The translations under genes and the position numbers were made by a program. The notes below the pieces were generated by a model. The model worked only from the letters and a program-made list of their open reading frames with translations. It did not search any database and was not told the origin of the DNA. Shown one piece after another: positions 1-64,000 of a stretch of 64,000 nucleotides of DNA. Where the stretch lies: NCBI GenBank assembly GCA_963732385.1, contig CAVSZB010000005.1, positions 236,790 through 300,789 on the forward strand, read 5' to 3'. This DNA comes from an uncultured bacterium (GTDB lineage Bacteria > Krumholzibacteriota > Krumholzibacteriia > LZORAL124-64-63). Numbering within the stretch: the stretch's first letter is position 1; each line of letters opens with the position of its first letter.

Positions 1-510
1 TGACCGGGAGGTCAGAACCTTCCGAAAGGCCTGATATCCGCCGCGGGCTATGTAGTGCCCGATCTGCTCGGGGTCGATGAGTCCCTTGTTCCGCAGGGCG
101 ATCAGTTGCTGCTTGGCGAAGAATCCGATCTCGTCCATCCGGCGGCTGACGACGCCACTCACCGGATCCCTGTACAGGAGGCGCTCGACGACCTGGCCGT
201 TCATTAGATGCGAATCGACGATCTCCTTCAGGTCCTGCGGACCGACCTTCTGGTAGAAGACACCCTCCGGCTGCACGACCACGATGGGGCCCATGGCGCA
301 GAACCCGTTGCATCCGGTCTGCACCACCAGGTAGTCCCGCTCCAGGCCCCGCTCGCGGAGTTCGGCGTTCAACCCGTCGCGCACGCTGTACCCGCCGGCC
401 GAGAGGCAGCCCGTGCCGGTGCAGACCATGAGCATGGCCTTGTAGCCCGCCTGGAGCTTGGTCTGCTCGGCCGCGATCCGTTCCAGGTCCGTGATGTCGA
501 GCCTAGGCAT
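1..510 (-). CDS. NuoF/HydB-like flavoprotein subunit, N-terminal part (gene runs off the window edge)
   Basis: Hand translation of the minus strand from ATG at 510. The ORF is not in the track because it is open at the window edge. Sequence reads MPRLDITDLERIAAEQTKLQAGYKAMLMVCTGTGCLSAGG...CNGFCAMGPIVVVQPEGVFYQKV...LIDPEQIGHYIARGGYQAF. This is a thioredoxin-like [2Fe-2S] N-domain followed by the start of a 51-kDa NuoF-type domain. The ATG overlaps the stop of the upstream gene (503) by 8 nt. Confidence 0.7.
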   Translation of the reverse strand, partial: MPRLDITDLERIAAEQTKLQAGYKAMLMVCTGTGCLSAGGYSVRDGLNAELRERGLERDYLVVQTGCNGFCAMGPIVVVQPEGVFYQKVGPQDLKEIVDSHLMNGQVVERLLYRDPVSGVVSRRMDEIGFFAKQQLIALRNKGLIDPEQIGHYIARGGYQAFRKVLTSRS

Positions 511-1813
511 GGTCCGCACCCCCCGGAGCCCTTTTCGCCGCCATCTTCTTGACCAGCCGGGCCACGTCTCTGGCTTTGACGTTTCCCACGATCTCGTTTC
601 CGAACCGCACCACCGGAGCGAGGCTGCAGGCGCCGAGACAGGCCACCGGTTCGAGGCTGTACCTGCCGTCTTCGGAGGTCTCGCCGGCCTGGATCCCAAG
701 CACCCGCTCGAAGCCCGCCAGAATGAGGGCCGAGCCCTTGACATGGCAGGCTGTCCCCATGCAGACCTGGATCACCGTCTCGCCCCGCGGTTCGAGGCTG
801 AAGGCCTTGTAGAAGGTGGCGATGTGATAGAGGTAAGCGGCCGGCACGCCCGTTTCGAGACAGATCTCATCGAGGGCCGTCTTCGGGAGGTGCCGGAACC
901 GCTCCTGCACATCCTGAAGCATCTCGATGACGTATTCCGGGTCGTTGTTCCACTTGCGGACAATGGCCCGGACCTCCTCCACTTCGTTCGCGCAGGTCAG
1001 CAGAGACAGGCGCTTCGGAGTGATCTGGGCCGCCACCTTGTTCTCGGCGATGCGCCAGGCGGGGGTGATGCCAGGATTCTTGATCACGAGAGCCTTGAGT
1101 TTCTTGTCGCGGAAGACCGTGCCGATTCCGCCGCGCCCCGCCTGCTTGAGCCGCGCCACGCGCCGGCGCCAGTCCCAGAAGGAGAAGTTCAAAACCCCCA
1201 TCCGCGTGTGCTCGGCGCCGCGTCCGGCGGAGACGACGGCGATGTTCCGCATGTCGAGTTCATCCGCGGCGTACATCCTGGTCAGCTCCTCAGCCAGGAT
1301 GTGCGAGTCGACGCTCTCGAGCGGGGCGGCCTCGATCGTGATCCGGCGGGCGGCCGCGTCGATGGCGATGATGGTCTCCTGCGACGCCTTGCCGACGATG
1401 GCCAGCGCATCGAAACCTGCGAATTTCAGGAAAGGGCCGAAATACCCCCCGACATTGCAGTCGATCACGATGTCGGTCAGAGGAGAGATGGCCGTGACCA
1501 GCGTCTTGCCCGAACCGGGAAACGACGTCGTGCCGCCGAGCGGGCCGGAGCACAGGCAGATCGGATTCTCCGGGCTATCCCACTTCGTGTCCGCGCTGAT
1601 CTCCTGGAGCGTGATCCAAAGGTCGAAGCCCTTGCCCCCGGTCCAGAGTTCCTTCATCTGCTCCGTCACCGGATGCAGGGTGATCTCGTTCCGGCCGAGA
1701 TCGATCCGGAGCCAGCGACCGGCATAGCCCCGGTAAAGCTCGACGGGGTCGTAGACCAGCTCCTGGAGCAGGCAATGCGCGCTCCGCATTCGTTCCGTGT
1801 CGTGCATGGGCAT
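503..1813 (-). CDS. Fusion protein: aldehyde:ferredoxin oxidoreductase N-terminal domain (AFOR_N) + NuoE/HydC-like thioredoxin-fold [2Fe-2S] domain
   Basis: The N-terminal ~230 aa align by eye to the AOR N-domain (YAGRWLRIDLG...PENPICLCSGPLGGT...SPLTD...GGYFGPFLKFAGFDALAIVGKA...AGRGGIGTVFRDKKLKALVI). The C-terminal ~150 aa look NuoE-like (VIQVCMGTACHVKG...VACLGACSLAPVV). Start chosen at ATG 1813, which has GGGAGA 7 nt upstream. The track ORF extends to 1942. Confidence 0.75.
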   Translation of the reverse strand: MPMHDTERMRSAHCLLQELVYDPVELYRGYAGRWLRIDLGRNEITLHPVTEQMKELWTGGKGFDLWITLQEISADTKWDSPENPICLCSGPLGGTTSFPGSGKTLVTAISPLTDIVIDCNVGGYFGPFLKFAGFDALAIVGKASQETIIAIDAAARRITIEAAPLESVDSHILAEELTRMYAADELDMRNIAVVSAGRGAEHTRMGVLNFSFWDWRRRVARLKQAGRGGIGTVFRDKKLKALVIKNPGITPAWRIAENKVAAQITPKRLSLLTCANEVEEVRAIVRKWNNDPEYVIEMLQDVQERFRHLPKTALDEICLETGVPAAYLYHIATFYKAFSLEPRGETVIQVCMGTACHVKGSALILAGFERVLGIQAGETSEDGRYSLEPVACLGACSLAPVVRFGNEIVGNVKARDVARLVKKMAAKRAPGGADHA

Positions 1814-1957
1814 GCCGCTGTCTCCCGGGTAGTCGGGTATCCGCCCCGGAGAGGCTGCGGCCGGAAGCACGGCCACACTCCCCGGCGAGTCGCCCACCTG
1901 CAACTTCAGAAAGTGCCCGGCGAATGGACCCCAAGCGGGCAATCAGGATTGAGCTGG

Positions 1958-1986
1958 AATTTAGGCCAGGCGCAGGGCGGGGTCAA
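1958..1986 (-). promoter_or_regulatory. Candidate sigma70-type promoter for the AFOR_N-NuoE gene
   Basis: The minus strand reads TTGACC-N17-TAAATT. It lies in the gap between the Dcp stop (2053) and ATG 1813. Confidence 0.35.
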
Positions 1987-2052
1987 CGACCGGGTGGCAA
2001 GCCCGCACGGTCCGCTGACCCCGCCACGAGGAACGGCTGCTGCTGAAGACCG

Positions 2053-4215
2053 CTAACGCGCCTGTGACTCCGGGATTGCCGGCGTCTCTGGCAACAGGCC
2101 CCGTTTGCGCAGGAGCGGTTCCACCGAGGGATCCTTGCCCCGGAAACGGCGATACGCTTCCGCCACGTCGCCGGTTCCGGCGCGTTCCAGGATGTTCGCC
2201 CGGAAAGAGGCGGCGGTGGCCTGGTCGAAGATCCCCTTCTCCCTGAATGCCTCGAAGGCATCGTTGTCCAGCACCTCTGACCACAGGTACGAGTAGTACC
2301 CGGCCGCGTATCCACCGTTGAAAATGTGGTAGTAGCTCGGCGTGCGGTGGATCGAGGCGGCGTAGCGCGGCATCCCCATGCGCTCGAACGAAGCCTTCTC
2401 GAACGCCCCGGCATCCACTTCGTCCGGCGCGGTCAGGGTGTGCCAGTCGAGGTCGAGCAGCACGGTGGAGACCATCGCCACGGTGCCCAGCCCCTGATTG
2501 AAGGTCTCGGCCTGCTTGATCTTCGCGATGACCTCGTCGGGCAGGGGCTCGCCCGTCTTGTAGTGGCAGGCGTAGACCTTCAGGACCTCCGGCTCCAGCG
2601 CCCAGTGTTCCATGATCTGGGACGGCAGCTCGACGAAGTCCCACGGCACGCCGCCGAGCGCCGAGTAGTGCACGCGGGTGAGCAGGGAGTGCAGGGCATG
2701 GCCCAACTCGTGGAAGAGGGTCAGCGCCTCGCCGCGGGAGAGCAGGGCCGGAGCATCCCCGGTGGGCGGCGTGAAGCTCGCCACGTTGGTTACGATCGGC
2801 CGGATGTCCTTGCCGTTGCGCACGCAGGCGTCACGGTAACCTCCCGACCACGCGCCGGCCCGCTTGCCCGCGCGCGGGAACAGATCCATCAGCAGCACGC
2901 CCAGGTGGGTCCCGTCCGCCTCCTTCACCTCGAAAACGCGCACGTCGGGGTGGTATCTGGGCGCGTCCTTCAACTCGGTGAAGGTCAGCCCATAAAGCCT
3001 GGTGGCGACGGAAAACGCGCCTGCCCGCACCCGCTCGAGGGGGAAGTAGGGACGCAGCGCCTCCTCATCGAGGTCGAAGCGAGCCTTCTTGAGCTTCTCG
3101 GAGTAGTAGCTCCAGTCCCACGGCTCGATCTGCCCGCCCTTGACGTGCTCGTCGAGCATGGTCTGCAGGACCCTGGCGTCCTCGTCGGCTTTGGCAACCG
3201 CCGGCGCCCAGAGCTGGTTCACGAGGGAGTACACGTTCTGCGGTGTCTTCGCCATGTACTCCTCGATCTGGAAGTCGGCGAAGGTCCGGTAGCCGAGGAG
3301 CCGCGCCCGTTCGGCGCGCAGGCCGGCGATGCGGGCGACAATACGATTGTTGTCGCGCGCGTCACCGTGATCGGCGCGGGTCCTGTACGCGGTCCAGAGC
3401 TGGCGCCGCAGTTCGCGGTTGTCGGCGTAGGTCACGAATGGGCGCGCGGAGGAGGGCTGCAGGGTGAAGACCCACTTCCCCTCGAGGCCGGCCCCCTTCG
3501 CCGTCTCGGCGGCGGCCGCGATCGCCTGCGGCGACAGGCCGGAGAGGTCCTCCGGATTCTCTATCACCAGCTTGAACGCGTTGGTCTCGGCCAGAAGGTT
3601 TTCGCCGAACGAGCTGGAGAGCACCGCCAGCTCCTGGTTGATTTCCCGGAACCGCTCCTGCTGCCCGGAGCCCAGGTTGGCGCCGCCACGCACGAACCCC
3701 TTGTGCGTCTCATCCAGCAGCTTGCGCTGTTCCTGATCGAGCGCGAGGAGGTCACGCCCGGCCCACACGGCCTTGACGCGGGCGAACAGTCGCGGGTCCA
3801 GCGCCACGTCGTCGCGCAGGGCGGCGAGCTGCGGCGACACCTCCTGCTGGATTTTCTGCATCGCCTCGTTGGTATTGGCTGAAGCAAGGTTGAAAAAGAC
3901 ATTGGAAACCTTATCCAGAAGCTGTCCGCCCTCGTTGAGCGGCTCGATGGTGTTGGCGAATGTCGGTGGCTCGGCGCTGGTGGCGATCGTTTCCACTTCC
4001 CGGCGTCGCTCGGCGATGGCGCGTTCGAACGCCGGCAGGAAATGCTCGACCTTGATGAGCGCGAACGGCGGCATGCCGAACGGCGTCGTCCACTCCTCGA
4101 AGAACGGGTTGACGGCGACCGCCGGGACAGCCGTCCGGGCAGGCGCCGGCTGCCGGGCCGCGGCCACGGTCGCGCACGCACAGATCAAACCGAGAGCTGT
4201 CATGAATTTCCGCAT
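2053..4215 (-). CDS. dcp: Secreted M3-family peptidyl-dipeptidase (Dcp-like)
   Basis: 720-aa ORF with an N-terminal signal peptide (MRKFMTALGLICACATVAAA). It carries the zinc motif HELGH (LFHELGHALHSLL) and M3 family-wide similarity. It is a paralog of 49827..51938. Confidence 0.85.
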   Translation of the reverse strand: MRKFMTALGLICACATVAAARQPAPARTAVPAVAVNPFFEEWTTPFGMPPFALIKVEHFLPAFERAIAERRREVETIATSAEPPTFANTIEPLNEGGQLLDKVSNVFFNLASANTNEAMQKIQQEVSPQLAALRDDVALDPRLFARVKAVWAGRDLLALDQEQRKLLDETHKGFVRGGANLGSGQQERFREINQELAVLSSSFGENLLAETNAFKLVIENPEDLSGLSPQAIAAAAETAKGAGLEGKWVFTLQPSSARPFVTYADNRELRRQLWTAYRTRADHGDARDNNRIVARIAGLRAERARLLGYRTFADFQIEEYMAKTPQNVYSLVNQLWAPAVAKADEDARVLQTMLDEHVKGGQIEPWDWSYYSEKLKKARFDLDEEALRPYFPLERVRAGAFSVATRLYGLTFTELKDAPRYHPDVRVFEVKEADGTHLGVLLMDLFPRAGKRAGAWSGGYRDACVRNGKDIRPIVTNVASFTPPTGDAPALLSRGEALTLFHELGHALHSLLTRVHYSALGGVPWDFVELPSQIMEHWALEPEVLKVYACHYKTGEPLPDEVIAKIKQAETFNQGLGTVAMVSTVLLDLDWHTLTAPDEVDAGAFEKASFERMGMPRYAASIHRTPSYYHIFNGGYAAGYYSYLWSEVLDNDAFEAFREKGIFDQATAASFRANILERAGTGDVAEAYRRFRGKDPSVEPLLRKRGLLPETPAIPESQAR

Positions 4216-4280
4216 CTCGCGAGTCCTCCTTCACGATCTTCAGATTCCGCTCTTTGACGTCCGCCCGTGTCCCGTGCGGT

Positions 4281-5528
4281 CTACTGCCCCGGCCCGCGGC
4301 TCCTGCAGATGGCCTCGATCCAGTAGTCTACGTTCAGAATGGGGATGAAGGTTCCAAACGAAGCGTATTTTGCCAGCGTCGGATCCTTCAGGATCTCCTC
4401 CCTGCTCCGGCCCTCGTCGATCCAGCCGGCAACCGTCTCCCGCACCGTGACCAGCATCTGGCGGTAACGCGCGACGTCCCGGGTCGTGCCGCTCTTCCCG
4501 TGGCCGCAAACCAGAATCGCATCCTCGGGAAAAACGTCGATCACCTTCGCCAGGATCTCCAGATACTCATCGACGGCTATCGTTACCGAGGGGAAGGACT
4601 GCAGGATCAGCAGATCGCCCATGTCCACGACGTTCGATCCGGCAAAGTGGACGATCATGTCGGCGTCGGTGTGGACGCCGCTGGCGGGGATCAGACGGAT
4701 CTCTTCGCCGCCGAAGTCGAACGTGTAGTACCTGTCGAACGACCTCCCCGAGCGGCCAAACAGCGGACCGTCGCCGGGGAGGATCACCCCCCCGGCCACC
4801 AGTTCTTCGAGATGCGACAGGGAGATGATCCGGGTCTTTTCGCCAGCGATGTCGTTGCCTTCGATGTGATCGGGATGCTCGTGGGTATTGATGATGGCAA
4901 CGATCTCGCGATCGTCGAGCTTCCGGAGCTCCTTCCGCAAATCGGGCAGCGTCCTTCGCCAGCCGGTGTCGACCAGGAGCAGGCCGTCACGACCGGCGCA
5001 GGCCAGGATGTTCGGCGCCTCCCCGTAGGAAAACGCGATCTTGTGGATCCCGTCCGCCAGGGAGAGCACCTCGGGCGCCGGGATCCGGGTTTCCACGGCC
5101 CCCCTGGCCGCGAGCAGACCGATGATCCGCTCGGATTTATTCATGACGGCCAGGTCCAGGGCGGTATCGCCGCCGCTGCTTGTGATATTGGGATCCGCGC
5201 CGTGATCGAGCAGGTACGCCACAACGTCCGCGTGGCCGAAGTACACGGCGTAAATGAGTGACGTTTCGTTGGCGGAATTCCGCGCGTTCAGGTCAGCGCC
5301 CATGCCGACAAGGTAGGCGACGACCTTCAGGTGGCCCCCCTGAGCGGCATAGATCAGCGGGGTCTTGTTGTTGACGTTCATCGTTTCCATCTGGGTGGAG
5401 TCCGCTTCGACCAGAGCCCTTACCCGCGCCAGATCACCGGCCCTGGCCGCGTCGAGAATCTCCTGGGCCACCGCGCCGGATCCGTTCAGGAGCGTGAACA
5501 GGCAGCAAGTGAAGAACATCCGAATCAT
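4281..5528 (-). CDS. Secreted ankyrin-repeat / metallo-beta-lactamase-fold fusion protein
   Basis: A signal peptide is followed by about 4 ANK repeats (TPLIYAAQGGHLKVVAYLVGMGADLNARN...). An MBL domain follows, with the THEHPDH metal motif. Confidence 0.8.
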   Translation of the reverse strand: MIRMFFTCCLFTLLNGSGAVAQEILDAARAGDLARVRALVEADSTQMETMNVNNKTPLIYAAQGGHLKVVAYLVGMGADLNARNSANETSLIYAVYFGHADVVAYLLDHGADPNITSSGGDTALDLAVMNKSERIIGLLAARGAVETRIPAPEVLSLADGIHKIAFSYGEAPNILACAGRDGLLLVDTGWRRTLPDLRKELRKLDDREIVAIINTHEHPDHIEGNDIAGEKTRIISLSHLEELVAGGVILPGDGPLFGRSGRSFDRYYTFDFGGEEIRLIPASGVHTDADMIVHFAGSNVVDMGDLLILQSFPSVTIAVDEYLEILAKVIDVFPEDAILVCGHGKSGTTRDVARYRQMLVTVRETVAGWIDEGRSREEILKDPTLAKYASFGTFIPILNVDYWIEAICRSRGPGQ

Positions 5529-5628
5529 GGCAATCGGACCTTTCGTCAGGCTTTGGCGTGGCGCCGGTCGGGCAGAACTCCGGGATCGCCTCGACCGCGA
5601 TTCCGGCTGCCGGATTCACACCGAAGGC

Positions 5629-5665
5629 GAACGACCCCCGGCGCACACGCGCCCGGGGGTCGTTC
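5629..5665 (-). terminator. Perfect 13-bp GC-rich hairpin downstream of the HU-like gene (no U-tract)
   Basis: gaacgacccccgg (5629-5641) pairs with ccgggggtcgttc (5653-5665) around an 11-nt loop. It begins 29 nt after the stop at 5694. Confidence 0.35.
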
Positions 5666-5693
5666 AGATCAGGCCGCTGCTCGCAAGGATCGG

Positions 5694-6038
5694 CTAGAGC
5701 ATGTCCTTGATGGCCTTAAGCGGACGAACGCGCACCGTGCGCGAGGCCGGCCGCGCCTTCTGCTTGACCATCTCGCCGGTGAACGGGTTGCGGACGAGCT
5801 TCCCGCCCGCGACCGCCGGTTTCTTCACCAGCGTGAGCTTCAGCAGACCCAGATGGTTGAAGGTCCCGTACTTCTTGACGGACTTGACACCGATGTCGGT
5901 CAGGGCGTCACAGACGGCGACGACGTCCTTCCGGGCAAAACCGGTCTTCGCGGCGATGTCGCGATAGACCTCGTTCCTGGTCGGCGGCTTGATCGACACG
6001 ATCCTGGCCGCAGCCTTGCGAGTCGGTTTCTTAGCCAT
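5694..6038 (-). CDS. HU/IHF-family DNA-binding protein with basic N-terminal extension
   Basis: MAKKPTRKAAARIVSIKPPTRNEVYRDIAAKTGFARKDV...RNPFTGEMV has an HU-fold signature. AGGAGAG RBS precedes ATG 6038. Confidence 0.8.
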   Translation of the reverse strand: MAKKPTRKAAARIVSIKPPTRNEVYRDIAAKTGFARKDVVAVCDALTDIGVKSVKKYGTFNHLGLLKLTLVKKPAVAGGKLVRNPFTGEMVKQKARPASRTVRVRPLKAIKDML

Positions 6039-6192
6039 GGGCACTCTCTCCTGCTTTGCTGGCACGGATGGAAGCGTATGGCTTCCGTGAACGGCGCGAA
6101 TGATAGCGCAAGAGCCGCGGCGTGTTTACAGAAATCCGCGGTTTTGGCCGATTTTTGCGGGGCCGGGGCCGGGAACCCGGACCCAGGGATCC

Positions 6193-7437
6193 TCACTCTC
6201 CAGCGTCCAGCAGTCTCACCGTCAGCCCGCTGCGCAGCTTGGGCTCGAACCAGGTGGACTTCGGCGGCATGACCTCTCCCGCATCAGCCACGCGCATGAG
6301 TTGGTCGAGGGAGGTGGGGTAAAGCGCGAAAGCCACGGCCCAGCCGGAGCCGCAGCGCTTTTCCAGCTCCGCGGTGCCGCGGATGCCGCCGACGAAATCG
6401 AGGCGCTGGTCGGTACGCGGGTCAGCGATCCCGAGCAGGGGGGCGAGCAGGTTGTCCTGGAGGATGGAGACATCGAGCCCCTTGACCGGATCGGCGGCGG
6501 CATAGGTTCCCCGTCGGGCCTCGAGACGGTGCCAGCGACCCGCCAGATACATGCCGAAGGTGCGGGGCGCGGACGGCCGCGCCGTGTCGGCCGGGGCCAC
6601 CGTGAACCGCTCCCCCACGCGCTCCCTGAATCGCTCGACGGTCAGACCGTTCAGGTCCTCGACGACACGGTTGTAGGCGAGGATCTGCAGCTGATCGTGG
6701 GGAAAGACGACGGCCATGAAGTACTCGGCCGGACCGCCGCCAGGCGCCTGCGGGTTGCGCGCACGCATCGCCTGGCCATGGCGCACGGCGGCGGCGGTGC
6801 GATGGTGGCCGTCGGCCACGTAGAGGCAGGGCACTTCGGCGAACGCGCGCGACAGCGCCCCGATCTCCGTCGCGTCGGACACGACCCACAGAGCGTGACC
6901 GATGCCGTCGTCGGCGACGAAGTCGTACGTCGCGGGGCGGGAGAGCACGGCGCTGACGAGCGCATCGATCGCGCCACGCGCACGGTAGGCGAGAAATACC
7001 GGCTCGGCGTTCGCGTTCCCCTCGGTGACGTGGCGCGCGCGATCGTTCTCCTTGTCCGGGCGCGTGTGCTCGTGCTTCCTGATGAGGCCCTGCTCGTACT
7101 CTGACACGCTGCACAGGCCGACCAGGCCCACCTGCACATGCTCGCGCATCCGCTGCTGGTACACATAGAGGCACGGATACTCATCGCGCACGAGAGTCCC
7201 TTCGGCAATGAGCCGCCGGAGATTCTCGCGCCCCCTGGCGTAGACCCGATCATCGTGAACGGAAATCGCCGGATCCAGGTCGATCTCGGGCTTGCAGACG
7301 TGCAGGAAGGAAAACGGATTCCCGCGCGCCAGTTCGCGGGCCTCCTCCGAGGAGATCACATCGTAAGGGAAGCTCGCCACGTCACGCGCCCGTTCCGGGC
7401 GCGGTCGGTAGGCGCAAAACGGCTTGAAGACGGACAT
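6193..7437 (-). CDS. DUF1015-family protein
   Basis: MSVFKPFCAYRPRPERARDVASFPYDVISSEEARELARGNPFSFLHV is a typical DUF1015 N-terminus. The gene lies 25 nt downstream of thrC on the same strand. Confidence 0.75.
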   Translation of the reverse strand: MSVFKPFCAYRPRPERARDVASFPYDVISSEEARELARGNPFSFLHVCKPEIDLDPAISVHDDRVYARGRENLRRLIAEGTLVRDEYPCLYVYQQRMREHVQVGLVGLCSVSEYEQGLIRKHEHTRPDKENDRARHVTEGNANAEPVFLAYRARGAIDALVSAVLSRPATYDFVADDGIGHALWVVSDATEIGALSRAFAEVPCLYVADGHHRTAAAVRHGQAMRARNPQAPGGGPAEYFMAVVFPHDQLQILAYNRVVEDLNGLTVERFRERVGERFTVAPADTARPSAPRTFGMYLAGRWHRLEARRGTYAAADPVKGLDVSILQDNLLAPLLGIADPRTDQRLDFVGGIRGTAELEKRCGSGWAVAFALYPTSLDQLMRVADAGEVMPPKSTWFEPKLRSGLTVRLLDAGE

Positions 7438-7462
7438 CGATCCCCCTCCCGGGGCTGGCGCC

Positions 7463-8839
7463 TCATGCAGCGGGGAAGCGCTCCTTCAGCAGGTCCCGAA
7501 ACGGCTCGTACTCCGTCGTCATGTGCTCGTACTTTTCCGGCTTGGCCTCGAGCCCCGCGAGGCTGGGCGGCAGCTCGGGATTGATGCCGAGCAGAGCCTG
7601 GATCTCCTCCGGAAACTTCGCCGGATGCGCCGTCTCCACCGCAACCGCGAGCGGATCGACCGGCGCCCCGGGAGCGGCGAGGAAGCGTTCCAGACCTGCC
7701 CAGCCGACCGCGCCGTGCGGCTCGAGCAGGGTCCCGTTCCTCTGCCACGTTTCCCGGATCGTGGCGCGCGTTTCGTCCTCGGAAATGCTGACCGCGTGGA
7801 AGTCGCGGCGCAGCGCGGCCATATCGGGCGCTTCGCGCAACGCACCGGTCTCGTCCATCCAACCGCCGTAGGCGTCCACCAGGCGCGCGAGGTTCGAGGG
7901 GTGACCGACGTTCATCGCGTTCGAGATGCAGACGCGCGACGGCACGATCTTCTCGTACCGCCCGCTGGCGAAGAATCCGGGCACTTCGTCGTTGGCATTC
8001 GTGGCGATGACGATGCGCGAGATCGGCACCCCCATGCGCACCGCCAGCTGCGCGCCCATCAGATCGCCGAAGTTCCCGGACGGCACGGAGAAGACGATCG
8101 GCTCGCGGGCGTGTGCATCGGCGAGCCGCACGTAGGCATAGACGTAGTAGACAGACTGCGGCAATAGACGACCGATGTTGATGGAGTTCGCGCTGCTCAG
8201 GCGGATGCCCGCCAGTTCGGGGTCGGCGAAAGCGCGTTTGACCATCGCCTGGCAGTCGTCGAATTTGCCGTCCACCGCGAAGGTGGTAACGTTACCGCCC
8301 AACGTGGTCATCTGCCGGCGCTGGCGCGCGGAGACCTCCGCCACCGGGAAGAGCACGACACTTCGCACGCGGGGCACGCCGTGATAGGCGTGAGCCACCG
8401 CACTGCCGGTGTCGCCGGAGGTAGCGGTGAGGATGACCAGATCGCCGCGCACGTCCGCCATGAAGGCGCTCATCCAGCGGGCCATCATGCGGGCGGCGAA
8501 GTCCTTGAAGGACGCGGTCGGCCCGCGGTCGAGGCGCATCAGCCAGCGGCGCCCGCTCACCCTCTCGAGCGGAACCTCGTAATCGTAGGCGTCCTCGCAC
8601 AGCGCGCGCAGCCGATCGTCATCGAGGACGCCGGCCGTGAAGCGCCTCAGCACGAACCAGGCGATCTCCGGGTAGGTCTTTCCCGCGAGCGCGGCGAGGT
8701 CGCCGGGGCCGAAAGGCGGCACCCGGACCGGCATGAACAGCCCCTTGTCGGCCGCCTGCCCCTGCAGGAGGGCCGTCCGCAGGTCCACGCTCGGAACGGC
8801 GCGGTTGGTGCTGTAGAAGAGAATCGGTTCGTTATCCAT
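7463..8839 (-). CDS. thrC: Threonine synthase
   Basis: FYSTNRAVPSVDLRTALLQGQAADKGLFMP...GPTASFKDFAARMMARW (PLP-lysine region)...LTATSGDTGSAV. Start moved to ATG 8839 (MDNEPILFYSTN); the track ORF extends to 9004. Confidence 0.9.
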   Translation of the reverse strand: MDNEPILFYSTNRAVPSVDLRTALLQGQAADKGLFMPVRVPPFGPGDLAALAGKTYPEIAWFVLRRFTAGVLDDDRLRALCEDAYDYEVPLERVSGRRWLMRLDRGPTASFKDFAARMMARWMSAFMADVRGDLVILTATSGDTGSAVAHAYHGVPRVRSVVLFPVAEVSARQRRQMTTLGGNVTTFAVDGKFDDCQAMVKRAFADPELAGIRLSSANSINIGRLLPQSVYYVYAYVRLADAHAREPIVFSVPSGNFGDLMGAQLAVRMGVPISRIVIATNANDEVPGFFASGRYEKIVPSRVCISNAMNVGHPSNLARLVDAYGGWMDETGALREAPDMAALRRDFHAVSISEDETRATIRETWQRNGTLLEPHGAVGWAGLERFLAAPGAPVDPLAVAVETAHPAKFPEEIQALLGINPELPPSLAGLEAKPEKYEHMTTEYEPFRDLLKERFPAA

Positions 8840-8978
8840 GTCCGGAGGGCTCCCTGGGCTGATCCGTGCCGCGGCGGCGGGGAAACGCAGTTCGTAAATC
8901 GCTTCTCCGCACGCACCAACCCAGTGTATCCTGCCGGCGGCCGCGCTTCCAACCGTGTTCTTCCTCCGGAGGTCACCC

Positions 8979-10403
8979 ATGTCCGGCGCAGAGGTCCAGA
9001 TCACCCCCGGGATGCAGCGTTACATCGACAGCAACAACGAATACCTGGCCCGACGCGCCGCGTACATCCGCAACGTCGTCAAGAAGTGGAAGTTCGACAC
9101 CATCGCGGTCCACGGTCTCTATTCGGTCCAGGACGCCATCGAGGACTACCAAGGATCGATCATCGAGCCCATCTTCCTGTCGACCTCGCAGGCCTACCGC
9201 GATTCCGACGAGATGGCGGCGGCGCTGGCCTACCTGATCCCGACCTGGTGCTACTCGCGCATCGCCAACCCGTCCACCTACTACTACGAGTGGGCGCTGG
9301 CCCTGCTCGAAGGGTACGGCTTCGACGGCGAGACTTCGTGCTGCTCGACCTCGTCGGGGATGGCGGCCATCATGACGGCCGTGCAGCCGTTCCTGATGCA
9401 CATGAATCGCAATGTCTACGAGCCGCGCAACTTCCTGGCGACCGCCCAGTGCTACGGAGGCACCTTCCAGCAATTCAACGTCCGCCTGCAGCAGGAGCGC
9501 GACATCGAGTGCCGCTGGATCGAAAACCCGACGGACCTTGACGCCTGGGAATCGCGGATCGACAAGAACACACGCTTCCTGTACGGCGAGCTGCCGAGCA
9601 ACCCGCAGCAGGGCTTTTTCGACATCCGCGCGGTGGCCGACCTGGCGCACGCCCACAACCTGCCGCTGATCGTCGACAGCACCGTCGCTTCGCCGGCGCT
9701 GCTGAGGCCGATCTGCCATGGCGCCGACATCGTCGTGCAGTCGGCGACGAAGAGCCTCTCGTCGAGCGGCTTTGGCGTCTGTGGTGCGGTCATCGCCCGC
9801 AAAGGGCTGACGACGAACGTCCCGATCGACGCGCTCAGGGAGGATTTCTCGCTCTACATCAAGTACCTGCCCAACCGTGACTACGGCCCCAACCTGCACC
9901 CGATGCAGGCCATCCTGACGCTCAATGACATGCGTACGTTGCGCTCGAAGATGGACCTCATGAGCCGCAACACGCAGAAGGTGGCGGAGTGGCTGTCCGC
10001 TCACCCCTTCGTCGAGAACGTCGCCTATCTCGGACTCAAAAACCACCCGCTGCACGATCTGGCCAGCAAGTACATGTGGCTCGTGGACGCCGAGCACGAC
10101 GAAATGTACGGCAAACCGGTCAACCGCTACGGCCACCTGATGTCCTTCTGCGTCAAGGGCGGGGCGGAGCCGGCACGGAAGTTCTTCGATGGTCTGCAGC
10201 GCATCTGGCGGGCGACCGATCTGGGCCGCATCAAAAGCGTGGCCACGATCCCCGCCATCTCGACCCACCAGCAGCAGGGCGAGGAAGGCCGCAAGCTGGC
10301 GCAAATTGCGCCGAATCTGGTGCGCCTGTGCGTCGGCGGCGAGCACCCCGACGACACCATCGCCGACCTGGATCAGGCGCTGGCCGGGCTGCGGAAGAAA
10401 TAG
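8979..10403 (+). CDS. Cys/Met-metabolism PLP-dependent enzyme, divergent MetY/MetZ-like sulfhydrylase
   Basis: FDTIAVHG...RIANPST...SSGMAAI...GELPSNP...DSTVASP...SATKSLSSSG are trans-sulfuration family motifs, including the PLP Lys in SATKS. GGAGG sits 6 nt before ATG 8979. The gene is divergent from thrC. Confidence 0.7.
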   Translation: MSGAEVQITPGMQRYIDSNNEYLARRAAYIRNVVKKWKFDTIAVHGLYSVQDAIEDYQGSIIEPIFLSTSQAYRDSDEMAAALAYLIPTWCYSRIANPSTYYYEWALALLEGYGFDGETSCCSTSSGMAAIMTAVQPFLMHMNRNVYEPRNFLATAQCYGGTFQQFNVRLQQERDIECRWIENPTDLDAWESRIDKNTRFLYGELPSNPQQGFFDIRAVADLAHAHNLPLIVDSTVASPALLRPICHGADIVVQSATKSLSSSGFGVCGAVIARKGLTTNVPIDALREDFSLYIKYLPNRDYGPNLHPMQAILTLNDMRTLRSKMDLMSRNTQKVAEWLSAHPFVENVAYLGLKNHPLHDLASKYMWLVDAEHDEMYGKPVNRYGHLMSFCVKGGAEPARKFFDGLQRIWRATDLGRIKSVATIPAISTHQQQGEEGRKLAQIAPNLVRLCVGGEHPDDTIADLDQALAGLRKK

Positions 10404-10414
10404 CGGGGGCGCGC

Positions 10415-11602
10415 TCAGGTCTCGAGAAACGTCGCCATGAGCCGGTGGCCCTCCCGGATCCAGTAACCGCCGCGATCAGCCGCCGCCTCCGTGAACGGAA
10501 CCTTCTCCCGGGCGACGATCCCCGTGCCCGCGAAGGCGAACAACGGGGGCTCGGCCGAGTGGCCCCTGGTCGCGCACAGGGTCGGATGGTCCACGGCCAC
10601 GAGCATCCGCCACTCGCCGCCGGCCTGCAGCCTGCGCAGCAGGGGGCCGACGACCAGCTCATCGATGCGCTCGAGCGCCTTCACCTTCTCGAACGGGTTT
10701 CCCATGTGCGCCGACTCGTCGGCGGCTTCGACGTGGACGACTATCAGGTCGAACTCGTCGAGCGCCCGCACCGCCATCTCACCCTTGCCCGCGTAGTTGG
10801 TATCGATGTAGCCGGTCGCGCCCGGCACCTCGATGACCTGCATGTCCATCAGCCGCGCGAAACCGCGCAGGATGTCCACGCCGGTGATGACCGCCCCCCG
10901 CAGTCCGAAGCGGTCGGCGAAGGACTCGAAATGGACCGGGCGGCCCTGTCCCCACAACCAGATGTCCGTGACCGGAGACAATCCCTGCGCGCGTCGCGCG
11001 TGGTTCACCGCGTGGCCGGCGAGCAGGGCGCGCGCCCGCTCCGTGATGCGCGCGATCCGGTCCACCCCCGTTCCTTCCGGTCGATGCGCCGCCACCGGCT
11101 GGTCGATTATGTCGTGCGGCGGGGCGCAGTGAAGCTGCAGATCGGCGGCATCGGCGAGCAGCAGGAGATTGCGGTAGGTGACACCGGCGTGGAACTCGCA
11201 GCCCTCCGCCGCCAGCGCGGCGTCGAGGTCGGCGATCAGCGCGTCCGTCTCCTCCTGCCGGATGTGGCCGGCGGTGTTGTCCTTCATGAGCCCGTCGAGG
11301 ATGGTGACGAAGTTGCAGCGGAAGATCAGCTGGTCGGGCCGCGCAGAGAGTCCTTTGGCCGCCGCCTCGATGGGCGCGCGCCCCGAGTAGTAGAGGTGAG
11401 GGTCGTAACCGAGCACCGAGAGCGTGCCCACATCGGTGCCGGGCGTGAAGCCGGCGGGGATGGTGATGATGCGCCCGGCGCGGCCGCGTTCAGCGACCCA
11501 ATTCATGTGGGGGATGCGGGCGGCTTGCAGCGGCGTGCGGCCGTCGAGCTCGGGGAGCGCTTCGTCGGCCGCGCCGTCGGGCAGGACAATAACGTATTTC
11601 AT
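10415..11602 (-). CDS. Cofactor-independent phosphoglycerate mutase family protein (ApgM-type metalloenzyme superfamily)
   Basis: MKYVIVLPDGAADEALPELDGRTPLQAARIPHMNWVAERG...GTDVGTLSVLGYDP...VHVEAADESAHMG are characteristic ApgM motifs. Confidence 0.8.
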   Translation of the reverse strand: MKYVIVLPDGAADEALPELDGRTPLQAARIPHMNWVAERGRAGRIITIPAGFTPGTDVGTLSVLGYDPHLYYSGRAPIEAAAKGLSARPDQLIFRCNFVTILDGLMKDNTAGHIRQEETDALIADLDAALAAEGCEFHAGVTYRNLLLLADAADLQLHCAPPHDIIDQPVAAHRPEGTGVDRIARITERARALLAGHAVNHARRAQGLSPVTDIWLWGQGRPVHFESFADRFGLRGAVITGVDILRGFARLMDMQVIEVPGATGYIDTNYAGKGEMAVRALDEFDLIVVHVEAADESAHMGNPFEKVKALERIDELVVGPLLRRLQAGGEWRMLVAVDHPTLCATRGHSAEPPLFAFAGTGIVAREKVPFTEAAADRGGYWIREGHRLMATFLET

Positions 11603-11741
11603 CGGATTCAGGAGCCTCCAGGTTGGGATCACCGCTCGAGAGCGCAACGCAGAGCATATCAACCAGTCACGGTCCGGCCAAGCGGGAGCAGAAGGTTTCC
11701 GGGCTGCACGGTGAGCGGCCTTCGCGGAGTGCGGCCAGGCT

Positions 11742-13667
11742 TCATGGCCGCGGCACGCCCCCCTCGCCGGGCGCGGGACGCGGGAATTCGACCGGCGGCG
11801 GCTCGGGGGTGAAGTCCTCGCCGGGGTTGATGAAGAGGTTGCGCTCGAATCCGTACTGCTTGTCGTGCAGCTGGCGGTAACGGCCGCCGCGCGCCAGCAG
11901 CTCCGCGTGCGTGCCGCGCTCGACGATCTCGCCCTGCTCCAGTACGAGGATCTGGTCGGCGCTCCGGATCGTCGACAGCCGGTGCGCGATCACGAAGGTG
12001 GTGCGACCCCGCCGCAACGAGTGCAGCCCGTCCTGGATCAGCGCCTCGCTCTCGCTGTCGAGACTCGACGTGGCCTCGTCCAGGATCAGGATACGCGGGT
12101 CGGCGAGGATGGCGCGCGCGATGGCGATGCGCTGCCGCTGTCCGCCCGACAGCTTGATGCCCCGCTCGCCCACCACCGTGTCATAGCCGTCGGCGAACGC
12201 CTCCACGAACTCGGCGCAGTGCGCGATCCGGCTCACGGTGCGGATCTCTTCGGGTGTGGCGCCGGGCCGCGCGAAGCTGATGTTCTCGGCGATCGTACCG
12301 TCGAAGAGGAAATTGTCCTGCAGCACGACGCCCAGATGCGCGCGATAATCGCGCAGGCGGATCGTGGCCAGGTCCCGCCCGTCCACCAGCACCCGCCCCT
12401 GCTCCGGCCGGTGGAAGGCCATCACCAGCCCGACCAGCGTGCTCTTGCCTGAGCCGCTCGAGCCGACGAGCGCCGTGGTCGAACCGGCCGGCGCGCGGAA
12501 CGACATCTGCTTCAACACCGGCGTCCCCTCGACGTACGCGAAGCCGACGCCCGCGAACTCCACCTCGCCGCGCAGGACCGGCAGCGGCACGCGATCGCCG
12601 TCCGCTGCGTCCTCCGTCGCCATGGCGCGGATCTCGCGGATGCGGTCGAGCCCCGCGAAAGCCTCGCTGATCTGGGTGCCGATGGCGGCGATCTGGACCA
12701 GCGGCGTCGCCACCATCCCGGTGAAGAAGATGTACATGATGAAATCGCCAAGGGTCATGGTCCCGGCCAGGATCGCCCGGCCTCCAACCACGATCATCAG
12801 CACGCCGATGCAACCGACAACCACGCTCGAACCGGCCGTGATGAGCGAGAACCCGGTGATCGTCCGGGCGATGCTGCGGAACAGGCGGTGCACGCCGCGG
12901 GCGAAGACCAGGCGCTCGCGCCGCTCGGCCGTGTACGCCTTGACGATGCGCACCCCGCCCAGCGACTCCGCCAGCCGACCCGTCACCTCGGCGTTGATCC
13001 GGCTGCGCTCGCGGAACAGCGGCCGCAGGCGCGTGAACGCCACCGACATGCCGACGCCGAACAGCGCGAGCACGGTCAGGGTGATGCTCGTGAGTCGCCA
13101 GTTGAGAGTGAACAGCACGACCAGAGCGAGGGACGCGGTCACGAGCCCGCCGGCCAGCTGCACCAGGCCGGTGCCGACCAGGTTGCGCAGACCCTCGGCG
13201 TCGCTCATGATGCGCGAGATCAGTTCGCCGGTCCGGGTGGAGTCGAAGAAGCTCACCGGCAGCCGCAGCACGTGCGTCTCGACGGTCCGGCGCATGTCAG
13301 TGATGGCCCGCTGCGCCGCCACGCCCAGCACCTGCGACAGGGTGAACGACGACGCGGCCTGCACCAGCGTGGCCCCGCCCGCCGCGAGCGCCAGGGTCCC
13401 GAGCAGATCGGCGCGGTGCTTGCCCACGACCTCGTCGACGAGATACTTCGAGGTCGCCGGCAGCACCATCCCGGCCAGCCGGTTGACGATCATGAGGCCG
13501 AACCCGATCGCGAGCCGCCGCCGGTGCGTCCAGATCAGCGCGCGCGACTCGCGCCAGACGACGGCGGCGCCGGGACGCGGCCGCCTGGTGTCGGCTCCGC
13601 CCGTCCCCGCGCCGCCCCGCATCGCCCCGCGCGCCTGGTGGCGCCCATCGAGTCGGTTCCAGTGCAC
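11742..13667 (-). CDS. ABC exporter, fused permease + ATPase (MsbA/ABCB-like)
   Basis: A six-TM region is followed by Walker A GSSGSGKST, signature LSGGQRQR and Walker B ILILDEATS. GTG 13667 has AGGGAG 6 nt upstream. Confidence 0.85.
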   Translation of the reverse strand: MHWNRLDGRHQARGAMRGGAGTGGADTRRPRPGAAVVWRESRALIWTHRRRLAIGFGLMIVNRLAGMVLPATSKYLVDEVVGKHRADLLGTLALAAGGATLVQAASSFTLSQVLGVAAQRAITDMRRTVETHVLRLPVSFFDSTRTGELISRIMSDAEGLRNLVGTGLVQLAGGLVTASLALVVLFTLNWRLTSITLTVLALFGVGMSVAFTRLRPLFRERSRINAEVTGRLAESLGGVRIVKAYTAERRERLVFARGVHRLFRSIARTITGFSLITAGSSVVVGCIGVLMIVVGGRAILAGTMTLGDFIMYIFFTGMVATPLVQIAAIGTQISEAFAGLDRIREIRAMATEDAADGDRVPLPVLRGEVEFAGVGFAYVEGTPVLKQMSFRAPAGSTTALVGSSGSGKSTLVGLVMAFHRPEQGRVLVDGRDLATIRLRDYRAHLGVVLQDNFLFDGTIAENISFARPGATPEEIRTVSRIAHCAEFVEAFADGYDTVVGERGIKLSGGQRQRIAIARAILADPRILILDEATSSLDSESEALIQDGLHSLRRGRTTFVIAHRLSTIRSADQILVLEQGEIVERGTHAELLARGGRYRQLHDKQYGFERNLFINPGEDFTPEPPPVEFPRPAPGEGGVPRP

Positions 13668-13778
13668 GCGCGGCTCCCTGACCAGTCTGGCATCTCATCA
13701 GCCGGAAGCTGACAGGTTACCTCCGGTCCGGCCACGGCGCACGCACCAGTTCCGACCGCCGGGAGAACTGCCGGCCCG

Positions 13779-15215
13779 CTACTCCGTCGACGCCGGCTCC
13801 CGAATCCGCGCCAACGCCTCCTTGCCGCTCGGACTTTCGGGGTTGAGCCGCAGCGACTCCTCGTACATCCTGACGGCGGCGGCGGTGTCGCCCGCCTTCA
13901 GCAACGCCTCGCCAAGACTATCGTAGACATTCCATGATTCGGGAAACAGCTCCACGTTGACCCTGAACAGCGCGATGGCCTGCGGCAGCCTGTCTGCCTG
14001 GAAGAAGCGATAGCCACTGGCGTTCAGCTCGGACTCCATGAAGTAGTACTTCGACGGCTTAGCGTCGCGCCCGGCGAGAACCTGACGGATCGCGCTCTCA
14101 TCGGCTCCCTCGTCGATCAGGTCGTAGAGCCGGCTCGCGGCGGATTCCTGCCCGGTCACGGCGCTCCAGATCCCGAGAATGGACATGTAATTGTTGTTCC
14201 GGTTGAAGCCGGGGCTCGTGGCCAGTTCCGGGAACCGTGTATCGAGGCGATACTCCGTCTGCAGGTCCGCCAGGCTCTTGCCCTCTCTGAATCCTCTGTT
14301 GACCCCGTCCCAGAGCGTCCTGACGTAATTGACCCTGGCCTCGAAGCCGGCGAAGGACAGCTCGCCGTTCCAGTGGCCCGGCACGAGCTTGCGGATGGCG
14401 TCCTTCTTCGCCAGCAGGAGGTCCCAGTTCTCGAGCAACAGCGGAAAATCGTGGCGGATGCCGGGGCGGGCCATGAAGGAGGCCAGGCAGCCCGGCGTGT
14501 CGGTGAGCCAGACGTCGGCCATCGTGTCGCCCGTCATCAGCAGGCCGTGCTTCGGCACGAAGACGGCGATGTCGTCCGGGGAATGCATGCCGCCGATGTA
14601 GTACAGTTCGAACGCGGTGGAGCCCAGGTTCAGCTTCAGGCGATCCGCGAACGTCTTCGTGGGGGGGTATTTCTTCCCGTCCGCCTGTCTGACCTCGAGG
14701 CTCAGGCGGCTCAGCGCCAGCTCCTCCCGCAGGCGCGCGGCCGTGGGCGATTCGTCCGGCTCCTTTTGGAGGTCCCGCTCCAGCTCGGCAATGCGCGCGA
14801 TGTTCCACTCCATCATGCGCGGGAGATCCCCGGCCTGGGCGGCCATGCCCGCACCGACGAGTTCGTGCCCGACGATGGTGCAGTCGGCGTAGACCGAATT
14901 GCCCCCGGTGTGGTCGCCGTGCTCGTGCGTGTTGATGAGGATCTTGAAGTCGTTGCGGCCCAGTTCGCGGGCGATGATCCGGCGCAGTTCGCCGTCGACC
15001 CTGGGATTTCCGGTCGTGTCGATGACGAGAATGCCCTTGTCCGTCGCGATGGCCACCGTGGCTGTCGAGGAGATGTAGTCGCCGACCCAGACCCGAATCG
15101 CCCCCGGATCGAGCTTCTGGATATGCACCGGCAGGCCCGCCACCTCCTCGGCGACGGCGCCCGAGGCCAGCAGAATCAACGCCACCGCAGTTACCAGACC
15201 AAGTCCCGCCTTCAT
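13779..15215 (-). CDS. Secreted metallo-beta-lactamase-fold protein with C-terminal TPR-like region
   Basis: Signal peptide MKAGLGLVTAVALILLASGAVA, metal motif THEHGDHTGGN, and a TPR-like C-terminal tail (AIALFRVNVELFPESWNVYDSLGEALLKAGD). GGAGG RBS precedes ATG 15215. Confidence 0.75.
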   Translation of the reverse strand: MKAGLGLVTAVALILLASGAVAEEVAGLPVHIQKLDPGAIRVWVGDYISSTATVAIATDKGILVIDTTGNPRVDGELRRIIARELGRNDFKILINTHEHGDHTGGNSVYADCTIVGHELVGAGMAAQAGDLPRMMEWNIARIAELERDLQKEPDESPTAARLREELALSRLSLEVRQADGKKYPPTKTFADRLKLNLGSTAFELYYIGGMHSPDDIAVFVPKHGLLMTGDTMADVWLTDTPGCLASFMARPGIRHDFPLLLENWDLLLAKKDAIRKLVPGHWNGELSFAGFEARVNYVRTLWDGVNRGFREGKSLADLQTEYRLDTRFPELATSPGFNRNNNYMSILGIWSAVTGQESAASRLYDLIDEGADESAIRQVLAGRDAKPSKYYFMESELNASGYRFFQADRLPQAIALFRVNVELFPESWNVYDSLGEALLKAGDTAAAVRMYEESLRLNPESPSGKEALARIREPASTE

Positions 15216-15348
15216 GATGAATCCTCCCCTTGTGGGTATCCCCCGCAAGCGGCCCCTGGCGCCGGCTTCGTCAGGACCGCGCAACCCGAAGTTGACAATG
15301 TGGATCCATACGGGCCGGAGGCGGAGGATGTTCCAGCGACAGCTCGCC

Positions 15349-16671
15349 CTACGGCGAGATCTCGTAGGCCGCGACCGTGTTGGCCAGGAAGGTCGGGATC
15401 AGCAGCAGCCGGCGATCCGGCAGGTATTCGAAATCCGCGGTGTTGCGCTGCGCGGGCAGGAGGTCCAGCAGCTCGGTCAGGCGGCCGTCGGCGTCAAGAT
15501 GGAACAGCTGGCCTTCCCAGAGCGACACCAGCACGCCGCCCCGACCGTCGCTGCGGAGGCCGTCCACCACGCCGGCGCCCAGGCCGATCACGGTTCGCAC
15601 GGCCCTCGACTCGAGGTTCACGGCCATGAGGCGCCCGCCCTGGGTGCTGCCGACCAACAGATCTTCGCCGTCCACGAGCAGGCCGTTGGCCCGGCCCACG
15701 TCAGAAGCGATCAGCCAGGGCGTGAGGTCCCGCCCCGAGAGTCGCCAGACCGACACCGCGGGCGGCGCGAGACTCGGCCGGGTGTCTGAGACATAGACCC
15801 GACCCTGCGCGTCGATGGCCACATCGTTCAGAAACACGGCGTCCGGAATGGGATGCAGCTCCGCGACGACGCCACGCGAAATGTCGATCTCCGCGACCCC
15901 TTCACGCACGGCCACAAAGAGACGGTCGTCCCGGATGGCCATGCCGCAGGGGGCGCGCAGCCCCGTGATCCACTGCGCGTCGAGCAGGACCCCGTCGAGC
16001 CCCAGCCGTGAGATATACCCGGTCGGCAGGTCGCGCTGCTCGTACTGGTTGTCGAAGCTGCTCACGTAGAGCACGCCGCGCGCGGCGTCGCGGAGCACCG
16101 ATTCGGGGGTGAGGAAGATCGCGGGAGTTTCCCACGTTGCCCGACAGACGCCGGCGGTGCGATGTGGCGACGGCAACGGTCGATCGGCATCGACCCGAAA
16201 TCCCCAGCCGGTCGGCGCCGACCAGACCTTCAGCAGGATCTCGTTGCGCCCCGGCCGCAGCGACAGGTCGTAGCCGCCCGGGTCGCGCGCCGGCGGCACG
16301 AGAACACCGTTGAGGAAGAGTCGCAGGGCGCCGCTTGCCGCCAGGTCTAGTCGCAGTCCCTGAACCGAATCGACCTGGGCAAGCGTGCGCACCATGGCGC
16401 AGAGCGAGTCGCCCGGGACCGCGTCGAGCAAAGCCGCCAGATCGACCCAGCCATCATCGCGCGCCACGACATCCCGCCACCCGGCCAGGAACACGGCGTA
16501 GAAGCGCGGATAGTCGACCGGCGAGACCCGGGCCGCAGGGTAGGCCCGCGACGAGGACCAGTTCGTGACCGACGCCGCGCGAGCGGAGCCGGCCGACCCG
16601 AGGACGAGGAACCACAGCGACGCGGCCACAACGCCGCCGCGCCGAACCGCCGCGGCAGAACCGGTGAACAT
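15349..16671 (-). CDS. Secreted protein; the C-terminal ~300 aa are beta-propeller-like (SMP-30/gluconolactonase/LRE- or NHL-like)
   Basis: Signal peptide MFTGSAAAVRRGGVVAASLWFLVLGSAGSARA, with GGGAGG RBS before ATG 16671. Repeated strands of the type LYVSS / LFVAV / VYVSD / LLVGS are present. The family call is tentative. Confidence 0.55.
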   Translation of the reverse strand: MFTGSAAAVRRGGVVAASLWFLVLGSAGSARAASVTNWSSSRAYPAARVSPVDYPRFYAVFLAGWRDVVARDDGWVDLAALLDAVPGDSLCAMVRTLAQVDSVQGLRLDLAASGALRLFLNGVLVPPARDPGGYDLSLRPGRNEILLKVWSAPTGWGFRVDADRPLPSPHRTAGVCRATWETPAIFLTPESVLRDAARGVLYVSSFDNQYEQRDLPTGYISRLGLDGVLLDAQWITGLRAPCGMAIRDDRLFVAVREGVAEIDISRGVVAELHPIPDAVFLNDVAIDAQGRVYVSDTRPSLAPPAVSVWRLSGRDLTPWLIASDVGRANGLLVDGEDLLVGSTQGGRLMAVNLESRAVRTVIGLGAGVVDGLRSDGRGGVLVSLWEGQLFHLDADGRLTELLDLLPAQRNTADFEYLPDRRLLLIPTFLANTVAAYEISP

Positions 16672-16792
16672 GAAGGCACCTCCCGGCGACCAGGGAATCA
16701 ACGCTCTACGCGGGCCGGTCCGCACGGGTTTCGCGGCGCCAGTCGCGGGCCGGCATCCGCAAGCGCTGCGCAGATCTTGCAATTTGTGAGCG

Positions 16793-16823
16793 AAAAAAGC
16801 CCCGGCCGCATGGCGATCGGGGC
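16793..16823 (-). terminator. Intrinsic terminator after the choice-of-anchor-like gene
   Basis: The minus strand reads GCCCCG-loop-CGGGGC followed by TTTTTT. It lies 44 nt downstream of the stop at 16867. Confidence 0.5.
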
Positions 16824-16866
16824 CTTCGACGATTCCATCCTGACCCGTTACGGGCTGGCGTCCGTC

Positions 16867-17514
16867 TTAGCGGCGGAAGAGAGACTTCACGCCGCCCCAG
16901 GTCAGATTCTCACTGGCCACCACGGAGGGAACGTACTCGTAGCACACCGTGACGGTCCAGCTGGCGTCGGTGTGCAGACCCGAGTGGGTCGTGCCGCCGT
17001 AGGCGCTGTAGCTGGTCCAGATCGTGGTCGCCACGTCCATGGGCAGGGTGGAGGTGCCCTGGAAGCCGGCGAAGCCGGTGTCGGCGGGAAGATAGGTTTC
17101 CGCTGCCGAAGCCGTATCGCTGTAGGGCACCGTGGCGCCGGAAGTGCCGGCGTAGTCCTCGACGCCGTCGAAGGCCGTCCGCGCAACGAACGGCGTGCTC
17201 ATCGTGCCCGCGTCGCCGACGAGGCTCACGCCCTGCAGCGCGGCGGCGAAGGTCCAGCTGTTCTCGAGAATCCGGTAGCCGCCCGTGCCGGTGCCCAGGT
17301 TCTCATAGTAGAAGTAGCCGTCCAGCGTGGCGGCGACCTGGATGGTCACATTCAGCAGTACACCCTTTACCGGGTCGAACTGCGGGATGTCCAGGGTGGC
17401 GTGGAGATCCGTCAATCCGCCGGCCGCGACGGTATGGATCTCGGTCTCCGCAAACACCACTGAGGAAGCCGCCAGAATAGCGGCAAAAGCGAGGATCGGT
17501 AGCAAGCGACGCAT
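16867..17514 (-). CDS. Small secreted protein resembling a choice-of-anchor-type domain, ending in WGGVKSLFRR
   Basis: Signal peptide MRRLLPILAFAAILAASSVVFA, with GAGG 7 nt before ATG 17514. IPQFDPVKGVLLNVTIQVAATLDGYFYYENLG is a pattern I associate with the choice-of-anchor E domain (this needs an HMM check). There is no TM or FlgD tail. Confidence 0.6.
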   Translation of the reverse strand: MRRLLPILAFAAILAASSVVFAETEIHTVAAGGLTDLHATLDIPQFDPVKGVLLNVTIQVAATLDGYFYYENLGTGTGGYRILENSWTFAAALQGVSLVGDAGTMSTPFVARTAFDGVEDYAGTSGATVPYSDTASAAETYLPADTGFAGFQGTSTLPMDVATTIWTSYSAYGGTTHSGLHTDASWTVTVCYEYVPSVVASENLTWGGVKSLFRR

Positions 17515-17698
17515 GTTGAACCTCATTTTGTTGAATAGGCGAGGAAATCAGGCAACATGACACGCTCATGCGTGGATGAGGCCGTTGATTATGCCACGTT
17601 CTCGACGATTGTCAATCCTGACTCCTCGCGGTGCGTATTCGGGGGTGTCCCTCCCGGAAACCCCTCCGATGGCGCCCACGTTCGGGGTTACCAACGAC

Positions 17699-19837
17699 TC
17701 ACGGCCCGCGGGTGATATCCATGACCAGGCCGGGGAGGCCTGCGTAGGTGTCGAAGACCCCGATGGCGAGCGGCTGCCACTCGCGCGAGAGCGCCAAAAC
17801 GTTCAGGCCGCGGCAGGTGAACGCCTCGTCGCGTCCGTCGAGGCGAATGCTCACGTAATTGCCATGGAACAGGCCGGCGGAAGCGACCTCGAGAGAGCGC
17901 GGACAGGCGACCTCGCCGAGGCGGGCGCCGGCTGCGAAGCTCGCCGTGACCGGCCCGCCGTTGTTCACCTCGTCCCACACGACGCGACCGTCGACGCACA
18001 CGGCGGCGTACGACCCGCGGTACGCAAGCTCATTGATGGTCGCTCCCATGTCACTCAGCAGCTGCCGTGCCGACGCCGGAAACTTCTCGGTGGCCTCGTC
18101 CCGTACGGCCAACACCAGGACATCGGCGCGGTGCTCGGCCAGGAAGGTTGTGAGTTCGCACTGGCGAGGATTTAAGTAGGCGGCGGCGCCCGCCAGGGGG
18201 TGGGAACTGTGCAGACATACCCGATAGCCATCGAGGTTGTAGCCGCGAAATTCCCGTCCGACGTGACTGAATATTACCGGGAATTCGCTGTCGCGAATGA
18301 TGTAGAGCAGATTCGGATCCAGTTCGCCACGCTCGACATCGCGACGCCACATGTCGGCGACCTGGTTCCCCCTCACGCCGGGACTGCGCGCCACATAGAC
18401 GGCACTGACCGGCTTGCCCGCCTCCACCGCCGGTAGCGCGATATCCTCGAAATCGGCCGCGTACTGGGTGCTGTGCAGGAACGGCGGATAGGTGAAGACG
18501 CCTGCGGTCACGGCGAAAGCCTCCTGCCAGGCCTGGTCGCGCAGGCGGGACACGTGGTGGCGCGCGGACAGCGCCGCGCGATGTTCAAGCCACGGCGAAA
18601 TGTCCGCCAGTTGCACCGCCACGACGAGAACCAGCCACGCCGTCAGCATCCGTGCTGGAATCGCGCGGGCCAGCGACCACAAAGCGAACGCAGTGCCTGC
18701 ATAGACCAGCGGCCAAACGAAACGTCCACTCGAACGGAACGCCCGGCTCAACGGCCCGATTGGCGCCAGCACGTTCATCTTCAACAGATAGTGGTCGCTC
18801 CAGGCGATCTTGTTGGAGAGCGCGAACACGACGCAACCGACCACGACCACCAGCAGCGGCCAATGCCGCTTCGCGCGGAGCCACCAACCCCCGCTCGAGA
18901 ATAGCGCGCACAGCGCAAGCGCCCAGGTACTGAGCAGCCCCAGTCCGAGATAGGCGAAGCCCTCCCACTGGGCGCCGTCGACGTACGGCAGGGACTTCAG
19001 GAAGCGGCTGCGACCGGCGGGGTTGAAGAGCGAGTTCAGGTTGAGCGAGTACAGACCGTAGCCGCCGACCGCTTCGTTGATGCCCGAGCCATAGACGAAC
19101 ATGCCGGAAATCCACCATGCCAACAGTACGCCGCCGGCGCACAGGCCGACAGCCACCAACGCACGCCACCAAATAATAGCGCGCGTCACGAGAACCTCGC
19201 GGACAGACCACGCCGCGGCAACAACCAGCACCATGGCCAGTAGATATGGATGAATCATGGTCGTTGCCAAGATCAGCAACACCCACCGAAACGAATTTCG
19301 GCGCGACGACGGACCAGCGTAGAGCGCCAGCGCCAGCAGCAGGAGGCCGTGCGCGGACAGAGCGATGTGCGCCCAGCGGTCGCAGAACGCCGGCATCAGC
19401 AGAAAGAGCAATGAACCGAGCCCGCGCTGGACGCGATCGCGGAGGATCCGCCCCAGCAGAAGCCAGGCCGCAACGGCCTGCAGAACATGGGCAACCAGGA
19501 GCCACGCACCGAGGTACTGCCACGGCCGCGAGATCCATGCGAAGAGCAGCTTGGCGGGAATCGCTACCAGCGGGATGCCGTCCACGAGCGGGATGGACGA
19601 CCCCAGCGGCGCGCCGTAGCCGCGGATCATGCCCAGCGGAAAACCCCAAGGCTCGGTCTGGAAGGAGCGCCAGGCGAGCTGGGTCATGGCAGTGTCGCCG
19701 CCACCGAAGCACCACTGAATGCTTGCAGGATTCAGGACATTCCAGCCGAACCGCCAATAGAAGAGCAGCGCACCAGCAAAACCCATGGCGACGAGTGCAA
19801 GGCGGTCGGGGGAAACAACGGGTCGTGTCAGGATCCT
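17699..19837 (-). CDS. Large polytopic membrane protein (GT-C-like / DUF6311-like) with a C-terminal soluble domain
   Basis: About 12 hydrophobic segments occupy the first ~480 aa, followed by a ~230-aa soluble tail. The first loop reads WCFGGGDTAMTQLAWRSFQTEPWGFPLG. The probable start is GTG 19837 (AGGGAGG upstream); the maximal ORF reaches 19918. Confidence 0.55.
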   Translation of the reverse strand, partial: RILTRPVVSPDRLALVAMGFAGALLFYWRFGWNVLNPASIQWCFGGGDTAMTQLAWRSFQTEPWGFPLGMIRGYGAPLGSSIPLVDGIPLVAIPAKLLFAWISRPWQYLGAWLLVAHVLQAVAAWLLLGRILRDRVQRGLGSLLFLLMPAFCDRWAHIALSAHGLLLLALALYAGPSSRRNSFRWVLLILATTMIHPYLLAMVLVVAAAWSVREVLVTRAIIWWRALVAVGLCAGGVLLAWWISGMFVYGSGINEAVGGYGLYSLNLNSLFNPAGRSRFLKSLPYVDGAQWEGFAYLGLGLLSTWALALCALFSSGGWWLRAKRHWPLLVVVVGCVVFALSNKIAWSDHYLLKMNVLAPIGPLSRAFRSSGRFVWPLVYAGTAFALWSLARAIPARMLTAWLVLVVAVQLADISPWLEHRAALSARHHVSRLRDQAWQEAFAVTAGVFTYPPFLHSTQYAADFEDIALPAVEAGKPVSAVYVARSPGVRGNQVADMWRRDVERGELDPNLLYIIRDSEFPVIFSHVGREFRGYNLDGYRVCLHSSHPLAGAAAYLNPRQCELTTFLAEHRADVLVLAVRDEATEKFPASARQLLSDMGATINELAYRGSYAAVCVDGRVVWDEVNNGGPVTASFAAGARLGEVACPRSLEVASAGLFHGNYVSIRLDGRDEAFTCRGLNVLALSREWQPLAIGVFDTYAGLPGLVMDITRGP

Positions 19838-19996
19838 CACCGGCGGGCGCCTCCCTGCGGTCAAACCAATCGCAACAACCGAAAACTCCGTCCTGTTTCT
19901 CCCGGAATCCCCGTTCACCCTGCCCGCGTGGCAGCTACGGTGAATTGAACATAACAGTTCTCCATGCTGAAACTACTCCTGCGCGCCTGCCGGCGC

Positions 19997-22900
19997 CTAC
20001 TTCACCAGCGTCATGCGCTTCGTGTCGTTGAACGACCCCGCTTCCAGCCGGCAGAAGTACACGCCAGCCGCCACGCTCCGGCCGGTGTCGTCGCGACCTG
20101 ACCAGACACTCTCCCGGCGGCCCGCCTCGGCCCATTCGCCGCTCACGAGCGTGCGCAGCAGCCGGCCCGACAGGTCGAAGACCTTCAGGCTGACCCTGGC
20201 CGGAGCAGGCAGATCGTAGCGGATCGTGGTGACCGGATTGAACGGATTGGGCACGCACTGGTGGAGCGCGAAATTCGTCGGCAGGGTTTCGGGTACTGCC
20301 GTCACCTGATCCACCACCGCCGCCGCGCTCTCGTTGCCGGCATGGTCGGACGCCGTCAGCAGGAAGTAGCCGTGCGGGAATTCCGCCACGTTCAGGCTGG
20401 TGCCGATCGTGTGATCGATCAGGACCGCGGTTTCGTCGAGGTGGTCGACCGCCGAACCGTAGACGGTGTAGTACTGGAAGTCCGGTTCGGGCGAGGAGGC
20501 CCAGACCAGGAGCGAATTCGCGTCCATCTGGAACCCGCCCGGCACGGCCGGCGCGATGTTGTCCACCGAGTAGCCGCTGTCGGGCGGGCTGGCGAACCAG
20601 ACCGCCGGCGTGGTCGTGTGGGCCGTGACCAGATAGACGGCGTAGGGGAGGCCGGCGGCCGAAGAGTCGGCGAAGGTCCGCGCGGGGAAGAGGTACCGGT
20701 CCTGCTGCATCGCGGCCAGGCTGCCCAGCACCTCCCAGGTCCCGGGCGGGATCCCCGCCGCCTCGAGAGCGAGGTCAGAGACCACAAACTTCCGCTCGCC
20801 GACCGGCAGCACCGGCATCCCGGTGGACGCCTCCGCGACGGCGGCCGGCAGCTTGTCGCCGGCAACCCCGGCCACCCCGATCGTTTTCAACAAGGCCGGG
20901 TCGTCCACGCGGCGCAACACGTTGTAGGTCTGGATGGGCCAGGCGGCCTCGTCGGCGAAATCGTACCCGGAGCGGCTGAAGGTGAGCCGGACCTCGCCCC
21001 CCTGGTCGGCCGGCAGATCGGCGACCGAGGTGATGACCGCGCTGTCGTGCAGCCACTCCAGATCCAGCAGCGAGCAGGTGGGATTGACCATGGCGGCGGC
21101 ATCCAGGTACCGATGCTTGCTCTGCCAGAGCAGGAAGGTGCCGGAGGCGTCGAATGTCCGCCACTCTCCGTCGGGCAGGAACGCCTGCCAGTCGGCGCCG
21201 TCGTCCGCGCTGAGCGCCCAGGCGATCGAATCGGTCTGCACGGTCGAAAGCCGAGCGCGAACGATCGGCAGGTCGTGTTGATTCACGGCCAGCGAACGCC
21301 CCGTGTCGCGGCTCGTGTCGAGGAGGCGCTGGAACACCTGCACGACCTGCAGCCCGCCCAGCTGATCCGCCACGAACGCCTGGTCGCCCGACACCGCGAC
21401 GCCGAGCGCCTGGCCCGGCGTGTCGAAGCTCCCCAGCCACATCGGATCCTGGGGGTTGGAAATGTCGAAGACCTCCAGGCCCGCGTAGGAGGAGGCCACG
21501 AAAGCATACCTTCCTGCGACGGTGATGTCGTAGGCCGAGGAGGCTGTGGCGTGGCTGCCAGCGTACACCGGCAGGGCCGGATCGGAGACGTCGATCACGA
21601 CGATCCCGCCCCCTTCGTCCGCGACGTACGCATAACGGCCCGCGACGGCCACCTTCCTGGCGATTCCCGCAGTATTGAAGGTCCCGGTCAGGGCAGGATG
21701 CTTGGGATCGGAGACGTCGATCACCAGGAGGCCCGAGGAGCCGTCCGCGACGTAGGCGAAGCGGCCGGCGAGGGCAACGCCGACGGCGGATCCCGGGGTG
21801 TTGTAAGTTCCGGCCAGGGCGGGATGCGCCGGGTCCGAGACATCGACCACCTGGAGGCCCGAAGACATGTCGGCGACGAAGGCGTACTTTCCCGAGACGG
21901 CAACGCACTGGGCGTTGGTCGGGCTATCGTAGGTTCCCGACAGGGTGGGGTTCGCCGGATCCGCCACATCGATCACCAGAAGGCCGGACGTGTAGCCGGC
22001 GACGTACGCGTGGTTGCCCGCCACCGTCACCCCGTAGGCGAAGGTGGGGACGGCGCAATGCCCGGCCAGGACGGGCTGCGACGGATCGGTCACGTCGAGC
22101 ACCTGGAGACCGTTGGCGTAGTCGGCCACGTAGGCGTAATTGCCCGAGACGGTCACGCCGGCGGTGGAAGAGGAGGTCGGGTAGCTGCCGGCCGGAGCCG
22201 GTGGCGTCGGGTTGGCGATCCTGACCACCTGCAGGCCGGTAGTGCCACCTGCCACGACGGCGACATCCCCCTCGACCGCCACGCCGAACGCCTCGCCCGG
22301 CAGGGAGCAGGTGTCGTAGAGGGCGGGGTGCGCCGGATCGGCGATGTCCACGACCTGCAGGCCCGAGCCGGGAACCGTCACATAGGCGTAGCGCCCCGCG
22401 ACGGCGACCCCACGCTCGACCGACGGGTAGGGGAGGGTGTAGCTGCCCGCGTGAGCGGGGTTCCCGGGGTCGGACAGATCGATGATCTCGAAGCCGGAAA
22501 GGGCAATGAAGGGGCTTCCCACGAGGGCGTAGTGCCCGGCCATGACCACTTCGGAGGCGAATCCCGCCGGGTACGAACTGACCAGCCTGACGGCTGAGCG
22601 CACGATCGTGCCGTTATAGCCCACGACCGTACCGGTGTTCTTGTCGGAGAAATCAACGCCCGTCAGAGCATTGCCGGTGCCGCTGTCCTGCAGGACCCAG
22701 TCGGCCCCGCCGTTGGTCGTCCGCAGGATCGAGCCTAAGGCGCCCACGGCGGTGCCCGTGTTTACGTCGGCGAAGTCGACGGTGTAGAGCCAGTTGGTGG
22801 TGCCGCTGGTCTGGGGCACCCACGAGGCCCCGCCGTTGGTCGTCCGCAGGATCAGGCCGTTGTTCCCGACGACGGTGCCGACAGTCGAGTTCACGAACGA

Positions 22901-24115
22901 AACCCCGTAGAGCACATCCGCCGTGCCGCTGGTCTGAGGCGTCCAGGTGGCGCCGCCGTTCGTCGTCCGCACGATCGTGCCGATATTACCCACGGCCGTG
23001 CCGGTGTTCAGATCGGTGAAGGAGAGCCTGTAGAGGAATTCGGTCGTGCCGCTGGTCTGGGGCGCCCAGGAGGCCCCGCCATTCGTTGTCCGCAGGATCG
23101 TGCCGCTCCCTCCCACTGCGGTTCCCGTGTATGTGTTGACGAACCACACATCCATCAGGTCTTTGGTAGTGCCGCTGTTCTGGGGCGTCCAGGAGGCGCC
23201 GCCGTCCGTCGTCCGCAGGATGAGGCCCCCCACCCCCACCGCGGTGCCCGTATTCGCGTCCGAGAACCAGACGCCGTTCAACTGGAACGCGGTGCCACTG
23301 GTCTGGGGCGTCCAGGTGACCCCGCCGTCGATCGTGCGCAGGATCGTGCCGGTCCGCCCCACCGCCGTGCCGGTGTTGGCGTCCCTGAAATGCACGTCCG
23401 TGAGGTATTCGCTCGTGCCGCTGGTCTGGAGGGTCCACCGGGGCGCTTCGAGCACCTGCAGGCCGCCGCTCCAGTCCGCCACGCAGATCAGCTGCCCGAA
23501 GAGGGCGACCTTGAAGGCGTTGCCCGGAGTATCGTAGCTCCACGCGAAGGTGGGGCTGGCGGGGTTCCGGATGTCGATCACCTGGAGGCCGGAGAAGCCG
23601 TCGGCCACATAGGCGAGATGCCCGGCCACGACCACGCCCTGGGCCGAGCCGGGAGTATCGTAGGTCCCCACGATCACCGGATTCGCGGGGTCGGAGACGT
23701 CGATCACCTGCAGACCGAGCCCGCCGTCGGCCACGCAGGCGAAATTCCCCCAGGCCGCGACATCCTCGCGCCCGCCCGGCGTGCTGCAGGTTCCCACGAG
23801 CGCGGGGGCCGCCGGGTCGGAGAGGTCCACGACCAGCAGCCCGGCGGCGGTGTCGAGCACGTAGGCGTAATTCCCCGCGAACGCGACCTTGACGGCGGTG
23901 CCGGGGGTTGCATACGCCCCGGCGACCGTCAACGCGAACGGGGGCAGCCGCAGCTCGCACGCCACCGTGTCCCATCTGGCGGTGGTGTTGAGCGGGTCGC
24001 GGTACTGCCGGGTGGAGAAGTCCTCCAGGTAGCGGACCTGGCCCGCAGCGGCGGCGCCGGCGCAAAGCAACGCCGTGAGCAGAAAGAGCAATCTGGTCGA
24101 TGGAATGGTTTTCAT
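19997..24115 (-). CDS. Giant secreted protein: LVIVD repeats interrupted by a 7-blade BNR/Ycf48-like propeller, with a C-terminal FlgD-Ig/T9SS-like domain
   Basis: Signal peptide MKTIPSTRLLFLLTALLCAGAAAA (ATG 24115). There are many units of the type YAYVAD..GLQVIDVSDPA.P. Seven units of the type GTILRTTNGGASWTPQTSGT are also present. The tail reads VPNPFNPVTTIRYDLPAPARVSLKVFDLSGRLLRTL...GVYFCRL. Confidence 0.8.
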   Translation of the reverse strand: MKTIPSTRLLFLLTALLCAGAAAAGQVRYLEDFSTRQYRDPLNTTARWDTVACELRLPPFALTVAGAYATPGTAVKVAFAGNYAYVLDTAAGLLVVDLSDPAAPALVGTCSTPGGREDVAAWGNFACVADGGLGLQVIDVSDPANPVIVGTYDTPGSAQGVVVAGHLAYVADGFSGLQVIDIRNPASPTFAWSYDTPGNAFKVALFGQLICVADWSGGLQVLEAPRWTLQTSGTSEYLTDVHFRDANTGTAVGRTGTILRTIDGGVTWTPQTSGTAFQLNGVWFSDANTGTAVGVGGLILRTTDGGASWTPQNSGTTKDLMDVWFVNTYTGTAVGGSGTILRTTNGGASWAPQTSGTTEFLYRLSFTDLNTGTAVGNIGTIVRTTNGGATWTPQTSGTADVLYGVSFVNSTVGTVVGNNGLILRTTNGGASWVPQTSGTTNWLYTVDFADVNTGTAVGALGSILRTTNGGADWVLQDSGTGNALTGVDFSDKNTGTVVGYNGTIVRSAVRLVSSYPAGFASEVVMAGHYALVGSPFIALSGFEIIDLSDPGNPAHAGSYTLPYPSVERGVAVAGRYAYVTVPGSGLQVVDIADPAHPALYDTCSLPGEAFGVAVEGDVAVVAGGTTGLQVVRIANPTPPAPAGSYPTSSSTAGVTVSGNYAYVADYANGLQVLDVTDPSQPVLAGHCAVPTFAYGVTVAGNHAYVAGYTSGLLVIDVADPANPTLSGTYDSPTNAQCVAVSGKYAFVADMSSGLQVVDVSDPAHPALAGTYNTPGSAVGVALAGRFAYVADGSSGLLVIDVSDPKHPALTGTFNTAGIARKVAVAGRYAYVADEGGGIVVIDVSDPALPVYAGSHATASSAYDITVAGRYAFVASSYAGLEVFDISNPQDPMWLGSFDTPGQALGVAVSGDQAFVADQLGGLQVVQVFQRLLDTSRDTGRSLAVNQHDLPIVRARLSTVQTDSIAWALSADDGADWQAFLPDGEWRTFDASGTFLLWQSKHRYLDAAAMVNPTCSLLDLEWLHDSAVITSVADLPADQGGEVRLTFSRSGYDFADEAAWPIQTYNVLRRVDDPALLKTIGVAGVAGDKLPAAVAEASTGMPVLPVGERKFVVSDLALEAAGIPPGTWEVLGSLAAMQQDRYLFPARTFADSSAAGLPYAVYLVTAHTTTPAVWFASPPDSGYSVDNIAPAVPGGFQMDANSLLVWASSPEPDFQYYTVYGSAVDHLDETAVLIDHTIGTSLNVAEFPHGYFLLTASDHAGNESAAAVVDQVTAVPETLPTNFALHQCVPNPFNPVTTIRYDLPAPARVSLKVFDLSGRLLRTLVSGEWAEAGRRESVWSGRDDTGRSVAAGVYFCRLEAGSFNDTKRMTLVK
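22600..23440 (-). repeat. About 7 tandem 123-nt (41-aa) coding repeats (BNR/Ycf48-like blades) inside the giant protein gene
   Basis: The core ccgccgttggtcgtccgcaggatc recurs on the plus strand near 22712, 22832, 22955, 23078, 23201 and 23324, a period of about 120-123 nt. Confidence 0.7.
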
Positions 24116-24475
24116 GACCCCCCCATGGATTCGGCACGCAACTGACGGGAGCCGGTTCCCAGATGGCTCCCGCCGGGCCGGTCGCCCGGGATCCGGATCA
24201 TCCGGGTGGTCCCCGCGCCAATGTGGGGGGATGGCAAGCCTTGTCGGTCCTCTCCCCCTTGCCCCGCCGACCTCCCTCCAGGTCGTTGGAAAATTGTACC
24301 CCAGTTGCAGTCCGCGCGTCGAGCCGGCCACCGCCGGTTCGCGGCCGGCCCGTCCCGAACACCTTGATTCAGCAGGGACTTCCGTCGACGATTGCCTCAG
24401 GTCCCTGGCTCCGTCGGCGCTGCGCCCGGCGCGAGGGAAAGCGGACAGGCTGGTCAATATCTCCAGAAATGGCAG

Positions 24476-24528
24476 TCAGAAACGAAACCACGCCAATTCT
24501 CCAACCGACGGTTGGGGAATTGGCGTGG
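24476..24528 (-). terminator. Strong intrinsic terminator (19-bp stem, 3-nt loop, U-rich tail)
   Basis: ccacgccaattctccaacc (24488-24506) pairs with ggttggggaattggcgtgg (24510-24528) with one mismatch or wobble. The minus strand continues TTTCGTTTCT. It lies 23 nt after the stop at 24551. Confidence 0.6.
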
Positions 24529-24550
24529 ACAACCCGACGGTCGCTGCGCC

Positions 24551-25024
24551 TCAGCGCGCCGCGTCCGCCTGTTTGGCGTCGAGCAGCCGCTGCGCCTCGG
24601 CGAAGGCCTGCTCGAGCGACGCGGACGGTGCGGCGCCAGGACCCGCGGCGACCACCTGGCGCAGCGAATGCGTCCCCGCCAGCGCCACATCGGTTATGTG
24701 GTCACGGACCAGCCGGTCGATCGTCGCCACCTCCCGCTCCAGGTCGCAGGACGGGTAGAGGAAGCGGAATTCCATGGCCGCGCGCTGCAGGCGCGCCAGC
24801 GCCACCCCGGCGTCGCCCTGATTCGGATCGGCAAGCGCACCGCCGAGCAGGTCGAGATCATCGACCAGGATGTCCGCCGGATTGTTCTCGCGCAGCGTCT
24901 CGACGAGGAGCCGGCAGTCCCGACGCGCCGCCGACACCGCCATCGAATTCCCCTCGACGCCGGCCTGCTCCAACCGTCCCAGCGCCTCCTGCAGCGCCAC
25001 CGCCCCCCGCCGCAGATACCGCAT
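24551..25024 (-). CDS. Hypothetical protein, possibly the 3' part of a gene interrupted by an in-frame TAG
   Basis: 157-aa ORF. A 55-codon signal-peptide ORF (25073..25237, MLKLLLCAVVCAGAQD...) lies in the same frame, separated only by TAG at 25070-25072. Confidence 0.45.
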   Translation of the reverse strand: MRYLRRGAVALQEALGRLEQAGVEGNSMAVSAARRDCRLLVETLRENNPADILVDDLDLLGGALADPNQGDAGVALARLQRAAMEFRFLYPSCDLEREVATIDRLVRDHITDVALAGTHSLRQVVAAGPGAAPSASLEQAFAEAQRLLDAKQADAAR

Positions 25025-25363
25025 CGCCGCGTTCCCCGCCTGCCGCGTCCCCTCCGGCGCCTCTTCGAACTACCCGAGCCCCGGTATCCCGACCGCCGGC
25101 ACATTCGACAACTGCGGCACCCGCATCACCTCCCCCGGTTCCGGCACTGGCGGCCCCGAATGCGCATCGACCCGTTTCTCGGTCACGGAATCCTGAGCCC
25201 CGGCGCAAACCACGGCGCACAGGAGTAGTTTCAGCATCGAGCGCCATGTTATGATCAGTCACCCGTAGCTGCCATCCCCGCAGGACCGACGGAGCTTCCA
25301 GCAGGGACAGGACTATCGGTTCCGCGCAGGGGACCGCTGAGCTTTGCAGAAAGCAGGGAGCCC

Positions 25364-27511
25364 GTGCTCGGCCTCTTCGTCCTGACCAGCTTTCTCTCCG
25401 CCGCGCTGCTGTTCGCCGTCGAACCGATGCTGGGGCGATTCGTATTGCCGCTGCTGGGAGGCAGTCCCGCCGTCTGGAACACCTGCGTGGTGTTCTTCCA
25501 GATCGTCCTGCTCGCCGGCTATGGCTACACGCACCTGACCACCCGCCGGCTGCGGCCACGCGCACAGGCGCTGGTGCACGCGCTGGTTGTTCTGGCGGCC
25601 TTCGTCTCGCTGCCGCTCGCGTTGCCCAATGGCGCCACCCCCCCCGTAACGGACATGCCGGCCGTCTGGCTGCTCGGCCTGCTCGCGGCCACCGCCGGCC
25701 TGCCCTTCTTCGCGGTCGCGACCACGGCTCCGCTCCTGCAGCACTGGTTCTCCCGCACTCGCCACCCGCGCGCCCACGACCCCTACTTCCTCTATGCCGC
25801 GGGCAACCTCGGCAGCGTGATCGGTCTGCTCGCCTACCCGCTGCTGATCGAGCCGGCGCTGGCTCTGCGCGCCCAGGGGGTCGCCTGGGCCATCGCCTTC
25901 GCGGGACTCGCGCTGGGTCTCGCCGGCTGCGCCGCCTTCATGTTGCGCGACGTGCGGGGCGGCGGCGGCGGCGGCGCGCCCGTCCCGACAGGCGCCGGCA
26001 AGCGCGGCAGTTCTGCCGCCGCCCCGTCGTGGAGCCGCCGCCTGCTGTGGCTCGTGCTGGCGGCCGTGCCGTCGAGTCTGACGCTCGGCGTGACCCAGTA
26101 CATCTCGACCGACCTCACCGCGATCCCGCTGGCGTGGATCGTGCCCCTGCTCGTCTACCTGCTGACTTTCGTGGCCGCTTTCTCGACGCGTATCCGACTG
26201 CCGCTGCGCGCTCTGGGCGTGGCCCTGCTGGTCGTCGCGCCCGGAGCGGGCGTCCTGCTCGCTCTGGCGGTGCATCAACCGGTGTTGCCGCTCATCCTGG
26301 CGCACCTGGTGGCGCTCGCCGTCGCCGCCCTCGTCTGCCACGGACGGCTGGCCGGCACGCGCCCGCACCCCGCGCACCTGACCGGCTTCTACTTCGCGAT
26401 GGCGCTCGGAGGCGTGGTGGGCGGGGCTTTCAACGCCTTCGCGGCCCCGCTCCTGTTCGACTCGGTCCTGGAATACCCGATCGCCCTTCTGGCGGCCTGC
26501 CTCCTCGCTCCGGTCGGCGGCTGGCCGCAGCGGGGCAACGGCGCGGCGCGCGCCGTCGCCCGCACACTGCGCTGGTGGCGACCGGCTGCCGTCCCCCTTC
26601 TCGCCGCGGGATTCGCCCTCGTCGCGCAGCATGCCGTCAACGTGGATCCAGGCGTGCGGGTCCTGCTGCGCTCGCGCACATTCTTCGGCGTGCACAAGGT
26701 CCTCGCGGATCGGGGCCAGTGGTACGACCTCATGAACGGCACGATCCTGCACGGAACGCAGTCACATCAGACGGATCCCCGCACAGGCTTCTACTGGGGG
26801 CGGATGCCGACCGCGTACTACCACGAGTCCGGCCCGATCGGCGATGTCTTCCGCGTCTTCGGCGGGCAGCCCAAATTGGCCCGCGTCGCCGTGACCGGGC
26901 TGGGGGCAGGCACTCTGGCGGCTTACGCTGTTCGGGGGCAGGAGATCGACTTCTACGAAATCGACCCCGAGGTCGCCCGCATCGCCTCGGACCGGCGTTA
27001 CTTCACCTATTTGGCCGATGCGCGCGGGCGCGGCGCGGCCGTCAATGTCGTCATGGGCGACGGCCGCCTGACGCTCGCCCGCCACACCGGCTCCCCGTAC
27101 GGCCTGATCGTGCTCGACGCCTTCTCGGGCGATGCCGTCCCCATCCACCTGCTCACACGCGAGGGAATGCTCGTCTATCGCGACCACCTCGCGCCGGGCG
27201 GCCTTCTCGCCTTCCACATCTCGAGCCAGTTCTTCGATTTCCGCCCCGTCCTCGCCGCGATCGCCAGGAACCTCGGCATGGTGGCCTGGTTCCGCGATGA
27301 CTCGGAGTTGACGGCTGCCGATCGGGACCGGGCGAAGCGCCCCTCCTGGTGGGTGCTGATCGCCCGCGCCGACGCTGACCTCGGCCCGCTCGCCCGGGAC
27401 CCCAACTGGGTCCGGCTCTCGCCGTCGCCGCGGGTCCCGGTGTGGACCGACGATCACGCCAACCTGCTCGACGTCTTCATGCCGTCCATTTTTCCCGGCC
27501 GAGGGAACTAG
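25364..27511 (+). CDS. Fused polytopic membrane domain + spermidine-synthase-like methyltransferase-fold protein
   Basis: The N-terminal ~400 aa are multi-TM (LLFAVEPMLGRFVLPLLGGSPAVWNTCVVFFQIVLLAGYGY). The C-terminal part is SpeE-like (VAVTGLGAGTLAAY...IVLDAFSGDAVPIHLLTREG...LAPGGLLAFHIS). Confidence 0.8.
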   Translation: MLGLFVLTSFLSAALLFAVEPMLGRFVLPLLGGSPAVWNTCVVFFQIVLLAGYGYTHLTTRRLRPRAQALVHALVVLAAFVSLPLALPNGATPPVTDMPAVWLLGLLAATAGLPFFAVATTAPLLQHWFSRTRHPRAHDPYFLYAAGNLGSVIGLLAYPLLIEPALALRAQGVAWAIAFAGLALGLAGCAAFMLRDVRGGGGGGAPVPTGAGKRGSSAAAPSWSRRLLWLVLAAVPSSLTLGVTQYISTDLTAIPLAWIVPLLVYLLTFVAAFSTRIRLPLRALGVALLVVAPGAGVLLALAVHQPVLPLILAHLVALAVAALVCHGRLAGTRPHPAHLTGFYFAMALGGVVGGAFNAFAAPLLFDSVLEYPIALLAACLLAPVGGWPQRGNGAARAVARTLRWWRPAAVPLLAAGFALVAQHAVNVDPGVRVLLRSRTFFGVHKVLADRGQWYDLMNGTILHGTQSHQTDPRTGFYWGRMPTAYYHESGPIGDVFRVFGGQPKLARVAVTGLGAGTLAAYAVRGQEIDFYEIDPEVARIASDRRYFTYLADARGRGAAVNVVMGDGRLTLARHTGSPYGLIVLDAFSGDAVPIHLLTREGMLVYRDHLAPGGLLAFHISSQFFDFRPVLAAIARNLGMVAWFRDDSELTAADRDRAKRPSWWVLIARADADLGPLARDPNWVRLSPSPRVPVWTDDHANLLDVFMPSIFPGRGN

Positions 27512-27550
27512 CTCCCGCCCGGCGGCGCCATCTGGTTGCCGTCATCTTTC

Positions 27551-29278
27551 CTACCGGGTGATGACTAGTCGCGCCACTCGCGATTCACCGCGCGCCGTCA
27601 GCCGTGCGTAATAGACGCCCGCGGGCACTGGTCGCCCCGCGGCATCTTGCCCGTCCCAGCCCAGCACGTGCTCGCCGACTGCCGCGGACTCGTTGAAAAG
27701 CGCTCGCACGAGTCGCCCCCGCACGTCGTACAGATCGACCCTGGCGCTTGCGGCGGCGCCCAGCGCGAAGCGCAGCGCACTCCCACCGCCCGAAGGATTC
27801 GGCCCGTTGATCGCAAGTTCGAGGTCCCCCGCCCGGTTCCCGTCCGCGACGCCGACCACCAGGGGAGCCCCCAGCGTGCCGTCGGCGCCGATCCTGCTGG
27901 CGTAGATGTCCCAACTCGGGTTCACGCGATAGTCTTCCCACACGACGACGGCACCGCCCGCACCATCGCCGAGGATGGCCGGCAGGGTCTGGCTGTCAGC
28001 CGCGGTCGAGACGGCGACTCCGTTGGCCGCCCACTGGCCGATGCCGGTCGTGTCGAGGCGCTGGGCGAAGATGTCATAGTAGTAGCCGTCCGTGCGGCGA
28101 TCCTGCCACGTGATGACCGCCCCGCCGGCGCCATCGCGCGCGATCGCCGCCACGGCCTGATCGTAGGCGGCCCCCGAGACGAGCGTCCCGTCGGCAGCCC
28201 ACAGCCCGACGCCCGCGGCGTCGAGACGCTGCGCGTAGACATCGTAGCCGGCCCCGGAGCGCTTGTCGTTCCAGGCGATGATCGCCCCGCCGCTGCCGTC
28301 GCCGGCCAGGACGGGCGCCTCCTGATAGTCCGCGGCCACGCAGACGCTGTCCCCCCCGGCCGTCCACTGCGCGGCCCCTGCGCCGTCGATCTTCTGCGCA
28401 TAGATGTCGGAGCTGGAGCCACGGCGGTAGTCCTGCCAGGCGATGATCGCCCCGCCGGATCCGTCACTGACGATGTTGGGGTAGATCTGGAAACTGCTCT
28501 CCGTCGAAATGGCCACGCCGTTGGGCGTCCATTGCGCCACGCCGGCACTGCTGATGCGCTGGGCGTAGACGTCGTTGTCGCCCCCGCGCTGGTCGTACCA
28601 CGTGATGATGGCGCCGCCGGCGCCGTCGGTGACGATCATCGGCCGTCGCTGGGCCGTCACGGCCGTGCAGACCGCGACTCCGTTGGGCGTCCATTGCACC
28701 ACGCCCAGGGAATCGACCCGCTGGGCGTAGATGTCGTAGTTGGTTCCGCGACCATCCTCCCAGGTGATGATCGCGCCCCCGCCGCCATCGCTGACGATCT
28801 GCGGCTTGCCCTGGGTTCCGGCCAGCACGCAGATCCCGAGACCGTCGGCCGCCCACTGCACCGTTCCGGACGCGGTGACACGACGGGCGTAGATGTCACG
28901 GTTGAAACCGCCGGGACGGTTATCCTCCCACGTGACGATGGCTCCGCCGGCGCCGTCGCCCACGAGCATGGGATATTCCTGGGCAAGCGCCGCCATGGAC
29001 AGAGCGATGCCGTTGACCGCCCATTCCGCCGCACCCGTCCGATCCATCCGCTGGACATAGATGTCCGCGTAGCCGTTCCTGTGGTCCTGCCAGGCTATGA
29101 TCGCACCATCGGCGCTATCGCCTGTAATCGAGGGAAGCCGTTGATTGCCCGTTGAAGTGCAGATCGGATTGTTTGTCGTCTGATCACCGGACCATTGGGC
29201 AAGAGACGGCGTGGCGCACAGGCACACCATGAGGGCCCAGGGAAATCTGGCGCGCAGGAAATTGGCAGAGGCTTTCAT
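27551..29278 (-). CDS. Secreted protein with 8 tandem ~54-aa repeats and a C-terminal FlgD-Ig/T9SS-like domain
   Basis: Signal peptide MKASANFLRARFPWALMVCLCATPSLAQ (GGGAGA 5 nt before ATG 29278). There are eight units of the type GGAIITWxDxRxGxxDIYAQRxxxxGxxQWxxNGVAV. The tail reads RVDLYDVRGRLVRAL...GVYYARL. Confidence 0.75.
   Translation of the reverse strand: MKASANFLRARFPWALMVCLCATPSLAQWSGDQTTNNPICTSTGNQRLPSITGDSADGAIIAWQDHRNGYADIYVQRMDRTGAAEWAVNGIALSMAALAQEYPMLVGDGAGGAIVTWEDNRPGGFNRDIYARRVTASGTVQWAADGLGICVLAGTQGKPQIVSDGGGGAIITWEDGRGTNYDIYAQRVDSLGVVQWTPNGVAVCTAVTAQRRPMIVTDGAGGAIITWYDQRGGDNDVYAQRISSAGVAQWTPNGVAISTESSFQIYPNIVSDGSGGAIIAWQDYRRGSSSDIYAQKIDGAGAAQWTAGGDSVCVAADYQEAPVLAGDGSGGAIIAWNDKRSGAGYDVYAQRLDAAGVGLWAADGTLVSGAAYDQAVAAIARDGAGGAVITWQDRRTDGYYYDIFAQRLDTTGIGQWAANGVAVSTAADSQTLPAILGDGAGGAVVVWEDYRVNPSWDIYASRIGADGTLGAPLVVGVADGNRAGDLELAINGPNPSGGGSALRFALGAAASARVDLYDVRGRLVRALFNESAAVGEHVLGWDGQDAAGRPVPAGVYYARLTARGESRVARLVITR
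27850..29145 (-). repeat. Eight tandem ~162-nt coding repeats (candidate 8-bladed propeller)
   Basis: GGAI/GGAV...W(E/Q/Y/N)D...DIYA(Q/R/S)R recurs 8 times in the translation, with a 54-56 aa period. Confidence 0.65.
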
Positions 29279-29747
29279 CGGATCTCCCATTCGGAAACGT
29301 TCACCAGTAGTGATGGTTCTTGCTGGCCCGTTCGTCAGACTTCGCCCACGGCCGTTTCGGCAGCGATGGAGAAGATCGCCGAGCAGCCATGGCTCACTCA
29401 CGCCTGGGCCGTCGCGCAGGCCGGAAGCAGGACTGTGGCAATCAGCAGGAGCGTGAGGGAACTGCGCATGGCGGTAGTCCATTCGGTTGATGATCCCTGT
29501 CAGGATTGCCGCGTCCGGCCGGAACGCGGGCGGCGCCTGAATACCGACTAAAACCTATCGGATTAATGGGAGTTATGTCAATCAGAATGGGAAACGCCGA
29601 TCCGAGGCTCAGCAGAGACGGCTTCCGACCCCGTCGTGAGCGGCCGCGACCTCTCTCCGGGCGGAATTTCCGCCCCGACACCCACACCCCAATTCGCGCC
29701 CCCGCACAGGGACGGGTGGGATTATTGAAAGGCACAGGGGGGGACGA

Positions 29748-31472
29748 TCACCACACAGCAAGGAACCGCCGATACCGGCCGTACTTCTCGCTCGACATTC
29801 GTTCATTCATGACCATGGCCTCAAGCCAACCGTGAAACTCCTCGGCCCGCGCCCGCAGCGCGGATCGCGGGATGCCCAAGACGTCGCGATCGGGGATCTG
29901 CAGCTCCCGCGTCGCATCCAGAGCAAGCGCCCGCGCCAGATGCGCAGCAGCCCGCTCGTAGTTTCCGGCGATGACATGAAGCTCCGCAGCGTAGAGCAGT
30001 GCATCGTGGGTGGTCCCCCACACTTGGAATCCACGGCCCTTCTCGCAAAGCACGAATGCATCGGCCGGCGTCTCCAGCAAGGAGTTCGTCCACTGGGCGC
30101 GACCCAACGGGCCCAGCAGCAGTCCCACCCCCAGCGGTCCCGCGAGCGCGGTGTACCGCGGGGTCTCGAGGGCTGCCTTGGCAGTGGCCGGACCGCGATC
30201 ACCGTCGTGAGTTGTCAATTGTGCCTGGAAGATGAACAGATCGAATGGACCACTCCTGGATTCCGGCGGCAGGAACTCGCGGATTGCCTTGGCAGCTTCG
30301 CGCGCTGTCTGTGACGCGCAAACCACCGGATCGGCCGGAAGGCCATCCGCCTCCGGCCTCGATATCCATTCGCGCATTGTGACTTGGCCCCAGAAGATCG
30401 TTCCGATTGCCAACCCTGCGGCGGTCAAACCGTTCAATCGCAAACGGACAGGCACCAGGCTAGCCAGGGTGAGAGAACCGGCTGCAGCCGCCAAGTACCC
30501 CATGTAGGGCCGGGCCTGGTTGACGAGCGGCAACACCGGTCCAAGGCTCAGCAGGGCGCAGGCCCAGGCCGTCAACGGCAGTTGCCGTCCGCGACGCCAG
30601 GCCTGCGCGCCGTACACTCCCCACGCCACGAAGAGGGCGATGCCGACCCCGGCCAGGGTCCAGGTCACCTGCGCGGTGAAGACCGGGCCCGGCGTGGGCA
30701 GCCACCAGCCGAACTTGCCCAGATTGCCCAGCATCACCAGCGCCCCGCCAAGAGCATACGGATCACGTGGCCCCGTGGCGAAATGCCGGAGGATCAGCGC
30801 ACTCTCCCACGCGGCAACGCCGGCAACAAGAACCGCCACGCTCCAACGGAGACGGACGCCAACGCCCCCCGAGGCGCGACGCGCAACCAGCGACGCCATG
30901 AAGAAGAATGGCAGCGCGAGCGCCGACTCCTTCGCCAGGATCGAGCCGATCCCCAGCAGGCCCGCAAGCAGTACATCGGCGCGCCCGACAGCCAGCCATC
31001 TCTCGATGGCCAACAACGCCAGCACTCCGCCCAGTAGCTCCTGAATACCCGAGGCCCAGTACAGCGGAGTGAATGCGATCGGTGTGGCTGCGAACAGCAG
31101 TCCGGCCAGCAACTGCGCCGGCGGCCCCAACGATGCCCGCCGCGCAATCCCGACAACGGTCACCGCAGCGATCGCGTGCAGTAGAATGCGCAGCCACGCG
31201 TGCGCCGCCGCATCGAGGCCGAACAACGGCCACGTGATGGACCACCAGGCGTGCTGACTCAACCACCGAGCCGGGAATCCCGCAGGGACCTCGATCCGAC
31301 CGGCAGCGCGGGCAAGCTGACCCCAGTCGTCCAGGCACCACCAGGACCCCAAGGCAGGTATCCTGGCTAAGACAGCGACGGGCAGCACGGCCATCGGGAT
31401 CGCCCAGGCGCGCCCGACCACCAACGCCTCGAAGCCGCGCCACGAGGCTTCAGTACGTGCCTGCTTCTGCAT
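29748..31472 (-). CDS. Polytopic membrane protein, GT-C-glycosyltransferase-like, with a TPR-like C-terminus
   Basis: About 11 TM segments. An acidic motif follows the first TM (WWCLDDWGQLARAAG), as in PMT/ArnT-type GT-C enzymes. The soluble tail reads AELHVIAGNYERAAAHLARALALD. Start chosen at ATG 31472 (MQKQARTEASWRG). Confidence 0.55.
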   Translation of the reverse strand: MQKQARTEASWRGFEALVVGRAWAIPMAVLPVAVLARIPALGSWWCLDDWGQLARAAGRIEVPAGFPARWLSQHAWWSITWPLFGLDAAAHAWLRILLHAIAAVTVVGIARRASLGPPAQLLAGLLFAATPIAFTPLYWASGIQELLGGVLALLAIERWLAVGRADVLLAGLLGIGSILAKESALALPFFFMASLVARRASGGVGVRLRWSVAVLVAGVAAWESALILRHFATGPRDPYALGGALVMLGNLGKFGWWLPTPGPVFTAQVTWTLAGVGIALFVAWGVYGAQAWRRGRQLPLTAWACALLSLGPVLPLVNQARPYMGYLAAAAGSLTLASLVPVRLRLNGLTAAGLAIGTIFWGQVTMREWISRPEADGLPADPVVCASQTAREAAKAIREFLPPESRSGPFDLFIFQAQLTTHDGDRGPATAKAALETPRYTALAGPLGVGLLLGPLGRAQWTNSLLETPADAFVLCEKGRGFQVWGTTHDALLYAAELHVIAGNYERAAAHLARALALDATRELQIPDRDVLGIPRSALRARAEEFHGWLEAMVMNERMSSEKYGRYRRFLAVW

Positions 31473-31770
31473 GCTCACGTCCCCGTCGCTCCTGGCCAAA
31501 GCGCGCCCCCACGTCCCGTGAGTTCTGGGGCCGACAGAGCCACAAGGGGGGCTGAAACCATGCCATGCAAATGTGCATCGCTCATGCCAGTCATGATTGC
31601 CCTCCGCCTTCAGGTACAATCATCGCGTCGAGGACATCTGCTCCGCTGCTGCAGTGGCCTTCATAATTAGCCGCCCAACCAGCCGCTGTTAACCAGGGGA
31701 AGAAAGCCAGGTCACCCCCGCGCTGGTCGATTCGTGGTGGGGAGAGCAGGTCGGTGGGCGGGGGCTGTAC

Positions 31771-32259
31771 CTAACGATAGATAGCCTTAATCGTACCCCA
31801 ACTGGCGCCTTGTTGGGCCACGGTGGCTCGAGAAACCCAGCTGTAGCCACAAAGCCCGTCGTCCATGCTTAGGTGCTTGTCTCCGGTGTCGGGATACACA
31901 ACGACCTGCACGAAAGCATACCTGGTCGTAGATTCTCCAATCGTGGTGTCCAGCATGTCAACGGGGATGCCAAGAAGGCCCGGCACCTGGGAGAGAACGT
32001 ACGTGCCCTGCGCCTGCAGAACGCCGTTGCGGAAGGTACGGTAGATCGCGCCGTCGGCGGCTGCGCCATACTGGCACTGCAGAGTGAAACCCTCTGTCTG
32101 AGGCGTCGAGACCACGCTGCCATCGTCACATCCGGTGCTTGCCCATTCCCATGAGCCAACAATGAGATCCGCGACCTGCGCCCCGGACAGCAGGGGGGCT
32201 CCAATCACGAGAACAACGAGCAGAAGAGTGGCCGTCAGGTTTTTCAAGAGTCGCAGCAT
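31771..32259 (-). CDS. Small secreted protein of unknown function ending in WGTIKAIYR
   Basis: Signal peptide MLRLLKNLTATLLLVVLVIGAPLLSGAQ, with AGAGGGG before ATG 32259. It contains 3 Cys. The C-terminal tail resembles that of 16867..17514. Confidence 0.6.
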   Translation of the reverse strand: MLRLLKNLTATLLLVVLVIGAPLLSGAQVADLIVGSWEWASTGCDDGSVVSTPQTEGFTLQCQYGAAADGAIYRTFRNGVLQAQGTYVLSQVPGLLGIPVDMLDTTIGESTTRYAFVQVVVYPDTGDKHLSMDDGLCGYSWVSRATVAQQGASWGTIKAIYR

Positions 32260-33112
32260 CCCCTCTGGGCCTCGGCTAATTATGGGGGGAGCGCCGAGAC
32301 GGAGTCAATGGGCGCGGCCGGCACCACCGGCAACAACAACCAATTGAGTTTTCACTTGTGCCAGCCAGAATGAAGAAAGCACGTTTTGGAGAATCAAAGA
32401 GCTTCCAGCGTCCATACCGCCCGGGCAATTTCTCTCTCCACGTCTCTCCCCAATACCGACCCCCGCACCCCAAAACCCGCCCTCGTAACCCGCTGCAACT
32501 GCGCCACAAACAAACGCCCCGATCCAACCCAGACCGGGGCGACCGTCAACTTCTCTGCAAGTCGTTGCTACACTGAAAGTTGTTGGCTCGTCAGGCTGGA
32601 CTCGAACCGGAAGCCCGTCGTTCACAGCCATATGCCTACCATTGATATGCCGGGTGATGCCGGGTGTCGAACTACACGCCACGGGGACTATTTGGCGTGC
32701 TGAAAGATCGCCAGGAATCCGAATACCAGATAATGTTCTGATGTTCTCCGTCCGCAATCCGGGCCTCATCCGCTTCGAGCCGGTGCGCCGGGTGCGACCG
32801 TATTCTCCGCGGCACGGGGCTTGAGACTCGCTCCTTCGACGGTTACTGTGGCGGCCATGTTCGATCGCCTCGCATTGTCCCTCGCCCCCACGATCGTCTG
32901 CCGCTGGCTGCTGCTGGCGGCGGCAGCGGTGTCCGTTCGGGCCGCAGCGGCCCCGTCGGAGGACCGGCCGGATTCCACCATCGGTGTGACCATCGCCGCC
33001 TGCGGTCGGCGCCCCTGCCGGATCGCGCTGGCCGCAGTATCGCCCCCTGGCCGAGGCCCTTTCCCGCTGGCGGGCGCTCGACGGGAGCGCCTGGCGCGAC
33101 TCCCTGCCACGC

Positions 33113-34144
33113 GTGCCGCGGGTCGATCCGGGCGACCGGTATTGCGGTCTGGCGGACGTGGCGCGGCGTTTGCGCGTGCTGGGCGATCTTTCGGCGGCAG
33201 CCGACAGCGCGTCCGAGGACAGCCTGTACGGCGAACCGCTGCTGTCTGCCGTGCACCGCTTCCAGGCACGGCACGGTCTGGCTTCCGACGGGGTGATCGG
33301 CCGCGCCACCTTCGGCCAGCTCGACATTCCGCCGGCGGGCCGCGCCCGGCAGATCGAGTTGTCGCTGGCGCGCCTGGACCGGCTGCCGGAGCCGCCCGCC
33401 GGTCCGGCGATCGTCGTCAACATCCCGGCGTTCCGGCTGTACGGCTTCGCCTCCGCCGTTGGCGACACCGCGCCCTCGCTCGAGATGGGGGTGATCGTCG
33501 GCAAGGTCGCCACGCCGACACCGGTGTTCGCGGACACGATGCGCTACGTCATCCTGCGCCCGTTCTGGCACCCGCCGCGCAGCATCATCACCGGTGAGAT
33601 CCTGCCCGCCATCGAGCAGGATCCGGGCTATCTCGACGCCCACGAGATGGAGCTCTGCCCCTCGGCGAACGACCTGGTGCCGGCCCTGCCGCTCACGCCG
33701 GAAAATCTCGAGCGCCTGCGCGCCGGCACCGCGCGCGTGCGCCAGCGCCCCGGCCCGCGGAACACGCTCGGCCTGGTGAAATTCCTGTTCCCCAACCGAC
33801 ACATGATCTACCTGCACGGGGCATCAGGGTACGCACTCTTCGCGCGGACGCGACGCGACTTCAGCCACGGCTGCGTGCGGGTGGAGGATCCCGAGGCGCT
33901 GGCGGAGTTCGTGCTGGCGGGCGAGCCGGGCTGGACGCGGCAGGAGATTGCCGGGGCGATGGAGGGGGAGAAATCGACGCGCGTGGACCTCACCCACACG
34001 CTCCCGGTCATCATCACCTACCTGACCGCCTGGCCCCGCGGGGACGGTGTGATCGTTTTCTGCGAGGATCTCTACGACCTGGATGCGGCGGAAACGCTCC
34101 CCGTACCGCCGGCGGCCATGGAGACGCTGATCTCCGCGCCCTGA
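33113..34144 (+). CDS. L,D-transpeptidase (YcbB/YkuD type) with a PG-binding domain; the 5' end appears disrupted
   Basis: PG-binding motif LLSAVHRFQARHGLASDGVIGRATFGQL and catalytic motif YLHG...SHGCVRVEDP. Family-like sequence in this frame already starts at 32990 (RWPQYRPLAEALSRWRALDGSAWRDSLP), with no start codon before GTG 33113. A signal peptide lies in another frame (ATG 32857). Confidence 0.7.
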   Translation: MPRVDPGDRYCGLADVARRLRVLGDLSAAADSASEDSLYGEPLLSAVHRFQARHGLASDGVIGRATFGQLDIPPAGRARQIELSLARLDRLPEPPAGPAIVVNIPAFRLYGFASAVGDTAPSLEMGVIVGKVATPTPVFADTMRYVILRPFWHPPRSIITGEILPAIEQDPGYLDAHEMELCPSANDLVPALPLTPENLERLRAGTARVRQRPGPRNTLGLVKFLFPNRHMIYLHGASGYALFARTRRDFSHGCVRVEDPEALAEFVLAGEPGWTRQEIAGAMEGEKSTRVDLTHTLPVIITYLTAWPRGDGVIVFCEDLYDLDAAETLPVPPAAMETLISAP

Positions 34145-34157
34145 TCCCACCGTTGCG

Positions 34158-35153
34158 TCAGAGGCTCAGATCCCCCCGTGCGAGCAGCGTGCGGGTGGAG
34201 CCGTCCGCGTACGTGGCGACGAGGGTCGGCTGGTGGAAGAGGAAGTCGAGGTGGGTGCAGGAGACATTGCGCCCGCCCGGCATGTCCTCGTTGTTGCCGA
34301 ACGCCACGTGGGCGGTGTGCAGCGCCTTCTCGTCTTCGAGCATGCGGCCCACGATGCGCGCGCCGGGGTTGATGCCGATCCCCAGTTCGCCGATCACCGC
34401 GGCCCACGGATCGAGCGACGTGAGCCTTGCCAATTCCTGCTGCAGCTCGTCGTTTCCGCCCGCGATCCGCGCGATGCGCCCTCCCCGCACGTGGACCCGC
34501 ACCGGCTGGGGTGGCGGTCCAAGCGCGCCGATCGAGCCGTCGGCGACCAGGATCCCCTCGGCGTCCGACTCCACCGGCGCCGCGTAGATCTCGCCGCACG
34601 GCAGATTGACCATGGCCCCGACGCCACCGCGGCAGTCGTGCACGAAGGGGCGGCCGAACAGCCCCAAGGACAGGTCGGTGCCGCCCGGCGCCGTGATGCG
34701 CGCCGAGATGGCGCCCTCGAACGCGGCGACCAGGCGATCGGCCGTTTCGACCATGGCGCCGTAGTCGACCGCCAGCGGACCGTTCTCGAACATCTCCTCG
34801 GTGATGCCGGGACTGTGGCCGCAGCGGATGCGTCCGGTCGCCCCGATGCGCTGGAGCCACGCCACGCGGAACGGGATCTCGTCGTTGCGGGCCTGCAGCG
34901 CGTTGACGACGATCGTGACGTCATCCAGGAGCCCGACAAGTTCGGGTGGCGTCTCGCGCAGCGGCCGTGCCGACTCCGGGAGCGTGTAGAGACGCGCCGG
35001 GCAGCCGATCCCCGCGGCCGCGGCGTGGAACGCCTCGCCGATGCGGCGGCGGCTCTCGTCCGTGACGACCAGGACCGTGTCGTCGGGGGCGAGCCCGAGA
35101 ACGTGGATGAGGGCATTGCGGGCGACAGCGATCAGGCTGCTGAGGTCTGTCAT
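34158..35153 (-). CDS. M29-family aminopeptidase (AmpS/PepS-like)
   Basis: MTDLSSLIAVARNALIHVLGLAPDDTVLVVTDE...GEIYAAPVE...IGELGIGINP...DEKALHTAHVAFG are typical thermophilic-aminopeptidase family motifs. Confidence 0.75.
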   Translation of the reverse strand: MTDLSSLIAVARNALIHVLGLAPDDTVLVVTDESRRRIGEAFHAAAAGIGCPARLYTLPESARPLRETPPELVGLLDDVTIVVNALQARNDEIPFRVAWLQRIGATGRIRCGHSPGITEEMFENGPLAVDYGAMVETADRLVAAFEGAISARITAPGGTDLSLGLFGRPFVHDCRGGVGAMVNLPCGEIYAAPVESDAEGILVADGSIGALGPPPQPVRVHVRGGRIARIAGGNDELQQELARLTSLDPWAAVIGELGIGINPGARIVGRMLEDEKALHTAHVAFGNNEDMPGGRNVSCTHLDFLFHQPTLVATYADGSTRTLLARGDLSL

Positions 35154-35366
35154 GTGCCGTGCTCCAGGCCGGACGAGTCGTGGGGCGTGATACATAAGTA
35201 CGCGCGATCCGGCCCCGGGGTTCCGCGCCCGCCGCAAGACAGTTGCCGCCCCCCGCGCCTGAGGCTACATTTCATGGGTCAGGCTGCGGCCGCCCGCGCC
35301 GGCCACGCCGGAAACCTTCCGGAGCGCCGGGCGCAGGGACCGCCGCCACGGCGATCGGATCGCGCC

Positions 35367-36839
35367 GTGAACGTACTGCTCATCTCCCCCCGCAATCCCG
35401 ACACCTTCTGGAGCTTCAAGCACGCGCTGCCGTTCGTGTCGAAGCGCTCCTCGCTGCCTCCGCTCGGCCTGCTCACCGTGGCCGGCCTGCTGCCACGGGC
35501 GTGGCATCTGGAACTCGTCGACCTCGACGTGGGCCGCCTGCGCGATGCGCAGATCCGCCGGGCAGACTGGGTGCTCGTGTCGGCGATGATCGTGCACGAA
35601 CAGTCGGTGCGGGAAATCGCCCGCCGCTGCGCCGCGCTCGGCCGCCCCGTGATCGGCGGCGGCCCCCTCTTCACGACCGGCCACGAACGTTTTCCGGAGA
35701 TCGGCCACTTCGTCCTGGGCGAAGCGGAAGAGCTGGCCGGCGAGCTGGCCGACGACATGACTGCGGGGCAGGTGCGCCGGGTTTACCGCGCGCCGCGCTT
35801 CCCGGATCTGGCCCTCGCGCCGGTCCCGCGCTGGGACCTCATCAAGCCGCGCCATTACGCCACGCTCGCGCTGCAGTCCTCGCGCGGCTGTCCCTACGAC
35901 TGCGAATTCTGCGACATCGTGGTGATGAACGGCCACGTGCCGCGCGTCAAGACGCCGGCGCGGATGATCGCCGAGCTGGAGGCGCTGCGCGCCCGCGGCT
36001 GGCGCGGCGCGGTTTTCATCGTGGACGACAACTTTATCGGCAACAAGGCCGGCGTGAAGAAGATTCTCCGCGAGATCGTCGTTTGGCGCCGCCGCACACA
36101 TTCCCCCTTTACGTTTTTGACCGAAGCCTCGGTGAATCTGGCGGACGACGCGGAACTGCTGGGGCTGATGGTGGAGGCGGGCTTCAAGAAGGTCTTCCTG
36201 GGCCTCGAAACGCCGGTGGCCGACAGTCTCGTCGAATGCCGCAAGTCGCAGAATGCCGGGCGCGATCTCGTGGCGGCCGTGCGGGTGATCCAGGCCGCCG
36301 GACTGGAGGTGATGGGGGGCTTCATCATCGGCTTCGACAACGATCAGCCCGACATCTTCGAGCGCCAGTTCGAATTCATCCAGAAGGCCGGCGTGGCGAC
36401 CGCGATGGTCGGCCTGCTGACGGCCCTCCCGCAGACCCGCCTCTGGAGACGGCTGGCCGGAGAAGGCCGGCTGCTGGGCGACAGCACGGGCGACAACACC
36501 AGCGCCGCCTTCAATTTCGTGCCGAAGCTGGACCGCGAGTATCTCATGGAGGGGTACCGTCGCCTCATGAAGCAGCTCTACGAGCCGCGGGCCTACTACC
36601 GGCGCGTGGGGGCGTTCCTGGAGAACTACCAGGCGCGCGGCCCCCGGGCGCGCCTGCTGCCCGCGGAGCTGGGCGCCCTGTTCAAGTCGCTGCTGATGAA
36701 CGGCCTGATCCACCGCGGGCGCCGCGCCTACTGGCGCTTCCTCGGCAGCACGCTGGTGCATCACCCCTCCAGCCTCGGCCTCGCCATCACGGCGGCCATC
36801 TACGGCCACCACTTCCGCACCGTGGCCCGGCGCCTGTAG
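35367..36839 (+). CDS. B12-binding-domain radical SAM protein with a DUF4070-like C-terminus
   Basis: VNVLLISPRNPDTFWSF...PLGLLTVAGLLP (B12-binding domain) and SSRGCPYDCEFC (CxxxCxxC). The C-terminal helical region resembles DUF4070. GTG 35367 is preferred; an in-frame alternative ATG lies at 35274. The 5' part of the 868-aa track ORF is antisense to the aminopeptidase and was rejected. Confidence 0.8.
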   Translation: MNVLLISPRNPDTFWSFKHALPFVSKRSSLPPLGLLTVAGLLPRAWHLELVDLDVGRLRDAQIRRADWVLVSAMIVHEQSVREIARRCAALGRPVIGGGPLFTTGHERFPEIGHFVLGEAEELAGELADDMTAGQVRRVYRAPRFPDLALAPVPRWDLIKPRHYATLALQSSRGCPYDCEFCDIVVMNGHVPRVKTPARMIAELEALRARGWRGAVFIVDDNFIGNKAGVKKILREIVVWRRRTHSPFTFLTEASVNLADDAELLGLMVEAGFKKVFLGLETPVADSLVECRKSQNAGRDLVAAVRVIQAAGLEVMGGFIIGFDNDQPDIFERQFEFIQKAGVATAMVGLLTALPQTRLWRRLAGEGRLLGDSTGDNTSAAFNFVPKLDREYLMEGYRRLMKQLYEPRAYYRRVGAFLENYQARGPRARLLPAELGALFKSLLMNGLIHRGRRAYWRFLGSTLVHHPSSLGLAITAAIYGHHFRTVARRL

Positions 36840-36929
36840 CGTCCGGCGGGGGCGGGAAGCAACCTTTCGGCCGCGGCGCGCGTCTAACGGCCGTCTGTCG
36901 CTTCCGGACCCCGTTCCGTGGAGGATGCC

Positions 36930-37625
36930 ATGCGCGCCCGATTCGTACTGCTGGCGGCCGCGGCCGCCCTGTTGCTTTTCGCCGCCCCGATCACCGCCGC
37001 CGACGAGCATTCGCTGTTCAAGGGGAGCCTCTTCTCCCGGGGCGAGAAGGGGAACGGCACCCTGGTCACCCGCCAGTTCGACGTTTCCGGTTTCGATCGG
37101 GTCGCGCTGGACGGAGGCTTCGACGTGTACGTCAAGGTCGGCGGCGCGACCAACGTCACCGCCACGGTCGATGACAACATCGCCGACCTCTTCACGGCGG
37201 AAGTGGAGAAAGGGACCCTGCGCCTCGACTGGACGAAGGCGTGCCGTCCGAGCCGCAAGTGCCGCGTCGACGTGACCCTGCCGGATCTGCAGGGCTTCAC
37301 GGTCAACGGCGCCGGCGACGTCGAAATCACCGGCGTCCGCGGGGCGCGGCTGGAGTTGAACATCACGGGCGCCGGGGACATGGAGGTCTCCGGCAGCATT
37401 GACGAGCTCGAGCTGGTGGTGTCCGGCGCCGGTGACGTGGAGGCCGGGGAACTGGCGGCGCAGGACGTCGAGGTGCGGGTCAGCGGCGCCGGCGACGCGA
37501 CGGTGCGCGCCGCGCGCAGCCTCGACGCGAACGTCTCCGGAGTGGGCGAGATCACCTACCTGGGCGACCCGACCAAGGTGGAGACGCGCGTCAGCGGCGT
37601 GGGCGAAATCAACCGCGGTCGCTGA
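36930..37625 (+). CDS. Secreted DUF2807-like (head GIN / beta-helix) protein
   Basis: Signal peptide MRARFVLLAAAAALLLFAAPITA. Repeated units of the type GAGDVEI / GAGDMEV / GAGDVEA / GAGDATV / GVGEI are present. GGAGGA RBS precedes ATG 36930. Confidence 0.65.
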   Translation: MRARFVLLAAAAALLLFAAPITAADEHSLFKGSLFSRGEKGNGTLVTRQFDVSGFDRVALDGGFDVYVKVGGATNVTATVDDNIADLFTAEVEKGTLRLDWTKACRPSRKCRVDVTLPDLQGFTVNGAGDVEITGVRGARLELNITGAGDMEVSGSIDELELVVSGAGDVEAGELAAQDVEVRVSGAGDATVRAARSLDANVSGVGEITYLGDPTKVETRVSGVGEINRGR

Positions 37626-37657
37626 CGCGGGCAGGTCCCCGGTTCCCGGGCTGGCGC

Positions 37658-37691
37658 GGGGGTGCCCATGTGCTAGATTCGGGGCACCCCC
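37658..37691 (+). promoter_or_regulatory. 10-bp GC hairpin between the DUF2807 and patatin genes (terminator or 5'-UTR structure)
   Basis: gggggtgccc (37658-37667) pairs with gggcaccccc (37682-37691) around a 14-nt loop. It ends 7 nt before the AGGAGAG RBS of the patatin gene. Confidence 0.3.
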
Positions 37692-37707
37692 CGACGTCAG
37701 GAGAGCC

Positions 37708-38616
37708 ATGCGCCGGCAAGTCGTGTCCGCGATCGTCCTGGGCGTCTGTTCGCTGCTGCTGGCCGCCGGCTGCGCCGGCCCGCGCCCGGCGATCACGCCC
37801 GAGCCCCCCGCGCCTCCCCGTGAAGGCATCCGCCCGCGCATCGGCCTGGCCCTCGGGGGCGGCGGAGCGCGCGGCTTCGCCCACATCGGCGCCCTGCGCG
37901 TGCTCGAGCAGGAGAAGATCCCGATCGACCTCGTGGTCGGCACCTCGGTGGGCAGCCTCGTCGGCGCCCTCTACGCCGACCAGGGGCGGGTGCTCGACGC
38001 CGAGCTGAGCGCCCTGACCGTGGGCGAGGAGGAGTTGTTCGACCAGACGATGATCCCGCTCTTCTCGGGCGGCCTCGTCAAGGGGAAGAAGCTTGAGGCG
38101 TTCCTGCGGAGCAACCTGAAGCACCCCCTCATCCAGAACATGGCCGTGCCGTTCGCGGCGGTCGCGGTCGATCTCGACACCGGCGAGACCGTGGTGTTCC
38201 GCACGGGCGATGCCGCCTCCGCCGTGCACGCCTCGTGCGCCATCCCCGGAGTTTTCGTGCCGGTGACCATCGCCGGTCGCACCTTCGTCGACGGCGGCGT
38301 GACCAACCCGGTCCCGGCGAGCGTGGCCCGCGAGCTGGGCGCCGATCTGGTCATCGCCATGTCGGTGCCGCCGCCGGCGCCCAAGCCGGCTTCGCGCAAC
38401 CAGGTCTCCGTGGCCTACCACTCCATCTCGATCATGGCGGCCGAAATCGGGCGCCTGCGCGCCGACGAGGCCGACGTGGTGATCGCCACGGAGGTCGGCA
38501 AGGTCGACTTCGACGACTTCTCGCAGAAGCGCCGCCTGATCGAGGCGGGCGAGGCGGCCGCGCGCGCGGCGCTGCCGGCGATCCGCGCGGCGATCGAGGC
38601 GAAGACGCGCTACTGA
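37708..38616 (+). CDS. Patatin-like phospholipase, lipoprotein
   Basis: Lipobox LLLAAGC, oxyanion motif GLALGGGGARG, nucleophile GTSVGS, and the DGG of the catalytic dyad (FVDGGV). Confidence 0.85.
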   Translation: MRRQVVSAIVLGVCSLLLAAGCAGPRPAITPEPPAPPREGIRPRIGLALGGGGARGFAHIGALRVLEQEKIPIDLVVGTSVGSLVGALYADQGRVLDAELSALTVGEEELFDQTMIPLFSGGLVKGKKLEAFLRSNLKHPLIQNMAVPFAAVAVDLDTGETVVFRTGDAASAVHASCAIPGVFVPVTIAGRTFVDGGVTNPVPASVARELGADLVIAMSVPPPAPKPASRNQVSVAYHSISIMAAEIGRLRADEADVVIATEVGKVDFDDFSQKRRLIEAGEAAARAALPAIRAAIEAKTRY

Positions 38617-38640
38617 GCGGGCGGGCGGCGCCGCCCGCTC
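38615..38640. terminator. Perfect 10-bp GC hairpin between convergent genes (candidate bidirectional terminator)
   Basis: gagcgggcgg (38615-38624) pairs with ccgcccgctc (38631-38640). The hairpin overlaps both stop codons (patatin TGA at 38614-16, GRE stop at 38639-41). Confidence 0.4.
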
Positions 38641-41011
38641 ACTCCGCCTCGCCGTGCTCGGTGCGGGCGATGATCTCGTCCTGCAGCGCCGGGCCCAGGT
38701 CGCAGAAGTAATCGCTGTAGCCGGCCACCCGCACGATCAGGTCACGGTGCTCCTCCGGACGCGCCCGCGCGGCGCGCAGGGTGGCGCCATCGACGACGTT
38801 GAACTGGACGTGGTGTCCGCCAAGCCGGAAGTAGCCGCGCACGAGGCGCGCCAGCGCCGCCAGGCCGGCGTCGTCGGCAAGCAGGCGCGGCGTGAACTTC
38901 TGGTTGAGCAGCGTGCCTCCGGTGCGCTCGTGGTCGAGCTTCGCCGCCGAGCGCAGGACCGCCGTCGGCCCGTGGCGGTCGGCCCCCTGCACCGGCGAGA
39001 TCCCCTCCGACAGCGGAGTCCCGGCGCGCCGCCCGTCCGGCGTGGCCCCGGTCACGGAGCCGAAGTGGACGTGCACCGTGGTCGGCAGCAGGTTCACGTG
39101 GCAGGCGCCGCCGCGCGCGTTGGGCCGCCCGTCGATCGCCGCGAAGTACGCCTCGAACACCATCCGCATCACGTCGTCGGCCGTGTCGTCGTCGTTTCCG
39201 TACTTCGGCGTGCGGTTCACCAGCCGCTGGCGCAGCGCCTCCCGCCCGGAAAAATCGGCGGCAAGCGCCGCGCGCAGGTCCGCCATGCTCATCGCGCCCC
39301 GGGTCCAGACCTGGTGGCGCAGCGCGACGAGCGAGTCGGTGATCGTGCCGAGCCCCACCCCCTGGATGTACGAGGTGTTGTAGCGCGCGCCGCCGTCGTG
39401 GTAGTCGCGTCCGGTGGCGATGCAGTCGTCGATCAGCAGCGACAGGAACGGGGCCGGCATCCGCGCGGCGTACAGCCGCTCGATGACCGTGTTGCCGGCG
39501 ATCTTCAGGTCCGTGAAGTGGCGCAGCTGCGTGGTGAAGGCAGCGAACAGCGCGTCGAACGAGACGAACCGGTCCGGGTCGCCGGTGGACGGACCGAGCC
39601 GCCGGCCGGAGCGCGGGTCGAGGCCATCGTGGAGCGCGATCTCGAGCACCTTGGGCAGATTGAAGTAGCCCGTCAGGTTGTAGTTCTCGCGACCGAACGC
39701 CCCCACCTCGACGCAGCCGCTCGAACCGCCGGCGCGAGCGTCCGCGAGGGTCTTGCCCTGGCGCAGCAGCTCCCGCACGATCAGGTCGGCGTTGAACAGC
39801 GACGGCTGTCCGAAACCGGTCCGGATGATGCGCGCCGCCCGGGCCAGGAAGCGGTCGGGCGTGAGCGTGCTCAACTGAGCCGAACTGCCGGGCTGGAGCA
39901 GGCGCATCTCCTCGATCACGTCGAGCAGCAGGTACGAGACCTCGCTCACGGCGTCGGCGCCGTCGGGGCGCAGCCCCCCGACGTTGATCTGCGCGAAGTC
40001 GTTGTAGGTGCCGCTCTCGGCCGCCGTGACCCCGGTCTTCGGCGGCGCCGGCTGATTGTTGAACTTGATCCAGAAGCACTGGAGCAGCTCCTCGGCGGCG
40101 GCGCGCGTGAGCGTGCCGTCGGCCAGGCCGCGCGCGTAGAACGGCTCGAGGTGCTGGTCGAGGTGGCCGGGACAGAAGGCATCCCAGGTGTTCAGCTCCA
40201 TGGTCACGCCGAGGTGGCAGAACCAGTACGCCTGCAGCGCCTCGTGGAAATCGCGCGGGGCGCGCGCCGGCACCCGCTCGCAGACCGCGACGATCCGCAG
40301 CAGCTCGGCGCGACGCGCCGCGTCGGGCGCCGCGGCCGACAGCACGCGCGCCTGCTCGGCGTGCCGCCGCGCGAGCAGCACCACCGCCTCGGCGCAGATC
40401 AGCATCGCCTCGCGCTGCTGCCTCCGGGCGGCGGCGGCCCCGTCGCCCGGCGGATCGGGCGCGGCGAGCAGCCCCCGCAGGTCGTCGGCAAAATCGAGCA
40501 GGCCGCGGCGGTAGATCTTGTCGTCGAGCACGGTATGGCCGGGCGCGCGCTGCTCCATGAACTCCGTGAAGACCCCCGCCGCGTACGCCTCCCGCCAGCC
40601 GTCGGTCATGGCGTCGAAGATGAGGTCGCGCATCGAGCGGCCGCGCCAGTACGGGATGATGTCGCGGGCCTGGACCTCGCGGGCGCGCGGGTCGACCCGG
40701 AACGGGATCTTCTCGCGCGAATCGAGGAGATCGAAATCCTCGAGACTGTGGCAGCACAGCTCCGGATAGGTCGGCGCGGCCTTCGGCGCGGGTCCCTTCT
40801 CCCCCACGATCAGTTCGTCCTCGCCGATCCAGATCGTGCGCCGCTCCACCAGGTGGTGGAAAGCGAGCGCCCGCTGCACCGGCACCGACACGGCGCCGCC
40901 GCCCCCGCCGCGATAGAACTCCGTGATGATTTCCGCCCGCTCCGTGGAGAGGCTCGGCACCGCCGCGAGGCTGCGCGCCCGCAGCCGTTCCACGCGTCCG
41001 GTCATCGCCAT
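38639..41011 (-). CDS. Glycyl radical enzyme, PFL2/dehydratase-eliminase class, substrate unknown
   Basis: 790 aa. The C-terminal glycyl-radical motif is LIVRVAGYSDYF. The thiyl loop GGSSGCVEVG is Cys-x-Glu, not the CC of pyruvate formate-lyase. The APGHTVLD and FCPGHLDQ regions are typical of PFL2-type GREs. Confidence 0.9.
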   Translation of the reverse strand: MAMTGRVERLRARSLAAVPSLSTERAEIITEFYRGGGGGAVSVPVQRALAFHHLVERRTIWIGEDELIVGEKGPAPKAAPTYPELCCHSLEDFDLLDSREKIPFRVDPRAREVQARDIIPYWRGRSMRDLIFDAMTDGWREAYAAGVFTEFMEQRAPGHTVLDDKIYRRGLLDFADDLRGLLAAPDPPGDGAAAARRQQREAMLICAEAVVLLARRHAEQARVLSAAAPDAARRAELLRIVAVCERVPARAPRDFHEALQAYWFCHLGVTMELNTWDAFCPGHLDQHLEPFYARGLADGTLTRAAAEELLQCFWIKFNNQPAPPKTGVTAAESGTYNDFAQINVGGLRPDGADAVSEVSYLLLDVIEEMRLLQPGSSAQLSTLTPDRFLARAARIIRTGFGQPSLFNADLIVRELLRQGKTLADARAGGSSGCVEVGAFGRENYNLTGYFNLPKVLEIALHDGLDPRSGRRLGPSTGDPDRFVSFDALFAAFTTQLRHFTDLKIAGNTVIERLYAARMPAPFLSLLIDDCIATGRDYHDGGARYNTSYIQGVGLGTITDSLVALRHQVWTRGAMSMADLRAALAADFSGREALRQRLVNRTPKYGNDDDTADDVMRMVFEAYFAAIDGRPNARGGACHVNLLPTTVHVHFGSVTGATPDGRRAGTPLSEGISPVQGADRHGPTAVLRSAAKLDHERTGGTLLNQKFTPRLLADDAGLAALARLVRGYFRLGGHHVQFNVVDGATLRAARARPEEHRDLIVRVAGYSDYFCDLGPALQDEIIARTEHGEAE

Positions 41012-41015
41012 GCGC

Positions 41016-41927
41016 TCACGCTCCCGTGCCGACGGTCAGCCCGTGACCGCGCAGGATCGCGGCGATCTCCTGCACGCGCTCCGGGCTGGGCGTGCGCAGC
41101 ACCACCGTCGCCTCGCGCCCCACGCGCGGATACTTGTCCGCGCCGAGCGGGTGGTACGGCAGCAGCGCCACCCGCTCCAGCCCCGGCAGACCCGCGGCCA
41201 GGAGGGCCGCGCGGCTCACGTTGTCGTCGTCGTCGTTCACCCCGGGCAGGACCGGCATCCGCAGCACGATCCGATGGCCCGCGGCCGCCAGCGCCCGCAG
41301 GTTCGCCAGGATCGACGCATTGCTCACGCCGGTGTATAGCCGGTGGCGGTCATCGTCGACCAGCTTGAGATCGTAGAGGAACAGGTCGACGAACGGCCGC
41401 ACGCGATCGAGCGCCTCCCAGGGGCCGTAGCCGGAGGTGTCGAGCGCGGTGTGCAGTTCGCGGGCGCGGGCCTCGCGCAGCAGGGCGAGCAGGAACTCCG
41501 GCTGGTGCAGCGGTTCGCCGCCCGAGACGGTCATGCCGCCCTGCGACTCCAGGTAGAACGGGCGGTCGCGCTCGACCTCGGCCAGCACGTCGTCCACCGT
41601 CATCGTGCGACCGGCGATCTCGCGCGCCCCGGTGGGACAGGAATCGACGCAGTCGCCGCAGCGGACGCAGAGCTGCCGGTCCGTGGCCGGCGACTCCTCC
41701 TGCCAGGTGACCGCCCCGTGATCGCATGCGTCCACGCAGGCGCCGCAGCGCAGGCAGCGGCCGGCCCGCAACACCGGCTCCGGCTCGTCCGCCAGCCCCT
41801 CCGGGTTGTGGCACCACGCGCAGAGCAGCGGACAGCCCTTCAGGAACACGGTCGTGCGGATGCCCGGGCCGTCGTGGATGGCGAAACGCCGGATGTCGAA
41901 GACCGATCCGGTGACCAGCGCCACCAC
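41016..41927 (-). CDS. Glycyl-radical-enzyme activating protein (radical SAM with ferredoxin-like insert)
   Basis: FAIHDGPGIRTTVFLKGCPLLCAWCHNPE (CxxxCxxC), plus two extra Cys clusters (CLRCGACVDAC, CVRCGDCVDSCP). It ends 4 nt before the GRE start. Confidence 0.9.
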   Translation of the reverse strand: MVALVTGSVFDIRRFAIHDGPGIRTTVFLKGCPLLCAWCHNPEGLADEPEPVLRAGRCLRCGACVDACDHGAVTWQEESPATDRQLCVRCGDCVDSCPTGAREIAGRTMTVDDVLAEVERDRPFYLESQGGMTVSGGEPLHQPEFLLALLREARARELHTALDTSGYGPWEALDRVRPFVDLFLYDLKLVDDDRHRLYTGVSNASILANLRALAAAGHRIVLRMPVLPGVNDDDDNVSRAALLAAGLPGLERVALLPYHPLGADKYPRVGREATVVLRTPSPERVQEIAAILRGHGLTVGTGA

Positions 41928-42151
41928 CTCCGTGGGGGCGAGATGGCGGGGGCGAATCCCCGCCGCCGCCCATTCTAGCAGACGCCGGGCCGGATGAGGC
42001 AGCCGTTTCGCTGTCGCCCCCCTGCACGGTGCGCGGTGACAGACGGCCCGAATACCCCTATGCTGGCCCCTCGCGGAGCCGCCGGCTCCCGCGGCGGGAG
42101 GGGCGCTCCCCCGCCGGATCGCGAACGGAATCGGGGAGGAACGGAACGGGC

Positions 42152-43096
42152 ATGTTTGTCACCGAGCACCTGGCGCGCGCCAGCAGCACCCTGTTCAGCT
42201 ACGAGATCATCCCGCCGCCCCGGGGCCGCAGCGCCCAGGAGATCCTCGCCATCGTCGAGCAGGTCCGGCCCTACGCCCCCCCGTTCATCGACGTGACCAG
42301 CCACTCCGCCGAGGCTTCGTACGAGGAGAGCGGCGACGGCACGATCCGCCGACGCGTGCGCAAGAAGCGCCCCGGCACGATCAGCATCTGCGGCATCATC
42401 CAGAACCGCTACGGGATCGACACCGTCCCCCACCTCCTCTGCCGCGGCTTCACGCGCGAGGAGACCGAGGACGCGATGATCGAACTCGCCTTCCTGGGGA
42501 TCAACAACGTGCTGGCCATCCGCGGCGACGAAACCAACTACCACAAGATGATCGGGGCGCACCGCACCGCGAATATCTGGGCCGGCGAACTGGTGGAACA
42601 ACTGGACGGCCTGCGCCACGGCCGCTACCTCGAGGACATCGCCAACAGCGATCCGATGCCGCTCTGCATCGGCGTGGGGGGCTATCCCGAGAAGCACGTG
42701 GAAGCGCCGAATCTGAAAACCGACGCGGGCCATCTCCGCAGCAAGATCGACGCCGGCGCCGACTACGTGGTCACGCAGATGTTCTTCGACAACGCTCACT
42801 TCCTCCGTTTCGCGGCTTCCTGCCGCGAAACGGGGATCGGCGTGCCGCTCATCCCCGGCATCAAGGTGCTGACCCGGCCGCGCCAGCTCACCACGCTCTC
42901 CCGCGACTTCCACGTCAACTTCCCCGAGGCGCTGGCCGACGAGGTGGCCGCCAACCCGACGCACGCCCAGGAGATCGGGATCCGCTGGGCGACGGAGCAG
43001 GTGCAGGGCCTGATCGCCGCCGGCGCCCCGTGCATCCACTTCTACGTGATGAACGATGCCAGTGCCGTGATCGAGGTCATCCGGCGGCTGGGCTGA
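42152..43096 (+). CDS. metF: 5,10-methylenetetrahydrofolate reductase
   Basis: [11 protein letters not shown]...FIDVTSH...PHLLCRG...LAIRGD...[16 protein letters not shown]...IPGIKV are MetF family motifs. Start chosen at ATG 42152. Confidence 0.85.
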
Positions 43097-44171
43097 CCAT
43101 TTCCTCGCGGGCAAAATACCGGCGTTTCAGCCGGAGCGACACGTTGACCAGCCCGATCAGCGCCGGCACCTCCACCAACGGCCCGATCACTGCGGCGAAC
43201 GCCGCCCCGCTGTCGATCCCGAACGTGGCGATGGCAACGGCGATCGCCAGCTCGAAATTGTTCGACGCGGCCGTGAACGAGAGGGTGGCCGTCTGGCCGT
43301 AGGTCGCCCCCACCCTCCGGCTCATGAAGAACGAGACGAAGAACATCAGCACGAAGTAGATGAGCAGCGGAATCGCGATCCGCACCACGTCCAGCGGCAG
43401 CCGGACGATGTATTCCCCCTTGAGCGAGAACATCACCACGATGGTGAACAGCAGCGCCACCAGCGTGAGCGGGCTGATCCTCGGGATGAACTTCCGGTCG
43501 TACCAGCACCGCCCCTTCAGCCTGATCAGCGAAAACCGGGTGGCGATGCCGGCCAGAAACGGGATGCCCAGATAGATGAACACGCTCCTGGCGATCTCGC
43601 CGATGGTCACGTTGACCGCCACTCCCCGCAGCCCGAACCAGGTCGGCAGCACCGTGATGAACACCCAGGCGTAGACCGAGTAGAACAGCACCTGGAAGAT
43701 CGAGTTGAAGGCGACGAGCCCCGCGCAATACTCGCTGTCGCCCTTCGCCAGGTCGTTCCAGACGATCACCATGGCGATGCAGCGCGCCAGACCGATCATG
43801 ATCAGCCCGACCATATACTCCGGCCGGTCGCGCAGGAACAGGATCGCCAGGGCGAACATCAGGATCGGCCCGACGATCCAGTTCTGCACCAGCGACAGGC
43901 CGAGCACCCGGAAATCGCGGAAGACCGGCCCCAGCTTCTCGTAGCGGACCTTCGCCAGCGGCGGATACATCATGAGGATCAGCCCGACGGCGATCGGGAT
44001 GGAGGTCGTACCCGCATTGAACCGGTTCAAAAGCGGCACCACGCCGGGAAACAGCGACCCGGCGACCACACCGACAGCCATGGCGAGGAAGATCCAGAGC
44101 GTGAGGAAACGGTCGAGAAACGACAGGCGGCGCGCGACGCCCTGCGTGGATCGCTCGACGACATGAGTCAC
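43077..44171 (-). CDS. acr3: ACR3-family arsenite efflux transporter
   Basis: [20 protein letters not shown]...[21 protein letters not shown]...[11 protein letters not shown]...[12 protein letters not shown] 44171 has AAGGAGAGG 5 nt upstream. The 3' end overlaps metF by 20 nt (convergent). Confidence 0.9.
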
Positions 44172-44275
44172 CGGACCTCTCCTTTCCCGGCTCCCGCAGG
44201 ATCCGGCGTGGTGCCAAGAGCTTCGCCCACCTCCGCGATCGTGACCCACGATGGCTGGATCGCTCAAGAGCAGGT

Positions 44276-44325
44276 TTGACCCGGTCGGACAATTGGTTAT
44301 ATTGCCAAGTAGCCAAGACAGTCAA
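44276..44325 (+). promoter_or_regulatory. Candidate arsR-operon promoter with overlapping operator-like repeats
   Basis: TTGACC (44276-81), a 16-nt spacer, then TATATT (44298-303). The imperfect palindrome AATTGGTTATATTGCCAAGT spans the -10 element. A tandem CAAGACAG-T-CAAGACAG lies just downstream. Confidence 0.4.
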
Positions 44326-44352
44326 GACAGCAGTCCTGGGGAGGACCTCGCC

Positions 44353-44673
44353 ATGGACCAGCAGACCCTGTCCCGCTACGAAGCGAGGGCGCATGTGATC
44401 AAGGCCCTCGCCCACCCGACCCGGCTCTTCATCGTCGATGAGCTTTCGCGCGGCGAGCGCTGCGTCTGCGAACTGCGCGATCTGGTAGGGGCGGACCTGA
44501 GCACGGTCTCGAAGCATCTCACCCTCCTCAAGGGGGCCGGCATCCTGACGGACAGCAAGCGCGGGGCGCAGGTCTTCTACAGTCTGCGGGTGCCGTGCGT
44601 GCTCAACTTCTTCGGCTGCGTGGAGGCCGTGCTCCAGGCGACCGCGGCGCAGGCTGTCGAAGTGACGAGGTAG
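44353..44673 (+). CDS. arsR: ArsR/SmtB-family metalloregulator
   Basis: LAHPTRLFIVDELSRGERCVCELRDLVGADLSTVSKHLTLLKGAGIL is a wHTH domain carrying the CVC As(III)-site motif. GGGGAGG RBS is present. Confidence 0.85.
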   Translation: MDQQTLSRYEARAHVIKALAHPTRLFIVDELSRGERCVCELRDLVGADLSTVSKHLTLLKGAGILTDSKRGAQVFYSLRVPCVLNFFGCVEAVLQATAAQAVEVTR

Positions 44674-44675
44674 CC

Positions 44676-45767
44676 ATGCCAGAGCCCCTGGAACCGATCC
44701 GGAAGTCCCCGGAGCCGCTCGCGGCCATCGCCAGGCCCCGGCGGCGGCAGGTCGTGTCGCGGCTGGCCCTCCTGTTCATCGGGGCGGCCATCTGGTGGCT
44801 GGTGTACGGCAGGCTCGATCCGTTCGCCAGGTGGTTCACATACGGTCTGCTCGGGATGGACGCGGGCAGCCGCCTCTCGCTGGCGATCGAGTTCTTCGTC
44901 TTTGAGGCGCCCAAGGTCCTGATGCTGTTGACGCTGGTCGTCTTCGGGGTGGGGATCGTGCGCTCGTTCTTCACGCCGGAGCGGACGCGGCGCATCCTCG
45001 CCGGCAGGCGGGAGACGCTGGGCAACGTGCTGGCCGCCATGCTCGGCGTGGTGACCCCTTTCTGCTCCTGCTCCGCGGTGCCGCTGTTCATCGGTTTCGT
45101 CACCACGGGGGTCCCGCTCGGGGTGACGTTCTCGTTCCTCATCGCCGCGCCGATGATCAACGAGGTCGCGCTGGTGTTGCTGTTCGGACTGTTCGGCTGG
45201 CAGGTCGCCGCGCTTTACGCGGTGACCGGCCTCGTCATCGCGATCATGGCCGGGTGGGTCATCGGTCGTCTGCGCCTCGAACGCTGGGTCGAGGCGTGGG
45301 TCTACGGGACGACGGCAGGCGTGGGGCAGGTCGGCGCCGAGACACCACTGACCTGGAGCGATCGGGTACGCTTCGGCCGTGACGCCGTGAAGGACATCGT
45401 CGGCAAAGTGTGGCCCTATGTGCTGGCCGGCATCGCCGTCGGAGCCGGCATCCACGGCTACGTCCCGCAGGATTTCATGGCTTCCTTCATGGGCAAGGGA
45501 GTCTGGTGGTCCGTCCCCCTCGCCGTATTGATCGGCATCCCGATGTATTCGAACGCGGCCGGCATCATCCCCATCGTGCAGGCCCTGCTCGAAAAGGGCG
45601 CGGCGCTCGGCACCGTGCTCGCGTTCATGATGGCGGTCATCGGGCTTTCGCTGCCCGAGATGGTCATCCTGCGCAAGGTCCTGAAGATTCCGCTCGTAGT
45701 GACTTTCGCGGGCGTGGTGGGCGGCGGGATCCTGATCGTGGGCTTCCTGTTCAACCTCGTCCTGTGA
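44676..45767 (+). CDS. COG0701-type permease, ArsP-like (organoarsenical efflux candidate)
   Basis: Multi-TM protein carrying the TPFCSCS motif (VVTPFCSCSAVPLFIGF). It starts 2 nt after the arsR stop. Confidence 0.7.
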   Translation: MPEPLEPIRKSPEPLAAIARPRRRQVVSRLALLFIGAAIWWLVYGRLDPFARWFTYGLLGMDAGSRLSLAIEFFVFEAPKVLMLLTLVVFGVGIVRSFFTPERTRRILAGRRETLGNVLAAMLGVVTPFCSCSAVPLFIGFVTTGVPLGVTFSFLIAAPMINEVALVLLFGLFGWQVAALYAVTGLVIAIMAGWVIGRLRLERWVEAWVYGTTAGVGQVGAETPLTWSDRVRFGRDAVKDIVGKVWPYVLAGIAVGAGIHGYVPQDFMASFMGKGVWWSVPLAVLIGIPMYSNAAGIIPIVQALLEKGAALGTVLAFMMAVIGLSLPEMVILRKVLKIPLVVTFAGVVGGGILIVGFLFNLVL

Positions 45768-45825
45768 CCGGATCCCGGTCGAGGAAGGCGCGGCGAGCGG
45801 CCGCGCATTGTCGGGGAGGTTTTCC

Positions 45826-46059
45826 GTGACCACTCTTCTGATCCTGGGCACCGGCTGCCCCAAGTGCAAGAAGCTGGCCGAGCACGCGGATACGGCCGCC
45901 CGGGAGCTGGGGCTGGATTTCAACCTGGTCAAGGTGACCGACATCCAGGCCATCCTGGGGTATGGCGTCATGATGACCCCCGCGTTGGTGGTCAACGACG
46001 TGGTCAAGTGTGCGGGCAAACTGCCAAGCGTGGAAGAGATCAAGAAAATGCTGGTCTGA
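45826..46059 (+). CDS. Small thioredoxin-fold protein (redox-active disulfide protein 2 type)
   Basis: VTTLLILGTGCPKCKKLAEHA...MTPALVVNDVVKCAGKLPSVEEIKKML with a CxxC motif. GGGGAGG sits 5 nt before GTG 45826. Confidence 0.75.
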   Translation: MTTLLILGTGCPKCKKLAEHADTAARELGLDFNLVKVTDIQAILGYGVMMTPALVVNDVVKCAGKLPSVEEIKKMLV

Positions 46060-46145
46060 AGGACAGGAACCCCCGCCGGGAGTGGCGCGCGCGTAGTGAC
46101 GGCGGGCAGTCAACTGATCAACGATTTCGACAAGGAGTCGCAGAC

Positions 46146-46664
46146 ATGAAGAAGCGGTCAGGCTTCACGATGCTCGGTCTGGTGGCCCTCTACGCAGGAC
46201 TTCTGGCTCTTTTGGCGGCCGCCCCCGCGGACATAAAGACGAACGCGCCCACGCCGGTGACCCCGGGCATGTCGGCGACCAGGCCGGCCGACGGCGAGAT
46301 TTCGGCGCCCGACCGCGTGGTGGTCTACTACTTCCACACCACGCAGCGCTGCCCCACCTGCCGGCGGATCGAGGCGTGGTCCGACCTGGCGCTGCGCACG
46401 GCGTTCGCGGCGGAGCTGGCCGACAGCGCGCTGGTGTTCCTGCCGGTGAACACCGACGAGAAGGGCAACGAGCACTTCGTGAAGGACTACGAGCTCTACA
46501 CCAAGTCGCTGATCGTGATCGACCTGAAGGACGGCGTCCGCCGGGACTGGGAGAATCTCCAGAAGGTCTGGGAGTACTCGGGCAGCCAGGAGAAGTTTTT
46601 CGCGTACGTCCAGGACGAGGTGCGCGGCCACCTGACCGGCAAGCGGGTCAGCGAGCGTGGCTAG
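46146..46664 (+). CDS. Membrane-anchored thioredoxin-like CxxC protein, ArsF-like (tentative)
   Basis: N-terminal TM segment MKKRSGFTMLGLVALYAGLLALLAAA, then VVVYYFHTTQRCPTCRRIE. In my recollection this family co-occurs with ArsG-like CcdA-fold transporters in ars islands. Confidence 0.5.
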   Translation: MKKRSGFTMLGLVALYAGLLALLAAAPADIKTNAPTPVTPGMSATRPADGEISAPDRVVVYYFHTTQRCPTCRRIEAWSDLALRTAFAAELADSALVFLPVNTDEKGNEHFVKDYELYTKSLIVIDLKDGVRRDWENLQKVWEYSGSQEKFFAYVQDEVRGHLTGKRVSERG

Positions 46665-47349
46665 CGAATTCTGGGGCGTGCCTGCCGCGCTCTGGCTCGG
46701 CATCCTGACCTCGATCAGTCCGTGCCCGCTGGCGGCGAACATCGCGGCGGTGAGCTTCATCGGGCGGCGGCTGGACAGCCCGCCGCGCGTTTTGCTGGCC
46801 GGCGCGCTCTACACGCTCGGCCGGGTCGTCGCCTACGCCGCGCTCGGCATGCTGATCGTGGCGAGCGCCCTGTCAATCCCGGCGGTGGCGCGCGCGTTGC
46901 AGAGCAGCATGAACAAGGCGCTCGGGCCGCTCCTGATCGTGACCGGCGTGCTGCTGCTCGAATGGATCCGCCCCGTGTTCGGCGGCGGCGCCGGCGTTTC
47001 AGACGCCATCCGGAAGCGGGCCGAGCGCGGCGGGCTATGGGGCGCGGGGCTGCTCGGCTTCGTCTGCGCGCTGACCTTCTGCCCCGTGTCGGCCGCGCTC
47101 TTCTTCGGCAGCCTCATCCCGCTCGCGGTGCGGCACGGATCCAGCTTCGGCCTGCCCGCCGCCTACGGCGTCGGCACCGGGCTGCCGGTCATCGGCTTCG
47201 CCATCCTGATCGCGCTGGGGGCCCGCTGGGTCGGCCGCGCCTTCGACCGGCTGACCGCCCTGGAGCGCTGGGCGCGGCGCGCCACCGGCGTGGTGTTCAT
47301 CGGGGTCGGCGTCTATCTTACGCTGGTGCACGTGTTCGGAGTGCTGTAG
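46657..47349 (+). CDS. CcdA/DsbD-fold membrane protein, ArsG-like transporter (tentative)
   Basis: Six-TM protein with paired conserved Cys-Pro motifs (SISPCPLAAN and LTFCPVSAALF). The GTG start overlaps the upstream stop by 8 nt. Confidence 0.55.
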   Translation: MASEFWGVPAALWLGILTSISPCPLAANIAAVSFIGRRLDSPPRVLLAGALYTLGRVVAYAALGMLIVASALSIPAVARALQSSMNKALGPLLIVTGVLLLEWIRPVFGGGAGVSDAIRKRAERGGLWGAGLLGFVCALTFCPVSAALFFGSLIPLAVRHGSSFGLPAAYGVGTGLPVIGFAILIALGARWVGRAFDRLTALERWARRATGVVFIGVGVYLTLVHVFGVL

Positions 47350-47367
47350 CGGACGCGGAGGGCCCGG

Positions 47368-47823
47368 TTGCTGGACATCTACATCGACGCCGACGCCTGC
47401 CCCGTGAAGGACGAGGTCTACCGGGTGGCCGTCCGTTACGGGCTGAAGGTAATCCTGGTGGCGAATTCCCGGATGCGGACCCCGAACGCGGCCTGGCTCG
47501 AGTTCGTGCTGGTCGACAGCCGGGAGCCGGACGCGGTGGACGACTGGATCGCCGAGCACATCGGCGCGGACGACATCCTCATTTCCGGCGACATCCCGCT
47601 CGCTTCGCGCTGCCTGGAGAAGGGGGCCCGCGCGATCGGCCTTACCGGCCGCCCCTTCGACCGGGACAACATCGGCGACTCGCTCGCGACCCGACAACTC
47701 CTCTCCCAGCTGCGCGATCAGGGGATCATGATGGGCGGCCCCGCCCCGTTCGCGAAACGCGACCGCTCCCGCTTCCTCCAGGCCCTCGACGAAGCGGTCC
47801 AGGCCATCCGCCGGGGGAAGTAG
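47368..47823 (+). CDS. YaiI/YqxD (UPF0178, DUF188) family protein
   Basis: LDIYIDADACPVKDEVYRVA...DDWIAEH...DILISGDIPLASRCLEKGA. The start is TTG. Confidence 0.7.
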   Translation: MLDIYIDADACPVKDEVYRVAVRYGLKVILVANSRMRTPNAAWLEFVLVDSREPDAVDDWIAEHIGADDILISGDIPLASRCLEKGARAIGLTGRPFDRDNIGDSLATRQLLSQLRDQGIMMGGPAPFAKRDRSRFLQALDEAVQAIRRGK

Positions 47824-47853
47824 CCCGGGCGCGCCGAGCGGCCCGACCGCCCG

Positions 47854-48750
47854 TCAGTCGCGCTTCAGCGACCGGTACACCATCTCCGTGAACGCCTCCG
47901 GCGGGAACATGCGTTTCCCCCACACCTCGTCGAGCCGGGCCGTGGGCTTCTCCGCGATGATCGTGGCGAGGTCCTTGCCCGCCGCGATCTCGCGGGCGAC
48001 GATGTCGCGAAACTCCTGCAGCATGGCGCGGTGCGCGGCGAGGTCGGCCTTCGTGCCGACGGGGCCGTGGCCCGGCACGATTTGCGTCGAATCGCCGGCG
48101 GCGGCGAGGATGACATCGATCGCGGCGATCAGGCCGTCGATGTCGCCGCCACTCGAGACGTCCACGAACGGATAGCCGCCGTGGAACCAGAGGTCGCCGG
48201 TGTGGATGACGTCGGCGCGGCGGAAACGCAGGACCGCGTCGCCGTCGGTATGCGTGCGACGCGGGTGCCGGATCTCGACCGTTTCGCCGTTGAGATGCAG
48301 CGTCAGCGAGTCCGGGAACGTGAGCCGGGGTAACGCGCCGGCCGGCGCCGGCGCGATTGTTTCGTCGATGACCGCGATGGTCTGCCCCTTTTCCATCCGC
48401 GCGCGCAGATTCGGGTGCGCGAGGATCAGGGCGCCGTCTCGCGCGAGCGCTGCGTTGCCGCCCGTGTGGTCGAAATGCCAGTGGGTGTTCACGACGAATT
48501 TTACCGGCCCGGCGCCGAGCGCGGCGACCGCCACCTTCAACTTGCCCGCCATCTGCTCGTAATCGGCGTCCACGAGCAGGACGCCGTCCGGCCCGTGGCA
48601 CGCCACCACGTTGCCGCCCGGGCCGCGCAGCCAGGTCAGCCCCTCGGCCAGCGGCCGCGCGGAAAATTCGTACTTCTCCCACTCCTGGGCCACGGCCGGC
48701 GCGGCCAGCAAGGCCAGTCCGAACATGACGATCGCGAACGAGCGTCGCAT
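47854..48750 (-). CDS. Secreted metallo-beta-lactamase-fold hydrolase
   Basis: Signal peptide MRRSFAIVMFGLALLAAPAVAQ and metal motif VNTHWHFDHTGGN, followed later by HTDGD and VPGHGP. Confidence 0.8.
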   Translation of the reverse strand: MRRSFAIVMFGLALLAAPAVAQEWEKYEFSARPLAEGLTWLRGPGGNVVACHGPDGVLLVDADYEQMAGKLKVAVAALGAGPVKFVVNTHWHFDHTGGNAALARDGALILAHPNLRARMEKGQTIAVIDETIAPAPAGALPRLTFPDSLTLHLNGETVEIRHPRRTHTDGDAVLRFRRADVIHTGDLWFHGGYPFVDVSSGGDIDGLIAAIDVILAAAGDSTQIVPGHGPVGTKADLAAHRAMLQEFRDIVAREIAAGKDLATIIAEKPTARLDEVWGKRMFPPEAFTEMVYRSLKRD

Positions 48751-48849
48751 CGGAAACACCCCCCTGTTTTGTCGTCCCAATGAACCTCGCACGGACGCCC
48801 CGACCGCGATGCGATCGGGGCGTCCGTCGAACCGCACGACCCGACCAAC

Positions 48850-49746
48850 TCAGCCGGTCATGATGATGACCCGCTTGATGGCTCGGAAAGCCCGCGGATC
48901 GAGGATGTTCAGTTCCACCTTCCCGTCGACCTTCTGCAACTCGTAGCTTGCCGGAGGCTGGGCGCTCAGGACCCGGGCCTTCTCGGCCGGGATGACGATC
49001 AGGGTCTCCAGATCGGTGTCCAGGGACAGGAATCTGGTCTCGTCGATCAGGCCGGTCGGCTTGAGGGTCTTGCCCAGACCCAGGAAGCCGCCCGTGGCAG
49101 CCACGACACCGTCGGTGGTCAGCTCTTTCTTCGACCCGATCGTGTAGTAGACCGTGGCCAGTTCGCGGCGCTTGGTTTCGATCGCCTGGTTCTGAGCCTC
49201 GATCGTCGCCACGTGGGCCTGGATCGTCTCCTGGCCCTGCTGGACCTCGGCCGTCAGCCCGGTGACCTGTGTCTGGAGCTCACCCACCCGCTGCGTGAGC
49301 TGGGCGATGATCGCCTCCTTCTCGGCCACCGTCGTCCGGAGGGTCCGGATCATCTTCTCGAGGCCGGCCACCTGGATGCCGCTCTTCCGGAGCTGAGCCT
49401 CGAGCTCCACGATCCGGTCCTTGGCCCGCTGCACGCCCGCCTTGATCACGGCGATGCGCGCCACTGCTTCGTCGCCGCGATCCCGCGACAGGCTCTTTTC
49501 GGCCTCGAGCTGGGTGGCGAGCGCCTGTGCGCCGTCTTCGCCGAGCATGATGGCGTTGAGGCTGTCCTGGATGGCGGCAATCTCGTTGACGGCCTCTCCA
49601 TAACGGTCGCGCGCCGCCTGCTCGTCTGCCTGCAGCGTGGCGTAGTCATTCGATTTCTGCTGGAGTTTCTGATAGAGCACTCCGGCAAGGCCCAGAAGCA
49701 GGAGAACGGCGACGGCCAGGGACACGAACAGCACCGGTTTGCGCAT
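48850..49746 (-). CDS. Membrane-anchored coiled-coil protein with a conserved-looking C-terminal globular domain
   Basis: An N-terminal TM segment (VLFVSLAVAVLLLLGLAGVL) is followed by ~170 aa of heptad-rich Q/E/A sequence. The C-terminal domain reads YYTIGSKKELTTDGVVAATGGFLGLGKTLKP... Confidence 0.55.
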   Translation of the reverse strand: MRKPVLFVSLAVAVLLLLGLAGVLYQKLQQKSNDYATLQADEQAARDRYGEAVNEIAAIQDSLNAIMLGEDGAQALATQLEAEKSLSRDRGDEAVARIAVIKAGVQRAKDRIVELEAQLRKSGIQVAGLEKMIRTLRTTVAEKEAIIAQLTQRVGELQTQVTGLTAEVQQGQETIQAHVATIEAQNQAIETKRRELATVYYTIGSKKELTTDGVVAATGGFLGLGKTLKPTGLIDETRFLSLDTDLETLIVIPAEKARVLSAQPPASYELQKVDGKVELNILDPRAFRAIKRVIIMTG

Positions 49747-49826
49747 GGCGGCATCTCCTTCGTTGCGATCCAGCAGTCAATCAAGCGGATGCGCGGCGCC
49801 CCTGCCGGCGCCGGACCGCGGTCGAA

Positions 49827-51938
49827 CTACATCAGTCCCCGGGCCCGCAGCAGCGGCTCCACCGCCGGCTCCCGTCCGCGGAAACTCACGAACATCTCCA
49901 TCGGGTCAGCCACACCGTCCCGCTCCAGGATGTTCTTGCGGAAAGAAGCGGCCGTCGCCTGGTCGAAGATGCCGTTGGCGCTGAAGACATCGAAGGCGTC
50001 GTTGTCGAGCACCGCCGCCCAGATGTAGCTGTAGTAGCCCGCGTCGTAGCTGCCCGTGATGTGCCCGAAGTAGGTGCTGCGGTACCGCGAAACGATTTCG
50101 GGGATGAGGCCGTAGCGGGCGAACAGCTTCTGCTCGAATGCCGGCACATCGACCTTCTCGCCGGCGGGCAGGCTGTGGTAGGCCAGATCCAGCAGGGAGG
50201 CCGCGAGGTACTCCGTGGTGGCGAATCCCTGGTTGAACAGGGTGGCGTTCCTGATGCGGTCGATCAGATTCTGCGGGATCGCCTCGCCCGTCCGGTAGTG
50301 CCTGGCGTACAGCTTCAGGACCTCGGGGTGGAAGGCCCAGTGCTCCATGATCTGGCTTGGCAGCTCCACGAAATCCATGGCCACATAGGAGGTGGCATAG
50401 GGAACCCTGGAGAGCAGGCTCTCCAGGGCGTGGCCGAATTCGTGGAACAGGGTCTCGGTGTCGTCCATGCTCAGCAGGGCCGGTGTGTCCTCCGTGGGCC
50501 GCGTAAGATTGCAGACCACCGAGGTGACCGGCGTGATTTCCCTGCCGTCGCGGAAGTGGTGCCCGCGGTATTCGAGACACCACGCGCCCCCCTCCTTGCT
50601 TTCGCGCGGGAAGAAATCGAGGTACAGGACGCCCAGATGCGCGCCGTCGGCCTCCTCCACTGCGAAGGCCTGGGCATCGGGATGCGGTCGGGGCAGGTCG
50701 GGCAGCGGCGTAAAGGTCAGGCCGTACATCCGGTTCGCCACGGTGAACAGACCCTCGCGCACCTGCTCAACCTGGAAGTAGGGCCGGATCTCGTTCTCGT
50801 CGAGGTCGTACTTCGCCTTGTGGAGCTTCTCCGCGTAGTACATCCAGTCCCAGGAGGCCAGATTGAACCCTCCCCCTTCCTGGTCGATGATTGCCTGCAG
50901 TTCGGAGGCTTCTGTTTTGGCGACCTTGAGGGACTTCTCCCACAGCGAGTTCAGCAGCGCGAAGGCTCGCTCGGGCGTCCGCGCCATCTTGGTTTCGAGC
51001 CGGTAGGCGGCATAGTTCGGGAAACCGAGCAGCTGTCCCTTGTCCGCGCGCAATTCCACCATGCGCGCCAGGACCGCGTTGTTGTCCTGCGGGTTGCCGT
51101 TGTTGCCCCGATTGGTGTAGGCGGCGTAGAGCCGCCGGCGAAGCTCGCGGTTGCGGGCGTACTGGAGGAACGGGATCATGCTGGGCTTGTGGGTGGTGAA
51201 CAACCACTTGCCCGGCAGGCTGTCGGCCGCCGCGGCCTCGGCGGCCGTGGCGATCACGTCCGCGGGCAGGCCGGCGAGATCAGCCTCGCTGTCGATGACC
51301 AGCTTGAACGCATTGGTCTCCGCCAGCAGGTTGGTGTCGAACTGGACGGCCAGAGAGGCCAGTTCCCGGTTGGCGTTGCGCAACTCTTCCTGCTTCTCCG
51401 CCGGCAGCAGGGCTCCGTCGAGCACGAACGACCGGTACAGCCGCTCGAGCAGGTAGCTCCGGGCAGGATCGAGATGCCAACGCTCCTTCTGCTCGTAGAC
51501 CGCCTTGATCCGCGCGAACAGTTGCGGATTGAGCGTGATGGCGTCCTCGTGGCCCGAAAGCCGCGGCTTGATCTCCTCCGAGATCTTCTGGAGGGCCGGA
51601 TTGGTGTTGGCGCTCGTGAGGTTGTCGAAGATGCTGGTGACCGTGCTCAGCAGAACGTCACTGTCGAACAGCGCCTCGACGGTGTTCTCCCAGGTGGGCG
51701 CGGCCGGATTGTTCACGATGTTCTCGATGGCCGCGTTCTGCTGCTTCATGCCCTCCGTGAAGGCCGGCAGGAAGTGCTCGGGCCTGATGCGATCGAAAGG
51801 CGGCACGCCGAAAGGCGTGTCGAACGACGCGAGCAACGGATTGTCGGCGAGGCTCCCCTTATCCATGGCCGGAAACTCCCTGCAGCTCAGACAAAGCGAC
51901 AGCGCGCACAGGACAACGATGACGGACATCCTCTTCAT
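49827..51938 (-). CDS. dcp: Secreted or lipoprotein M3-family peptidyl-dipeptidase (Dcp-like), second copy
   Basis: Signal MKRMSVIVVLCALSLCLSC and zinc motif HEFGH (LFHEFGHALESLL). It is colinear with 2053..4215 (for example FDTPFGVPPFDRIRPEHFLPAF versus WTTPFGMPPFALIKVEHFLPAF). Confidence 0.85.
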   Translation of the reverse strand: MKRMSVIVVLCALSLCLSCREFPAMDKGSLADNPLLASFDTPFGVPPFDRIRPEHFLPAFTEGMKQQNAAIENIVNNPAAPTWENTVEALFDSDVLLSTVTSIFDNLTSANTNPALQKISEEIKPRLSGHEDAITLNPQLFARIKAVYEQKERWHLDPARSYLLERLYRSFVLDGALLPAEKQEELRNANRELASLAVQFDTNLLAETNAFKLVIDSEADLAGLPADVIATAAEAAAADSLPGKWLFTTHKPSMIPFLQYARNRELRRRLYAAYTNRGNNGNPQDNNAVLARMVELRADKGQLLGFPNYAAYRLETKMARTPERAFALLNSLWEKSLKVAKTEASELQAIIDQEGGGFNLASWDWMYYAEKLHKAKYDLDENEIRPYFQVEQVREGLFTVANRMYGLTFTPLPDLPRPHPDAQAFAVEEADGAHLGVLYLDFFPRESKEGGAWCLEYRGHHFRDGREITPVTSVVCNLTRPTEDTPALLSMDDTETLFHEFGHALESLLSRVPYATSYVAMDFVELPSQIMEHWAFHPEVLKLYARHYRTGEAIPQNLIDRIRNATLFNQGFATTEYLAASLLDLAYHSLPAGEKVDVPAFEQKLFARYGLIPEIVSRYRSTYFGHITGSYDAGYYSYIWAAVLDNDAFDVFSANGIFDQATAASFRKNILERDGVADPMEMFVSFRGREPAVEPLLRARGLM

Positions 51939-52091
51939 GGCTTCAACCCCTGCGGATTTCGGGTGCCGGGCCGCGAACGGGGCCGCCCGGGAGGCTGTTT
52001 GAAAACGTTCGCCCCCACGATACACTGTCGGGCCGGGTTGCACTACCCCGGGGTAAGCACCAGAACAGCCGCCGCGGCCATGGCCGTATTG

Positions 52092-52100
52092 TGTTATAAT
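52092..52100 (+). promoter_or_regulatory. Extended -10 promoter element (TGTTATAAT) upstream of the endonuclease gene
   Basis: TGnTATAAT is matched exactly at 52092-52100, in a locally AT-richer stretch 68 nt before ATG 52168. Confidence 0.3.
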
Positions 52101-52167
52101 GGAGAAGTTCCGGAGATGATCGACTTCGGCCACGACGAGGATTTTCACTTCGCCCAAGGAAATCTTT

Positions 52168-53970
52168 ATGTGCATGTCCTGCTTAAGGTTCGGGCGCCTG
52201 GCGCCCCCGTCGGCCGCCTTCCGGATCGCGCTCGTGTTCGTGGCTCTCGCCGCTTTGACGTTCGCCCCGGCCGGGACTGCGGCCGCTCCGCCGCCGGGAT
52301 ATTATGACGCGGTGATCACCGACACCCCCCTGCTGCTGCGCACGACCCTGCACGAGGTGATCGACGACAACCTCAAGATCCCCTACACGTCTTTGAGCAC
52401 GGACACCTGGAACGTCCTCGAGCTGGCCGACCAGGACCCGAACAACTCCGCCAACATCCTCGATCTCTACCGCAACCGCAGCTACGTCAAGTTCGGCGGC
52501 GGCACCGGCCCCTACAACCGCGAGCACAGCTGGCCCAACAGCTATGGCTTTCCGGACGACGGCGCCACCAACTACCCGTACACCGACTGCCATCACCTGT
52601 TCCTCTGCGATGTCGGCTACAACGGCGATCGGGGCAACAAGCCGTTCGGCGCCTGCGCCCCCGGTTCGACGGAGCGCGTCACCGACTACAATGACGGCAT
52701 GGGGGGCGGCTCCGGCGTGTTCCCGGGCAATTCCAACTGGTACAACGCCACCCTCTGGCAGACCTGGAACGGCCGGCAGGGCGACGTCGCGCGCGCCATG
52801 TTCTACATGGACGTGCGCTACGAGGGGGGCACGCACTCCGTCACGGGCGTCGCGGAGCCGAACCTGATCCTCACCGACAACACCTCCCTGATCGTGACCA
52901 CCGGCAGCAACGCGTCGGTCGCCTACATGGGACTGCTGTCGGTCCTGCTGCAATGGAGCGCCGCCGACCCGGTCGACGACCGCGAGCGGGACCGCAACGA
53001 CGCGGTCTACAGCTTCCAGGGGAACCGCAACCCGTTCATCGACCATCCGGAATGGGTGAACGCCATCTTCCTGCCGAGCACCGGGCCGACGATCACTTCG
53101 ATCCCCGACGTGCCGGCCGACCAGGGCGGCCAGCTCCAGGTCAACTGGCAGCGCAATTCCCTCGACGCCGCCGGCTCCCTGGTGCCGATCACGCAGTACA
53201 TCGTCCAGCGGTTCGCGAGCACGTGGGTCGATGTCGCGGTCCAGCCGGCCACCACCTCCGCCACGTATTCCCTGGTCGTCCCCACGAACGACATCGCCTC
53301 GCCGGCCACGCCGCAGCCATGGTCACAGTATCGCGTCGCGGCGGTCGAGACCGGCGGTCTCGTGCATCTTTCCCCGGTGATCAGCGCCTACTCGATCGAC
53401 AACCTGGCCCCACCGACGCCGGTGGTGTCGCTCGACCAGAGCGGTGTCCCCTGGGTGATCTCGTGGGCCATCCCGGAGATTCCCGATTTCAACGCGGCCT
53501 GCGTCTACCGGGGGGACGTGACCGGTTTCGAGCCAACGACGCCGCTGCAGTGCGACGCCGGCACCTCCTGGCTCGAGTACGACACCACGACGCACTATTA
53601 CGTGGTGCAGTTCTCCGACACCCACGGCAACCTGAGCGACTTCAGCGCCGAAGTCTCTCCGGACGTGACGGACGTGCCGGACGCGGGCGTGCGTTTGACC
53701 GCGATCACGCGCGTCTATCCGAACCCGTTCAATCCGCTGACCCGCGTGGCGTTCTCGCTCGGCGAGCCGGGCCCTGTCCGCATCGACCTCTTCGCAGCCG
53801 ACGGGCGTTTGGTGCGCACACTGCTGGACGAGCCGCGCGGCGCCGGCGCGTTCGAGGTCGTCTGGGATGGCACGGACGGGCGGGGCGGCCCGTTGGCCAG
53901 CGGCCCTTATTTCCTGAGGCTGCAAAGCGGCGGCCAGGTCGACACGAGGAAAATGCTGCTTTTGAAGTGA
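52168..53970 (+). CDS. Secreted endonuclease I-family nuclease with a C-terminal FlgD-Ig/T9SS-like domain
   Basis: NREHSWPNSYG, TDCHHLFLCD and FQGNRNPFIDHPEW are endonuclease I motifs. The tail reads VYPNPFNPLTRVAFSLGEPGPVRIDLFAADGRLVRTL...GPYFLRL. Confidence 0.8.
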   Translation: MCMSCLRFGRLAPPSAAFRIALVFVALAALTFAPAGTAAAPPPGYYDAVITDTPLLLRTTLHEVIDDNLKIPYTSLSTDTWNVLELADQDPNNSANILDLYRNRSYVKFGGGTGPYNREHSWPNSYGFPDDGATNYPYTDCHHLFLCDVGYNGDRGNKPFGACAPGSTERVTDYNDGMGGGSGVFPGNSNWYNATLWQTWNGRQGDVARAMFYMDVRYEGGTHSVTGVAEPNLILTDNTSLIVTTGSNASVAYMGLLSVLLQWSAADPVDDRERDRNDAVYSFQGNRNPFIDHPEWVNAIFLPSTGPTITSIPDVPADQGGQLQVNWQRNSLDAAGSLVPITQYIVQRFASTWVDVAVQPATTSATYSLVVPTNDIASPATPQPWSQYRVAAVETGGLVHLSPVISAYSIDNLAPPTPVVSLDQSGVPWVISWAIPEIPDFNAACVYRGDVTGFEPTTPLQCDAGTSWLEYDTTTHYYVVQFSDTHGNLSDFSAEVSPDVTDVPDAGVRLTAITRVYPNPFNPLTRVAFSLGEPGPVRIDLFAADGRLVRTLLDEPRGAGAFEVVWDGTDGRGGPLASGPYFLRLQSGGQVDTRKMLLLK

Positions 53971-54059
53971 CCAGGCCCGGATCTGTTCGCGATTCTGACT
54001 TCGTGGTAGGGTGACCGGCACGCGTTCGGGCCAACCTTTCCACGCCACGAAGGATCGTC

Positions 54060-56744
54060 ATGAATCGCCAACTCCGACTGCTCGTCGTGTTCCTCGCGCT
54101 TTCGGCCCTGACCACCGCCGCCACCGCCGAGATCCCGGCCATCACGGCCGCGGCCGTGTCGGCCGGCGCGGCGCCCCCGCCGACGCCGGAGGCGCACTTC
54201 GCGTTCCGTCCGGGCGCCGACGGGCAGCTCATCGACTACGAGCAGCTCATCGATTACCTCAGGATCCTCGACGCGGCCTCGACGCGGCTGGAACTGCGCG
54301 AGATCGGGGTCTCCCCGCTCGGCAGGCCGATGTATGTGGCCTTCATCTCGAGCGAACAGAACATCCGGCGCCTGGACGAGCTGCGCGAAATCAACCGCCG
54401 CCTCGCGCTCGACCCGGCGATCCCCGACCCGGAACGCGACGGGCTGATCGCGCGCGGGCGCGTGTTCCTCATGGCGACGCTCTCCATGCACGCCGGGGAA
54501 CTCGCGCCATGCCAGGCCCTGCCGATCTATGCCCACGAACTGGTCACGAGCGTCGACCCCGCGATCATGCGCCAGCTCGACGACGCGGTGTGGATGGTGG
54601 TCCCCGCCCACAACCCCGACGGACTCGACATGGTGGTGGAGAACTACCGCAAGTACCGCGGCACGGCGTGGGACGGGGCGTCGCTGCCGGCCGTCTACCA
54701 TCGCTATGTCGGCCACGACAACAACCGCGATTTCGTGACCCTCACCCAGACGGACACCCGCGCCGTTTCGCGCCTGTTCTCGACCGAGTGGTTCCCCCAG
54801 GTGCTGGTGGAGAAGCACGGCATGGGCGTTTCGGGCCCCCGCTTCTACTGTCCGCCCAGCAACGACCCGATCGCCGAGAACATCGAGGCCGGCATCTGGA
54901 ACTGGGTCGCGGTCTTCGGGACCAACCTGGCGCGCGACATGTCCCAGGACGGTCTCGCGGGCGTGGCCCAGCACTGGGCGTTCGACGAGTACTGGCCCGG
55001 ATCCACCGAGACCTCGCTTTGGAAGAACGTGGTTTCGCTGCTGACCGAGAACGCCGGCACCAACGGCGCCTCGCCGCTCTACGTGGAGCCGACGGAGCTG
55101 AACGCCGACGACAAGGGTCTGGCCGAGTACAAGAAGAGCGTCAACCTGCCGGACCCCTGGCCGGGCGGCTGGTGGCGGCTCGGCGACGCAGTGACCTACG
55201 AACTGTCCTCTTTCCGCTCCCTGCTGCGCACCGCCGGCGCGAACCGCGCCGAACTGCTGCGCCTGCGCAATGACCTCTGCCGACGCGAGGTGGCGCGCGG
55301 CCTCAGCCAGGCGCCCTTCTACTTCGTGCTGCCGCCCGAACAGCGCTCGCGCGGAGAGTGGGTGCAACTCGTCGATCTGCTCCAGGAGCACGGCGTGCGG
55401 CTGTTCACGCTGCCACGGGAGGTCGAGTCCGGCGGACGTCGTTTCACGGCCGGCTCGGTGATCGTGCCGCTCGCCCAGTCCTACCGCCCGTTCATCAAGG
55501 AGGTGCTGGAGCGGCAGAGTTATCCCGTGCGGCACTACACGCCGGGCGGCGAGATGATCCGCCCCTACGACATCACGAGCTGGTCGCTGCCGCTCCACCG
55601 CGGCGTGACGGCGGAGCAGGTCGATGTGCGGGCGCCGGAGCTGGAGGCGGCGTGGCAGCCGCTCGAGAGCGCCTTCGCCCTGCCCGCCCCTGCCACCGGC
55701 GTGTCCGCGAAGAGCTGGGGCGTCGCCTTTGCGGCCAACGAGAATGAGGCCTTCCACGCCGGTTTCCTGGCTTTGAAAGCCGGCCTGCCGGTGCTGCGCA
55801 CCACAGAGGCGACAACGGTCGACGGCACGAGCCTGCCCGCCGGCAGTTTCGTGATCCGCGCCGGCGCCGGACCCACCCTCGCTGCGCTGCTGAACGCCCT
55901 GATCGTGCCGCCGCTGGTGCTCGCCACCGAGCCGGCGGTTGCGATGAGTCCGCTCGGCGCGCCGCGCATCGCCCTCGTCGAGACCGCCTTCCACGACATG
56001 GACGCCGGCTGGACGCGCTTCCTTTTGGATTCCTACGGCGTCCCGTTCACGGTCGTGCGTCCCGGCGAGATCCCGACCCGCGATCTCGCCCGGTACTTCG
56101 ACGTGATCGTCTTTCCGAACAGCCAGAAGGAGGAGTTGCTGCATGGGCGCTTCAAGTCCGAAGACACCGCCTATGTGGCCGACGACATCCCGCCGGAGTT
56201 CCGCAAGGGCCTGGGCGCGAAGGGGATGGAAAAGCTGATGGCCTTTGCCGACCAGGGAGGCATCATCCTGGCGTGGGGCGAGGCCTGCGAGCTCTTCCTC
56301 GGCGTGCAGGAGATCAGGCGCGGCAAGGACGAGGTGGAGGAGTTCAGGCTGCCGGTGAATGACGTCAGCGCCAGGCTGGCCAAACAGGGGCTCTCGGTTC
56401 CCGGCGCCTGGCTGCGCGCCCGGGTGACGCAGGACAGTCCGCTGACGTGGGGCATGCCTGAGGAGGCCGGCTTCTTCTCCCGCGGGAAACCGGTCTTGCG
56501 CACCTCACAACCGGGCCTCGACATCGACCGCCGCGTGCTCGTATTTCACCCCGAGAAGGACATCCTGATGTCGGGCTTCGCCGAGGGCGAAAAGCTGCTC
56601 GGCAACACCGCCGCCGGGGTCTGGGCGCGCAAAGGGAAGGGGCAGTTCGTCCTTTACGCCTTCTCTCCGCAGTTCCGCGGCTCGACGCCGGTGACCTACA
56701 AACTGCTGTTCAACGCGCTGCTGCTGCCCCGGCTCACGCGGTAG
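54060..56744 (+). CDS. Secreted M14-family zinc carboxypeptidase with a long C-terminal extension
   Basis: Signal peptide MNRQLRLLVVFLALSALTTAATA. M14 motifs are MHAGELA (HxxE), AHNPDG, and VLVEKHGMG as the third-ligand region. A ~500-aa C-terminal region includes a GATase1/ThuA-like stretch (FDVIVFPN...GGIILAWGEA). Confidence 0.75.
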   Translation: MNRQLRLLVVFLALSALTTAATAEIPAITAAAVSAGAAPPPTPEAHFAFRPGADGQLIDYEQLIDYLRILDAASTRLELREIGVSPLGRPMYVAFISSEQNIRRLDELREINRRLALDPAIPDPERDGLIARGRVFLMATLSMHAGELAPCQALPIYAHELVTSVDPAIMRQLDDAVWMVVPAHNPDGLDMVVENYRKYRGTAWDGASLPAVYHRYVGHDNNRDFVTLTQTDTRAVSRLFSTEWFPQVLVEKHGMGVSGPRFYCPPSNDPIAENIEAGIWNWVAVFGTNLARDMSQDGLAGVAQHWAFDEYWPGSTETSLWKNVVSLLTENAGTNGASPLYVEPTELNADDKGLAEYKKSVNLPDPWPGGWWRLGDAVTYELSSFRSLLRTAGANRAELLRLRNDLCRREVARGLSQAPFYFVLPPEQRSRGEWVQLVDLLQEHGVRLFTLPREVESGGRRFTAGSVIVPLAQSYRPFIKEVLERQSYPVRHYTPGGEMIRPYDITSWSLPLHRGVTAEQVDVRAPELEAAWQPLESAFALPAPATGVSAKSWGVAFAANENEAFHAGFLALKAGLPVLRTTEATTVDGTSLPAGSFVIRAGAGPTLAALLNALIVPPLVLATEPAVAMSPLGAPRIALVETAFHDMDAGWTRFLLDSYGVPFTVVRPGEIPTRDLARYFDVIVFPNSQKEELLHGRFKSEDTAYVADDIPPEFRKGLGAKGMEKLMAFADQGGIILAWGEACELFLGVQEIRRGKDEVEEFRLPVNDVSARLAKQGLSVPGAWLRARVTQDSPLTWGMPEEAGFFSRGKPVLRTSQPGLDIDRRVLVFHPEKDILMSGFAEGEKLLGNTAAGVWARKGKGQFVLYAFSPQFRGSTPVTYKLLFNALLLPRLTR

Positions 56745-56797
56745 AGCCGGGCCAGCCCCAGGCCCGAGCGAAGGCATATCCCATCTGCCGTGGGTCG

Positions 56798-58024
56798 ATG
56801 GGCCTGCCGCCGGAAGGGGGCGTCGTGCGCAGGATCGTGGGGTTGACGCTGCTGCTGGTGGGGGGCCTGCTCGCGGGCGAGGGGGCGGTGCGCTACTTCC
56901 AGGCCGCCGTGCCGGCGCCGCTGGACACCCCCTACCTGCCGGACGCGGCGGCCGGTTACCGGCTGCGCCCGAGCGGGCCGACGGACGATCCGGCGGCGGA
57001 CGACCACGTCAACACGCTCGGCTTCCGCGACCGCGAGCATCCCCCGGTCAAGCCGGCCGGGACACGGCGGGTGCTGGGGGTTGGCGACTCGTTCGTATAC
57101 GGCGCGGTGCCGCCACGCGAAAACTTCCTGGAGGTCGCGGCGCGGGAGCTGTCGACCGCGCCGGACACGTTGGCGCCGGTGGAGATGGTCCTGATGGGCT
57201 GTCCCGGCTGGAACACCGAGCAGGAGGTCGGCATCGTCCACGAACTCGGGCCGAAGCTGGCGCCCGACCTGATCGTGCTCTGCTTCTCGGTCGACACCGA
57301 CGTGACCGGCATCCCGGTGCGCGGCCGGATCATCCAGGGCAACCTGCTCTACGTCGGCGCGCAGACCCCCGGCCTGAACACGCTGCGGCGATCGCGGCTG
57401 TTCGTGCTCGGCGAGCAGGTCTACCTGCGACGGTTGACGGCGACGGCGCGACGCTTCGCGCGGGCGCTGACCGGACGGCGGGCACCGGCGGACGCGCCGG
57501 CCGTCGCCGGAGCCGCCGACACCGCGTTCGTGCCGACGACCCGCCACTATCTCGGCCGCCAACTGCGCCTGCTGCCGCTGTTCGCGCCGAACCCCGATCC
57601 CCACACCGCGGAACTCTGGCGAGAGGCGGAGCGGCAGCTCGACCGGTTCGACGACGCCTGCCGTGCGGCGGGGGCCCCGTGGCTGATGATGGTGGCGCCG
57701 GCGGAGATCCAGGCCGACCCGAGGCTGCGCGACGTCGTGTTGGCGAGCGCGGATCGACCGTCCGGCACATTCGATTTCGACCTGCCGCAGCGTCGGCTCG
57801 CCGCCTGGGCCGGGGCGCACGGCGTGCCGCTGGTCGATCCGCTTGGGGTGCTGCGCGCCGCGCGCGGCCAGGGGCGCCTGTACGCGCCGAACAACAGCCA
57901 CTGGAACGCGCGCGGAAACGCCTTGGCGGGCCGGCTGCTGGCGACAGCGCTCGCGTCGCGCCTCGCGGGGGAGCCGGAAACCGCGCCACCGTCCTCGTCG
58001 ACGCCTAGAACTGGAAGTAGATGA
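56798..58024 (+). CDS. Membrane-anchored SGNH hydrolase/acyltransferase, AlgJ/AlgX/PatB-like
   Basis: An N-terminal TM segment is followed by VLGVGDSFVYG (GDS block) and NNSHWNARGNALAG (the DxHW-like block of AlgJ/X-type enzymes). It is convergent with the MBOAT gene and overlaps it by 20 nt. Confidence 0.65.
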   Translation: MGLPPEGGVVRRIVGLTLLLVGGLLAGEGAVRYFQAAVPAPLDTPYLPDAAAGYRLRPSGPTDDPAADDHVNTLGFRDREHPPVKPAGTRRVLGVGDSFVYGAVPPRENFLEVAARELSTAPDTLAPVEMVLMGCPGWNTEQEVGIVHELGPKLAPDLIVLCFSVDTDVTGIPVRGRIIQGNLLYVGAQTPGLNTLRRSRLFVLGEQVYLRRLTATARRFARALTGRRAPADAPAVAGAADTAFVPTTRHYLGRQLRLLPLFAPNPDPHTAELWREAERQLDRFDDACRAAGAPWLMMVAPAEIQADPRLRDVVLASADRPSGTFDFDLPQRRLAAWAGAHGVPLVDPLGVLRAARGQGRLYAPNNSHWNARGNALAGRLLATALASRLAGEPETAPPSSSTPRTGSR

Positions 58025-59468
58025 ACGGCGGGTTGGCGTAGAGCCGGAAGGCGGCCGCGGCGATCGTCACGGCCACCAGCAGTTGCGCCAGGACCAGCCG
58101 CGGCCACGGGCGCAGGTCGGCCAGCCAGTCGGGGCGGCCGGTCGCCGCCTGCGTGGCGTCGAGCGCCAGCGTCGCCGCGGCACCGACCAGCACGTGGAGC
58201 GGGAACGCGCCCCAGCCGGCCGCCGGGCGGACGATCCCCGCCAGCACCGCCCCCGCCACACCGAAGTCGGGCGCGCGGAACAGCACGAAAGCGGCCGCCA
58301 CGCCGTGGAAGACGAGCAGCGCGCGGGCGATCTGCGACAGGCGTGCCGGCCAGGCCGCCGGCCATGGCCGCGGCGCCCGTCCCCTTCCCGCCGCCAGCCG
58401 CCAGGCCAGCCACAGCCCGTGCAGCAGCCCCCAAGCCACGAACGTCCAGCGGGCGCCGTGCCACAGCCCGCACAGCGCCATGGTCGGCACGATCGCCAGC
58501 AGGTACGCCAGCGCCAGTTCGTGCGATTCCGCGCCGAGCCGCAATTGCTCCGTGAAACGGAGCGCCCGTCCCAGCAGCGGCGTGAAAAGATAGTCGCGGA
58601 TCCAGGTCGAGAGCGAGATGTGCCAGCGTTGCCAGAACTCGGCGGGAGAACGGCTCAGGTACGGAGCGCGGAAATTCTCCATCAGTTCAAAGCCGAGCAG
58701 GCGCGCGATGCCGCGGGCGATGTCGGAATAGCCGGCGAAGTCGCCGTAGATCTGCAGGGTGAACGCGTAGACCCCGGCCAGCAGCGATGCGCCTGTGGCT
58801 TCGCCCGGAGTGGCGAACGCGCGCTCGACGAACGGCGCCAGCGTGTCGGCGATCGCGATCTTGCGGAAGTACCCGATGACGATCAGCGCCAGGCCGGTCT
58901 CGACCTGACGACGCGTGACGCGCCGCGGCGCAGCCACCTGCGGCAGCAATCGTGACGCCCGCTCGATCGGTCCGGCCACCAGCTGCGGGAAGAACGCCAC
59001 GTAGAGGGCGAAGTCGGCCAGGTTGCGGGCCGGCGCGAGCCGCCGACGATAGACGTCGAGGGCGTAGCCAAGGGTCTGGAACGTGTAGAAGCTGATCCCG
59101 ACCGGCAGGGCGACGCGCAGGGTCGGCAAATCGGCCTGAAGTCCGCAGCGGTTCAGCAGCACGGCTGCCGAGCCGGCGAAGAAATCGAAATATTTGAAGA
59201 CGCCGAGCAGGCCGAGGTTTCCGGTCAGGCTGGCGGCCAGCAGGGCGCGACGACGCCCCGGCGCTGCGGTCGCGTCGAGCCCCCGCCCCACGCCGTAGTC
59301 GAGCAGGGTGGAAAACCACAACAGCGCGAGGAAGCGCCAGTCCCACCAGCCGTAGAAGAGGTAGCTGGCGAGCAGCAGGAAGCGGTTCTGGCTCCGGTGC
59401 GACAGGCGGGGGACGACCGCCAGCACCGCTGCCAAAAAGACGAGGAAGGGGAGCGAGTTGAACAACAC
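58005..59468 (-). CDS. MBOAT-family membrane O-acyltransferase (AlgI/DltB/PatA-like)
   Basis: LFNSLPFLVFLAAVL...LLLASYLFYGWWDWRFL...GISFYTFQ...FWQRWHISLSTWIRDYLF, with the conserved His region. The start is GTG 59468. Confidence 0.85.
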   Translation of the reverse strand: MLFNSLPFLVFLAAVLAVVPRLSHRSQNRFLLLASYLFYGWWDWRFLALLWFSTLLDYGVGRGLDATAAPGRRRALLAASLTGNLGLLGVFKYFDFFAGSAAVLLNRCGLQADLPTLRVALPVGISFYTFQTLGYALDVYRRRLAPARNLADFALYVAFFPQLVAGPIERASRLLPQVAAPRRVTRRQVETGLALIVIGYFRKIAIADTLAPFVERAFATPGEATGASLLAGVYAFTLQIYGDFAGYSDIARGIARLLGFELMENFRAPYLSRSPAEFWQRWHISLSTWIRDYLFTPLLGRALRFTEQLRLGAESHELALAYLLAIVPTMALCGLWHGARWTFVAWGLLHGLWLAWRLAAGRGRAPRPWPAAWPARLSQIARALLVFHGVAAAFVLFRAPDFGVAGAVLAGIVRPAAGWGAFPLHVLVGAAATLALDATQAATGRPDWLADLRPWPRLVLAQLLVAVTIAAAAFRLYANPPFIYFQF

Positions 59469-59492
59469 GTCCGGTGACCGCCCCTGGGAAGA

Positions 59493-61061
59493 TCAGCCCC
59501 GGAGACGCTTCGTGTAGATGATCCGGTCGTCGCCGATGGCGTAGTAGTCGGCGATGCACGCCGCCTCGTCATAACCGCAGCCGAGATAGAAGCCGCGCGT
59601 GGAGGTGTAGCCGGAACTGCCGGACGTTTCGATCACCGACAGGTTGCCGCCGCGCGCGAGAATCAGCGCCTCGCAATGGCGCACGAGCGCCTTGCCTGTA
59701 CCGCGCCCCTGGCGATCGGGCGCCACGCCGAGCCAGTAGATGTCCCAGGCGCCGAGGGTGCAGGGGGTAGGACCGGCGCAGACCCAGCCCGCCACCCCCG
59801 CCTCGTCTTCGGCCACGAACGACTGGTAGTGCCCGCCGGAGCCGGCCTCGAGCGCGTCGTCGAGCACCTCGGCGGCCACTTCCAGCTCGTCGGGCCGGAA
59901 AAAGCCGGTGGCGGCCAGCAGATCGAGCACCGGCTGGCGGTCGGCGGGGACGCTGTGGCGGATCGTGGCGCGCCGCGGGGCGGCGGCGTTGCGCGAGGCG
60001 CGCGCCGGAACGGCCGGCGGCGCACCGTCGGCCGGAGCCGGACGGCGCGCCGCGGCGTTGGCCACCAGGGCGCCGACGAACGTGGCGTAGCGCACCCCGC
60101 CCGCCTTCAGGGCGGCGGAAAATCCGGCGTCGGGCGAAATGTCGGGGTCGACGTTCACCTCGAGAATGAACGGGGCGCCGCGGCGCGAAAGGCGGAAATC
60201 CACGCGAGCATAGTCGCTGCAGCCACAGGCGTCCCAGGCGGCCCGGGCGAGCCGCGTCACCTGCGCGGCAAGCCGCGCCGGCAGGCGCGCCGGCAACACG
60301 CGACACAGACCGTGGTACTCCGGCGTGCCCGGCACCCATTTCGCCCGGTAGCCGACAAGGTGGGGCAGCTCGCGTCCGTAACCGCTGAAATCGATCTCGG
60401 CGATCGGCAGGACGGTCACCTCGGACCCGCGCTGCCACAGCCCGACGTTCAGTTCGCGCCCGTCGACGAACTGTTCCACCAGCGCCGGCTGGCCGAACTT
60501 CGCGTGGATTTCGGCCACGAGCCGCCGCAGGGTGACGCCCGGACCGGGGCAGAGCGAGTGCGTGTCGATCCCCTCGCTGGCGTCCGCCGAAACCGGTTTG
60601 ACGATCAGCGGCCCGCGCGGCAATCCCCGCGTCGGCACTTTCTCCCCCACGCGCACCAGCAGGCCGCCGGGGACCGGCAGCCCCGCGCCCTGCAGCACGG
60701 CCCGCGTGCGCCACTTGTCGAGCGTGAGGGCGGCGCACGGCGTGTCGCCGCCGGTGCACCCCTTGCCGTGCGCCGCGCAGAGTGCCGGCACCAGGAGCTC
60801 GGCGCCCGGCGCATCGCCGAGCGACTCGATCAGGTTGAATACGACCGGCTCGGGCGCGTGCGCGACCGCAGAAATGACTTCGGCGAGCGTGCGGACCGCC
60901 ACGACCCGATGCACGTGCCCCGCACGCGCCAGAGCCGCGGCCACCGCCTTCGCCTGGGAGAGGACCCCCGCGTCGCTCTCGGCACAGCTCGCGCCGGGGT
61001 ACAGGCCCGCGGCGGCCGGAGCGTTGTGCAGCACGAGGACGGACGGCTTTTCACGCGCCAT
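59493..61061 (-). CDS. Fusion protein: Ddl-type ATP-grasp ligase + C-terminal GNAT acetyltransferase
   Basis: The N-terminal ~330 aa have a D-Ala-D-Ala-ligase-like ATP-grasp layout (DKWRTRAVLQGAGLPVP...PLIVKP...VEQFVDGRELNV...RVDFRL...PFILEVNVDP). The C-terminal ~150 aa are GNAT (WLGVAPDRQGRGTGKALVRHCE). The ATG overlaps the upstream stop by 11 nt. Confidence 0.75.
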   Translation of the reverse strand: MAREKPSVLVLHNAPAAAGLYPGASCAESDAGVLSQAKAVAAALARAGHVHRVVAVRTLAEVISAVAHAPEPVVFNLIESLGDAPGAELLVPALCAAHGKGCTGGDTPCAALTLDKWRTRAVLQGAGLPVPGGLLVRVGEKVPTRGLPRGPLIVKPVSADASEGIDTHSLCPGPGVTLRRLVAEIHAKFGQPALVEQFVDGRELNVGLWQRGSEVTVLPIAEIDFSGYGRELPHLVGYRAKWVPGTPEYHGLCRVLPARLPARLAAQVTRLARAAWDACGCSDYARVDFRLSRRGAPFILEVNVDPDISPDAGFSAALKAGGVRYATFVGALVANAAARRPAPADGAPPAVPARASRNAAAPRRATIRHSVPADRQPVLDLLAATGFFRPDELEVAAEVLDDALEAGSGGHYQSFVAEDEAGVAGWVCAGPTPCTLGAWDIYWLGVAPDRQGRGTGKALVRHCEALILARGGNLSVIETSGSSGYTSTRGFYLGCGYDEAACIADYYAIGDDRIIYTKRLRG

Positions 61062-62052
61062 GCGGCTGCTCCAGACGCTCGCACGCGGCGGCGATGATGC
61101 CGCCGATCAGGTCGCGAAAGGCCATATCGGCGAAGCGCGCGATGATCGGCAGATCGGAGTGGTTGGCATTGAGGCCCGGCAGCGGATTGATCTCCATGAA
61201 GCTGGGCACGCCGCCGGCATCGAGACGGATGTCGACGCGGGCGCCGTCGCGGCACTCGAGCGCGAGGTACGACGCCACCGCCAGCGCCTCCACGCGTTCG
61301 CGCAGCGGTCCGGGCGCCAGTTCGTCGTAATCGACGACGTTCTCGTACTCGTGCTTGTTCTGGAACGAGTAGATGGCCCGCTCCACCGGACGACGGATCC
61401 GCACCTCCATGGTGCCGATCGCGCGGGCCCGCGGCCCGTTGCCGAGCAGGCCCACCGTGAATTCGCGTCCCGGAAGGTACTCCTCCACCAGCACCGGCTG
61501 GCGCAGCCGCGCCAGCAGGTCGCGGCAGACACGCGCCAGGTCGTCCGGGCCGGCCGCGTACGACGCTTCAGCGATCCCCTTGCCGGTCCCCTCGGCGATC
61601 GGCTTGGCGAACAGCGGATAGCGCAGCCGCGCCAGGGCGACGGCGCGCAGGTCGTCCTCGTCGCGCACGACGTGGAAGGCGGGCGTGGCCAGGCCGGCGT
61701 CGCGCACGAGGCGCTTCGTCACCGCCTTGTCGAGCGTGACGGCGCAGACCAGCGGATCGGAGAAGGTGTAACCGATGCCGTACAGCTCCAGCAGGGCCGG
61801 CACCTGAGCCTCGCGGCTGCGCCCGTCGAGACCCTCGGCGATGTTGAAAACGAGGTCCCACCGCTCGCCCGCGACGAGGCGCGCGCACAGCGCGCGGGCG
61901 TGTCCGATGCGGTCGGTGTCGTGCCCGAGCTCGCGGATCGCCCCCTCGAGCAGATCGATGGTTTCCTCGCTGTCGAACTCGGCCACCTCTTCGGCGGTGT
62001 GGCCGAGCGCGAGCCAGTCGGAGCAGAGGTCGTACGTCAATCCGATGCGCAT
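61051..62052 (-). CDS. Ddl-type ATP-grasp ligase (stand-alone)
   Basis: MRIGLTYDLCSDW...DKAVTKRLVRDAGLATP...PLFAKPIAEGTGKGI...VEEYLPGREFTVG...RVDIRLD...PSFMEINPLPGL. GGAGGAGGA RBS is present. The ATG at 62052 overlaps the kamA-like stop by 16 nt. Confidence 0.75.
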   Translation of the reverse strand: MRIGLTYDLCSDWLALGHTAEEVAEFDSEETIDLLEGAIRELGHDTDRIGHARALCARLVAGERWDLVFNIAEGLDGRSREAQVPALLELYGIGYTFSDPLVCAVTLDKAVTKRLVRDAGLATPAFHVVRDEDDLRAVALARLRYPLFAKPIAEGTGKGIAEASYAAGPDDLARVCRDLLARLRQPVLVEEYLPGREFTVGLLGNGPRARAIGTMEVRIRRPVERAIYSFQNKHEYENVVDYDELAPGPLRERVEALAVASYLALECRDGARVDIRLDAGGVPSFMEINPLPGLNANHSDLPIIARFADMAFRDLIGGIIAAACERLEQPHGA

Positions 62053-63374
62053 GGTCCTCCTCCGCGTGCGCGCCGGCTCAGGCGCACCGTGCCGGCCGGC
62101 ATGATCGCCGTGGCGCGTCCGCGCGCCAGATCCCACACGCCGGTGCCCTCCGGCGTCTGCTCCGGGCCGACCGCCTCCAGGTGCGCGCCCGGCTCCGGGT
62201 AGCCCACCATCAGCCCCTCGAAGTTGCGCAGCACGGTGTGCGTCGGGCTGACCGACACGACATAGTTGGGCAGCAGCGGGATCTTTCCGCCGCCGTGCGG
62301 CACATCGACGCAGAACGTGGGGATGGCCAGGCCACTCACCCTGCCACGCAGATATTCCATGATCTCGATGCCACGGGATAGCGGCGTGCGGAAGTGCTCG
62401 ACCCCGCGCACCAGGTCGCACTGGAACAGGTAGTACGGCCGCACGCGCAGCCGCAAGAGACCTCGGCAGAGCTGCTCGATCACGCGGGGGTGGTCGTTCA
62501 CCCCACGCATCAGAACCGTCTGATTGCCGAGCGGGATACCGGCGTCGGCCAGTCGGGCGCACGCCGCGGCCGATTCCGGCGTCAGTTCGCGCGGGTGGTT
62601 GAAGTGCGTGTTGACCCAGAGCGGGTGGTAGCGGCGCAGCATGCGCACGAGTTCCTCAGTGATACGCATCGGCAGCGTCACCGGCGCTCGCGTGCCGATC
62701 CGGATGATCTCCACGCTCGGCACCTGGCGCACCGCCTGCACGACCCGTTCGAGCGCGGCCGTGGGCAGGGTGAGCGGGTCGCCGCCGGAGATGATCACAT
62801 CGACGATCTCCGGGTGCCGGACCAGGTACGCCACCGCCTGCCGCAGATGTTCCTCGGCGATGACGCCTTCGCGAGCGCCCGTCTTGCGCTTGCGCGTGCA
62901 GTGCCGGCAGTACATGGCGCACGCCGAGGTCGCCACCAGCAGCGCGCGGTCGGCGTACCGGTGCACCAGACCCGGCACCGGCATGTCGGCGTCTTCATCG
63001 AGCGGATCGTCGCGCAAAAATGGCGGGTCCCACAACTCCCGGGCATGCGGCAGGCTCATCTGGAGAATGGGGTCGGCCGGATCGCCGGGCCGGATGAGCG
63101 ACGCGTAGTAGGGCGTGATGGCGAACGGGAACCGGGCCGCCGCTTCGGTCAGGCCGGGCGGCGCCTGCACGCCGGGGAGGAACTCGCACAACTGCTCCGG
63201 CGTGCGCAGGCGGTTGCGCATCTGCCAGCGCCAGTCGTCCCACCGGGGGACATCCTGCAGATCGGGGCGCCAGGCGGCCGGCGCCACATGCGTGAGGTCG
63301 GGCAGAACGAACGTCGCCTCGGGTGCGGCGCCGCGCGCGCGCGCCTCGCACACCGCCATGCTGCGAGGTTTCAT
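62037..63374 (-). CDS. KamA-family radical SAM/PLP 2,3-aminomutase (lysine 2,3-aminomutase-like)
   Basis: FPFAITPYYASLI...VHRYADRALLVATSACAMYCRHCTRK (CxxxCxxC)...ISGGDPL...VDVPHGGGKIPL (PLP-Lys region). Start chosen at ATG 63374. The amino-acid substrate (Lys, Glu or Arg) cannot be decided by eye. Confidence 0.85.
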   Translation of the reverse strand: MKPRSMAVCEARARGAAPEATFVLPDLTHVAPAAWRPDLQDVPRWDDWRWQMRNRLRTPEQLCEFLPGVQAPPGLTEAAARFPFAITPYYASLIRPGDPADPILQMSLPHARELWDPPFLRDDPLDEDADMPVPGLVHRYADRALLVATSACAMYCRHCTRKRKTGAREGVIAEEHLRQAVAYLVRHPEIVDVIISGGDPLTLPTAALERVVQAVRQVPSVEIIRIGTRAPVTLPMRITEELVRMLRRYHPLWVNTHFNHPRELTPESAAACARLADAGIPLGNQTVLMRGVNDHPRVIEQLCRGLLRLRVRPYYLFQCDLVRGVEHFRTPLSRGIEIMEYLRGRVSGLAIPTFCVDVPHGGGKIPLLPNYVVSVSPTHTVLRNFEGLMVGYPEPGAHLEAVGPEQTPEGTGVWDLARGRATAIMPAGTVRLSRRARGGGPCASD

Positions 63375-63546
63375 GCTTTCCCGGCAACCCCCCGCCGTCC
63401 ACCCGGCGGCCGCGGCCGCCGCGCGTGTCAAAAGTGATTTCGCCGCGCGCCGCCGACGCCGCCGGTGGGATCGCCCAAGTTTGTCATAGATCCGGAAACC
63501 GATCGGATTCGAATCTGCGACAACCTTTGACGGCCAACCGTCCGCC

Positions 63547-63576
63547 TCGACCCGCGTCGCGCATCGCGATTATAAT
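63547..63576 (+). promoter_or_regulatory. Candidate sigma70-type promoter (TCGACC-N18-TATAAT)
   Basis: TATAAT at 63571-76 lies in an AT-richer intergenic stretch, about 120 nt upstream of GTG 63695. Confidence 0.3.
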
Positions 63577-63694
63577 CTTGGGGTTCCATGAATCAAGCGC
63601 AACATGCCCTTTCCAGTGGGGATTTTGAACTTTTCTTGCTCCTGAGACAATTTTGGCTGAAATTTGACTTTCGGACAGGAGAGGAGTCACGACG

Positions 63695-64000
63695 GTGCCT
63701 GCCTGTTTTTTCGTTTCCGACCTCCACGGGAGGCGCTCCCGTTACGAATCGCTCTTCGCCGCGATCGCGGCGGAGCGGCCGACGGCCGTGTTCCTCGGCG
63801 GTGATCTGCTGCCGCACGCGTTGGTGGCACCGCACGCGCCCGGCGGAGCTCCTCCGGATTTCAGCGACGACTATCTGGCTGTGCGATTCCTGCGCCTGCG
63901 CGACAGGCTCGGCGCGGACGCCCCGCGCGTTTTCGTAATCCTGGGCAACGACGACGCGCGCGCCGAGGAAACCACCATGCTCGCCGCGGCCGCACGCGGC
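63695..64000 (+). CDS. Metallophosphoesterase (calcineurin-like), N-terminal part; the gene runs off the window edge
   Basis: Hand translation from GTG 63695 (AGGAGAGGAG RBS) gives VPACFFVSDLHGRRSRYESLFAAIAAERPTAVFLGGDLLPH...VFVILGNDD. This contains the DxH...GD...GNxD motifs. Confidence 0.6.
   Translation, partial: MPACFFVSDLHGRRSRYESLFAAIAAERPTAVFLGGDLLPHALVAPHAPGGAPPDFSDDYLAVRFLRLRDRLGADAPRVFVILGNDDARAEETTMLAAAARG

Follow-up and report, generated by a model that had tools for sequence, protein, structure and literature searches.

The genes for a KamA-type aminomutase, an ATP-grasp ligase (AG1) and a second ATP-grasp ligase fused to a GNAT acetyltransferase domain (AG2-GNAT) form, on strong evidence, a conserved module that hundreds of genomes in ten or more bacterial phyla share in this order. 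In the 64,000-nucleotide stretch of DNA analysed here (the window), which stems from an uncultured Krumholzibacteriota bacterium, the module occupies positions 59493-63374. We consider it fairly probable that it encodes a self-contained cytoplasmic pathway leading from L-lysine to a small N-acetylated amide that contains beta-lysine. A di- or tripeptide or a beta-lysyl conjugate would be the likeliest product, and it may serve, most probably, as a compatible solute or as a polyamine-like cation buffer of the cytoplasm. A search of literature full texts found no description of the combination of KamA, ATP-grasp and ATP-grasp-GNAT proteins, so that, as far as the texts searched show, the word undescribed in the first-pass annotation of this DNA holds good.

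KamA (62037-63374, 445 aa from ATG; Pfam Radical_SAM and LAM_C) is the first gene in an operon on the minus strand and is separated by an intergenic or promoter region (63375-63692, read from the sequence) from a divergent plus-strand gene for a metallophosphoesterase-like protein that starts at approximately 63693. The KamA gene overlaps by 16 nt (ATGCGCATCGGATTGA) with the gene for AG1 (61051-62052, minus strand, 333 aa, Ddl fold; Pfam Dala_Dala_lig_C), and the ATG of the latter has the Shine-Dalgarno sequence GGAGGAGGA just ahead of it. AG1 in turn overlaps by 11 nt (ATGGCGCGTGA) with AG2-GNAT (59493-61061, minus strand, 522 aa; Pfam Dala_Dala_lig_C and Acetyltransf_1/7). After a gap of 24 nt, the gene for an MBOAT-family membrane O-acyltransferase follows on the same strand (58005-59468, 487 aa, GTG start; Pfam MBOAT, 68 bits); it overlaps by 20 nt with the convergent plus-strand gene for a signal-anchored, SGNH/AlgX-like protein (56798-58024, 408 aa). 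ORF calls and direct reading of the junctions reproduced the overlaps and the gap that had been reported for the four minus-strand genes, and the description of these genes as a packed unit is physically correct for all four, but as a conserved unit it applies to the first three only. An Rfam scan of positions 56000-64000 gave no matches.

Searches with the AG2-GNAT fusion protein gave more than 1000 close matches in databases and at least 585 in species genomes, and its family has 2,711 representatives (clusters at 50% identity, E<=1e-30). In the 80 best of the at least 585 genome loci, in which genes were called crudely, KamA was present in 51 of the 55 loci with enough upstream DNA and AG1 in 64 of 69, while both occurred together in 49 of the 55 informative loci with unchanged order and strand. 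These loci belong to Planctomycetota, Kiritimatiellia, Lentisphaerae, Acidobacteriota, Eisenbacteria, Myxococcota, Chloroflexota, Spirochaetes, Sumerlaeota and deltaproteobacteria, and independent gene calls recovered this gene cluster in members of Lentisphaeria, Spirochaetaceae, Sumerlaeota and other groups. The same order in so many loci and phyla places the three-gene linkage far beyond chance and bears out its predicted conservation. AG2-GNAT is a single protein in most genomes, about 15 loci have it split into two genes for approximately 340 and 160 aa, and fusion proteins of AG1 and AG2 with 640-712 aa exist as well; both kinds of fusion argue for functional coupling of the module enzymes. 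KamA was absent from 4 of the 55 informative loci, and locus L083, whose AG1 is 72% identical to the one described here, carries the same metallophosphoesterase gene directly upstream of AG1 and AG2-GNAT without KamA. Therefore, the ligase pair can occur without an adjacent aminomutase. Similarly, AG1 was absent from 5 of the 55 loci (e.g. L016 and L064), indicating that a scheme with two ligations is not universal.

By their profile scores, the module KamAs are nearest to AblA-type aminomutases and not to EpmB. The KamA homolog of the window scored 483.6 bits with the NCBIfam model for AblA (cut-off 525.4), 307 bits with that for the KamA subfamily (cut-off 199) and 250 bits with that for EpmB (cut-off 369), and all 11 module KamAs tested reached 481-505 bits with AblA and 230-264 bits with EpmB. 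Alignment to LAM from Clostridium subterminale (PDB 2A5H; 49.6% identity, E 3.5e-134) matched the CAMYCRHC motif to C125/C129/C132 and the lysine of GGGK to K337, which confirms the earlier description of the CxxxCxxC cluster and the PLP lysine. These residues are kept together with R134 and the lysine-binding residues Asp293 and Asp330 (LAM numbering) both in this protein and in all 56 module-linked KamAs compared with it (57/57), and the Zn-site cysteines 268/375/377/380 are absent from the KamA homolog. We infer that it is a lysine 2,3-aminomutase producing beta-lysine from L-lysine, in agreement with the earlier preference for this type of enzyme over EpmB.

The AlphaFold2 model of AG1 (pLDDT 88) has its best PDB matches among Ddl enzymes (TM 0.75-0.8, 22-29% identity). 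AG2-GNAT (pLDDT 82.7) consists of an ATP-grasp part (approximately aa 1-343, nt 60033-61061), a disordered linker (aa 344-363) and a GNAT domain (approximately aa 364-522, nt 59493-59972), which Foldseek matched to Ddl (TMt about 0.8) and to the GNAT 2R7H/DDE_3044 (TMt 0.93, 39% identity; phmmer E 6e-32 against 2R7H). The glycines of the acetyl-CoA motif RQGRGTG in the GNAT domain are invariant. Like Ddl and Van ligases, AG1 and AG2 have a three-domain ATP-grasp fold and retain all ATP/Mg/catalytic residues (K97/K144/E180/E187/K215/R255/D257/E270/N272 in AG1) as well as the lid loop. In contrast, the Ddl residues H63, S150, Y216 and L282 are exchanged in family-specific ways, with H63 to E, Y216 to E/H and L282 to D in AG1, and Y216 to W, G276 to D and L282 to G in AG2. 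Acidic residues thereby appear at D-Ala-specific positions (E63 in both proteins, E216/D282 in AG1, D276 in AG2), which is consistent with a cationic substrate. The best Ddl HMM scores of 140 bits for AG1 and 100 bits for AG2 fall short of cut-offs of at least 243 bits, and the gene context consists of KamA and GNAT instead of cell-wall genes. The label "D-alanine--D-alanine ligase" that proteins of both types bear in public records therefore looks wrong, and, in line with the first-pass annotation, neither protein is a true Ddl or RimK enzyme. The substrates of AG1, AG2 and the GNAT domain are predicted solely from gene linkage and pocket residues; AG1 would be an amide-bond-forming ligase for beta-lysine or a derivative. 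The first-pass annotation had named an EpmB-type aminomutase in a genome with EpmA and an EF-P Lys34 target, bona fide Ddl or RimK ligases with unrelated conserved contexts and a four-gene linkage without conservation in related genomes as outcomes that would speak against its reading, and for the three-gene core none of these was found.

In the proposed pathway, the radical-SAM/PLP enzyme KamA would turn L-lysine into beta-lysine, which is the well-supported step. AG1 and AG2 may then form one amide bond each via an acyl-phosphate intermediate, with beta-lysine as the carboxylate and/or the amine partner, and the GNAT domain fused to AG2 may acetylate a free amine that remains, with acetyl-CoA as donor. 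Fuller clusters in other genomes additionally contain a TetR regulator, whose gene lies upstream of the module in 29 loci, and a fusion of a GNAT with an acetylpolyamine amidohydrolase (APAH), which is encoded within the cluster or next to it in about 14 of the first 80 loci and in five of six others inspected. The HDAC domain of this fusion has acetylpolyamine amidohydrolases as its nearest relatives (6PHR, E 9e-76; also 3Q9B and 3MEN). Both are recurrent accessory genes that were overlooked in the first-pass annotation, and both are absent from this window. The APAH-type domain makes it plausible that a terminal alkyl-amine, e.g. the epsilon-amine of a beta-lysine moiety, is acetylated reversibly; the fusion might add and remove the acetyl group there, with pool control, recycling or transient protection as possible purposes. 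The rationale for joining an acetyltransferase and a deacetylase in one protein is not clear, which counts against our preferred explanation. The module neighbourhoods checked had no recurrent gene for a transporter, a carrier protein, a peptidase or a target protein, consistent with a small cytoplasmic metabolite. No salt-related gene was consistently linked to the module, which counts against a role of the product as an osmolyte.

The AblA/AblB pathway produces N-epsilon-acetyl-beta-lysine, a compatible solute in methanogens and some bacteria. The module shares with it a KamA-type aminomutase in which catalytic and lysine-binding residues are identical, followed by a GNAT in the same operon, and AblA is the top specific model for the module KamAs. 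However, the module KamAs narrowly miss the AblA cut-off and have no C-terminal Zn/multimerisation tail, two ATP-grasp ligases stand between aminomutase and GNAT, and the latter, a 160-aa domain akin to 2R7H, does not match an AblB model. The best functional analogy for AG2-GNAT is Ngg, reportedly a bifunctional GNAT and ATP-grasp protein that makes the osmolyte dipeptide N-acetylglutaminylglutamine. Both would combine acetyltransferase and ligase in one polypeptide for an N-acetylated small peptide, a likeness at superfamily level, but the domain order of AG2-GNAT is reversed, its ATP-grasp part is of the Ddl type and not of the RimK/cyanophycin type, and its substrate would be a beta-amino acid from a dedicated aminomutase. 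In the EpmB/EpmA system, a KamA-family aminomutase likewise supplies beta-lysine to an ATP-dependent amide ligation, whereas the module aminomutase lies outside the EpmB group and the ligases are ATP-grasp and not LysRS-like enzymes. With APAHs and polyamine N-acetyltransferases, the module shares the deacetylase domain of its accessory fusion, which differs in being joined to a GNAT inside a KamA/ATP-grasp operon.

The acidic substitutions in both ligase pockets and the kinship of the accessory deacetylase to APAHs would also fit a polycation or polyamine surrogate, a sub-variant of our preferred explanation with another product class. Here, the ligases would link beta-lysines head-to-tail via their epsilon-amines or couple beta-lysine to a polyamine, and GNAT and APAH domains would tune the charge by (de)acetylation, similar to SpeG/SSAT and APAH for polyamines. 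An Orn/Lys/Arg decarboxylase gene adjoins the module in L083 and, in one locus, the downstream genes include one for a deoxyhypusine-synthase-like protein, but these polyamine-related neighbours are single, non-recurrent cases, Ddl-type closed active sites usually yield dipeptides and not polymers, and the window contains no APAH gene; we regard such a product as rather unlikely. Modification of EF-P or another protein, with an ATP-grasp enzyme replacing EpmA, later acetylation of the attached beta-lysine and the GNAT and HDAC-type domains as protein acetylase and deacetylase, appears quite improbable. KamA paralogs do provide beta-lysine for EF-P in gamma-proteobacteria (PMC2821294), some AG2 homologs have weak TTL/RimK-type Pfam matches, and L077 encodes a third, RimK-like ATP-grasp protein. 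However, the module KamAs resemble AblA, neither efp nor another gene for a candidate target was linked in the neighbourhoods checked, TetR control and the acetylpolyamine-type deacetylase point to small molecules, and AG1 and AG2 have a compact Ddl architecture with lid loop and no added protein-binding domain. Hardly credible is the assumption that AG1 and AG2 are ordinary cell-wall Ddl paralogs (D-Ala-D-X) placed by chance next to a catabolic or osmolyte KamA: public annotation and the nearest relative by fold and sequence speak for it, but the low HMM scores, the replaced D-Ala-binding residues, the lack of a mur/ftsQ context and the KamA linkage across phyla, backed by fusions, speak against it.

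The first-pass annotation had extended the pathway to the cell envelope by letting the MBOAT and SGNH proteins receive the beta-aminoacyl or acetyl product in DltB-like fashion. Proximity on the same strand and the abutting SGNH gene favour this idea, and the arrangement is retained in a 94%-identical sister genome (L001), but among the 59 loci that offered 3 kb or more of downstream DNA this was the only one in which the two genes were linked to the module, and none of 80 metagenomic MBOAT relatives adjoins KamA or ATP-grasp genes. The linkage of all four genes thus does not withstand the conservation check that the first-pass annotation had itself set. With 164 bits for the DltB HMM (cut-off 375), moreover, the MBOAT is no DltB ortholog, and a DltA/DltC-type carrier is lacking. 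We consider envelope decoration very improbable; the three-gene beta-lysine/ligase module is retained from the original interpretation, and its envelope part is given up. The MBOAT gene is outside the conserved module.

Pairs of MBOAT and SGNH proteins, such as AlgI/AlgJ/AlgX, PatA/PatB and DltB/DltD, act in O-acylation. The two genes show the same domain pairing, although the SGNH-like protein remained below the Pfam cut-offs for Lipase_GDSL_2 (30.8 bits, cut-off 32.9) and ALGX (21.1 bits, cut-off 26.5). They may represent an unrelated extracytoplasmic O-acyltransferase pair that came to lie behind the operon by chance in this lineage; the SGNH-like protein is probably paired with the MBOAT for polysaccharide O-acylation, separately from the module. 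Envelope acylation by the module is unsupported because MBOAT pairs with SGNH-like proteins elsewhere without it: in the closest metagenomic MBOAT locus (L087), an SGNH ortholog with 48% identity adjoins, and 27 further MBOAT loci have a downstream neighbour that aligns and shows a conserved GxS...DxxH pattern.

The ORF listing and a reading of the junctions reproduced the four co-directional minus-strand genes described in the first-pass annotation. The gene for the KamA-type aminomutase (62037-63374, minus strand; Pfam domains Radical_SAM and LAM_C) is followed by the ATP-grasp ligase gene AG1 (61051-62052, minus strand; Dala_Dala_lig_C), whose ATG is preceded by GGAGGAGGA at a distance of 5 nt and which shares 16 nt with the end of the KamA reading frame, and by AG2-GNAT (59493-61061, minus strand), which overlaps AG1 by 11 nt and encodes a second Dala_Dala_lig_C domain fused to a GNAT acetyltransferase. 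After a gap of 24 nt comes a gene with an MBOAT domain (58005-59468, minus strand), on which a gene for a signal-anchored, SGNH-like protein (56798-58024, plus strand; only sub-threshold GDSL/AlgX matches in Pfam) converges with an overlap of 20 nt. KamA heads the operon, because upstream of it lies an intergenic region of 318 nt (63375-63692), beyond which a divergent metallophosphoesterase-like gene starts. No Rfam match for a riboswitch or leader RNA was detected in this region.

KamA, AG1 and AG2-GNAT are well supported as a conserved operon. The AG2-GNAT family has more than 1000 close matches, occurs in at least 585 species genomes and comprises 2,711 clusters at 50% identity (E<=1e-30). 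We analyzed the neighbourhoods of the best 80 of these at least 585 loci with crude gene calls. Upstream sequence of 4.3 kb or more was available for 55 loci, and 51 of these contained KamA; AG1 was found in 64 of the 69 loci that extend 1.1 kb or more upstream. KamA was absent from four and AG1 from five of the 55 informative loci, while 49 contained both, in the order KamA, AG1, AG2, GNAT with a single exception (L074, see below). By record titles, the loci belong to Planctomycetota (among them Phycisphaerae, Sedimentisphaerales and Pirellulales), Kiritimatiellia, Lentisphaerae and Victivallales, Acidobacteriota, Candidatus Eisenbacteria, Myxococcota, Chloroflexota including Dehalococcoidia, Nitrospirae, Syntrophobacterales and other deltaproteobacteria. 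Independent gene calls extend the distribution to Lentisphaeria, Spirochaetaceae (CP070696.1) and Sumerlaeota. The linkage of an aminomutase with two ATP-grasp proteins, one of them fused to a GNAT, as it had been proposed from the single stretch, is thus conserved across many phyla. Functional coupling is further supported by gene fusions. AG2 and GNAT form one protein in most genomes and are encoded by individual genes in about 15 loci. AG1 and AG2 are joined in proteins of 640-712 amino acids that align with the entire window AG1 at 47-51% identity (single-chain examples are the database proteins P0478, P0485, P0489, P0500-P0502 and P0505), a Rosetta-stone argument for a joint function of the two ligases. 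We found no published description of the module in open-access full text.

Assignment of the aminomutase to the lysine type is likewise well supported. The window KamA belongs to the KamA family (NCBIfam TIGR00238, 307.4 bits with a cut-off of 199.2) and contains the equivalents of C125/C129/C132 of the CxxxCxxC cluster and of the PLP lysine K337. The nearest specific model was AblA (TIGR03820), with 483.6 bits and a cut-off of 525.4, and ten other module KamAs from different phyla scored 481-505 bits against it. The alignments of all eleven proteins cover positions ~4-365 of the 417 in the model and the C-terminal tail is missing. The scores for glutamate 2,3-aminomutase (TIGR04368, 418.6 bits) and arginine 2,3-aminomutase (TIGR04468, 350.4 bits) stayed far from the respective cut-offs of 650 and 600. 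With EpmB (TIGR03821, cut-off 369.3) the window protein reached 250.5 bits and the ten others 230-264 bits. Taken together with the end of the match at ~365/417, the AblA and EpmB scores indicate that the module KamAs form a coherent subgroup of AblA-like enzymes that differs at the C-terminus. The window protein is 49.6% identical to lysine 2,3-aminomutase (LAM) from Clostridium subterminale (2A5H, E 3.5e-134), and when it was aligned to 2A5H together with 56 module-linked homologs, the Cys triad C125/C129/C132, R134, K337, D293 and D330 were retained in all 57 sequences. In the LAM structure, R134 binds the carboxylate of lysine, and D293 and D330 hold its ε-ammonium group; the two aspartates are replaced in glutamate 2,3-aminomutases. 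All three residues of lysine specificity are hence found in the window KamA and in 56/56 homologs, in agreement with the earlier suggestion that the product is most likely β-lysine. The Zn-site cysteines of the clostridial enzyme are absent from the module KamAs in this alignment.

The two ATP-grasp proteins had been described as Ddl-like, and both fall outside the true D-alanine--D-alanine ligases. Their best scores with Ddl models were 139.9 bits (AG1) and 100.2 bits (AG2) with cut-offs of at least 243, and NCBIfam contains no specific curated family for either. AlphaFold2 models (pLDDT 88.0 for AG1 and 82.7 for AG2-GNAT) matched only Ddl/Van ligases in the PDB, with TM ~0.75-0.8 and 17-29% identity. 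When 46 sequences of AG1 and 37 of AG2 were aligned with E. coli DdlB, the residues that bind ATP, Mg and the transition state (K97, K144, E180, E187, K215, R255, D257, E270 and N272) were retained in both paralogs and in the window proteins, as was the lid loop. Both are therefore expected to join carboxylates and amines at the expense of ATP. The D-Ala-binding residues of DdlB (H63, S150, Y216, S281/L282) are replaced in a family-specific manner: H63 by E in both paralogs, S150 by T in AG1 and A in AG2, Y216 by E in AG1 (H in the window AG1) and W in AG2, and L282 by D in AG1 and G in AG2, with an additional exchange of G276 for D in AG2. The prediction that both enzymes are catalytically competent but not Ddl is thus well supported, and the gain of acidic side chains in the pockets would fit a cationic substrate. 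These considerations on the pockets derive from the sequence alignment.

The fused GNAT domain appears intact, with Pfam Acetyltransf_1/7 matches above the cut-offs and an acetyl-CoA motif of the R/Q-x-x-G-x-G/A type (RQGRGTG) with invariant glycines. Its closest structural counterpart is 2R7H (DDE_3044 from a Desulfovibrio strain; TM 0.93, 39% identity), a structural-genomics protein that the depositors named "putative D-alanine N-acetyltransferase"; we found no experimental basis for this name. An AblB-specific model was not among the best 25 of the 29 families listed for the fused GNAT, nor in the family tables shown for a module GNAT encoded on its own and for the GNAT-HDAC fusion of fuller clusters. 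This accessory protein of 575-600 amino acids, which was not mentioned in the first-pass annotation, combines an N-terminal GNAT with a C-terminal HDAC-family domain that is closest to bacterial acetylpolyamine amidohydrolases (APAH; 6PHR, E 9e-76). The GNAT-APAH fusion is highly conserved (60-76% identity across phyla) and was located between KamA and AG1 or adjoining the cluster in about 14 of 80 loci, and within or beside it in five of six further look-ups. An example is L047:7222-8967, with equivalents in the loci L037, L038, L044, L054, L055, L056, L061, L064, L069, L015, L073 and L167-L172. A TetR regulator, which had also gone unmentioned, precedes KamA in 29 loci. The full cluster consists of TetR, KamA, GNAT-APAH, AG1, AG2 and GNAT, and the window, from which GNAT-APAH is absent, holds a short form of it. 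When Pfam families were tallied for 59 downstream and 34 upstream neighbours, no other partner family occurred in more than three loci, and no transporter, carrier protein, peptidase or candidate target protein was recurrent among them. At L169:5790-9758, a lone GNAT-APAH homolog directly follows a gene for an SLC12-type cation-chloride cotransporter, possibly a hint of an osmotic context.

The position of the MBOAT and SGNH genes had suggested that the pathway extends to the cell envelope, where an acyl or aminoacyl group would be transferred as by DltB. This extension fails on conservation. Of 59 loci that extend 3 kb or more downstream, a single one has the two genes beside the module, namely that of the sister genome L001 (94% identical), and none of 80 metagenomic relatives of the MBOAT (38-58% identity) has KamA or ATP-grasp genes nearby. 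The MBOAT does match the DltB model TIGR04091, but with 164.3 bits its score is far below the cut-off of 375, arguing against a DltB ortholog, and no AMP-binding or carrier-protein gene of the DltA/DltC type was found within 52000-64000. The closest metagenomic MBOAT relative (L087) has an orthologous SGNH gene that converges on it as in the window, and the gene that follows MBOAT in 27 further loci aligns with an SGNH-like GxS...DxxH pattern, with scattered GDSL, DUF1574, DltD and AlgX matches. We read MBOAT and SGNH as an independent extracytoplasmic O-acyltransferase module, which here may share a transcript with the operon simply because of where it lies. A role of KamA in EF-P modification was rejected as well, as the protein is not of the EpmB type, no efp gene is present in the window and no efp-type gene was found among the recurrent neighbours of module loci. 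In one lentisphaerial locus (L085:808-7898), genes for rubredoxin-like, peroxiredoxin and ferritin proteins lie upstream of the module and a 4HBT thioesterase gene downstream, and a peroxiredoxin gene is also found near the module in L083; these redox neighbours were not recurrent elsewhere and a link to oxidative stress or low-molecular-weight thiols was dropped.

With an aminomutase that is not EpmB-like, ligases that are neither true Ddl nor RimK enzymes and a conserved linkage, the core of the earlier interpretation, an undescribed pathway for ligation and acetylation of β-lysine, stands, while its envelope part does not. The proposed pathway is built from known kinds of enzymes, widespread and apparently misannotated. 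Formation of β-lysine from L-lysine, as KamA would catalyze it, is its best-supported step. AG1 and AG2 would then use β-lysine or N-acetyl-β-lysine to form one amide bond each, the GNAT domain would cap a free amine, and the APAH-type enzyme of fuller clusters might remove an acetyl group from a terminal alkyl-amine, e.g. Nε of the β-lysine moiety. The compact Ddl architecture, the control by TetR, the small-molecule type of the deacetylase and the lack of a linked target or export gene lead us to favour a small cytoplasmic metabolite as product, with a solute or a polyamine-like compound as candidate roles. AblA and AblB, which produce Nε-acetyl-β-lysine, provide a functional analogy. Ngg, which combines a GNAT with an ATP-grasp ligase and synthesizes N-acetyl-Gln-Gln, is analogous to AG2-GNAT at the level of domains, and the synthesis of N-acetyl-aspartyl-glutamate is a further functional analogy. 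We tentatively propose, with slightly less than even confidence, that AG1 and AG2 are the first ATP-grasp ligases for a β-amino acid, that together with KamA and GNAT they produce a widespread new class of N-acetyl-β-lysine peptides or amides, subject to a cycle of acetylation and deacetylation by GNAT-APAH in fuller clusters, and that the product functions as an osmolyte or stands in for polyamines in anaerobic lineages (PVC, FCB-related, acidobacterial, spirochaetal and deltaproteobacterial). If this holds, hundreds of genomes, mostly from uncultured anaerobic lineages, contain a compact pathway to a new β-lysine-derived metabolite, a fifth fate of β-lysine besides acetylation by AblB, EF-P lysylation, NRPS incorporation and fermentation. 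Within the ATP-grasp ligases, the Ddl branch would gain new substrate specificities, the annotation of the family as "D-alanine--D-alanine ligase" would be a widespread error that could be corrected, and 2R7H would obtain a function. As the cluster comprises only three genes, the question is directly testable.

Several loci deviate from the common arrangement. In L083 (8964-12561), whose AG1 is 72% identical to that of the window, KamA is absent and the same divergent metallophosphoesterase gene as at window positions 63693-64000 directly precedes AG1-AG2GNAT; KamA was gained or lost at exactly the spot between metallophosphoesterase and AG1. Downstream in L083, genes for an Orn/Lys/Arg decarboxylase and a DUF3326 protein are convergent. 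The divergent Kiritimatiellaeota locus L074:3882-12599 has the permuted order AG1, AG2, GNAT, KamA and is preceded by AI-2E and EamA transporter genes and by genes of the ornithine cyclodeaminase and proline racemase families. In a Syntrophobacterales locus, KamA and AG1 are separated by a third ATP-grasp gene, which is of the RimK/LysX type (L077:7811-8815). Elsewhere in the window, an Endonuclease I domain protein (52168-53970, plus strand) carries a C-terminal FlgD-Ig/T9SS-type sorting domain, and similar C-terminal domains are encoded at 20000-21034 and 27554-27802 (both minus strand). In the 894-residue secreted protein encoded at 54060-56744 (plus strand), an M14 zinc-carboxypeptidase domain at the N-terminus is followed by a long C-terminal region that matched no family. 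A large ORF at 49827-52175 (minus strand) contains, as judged by translation, the zinc-peptidase motif HEFGH and resembles M3-type oligopeptidases.
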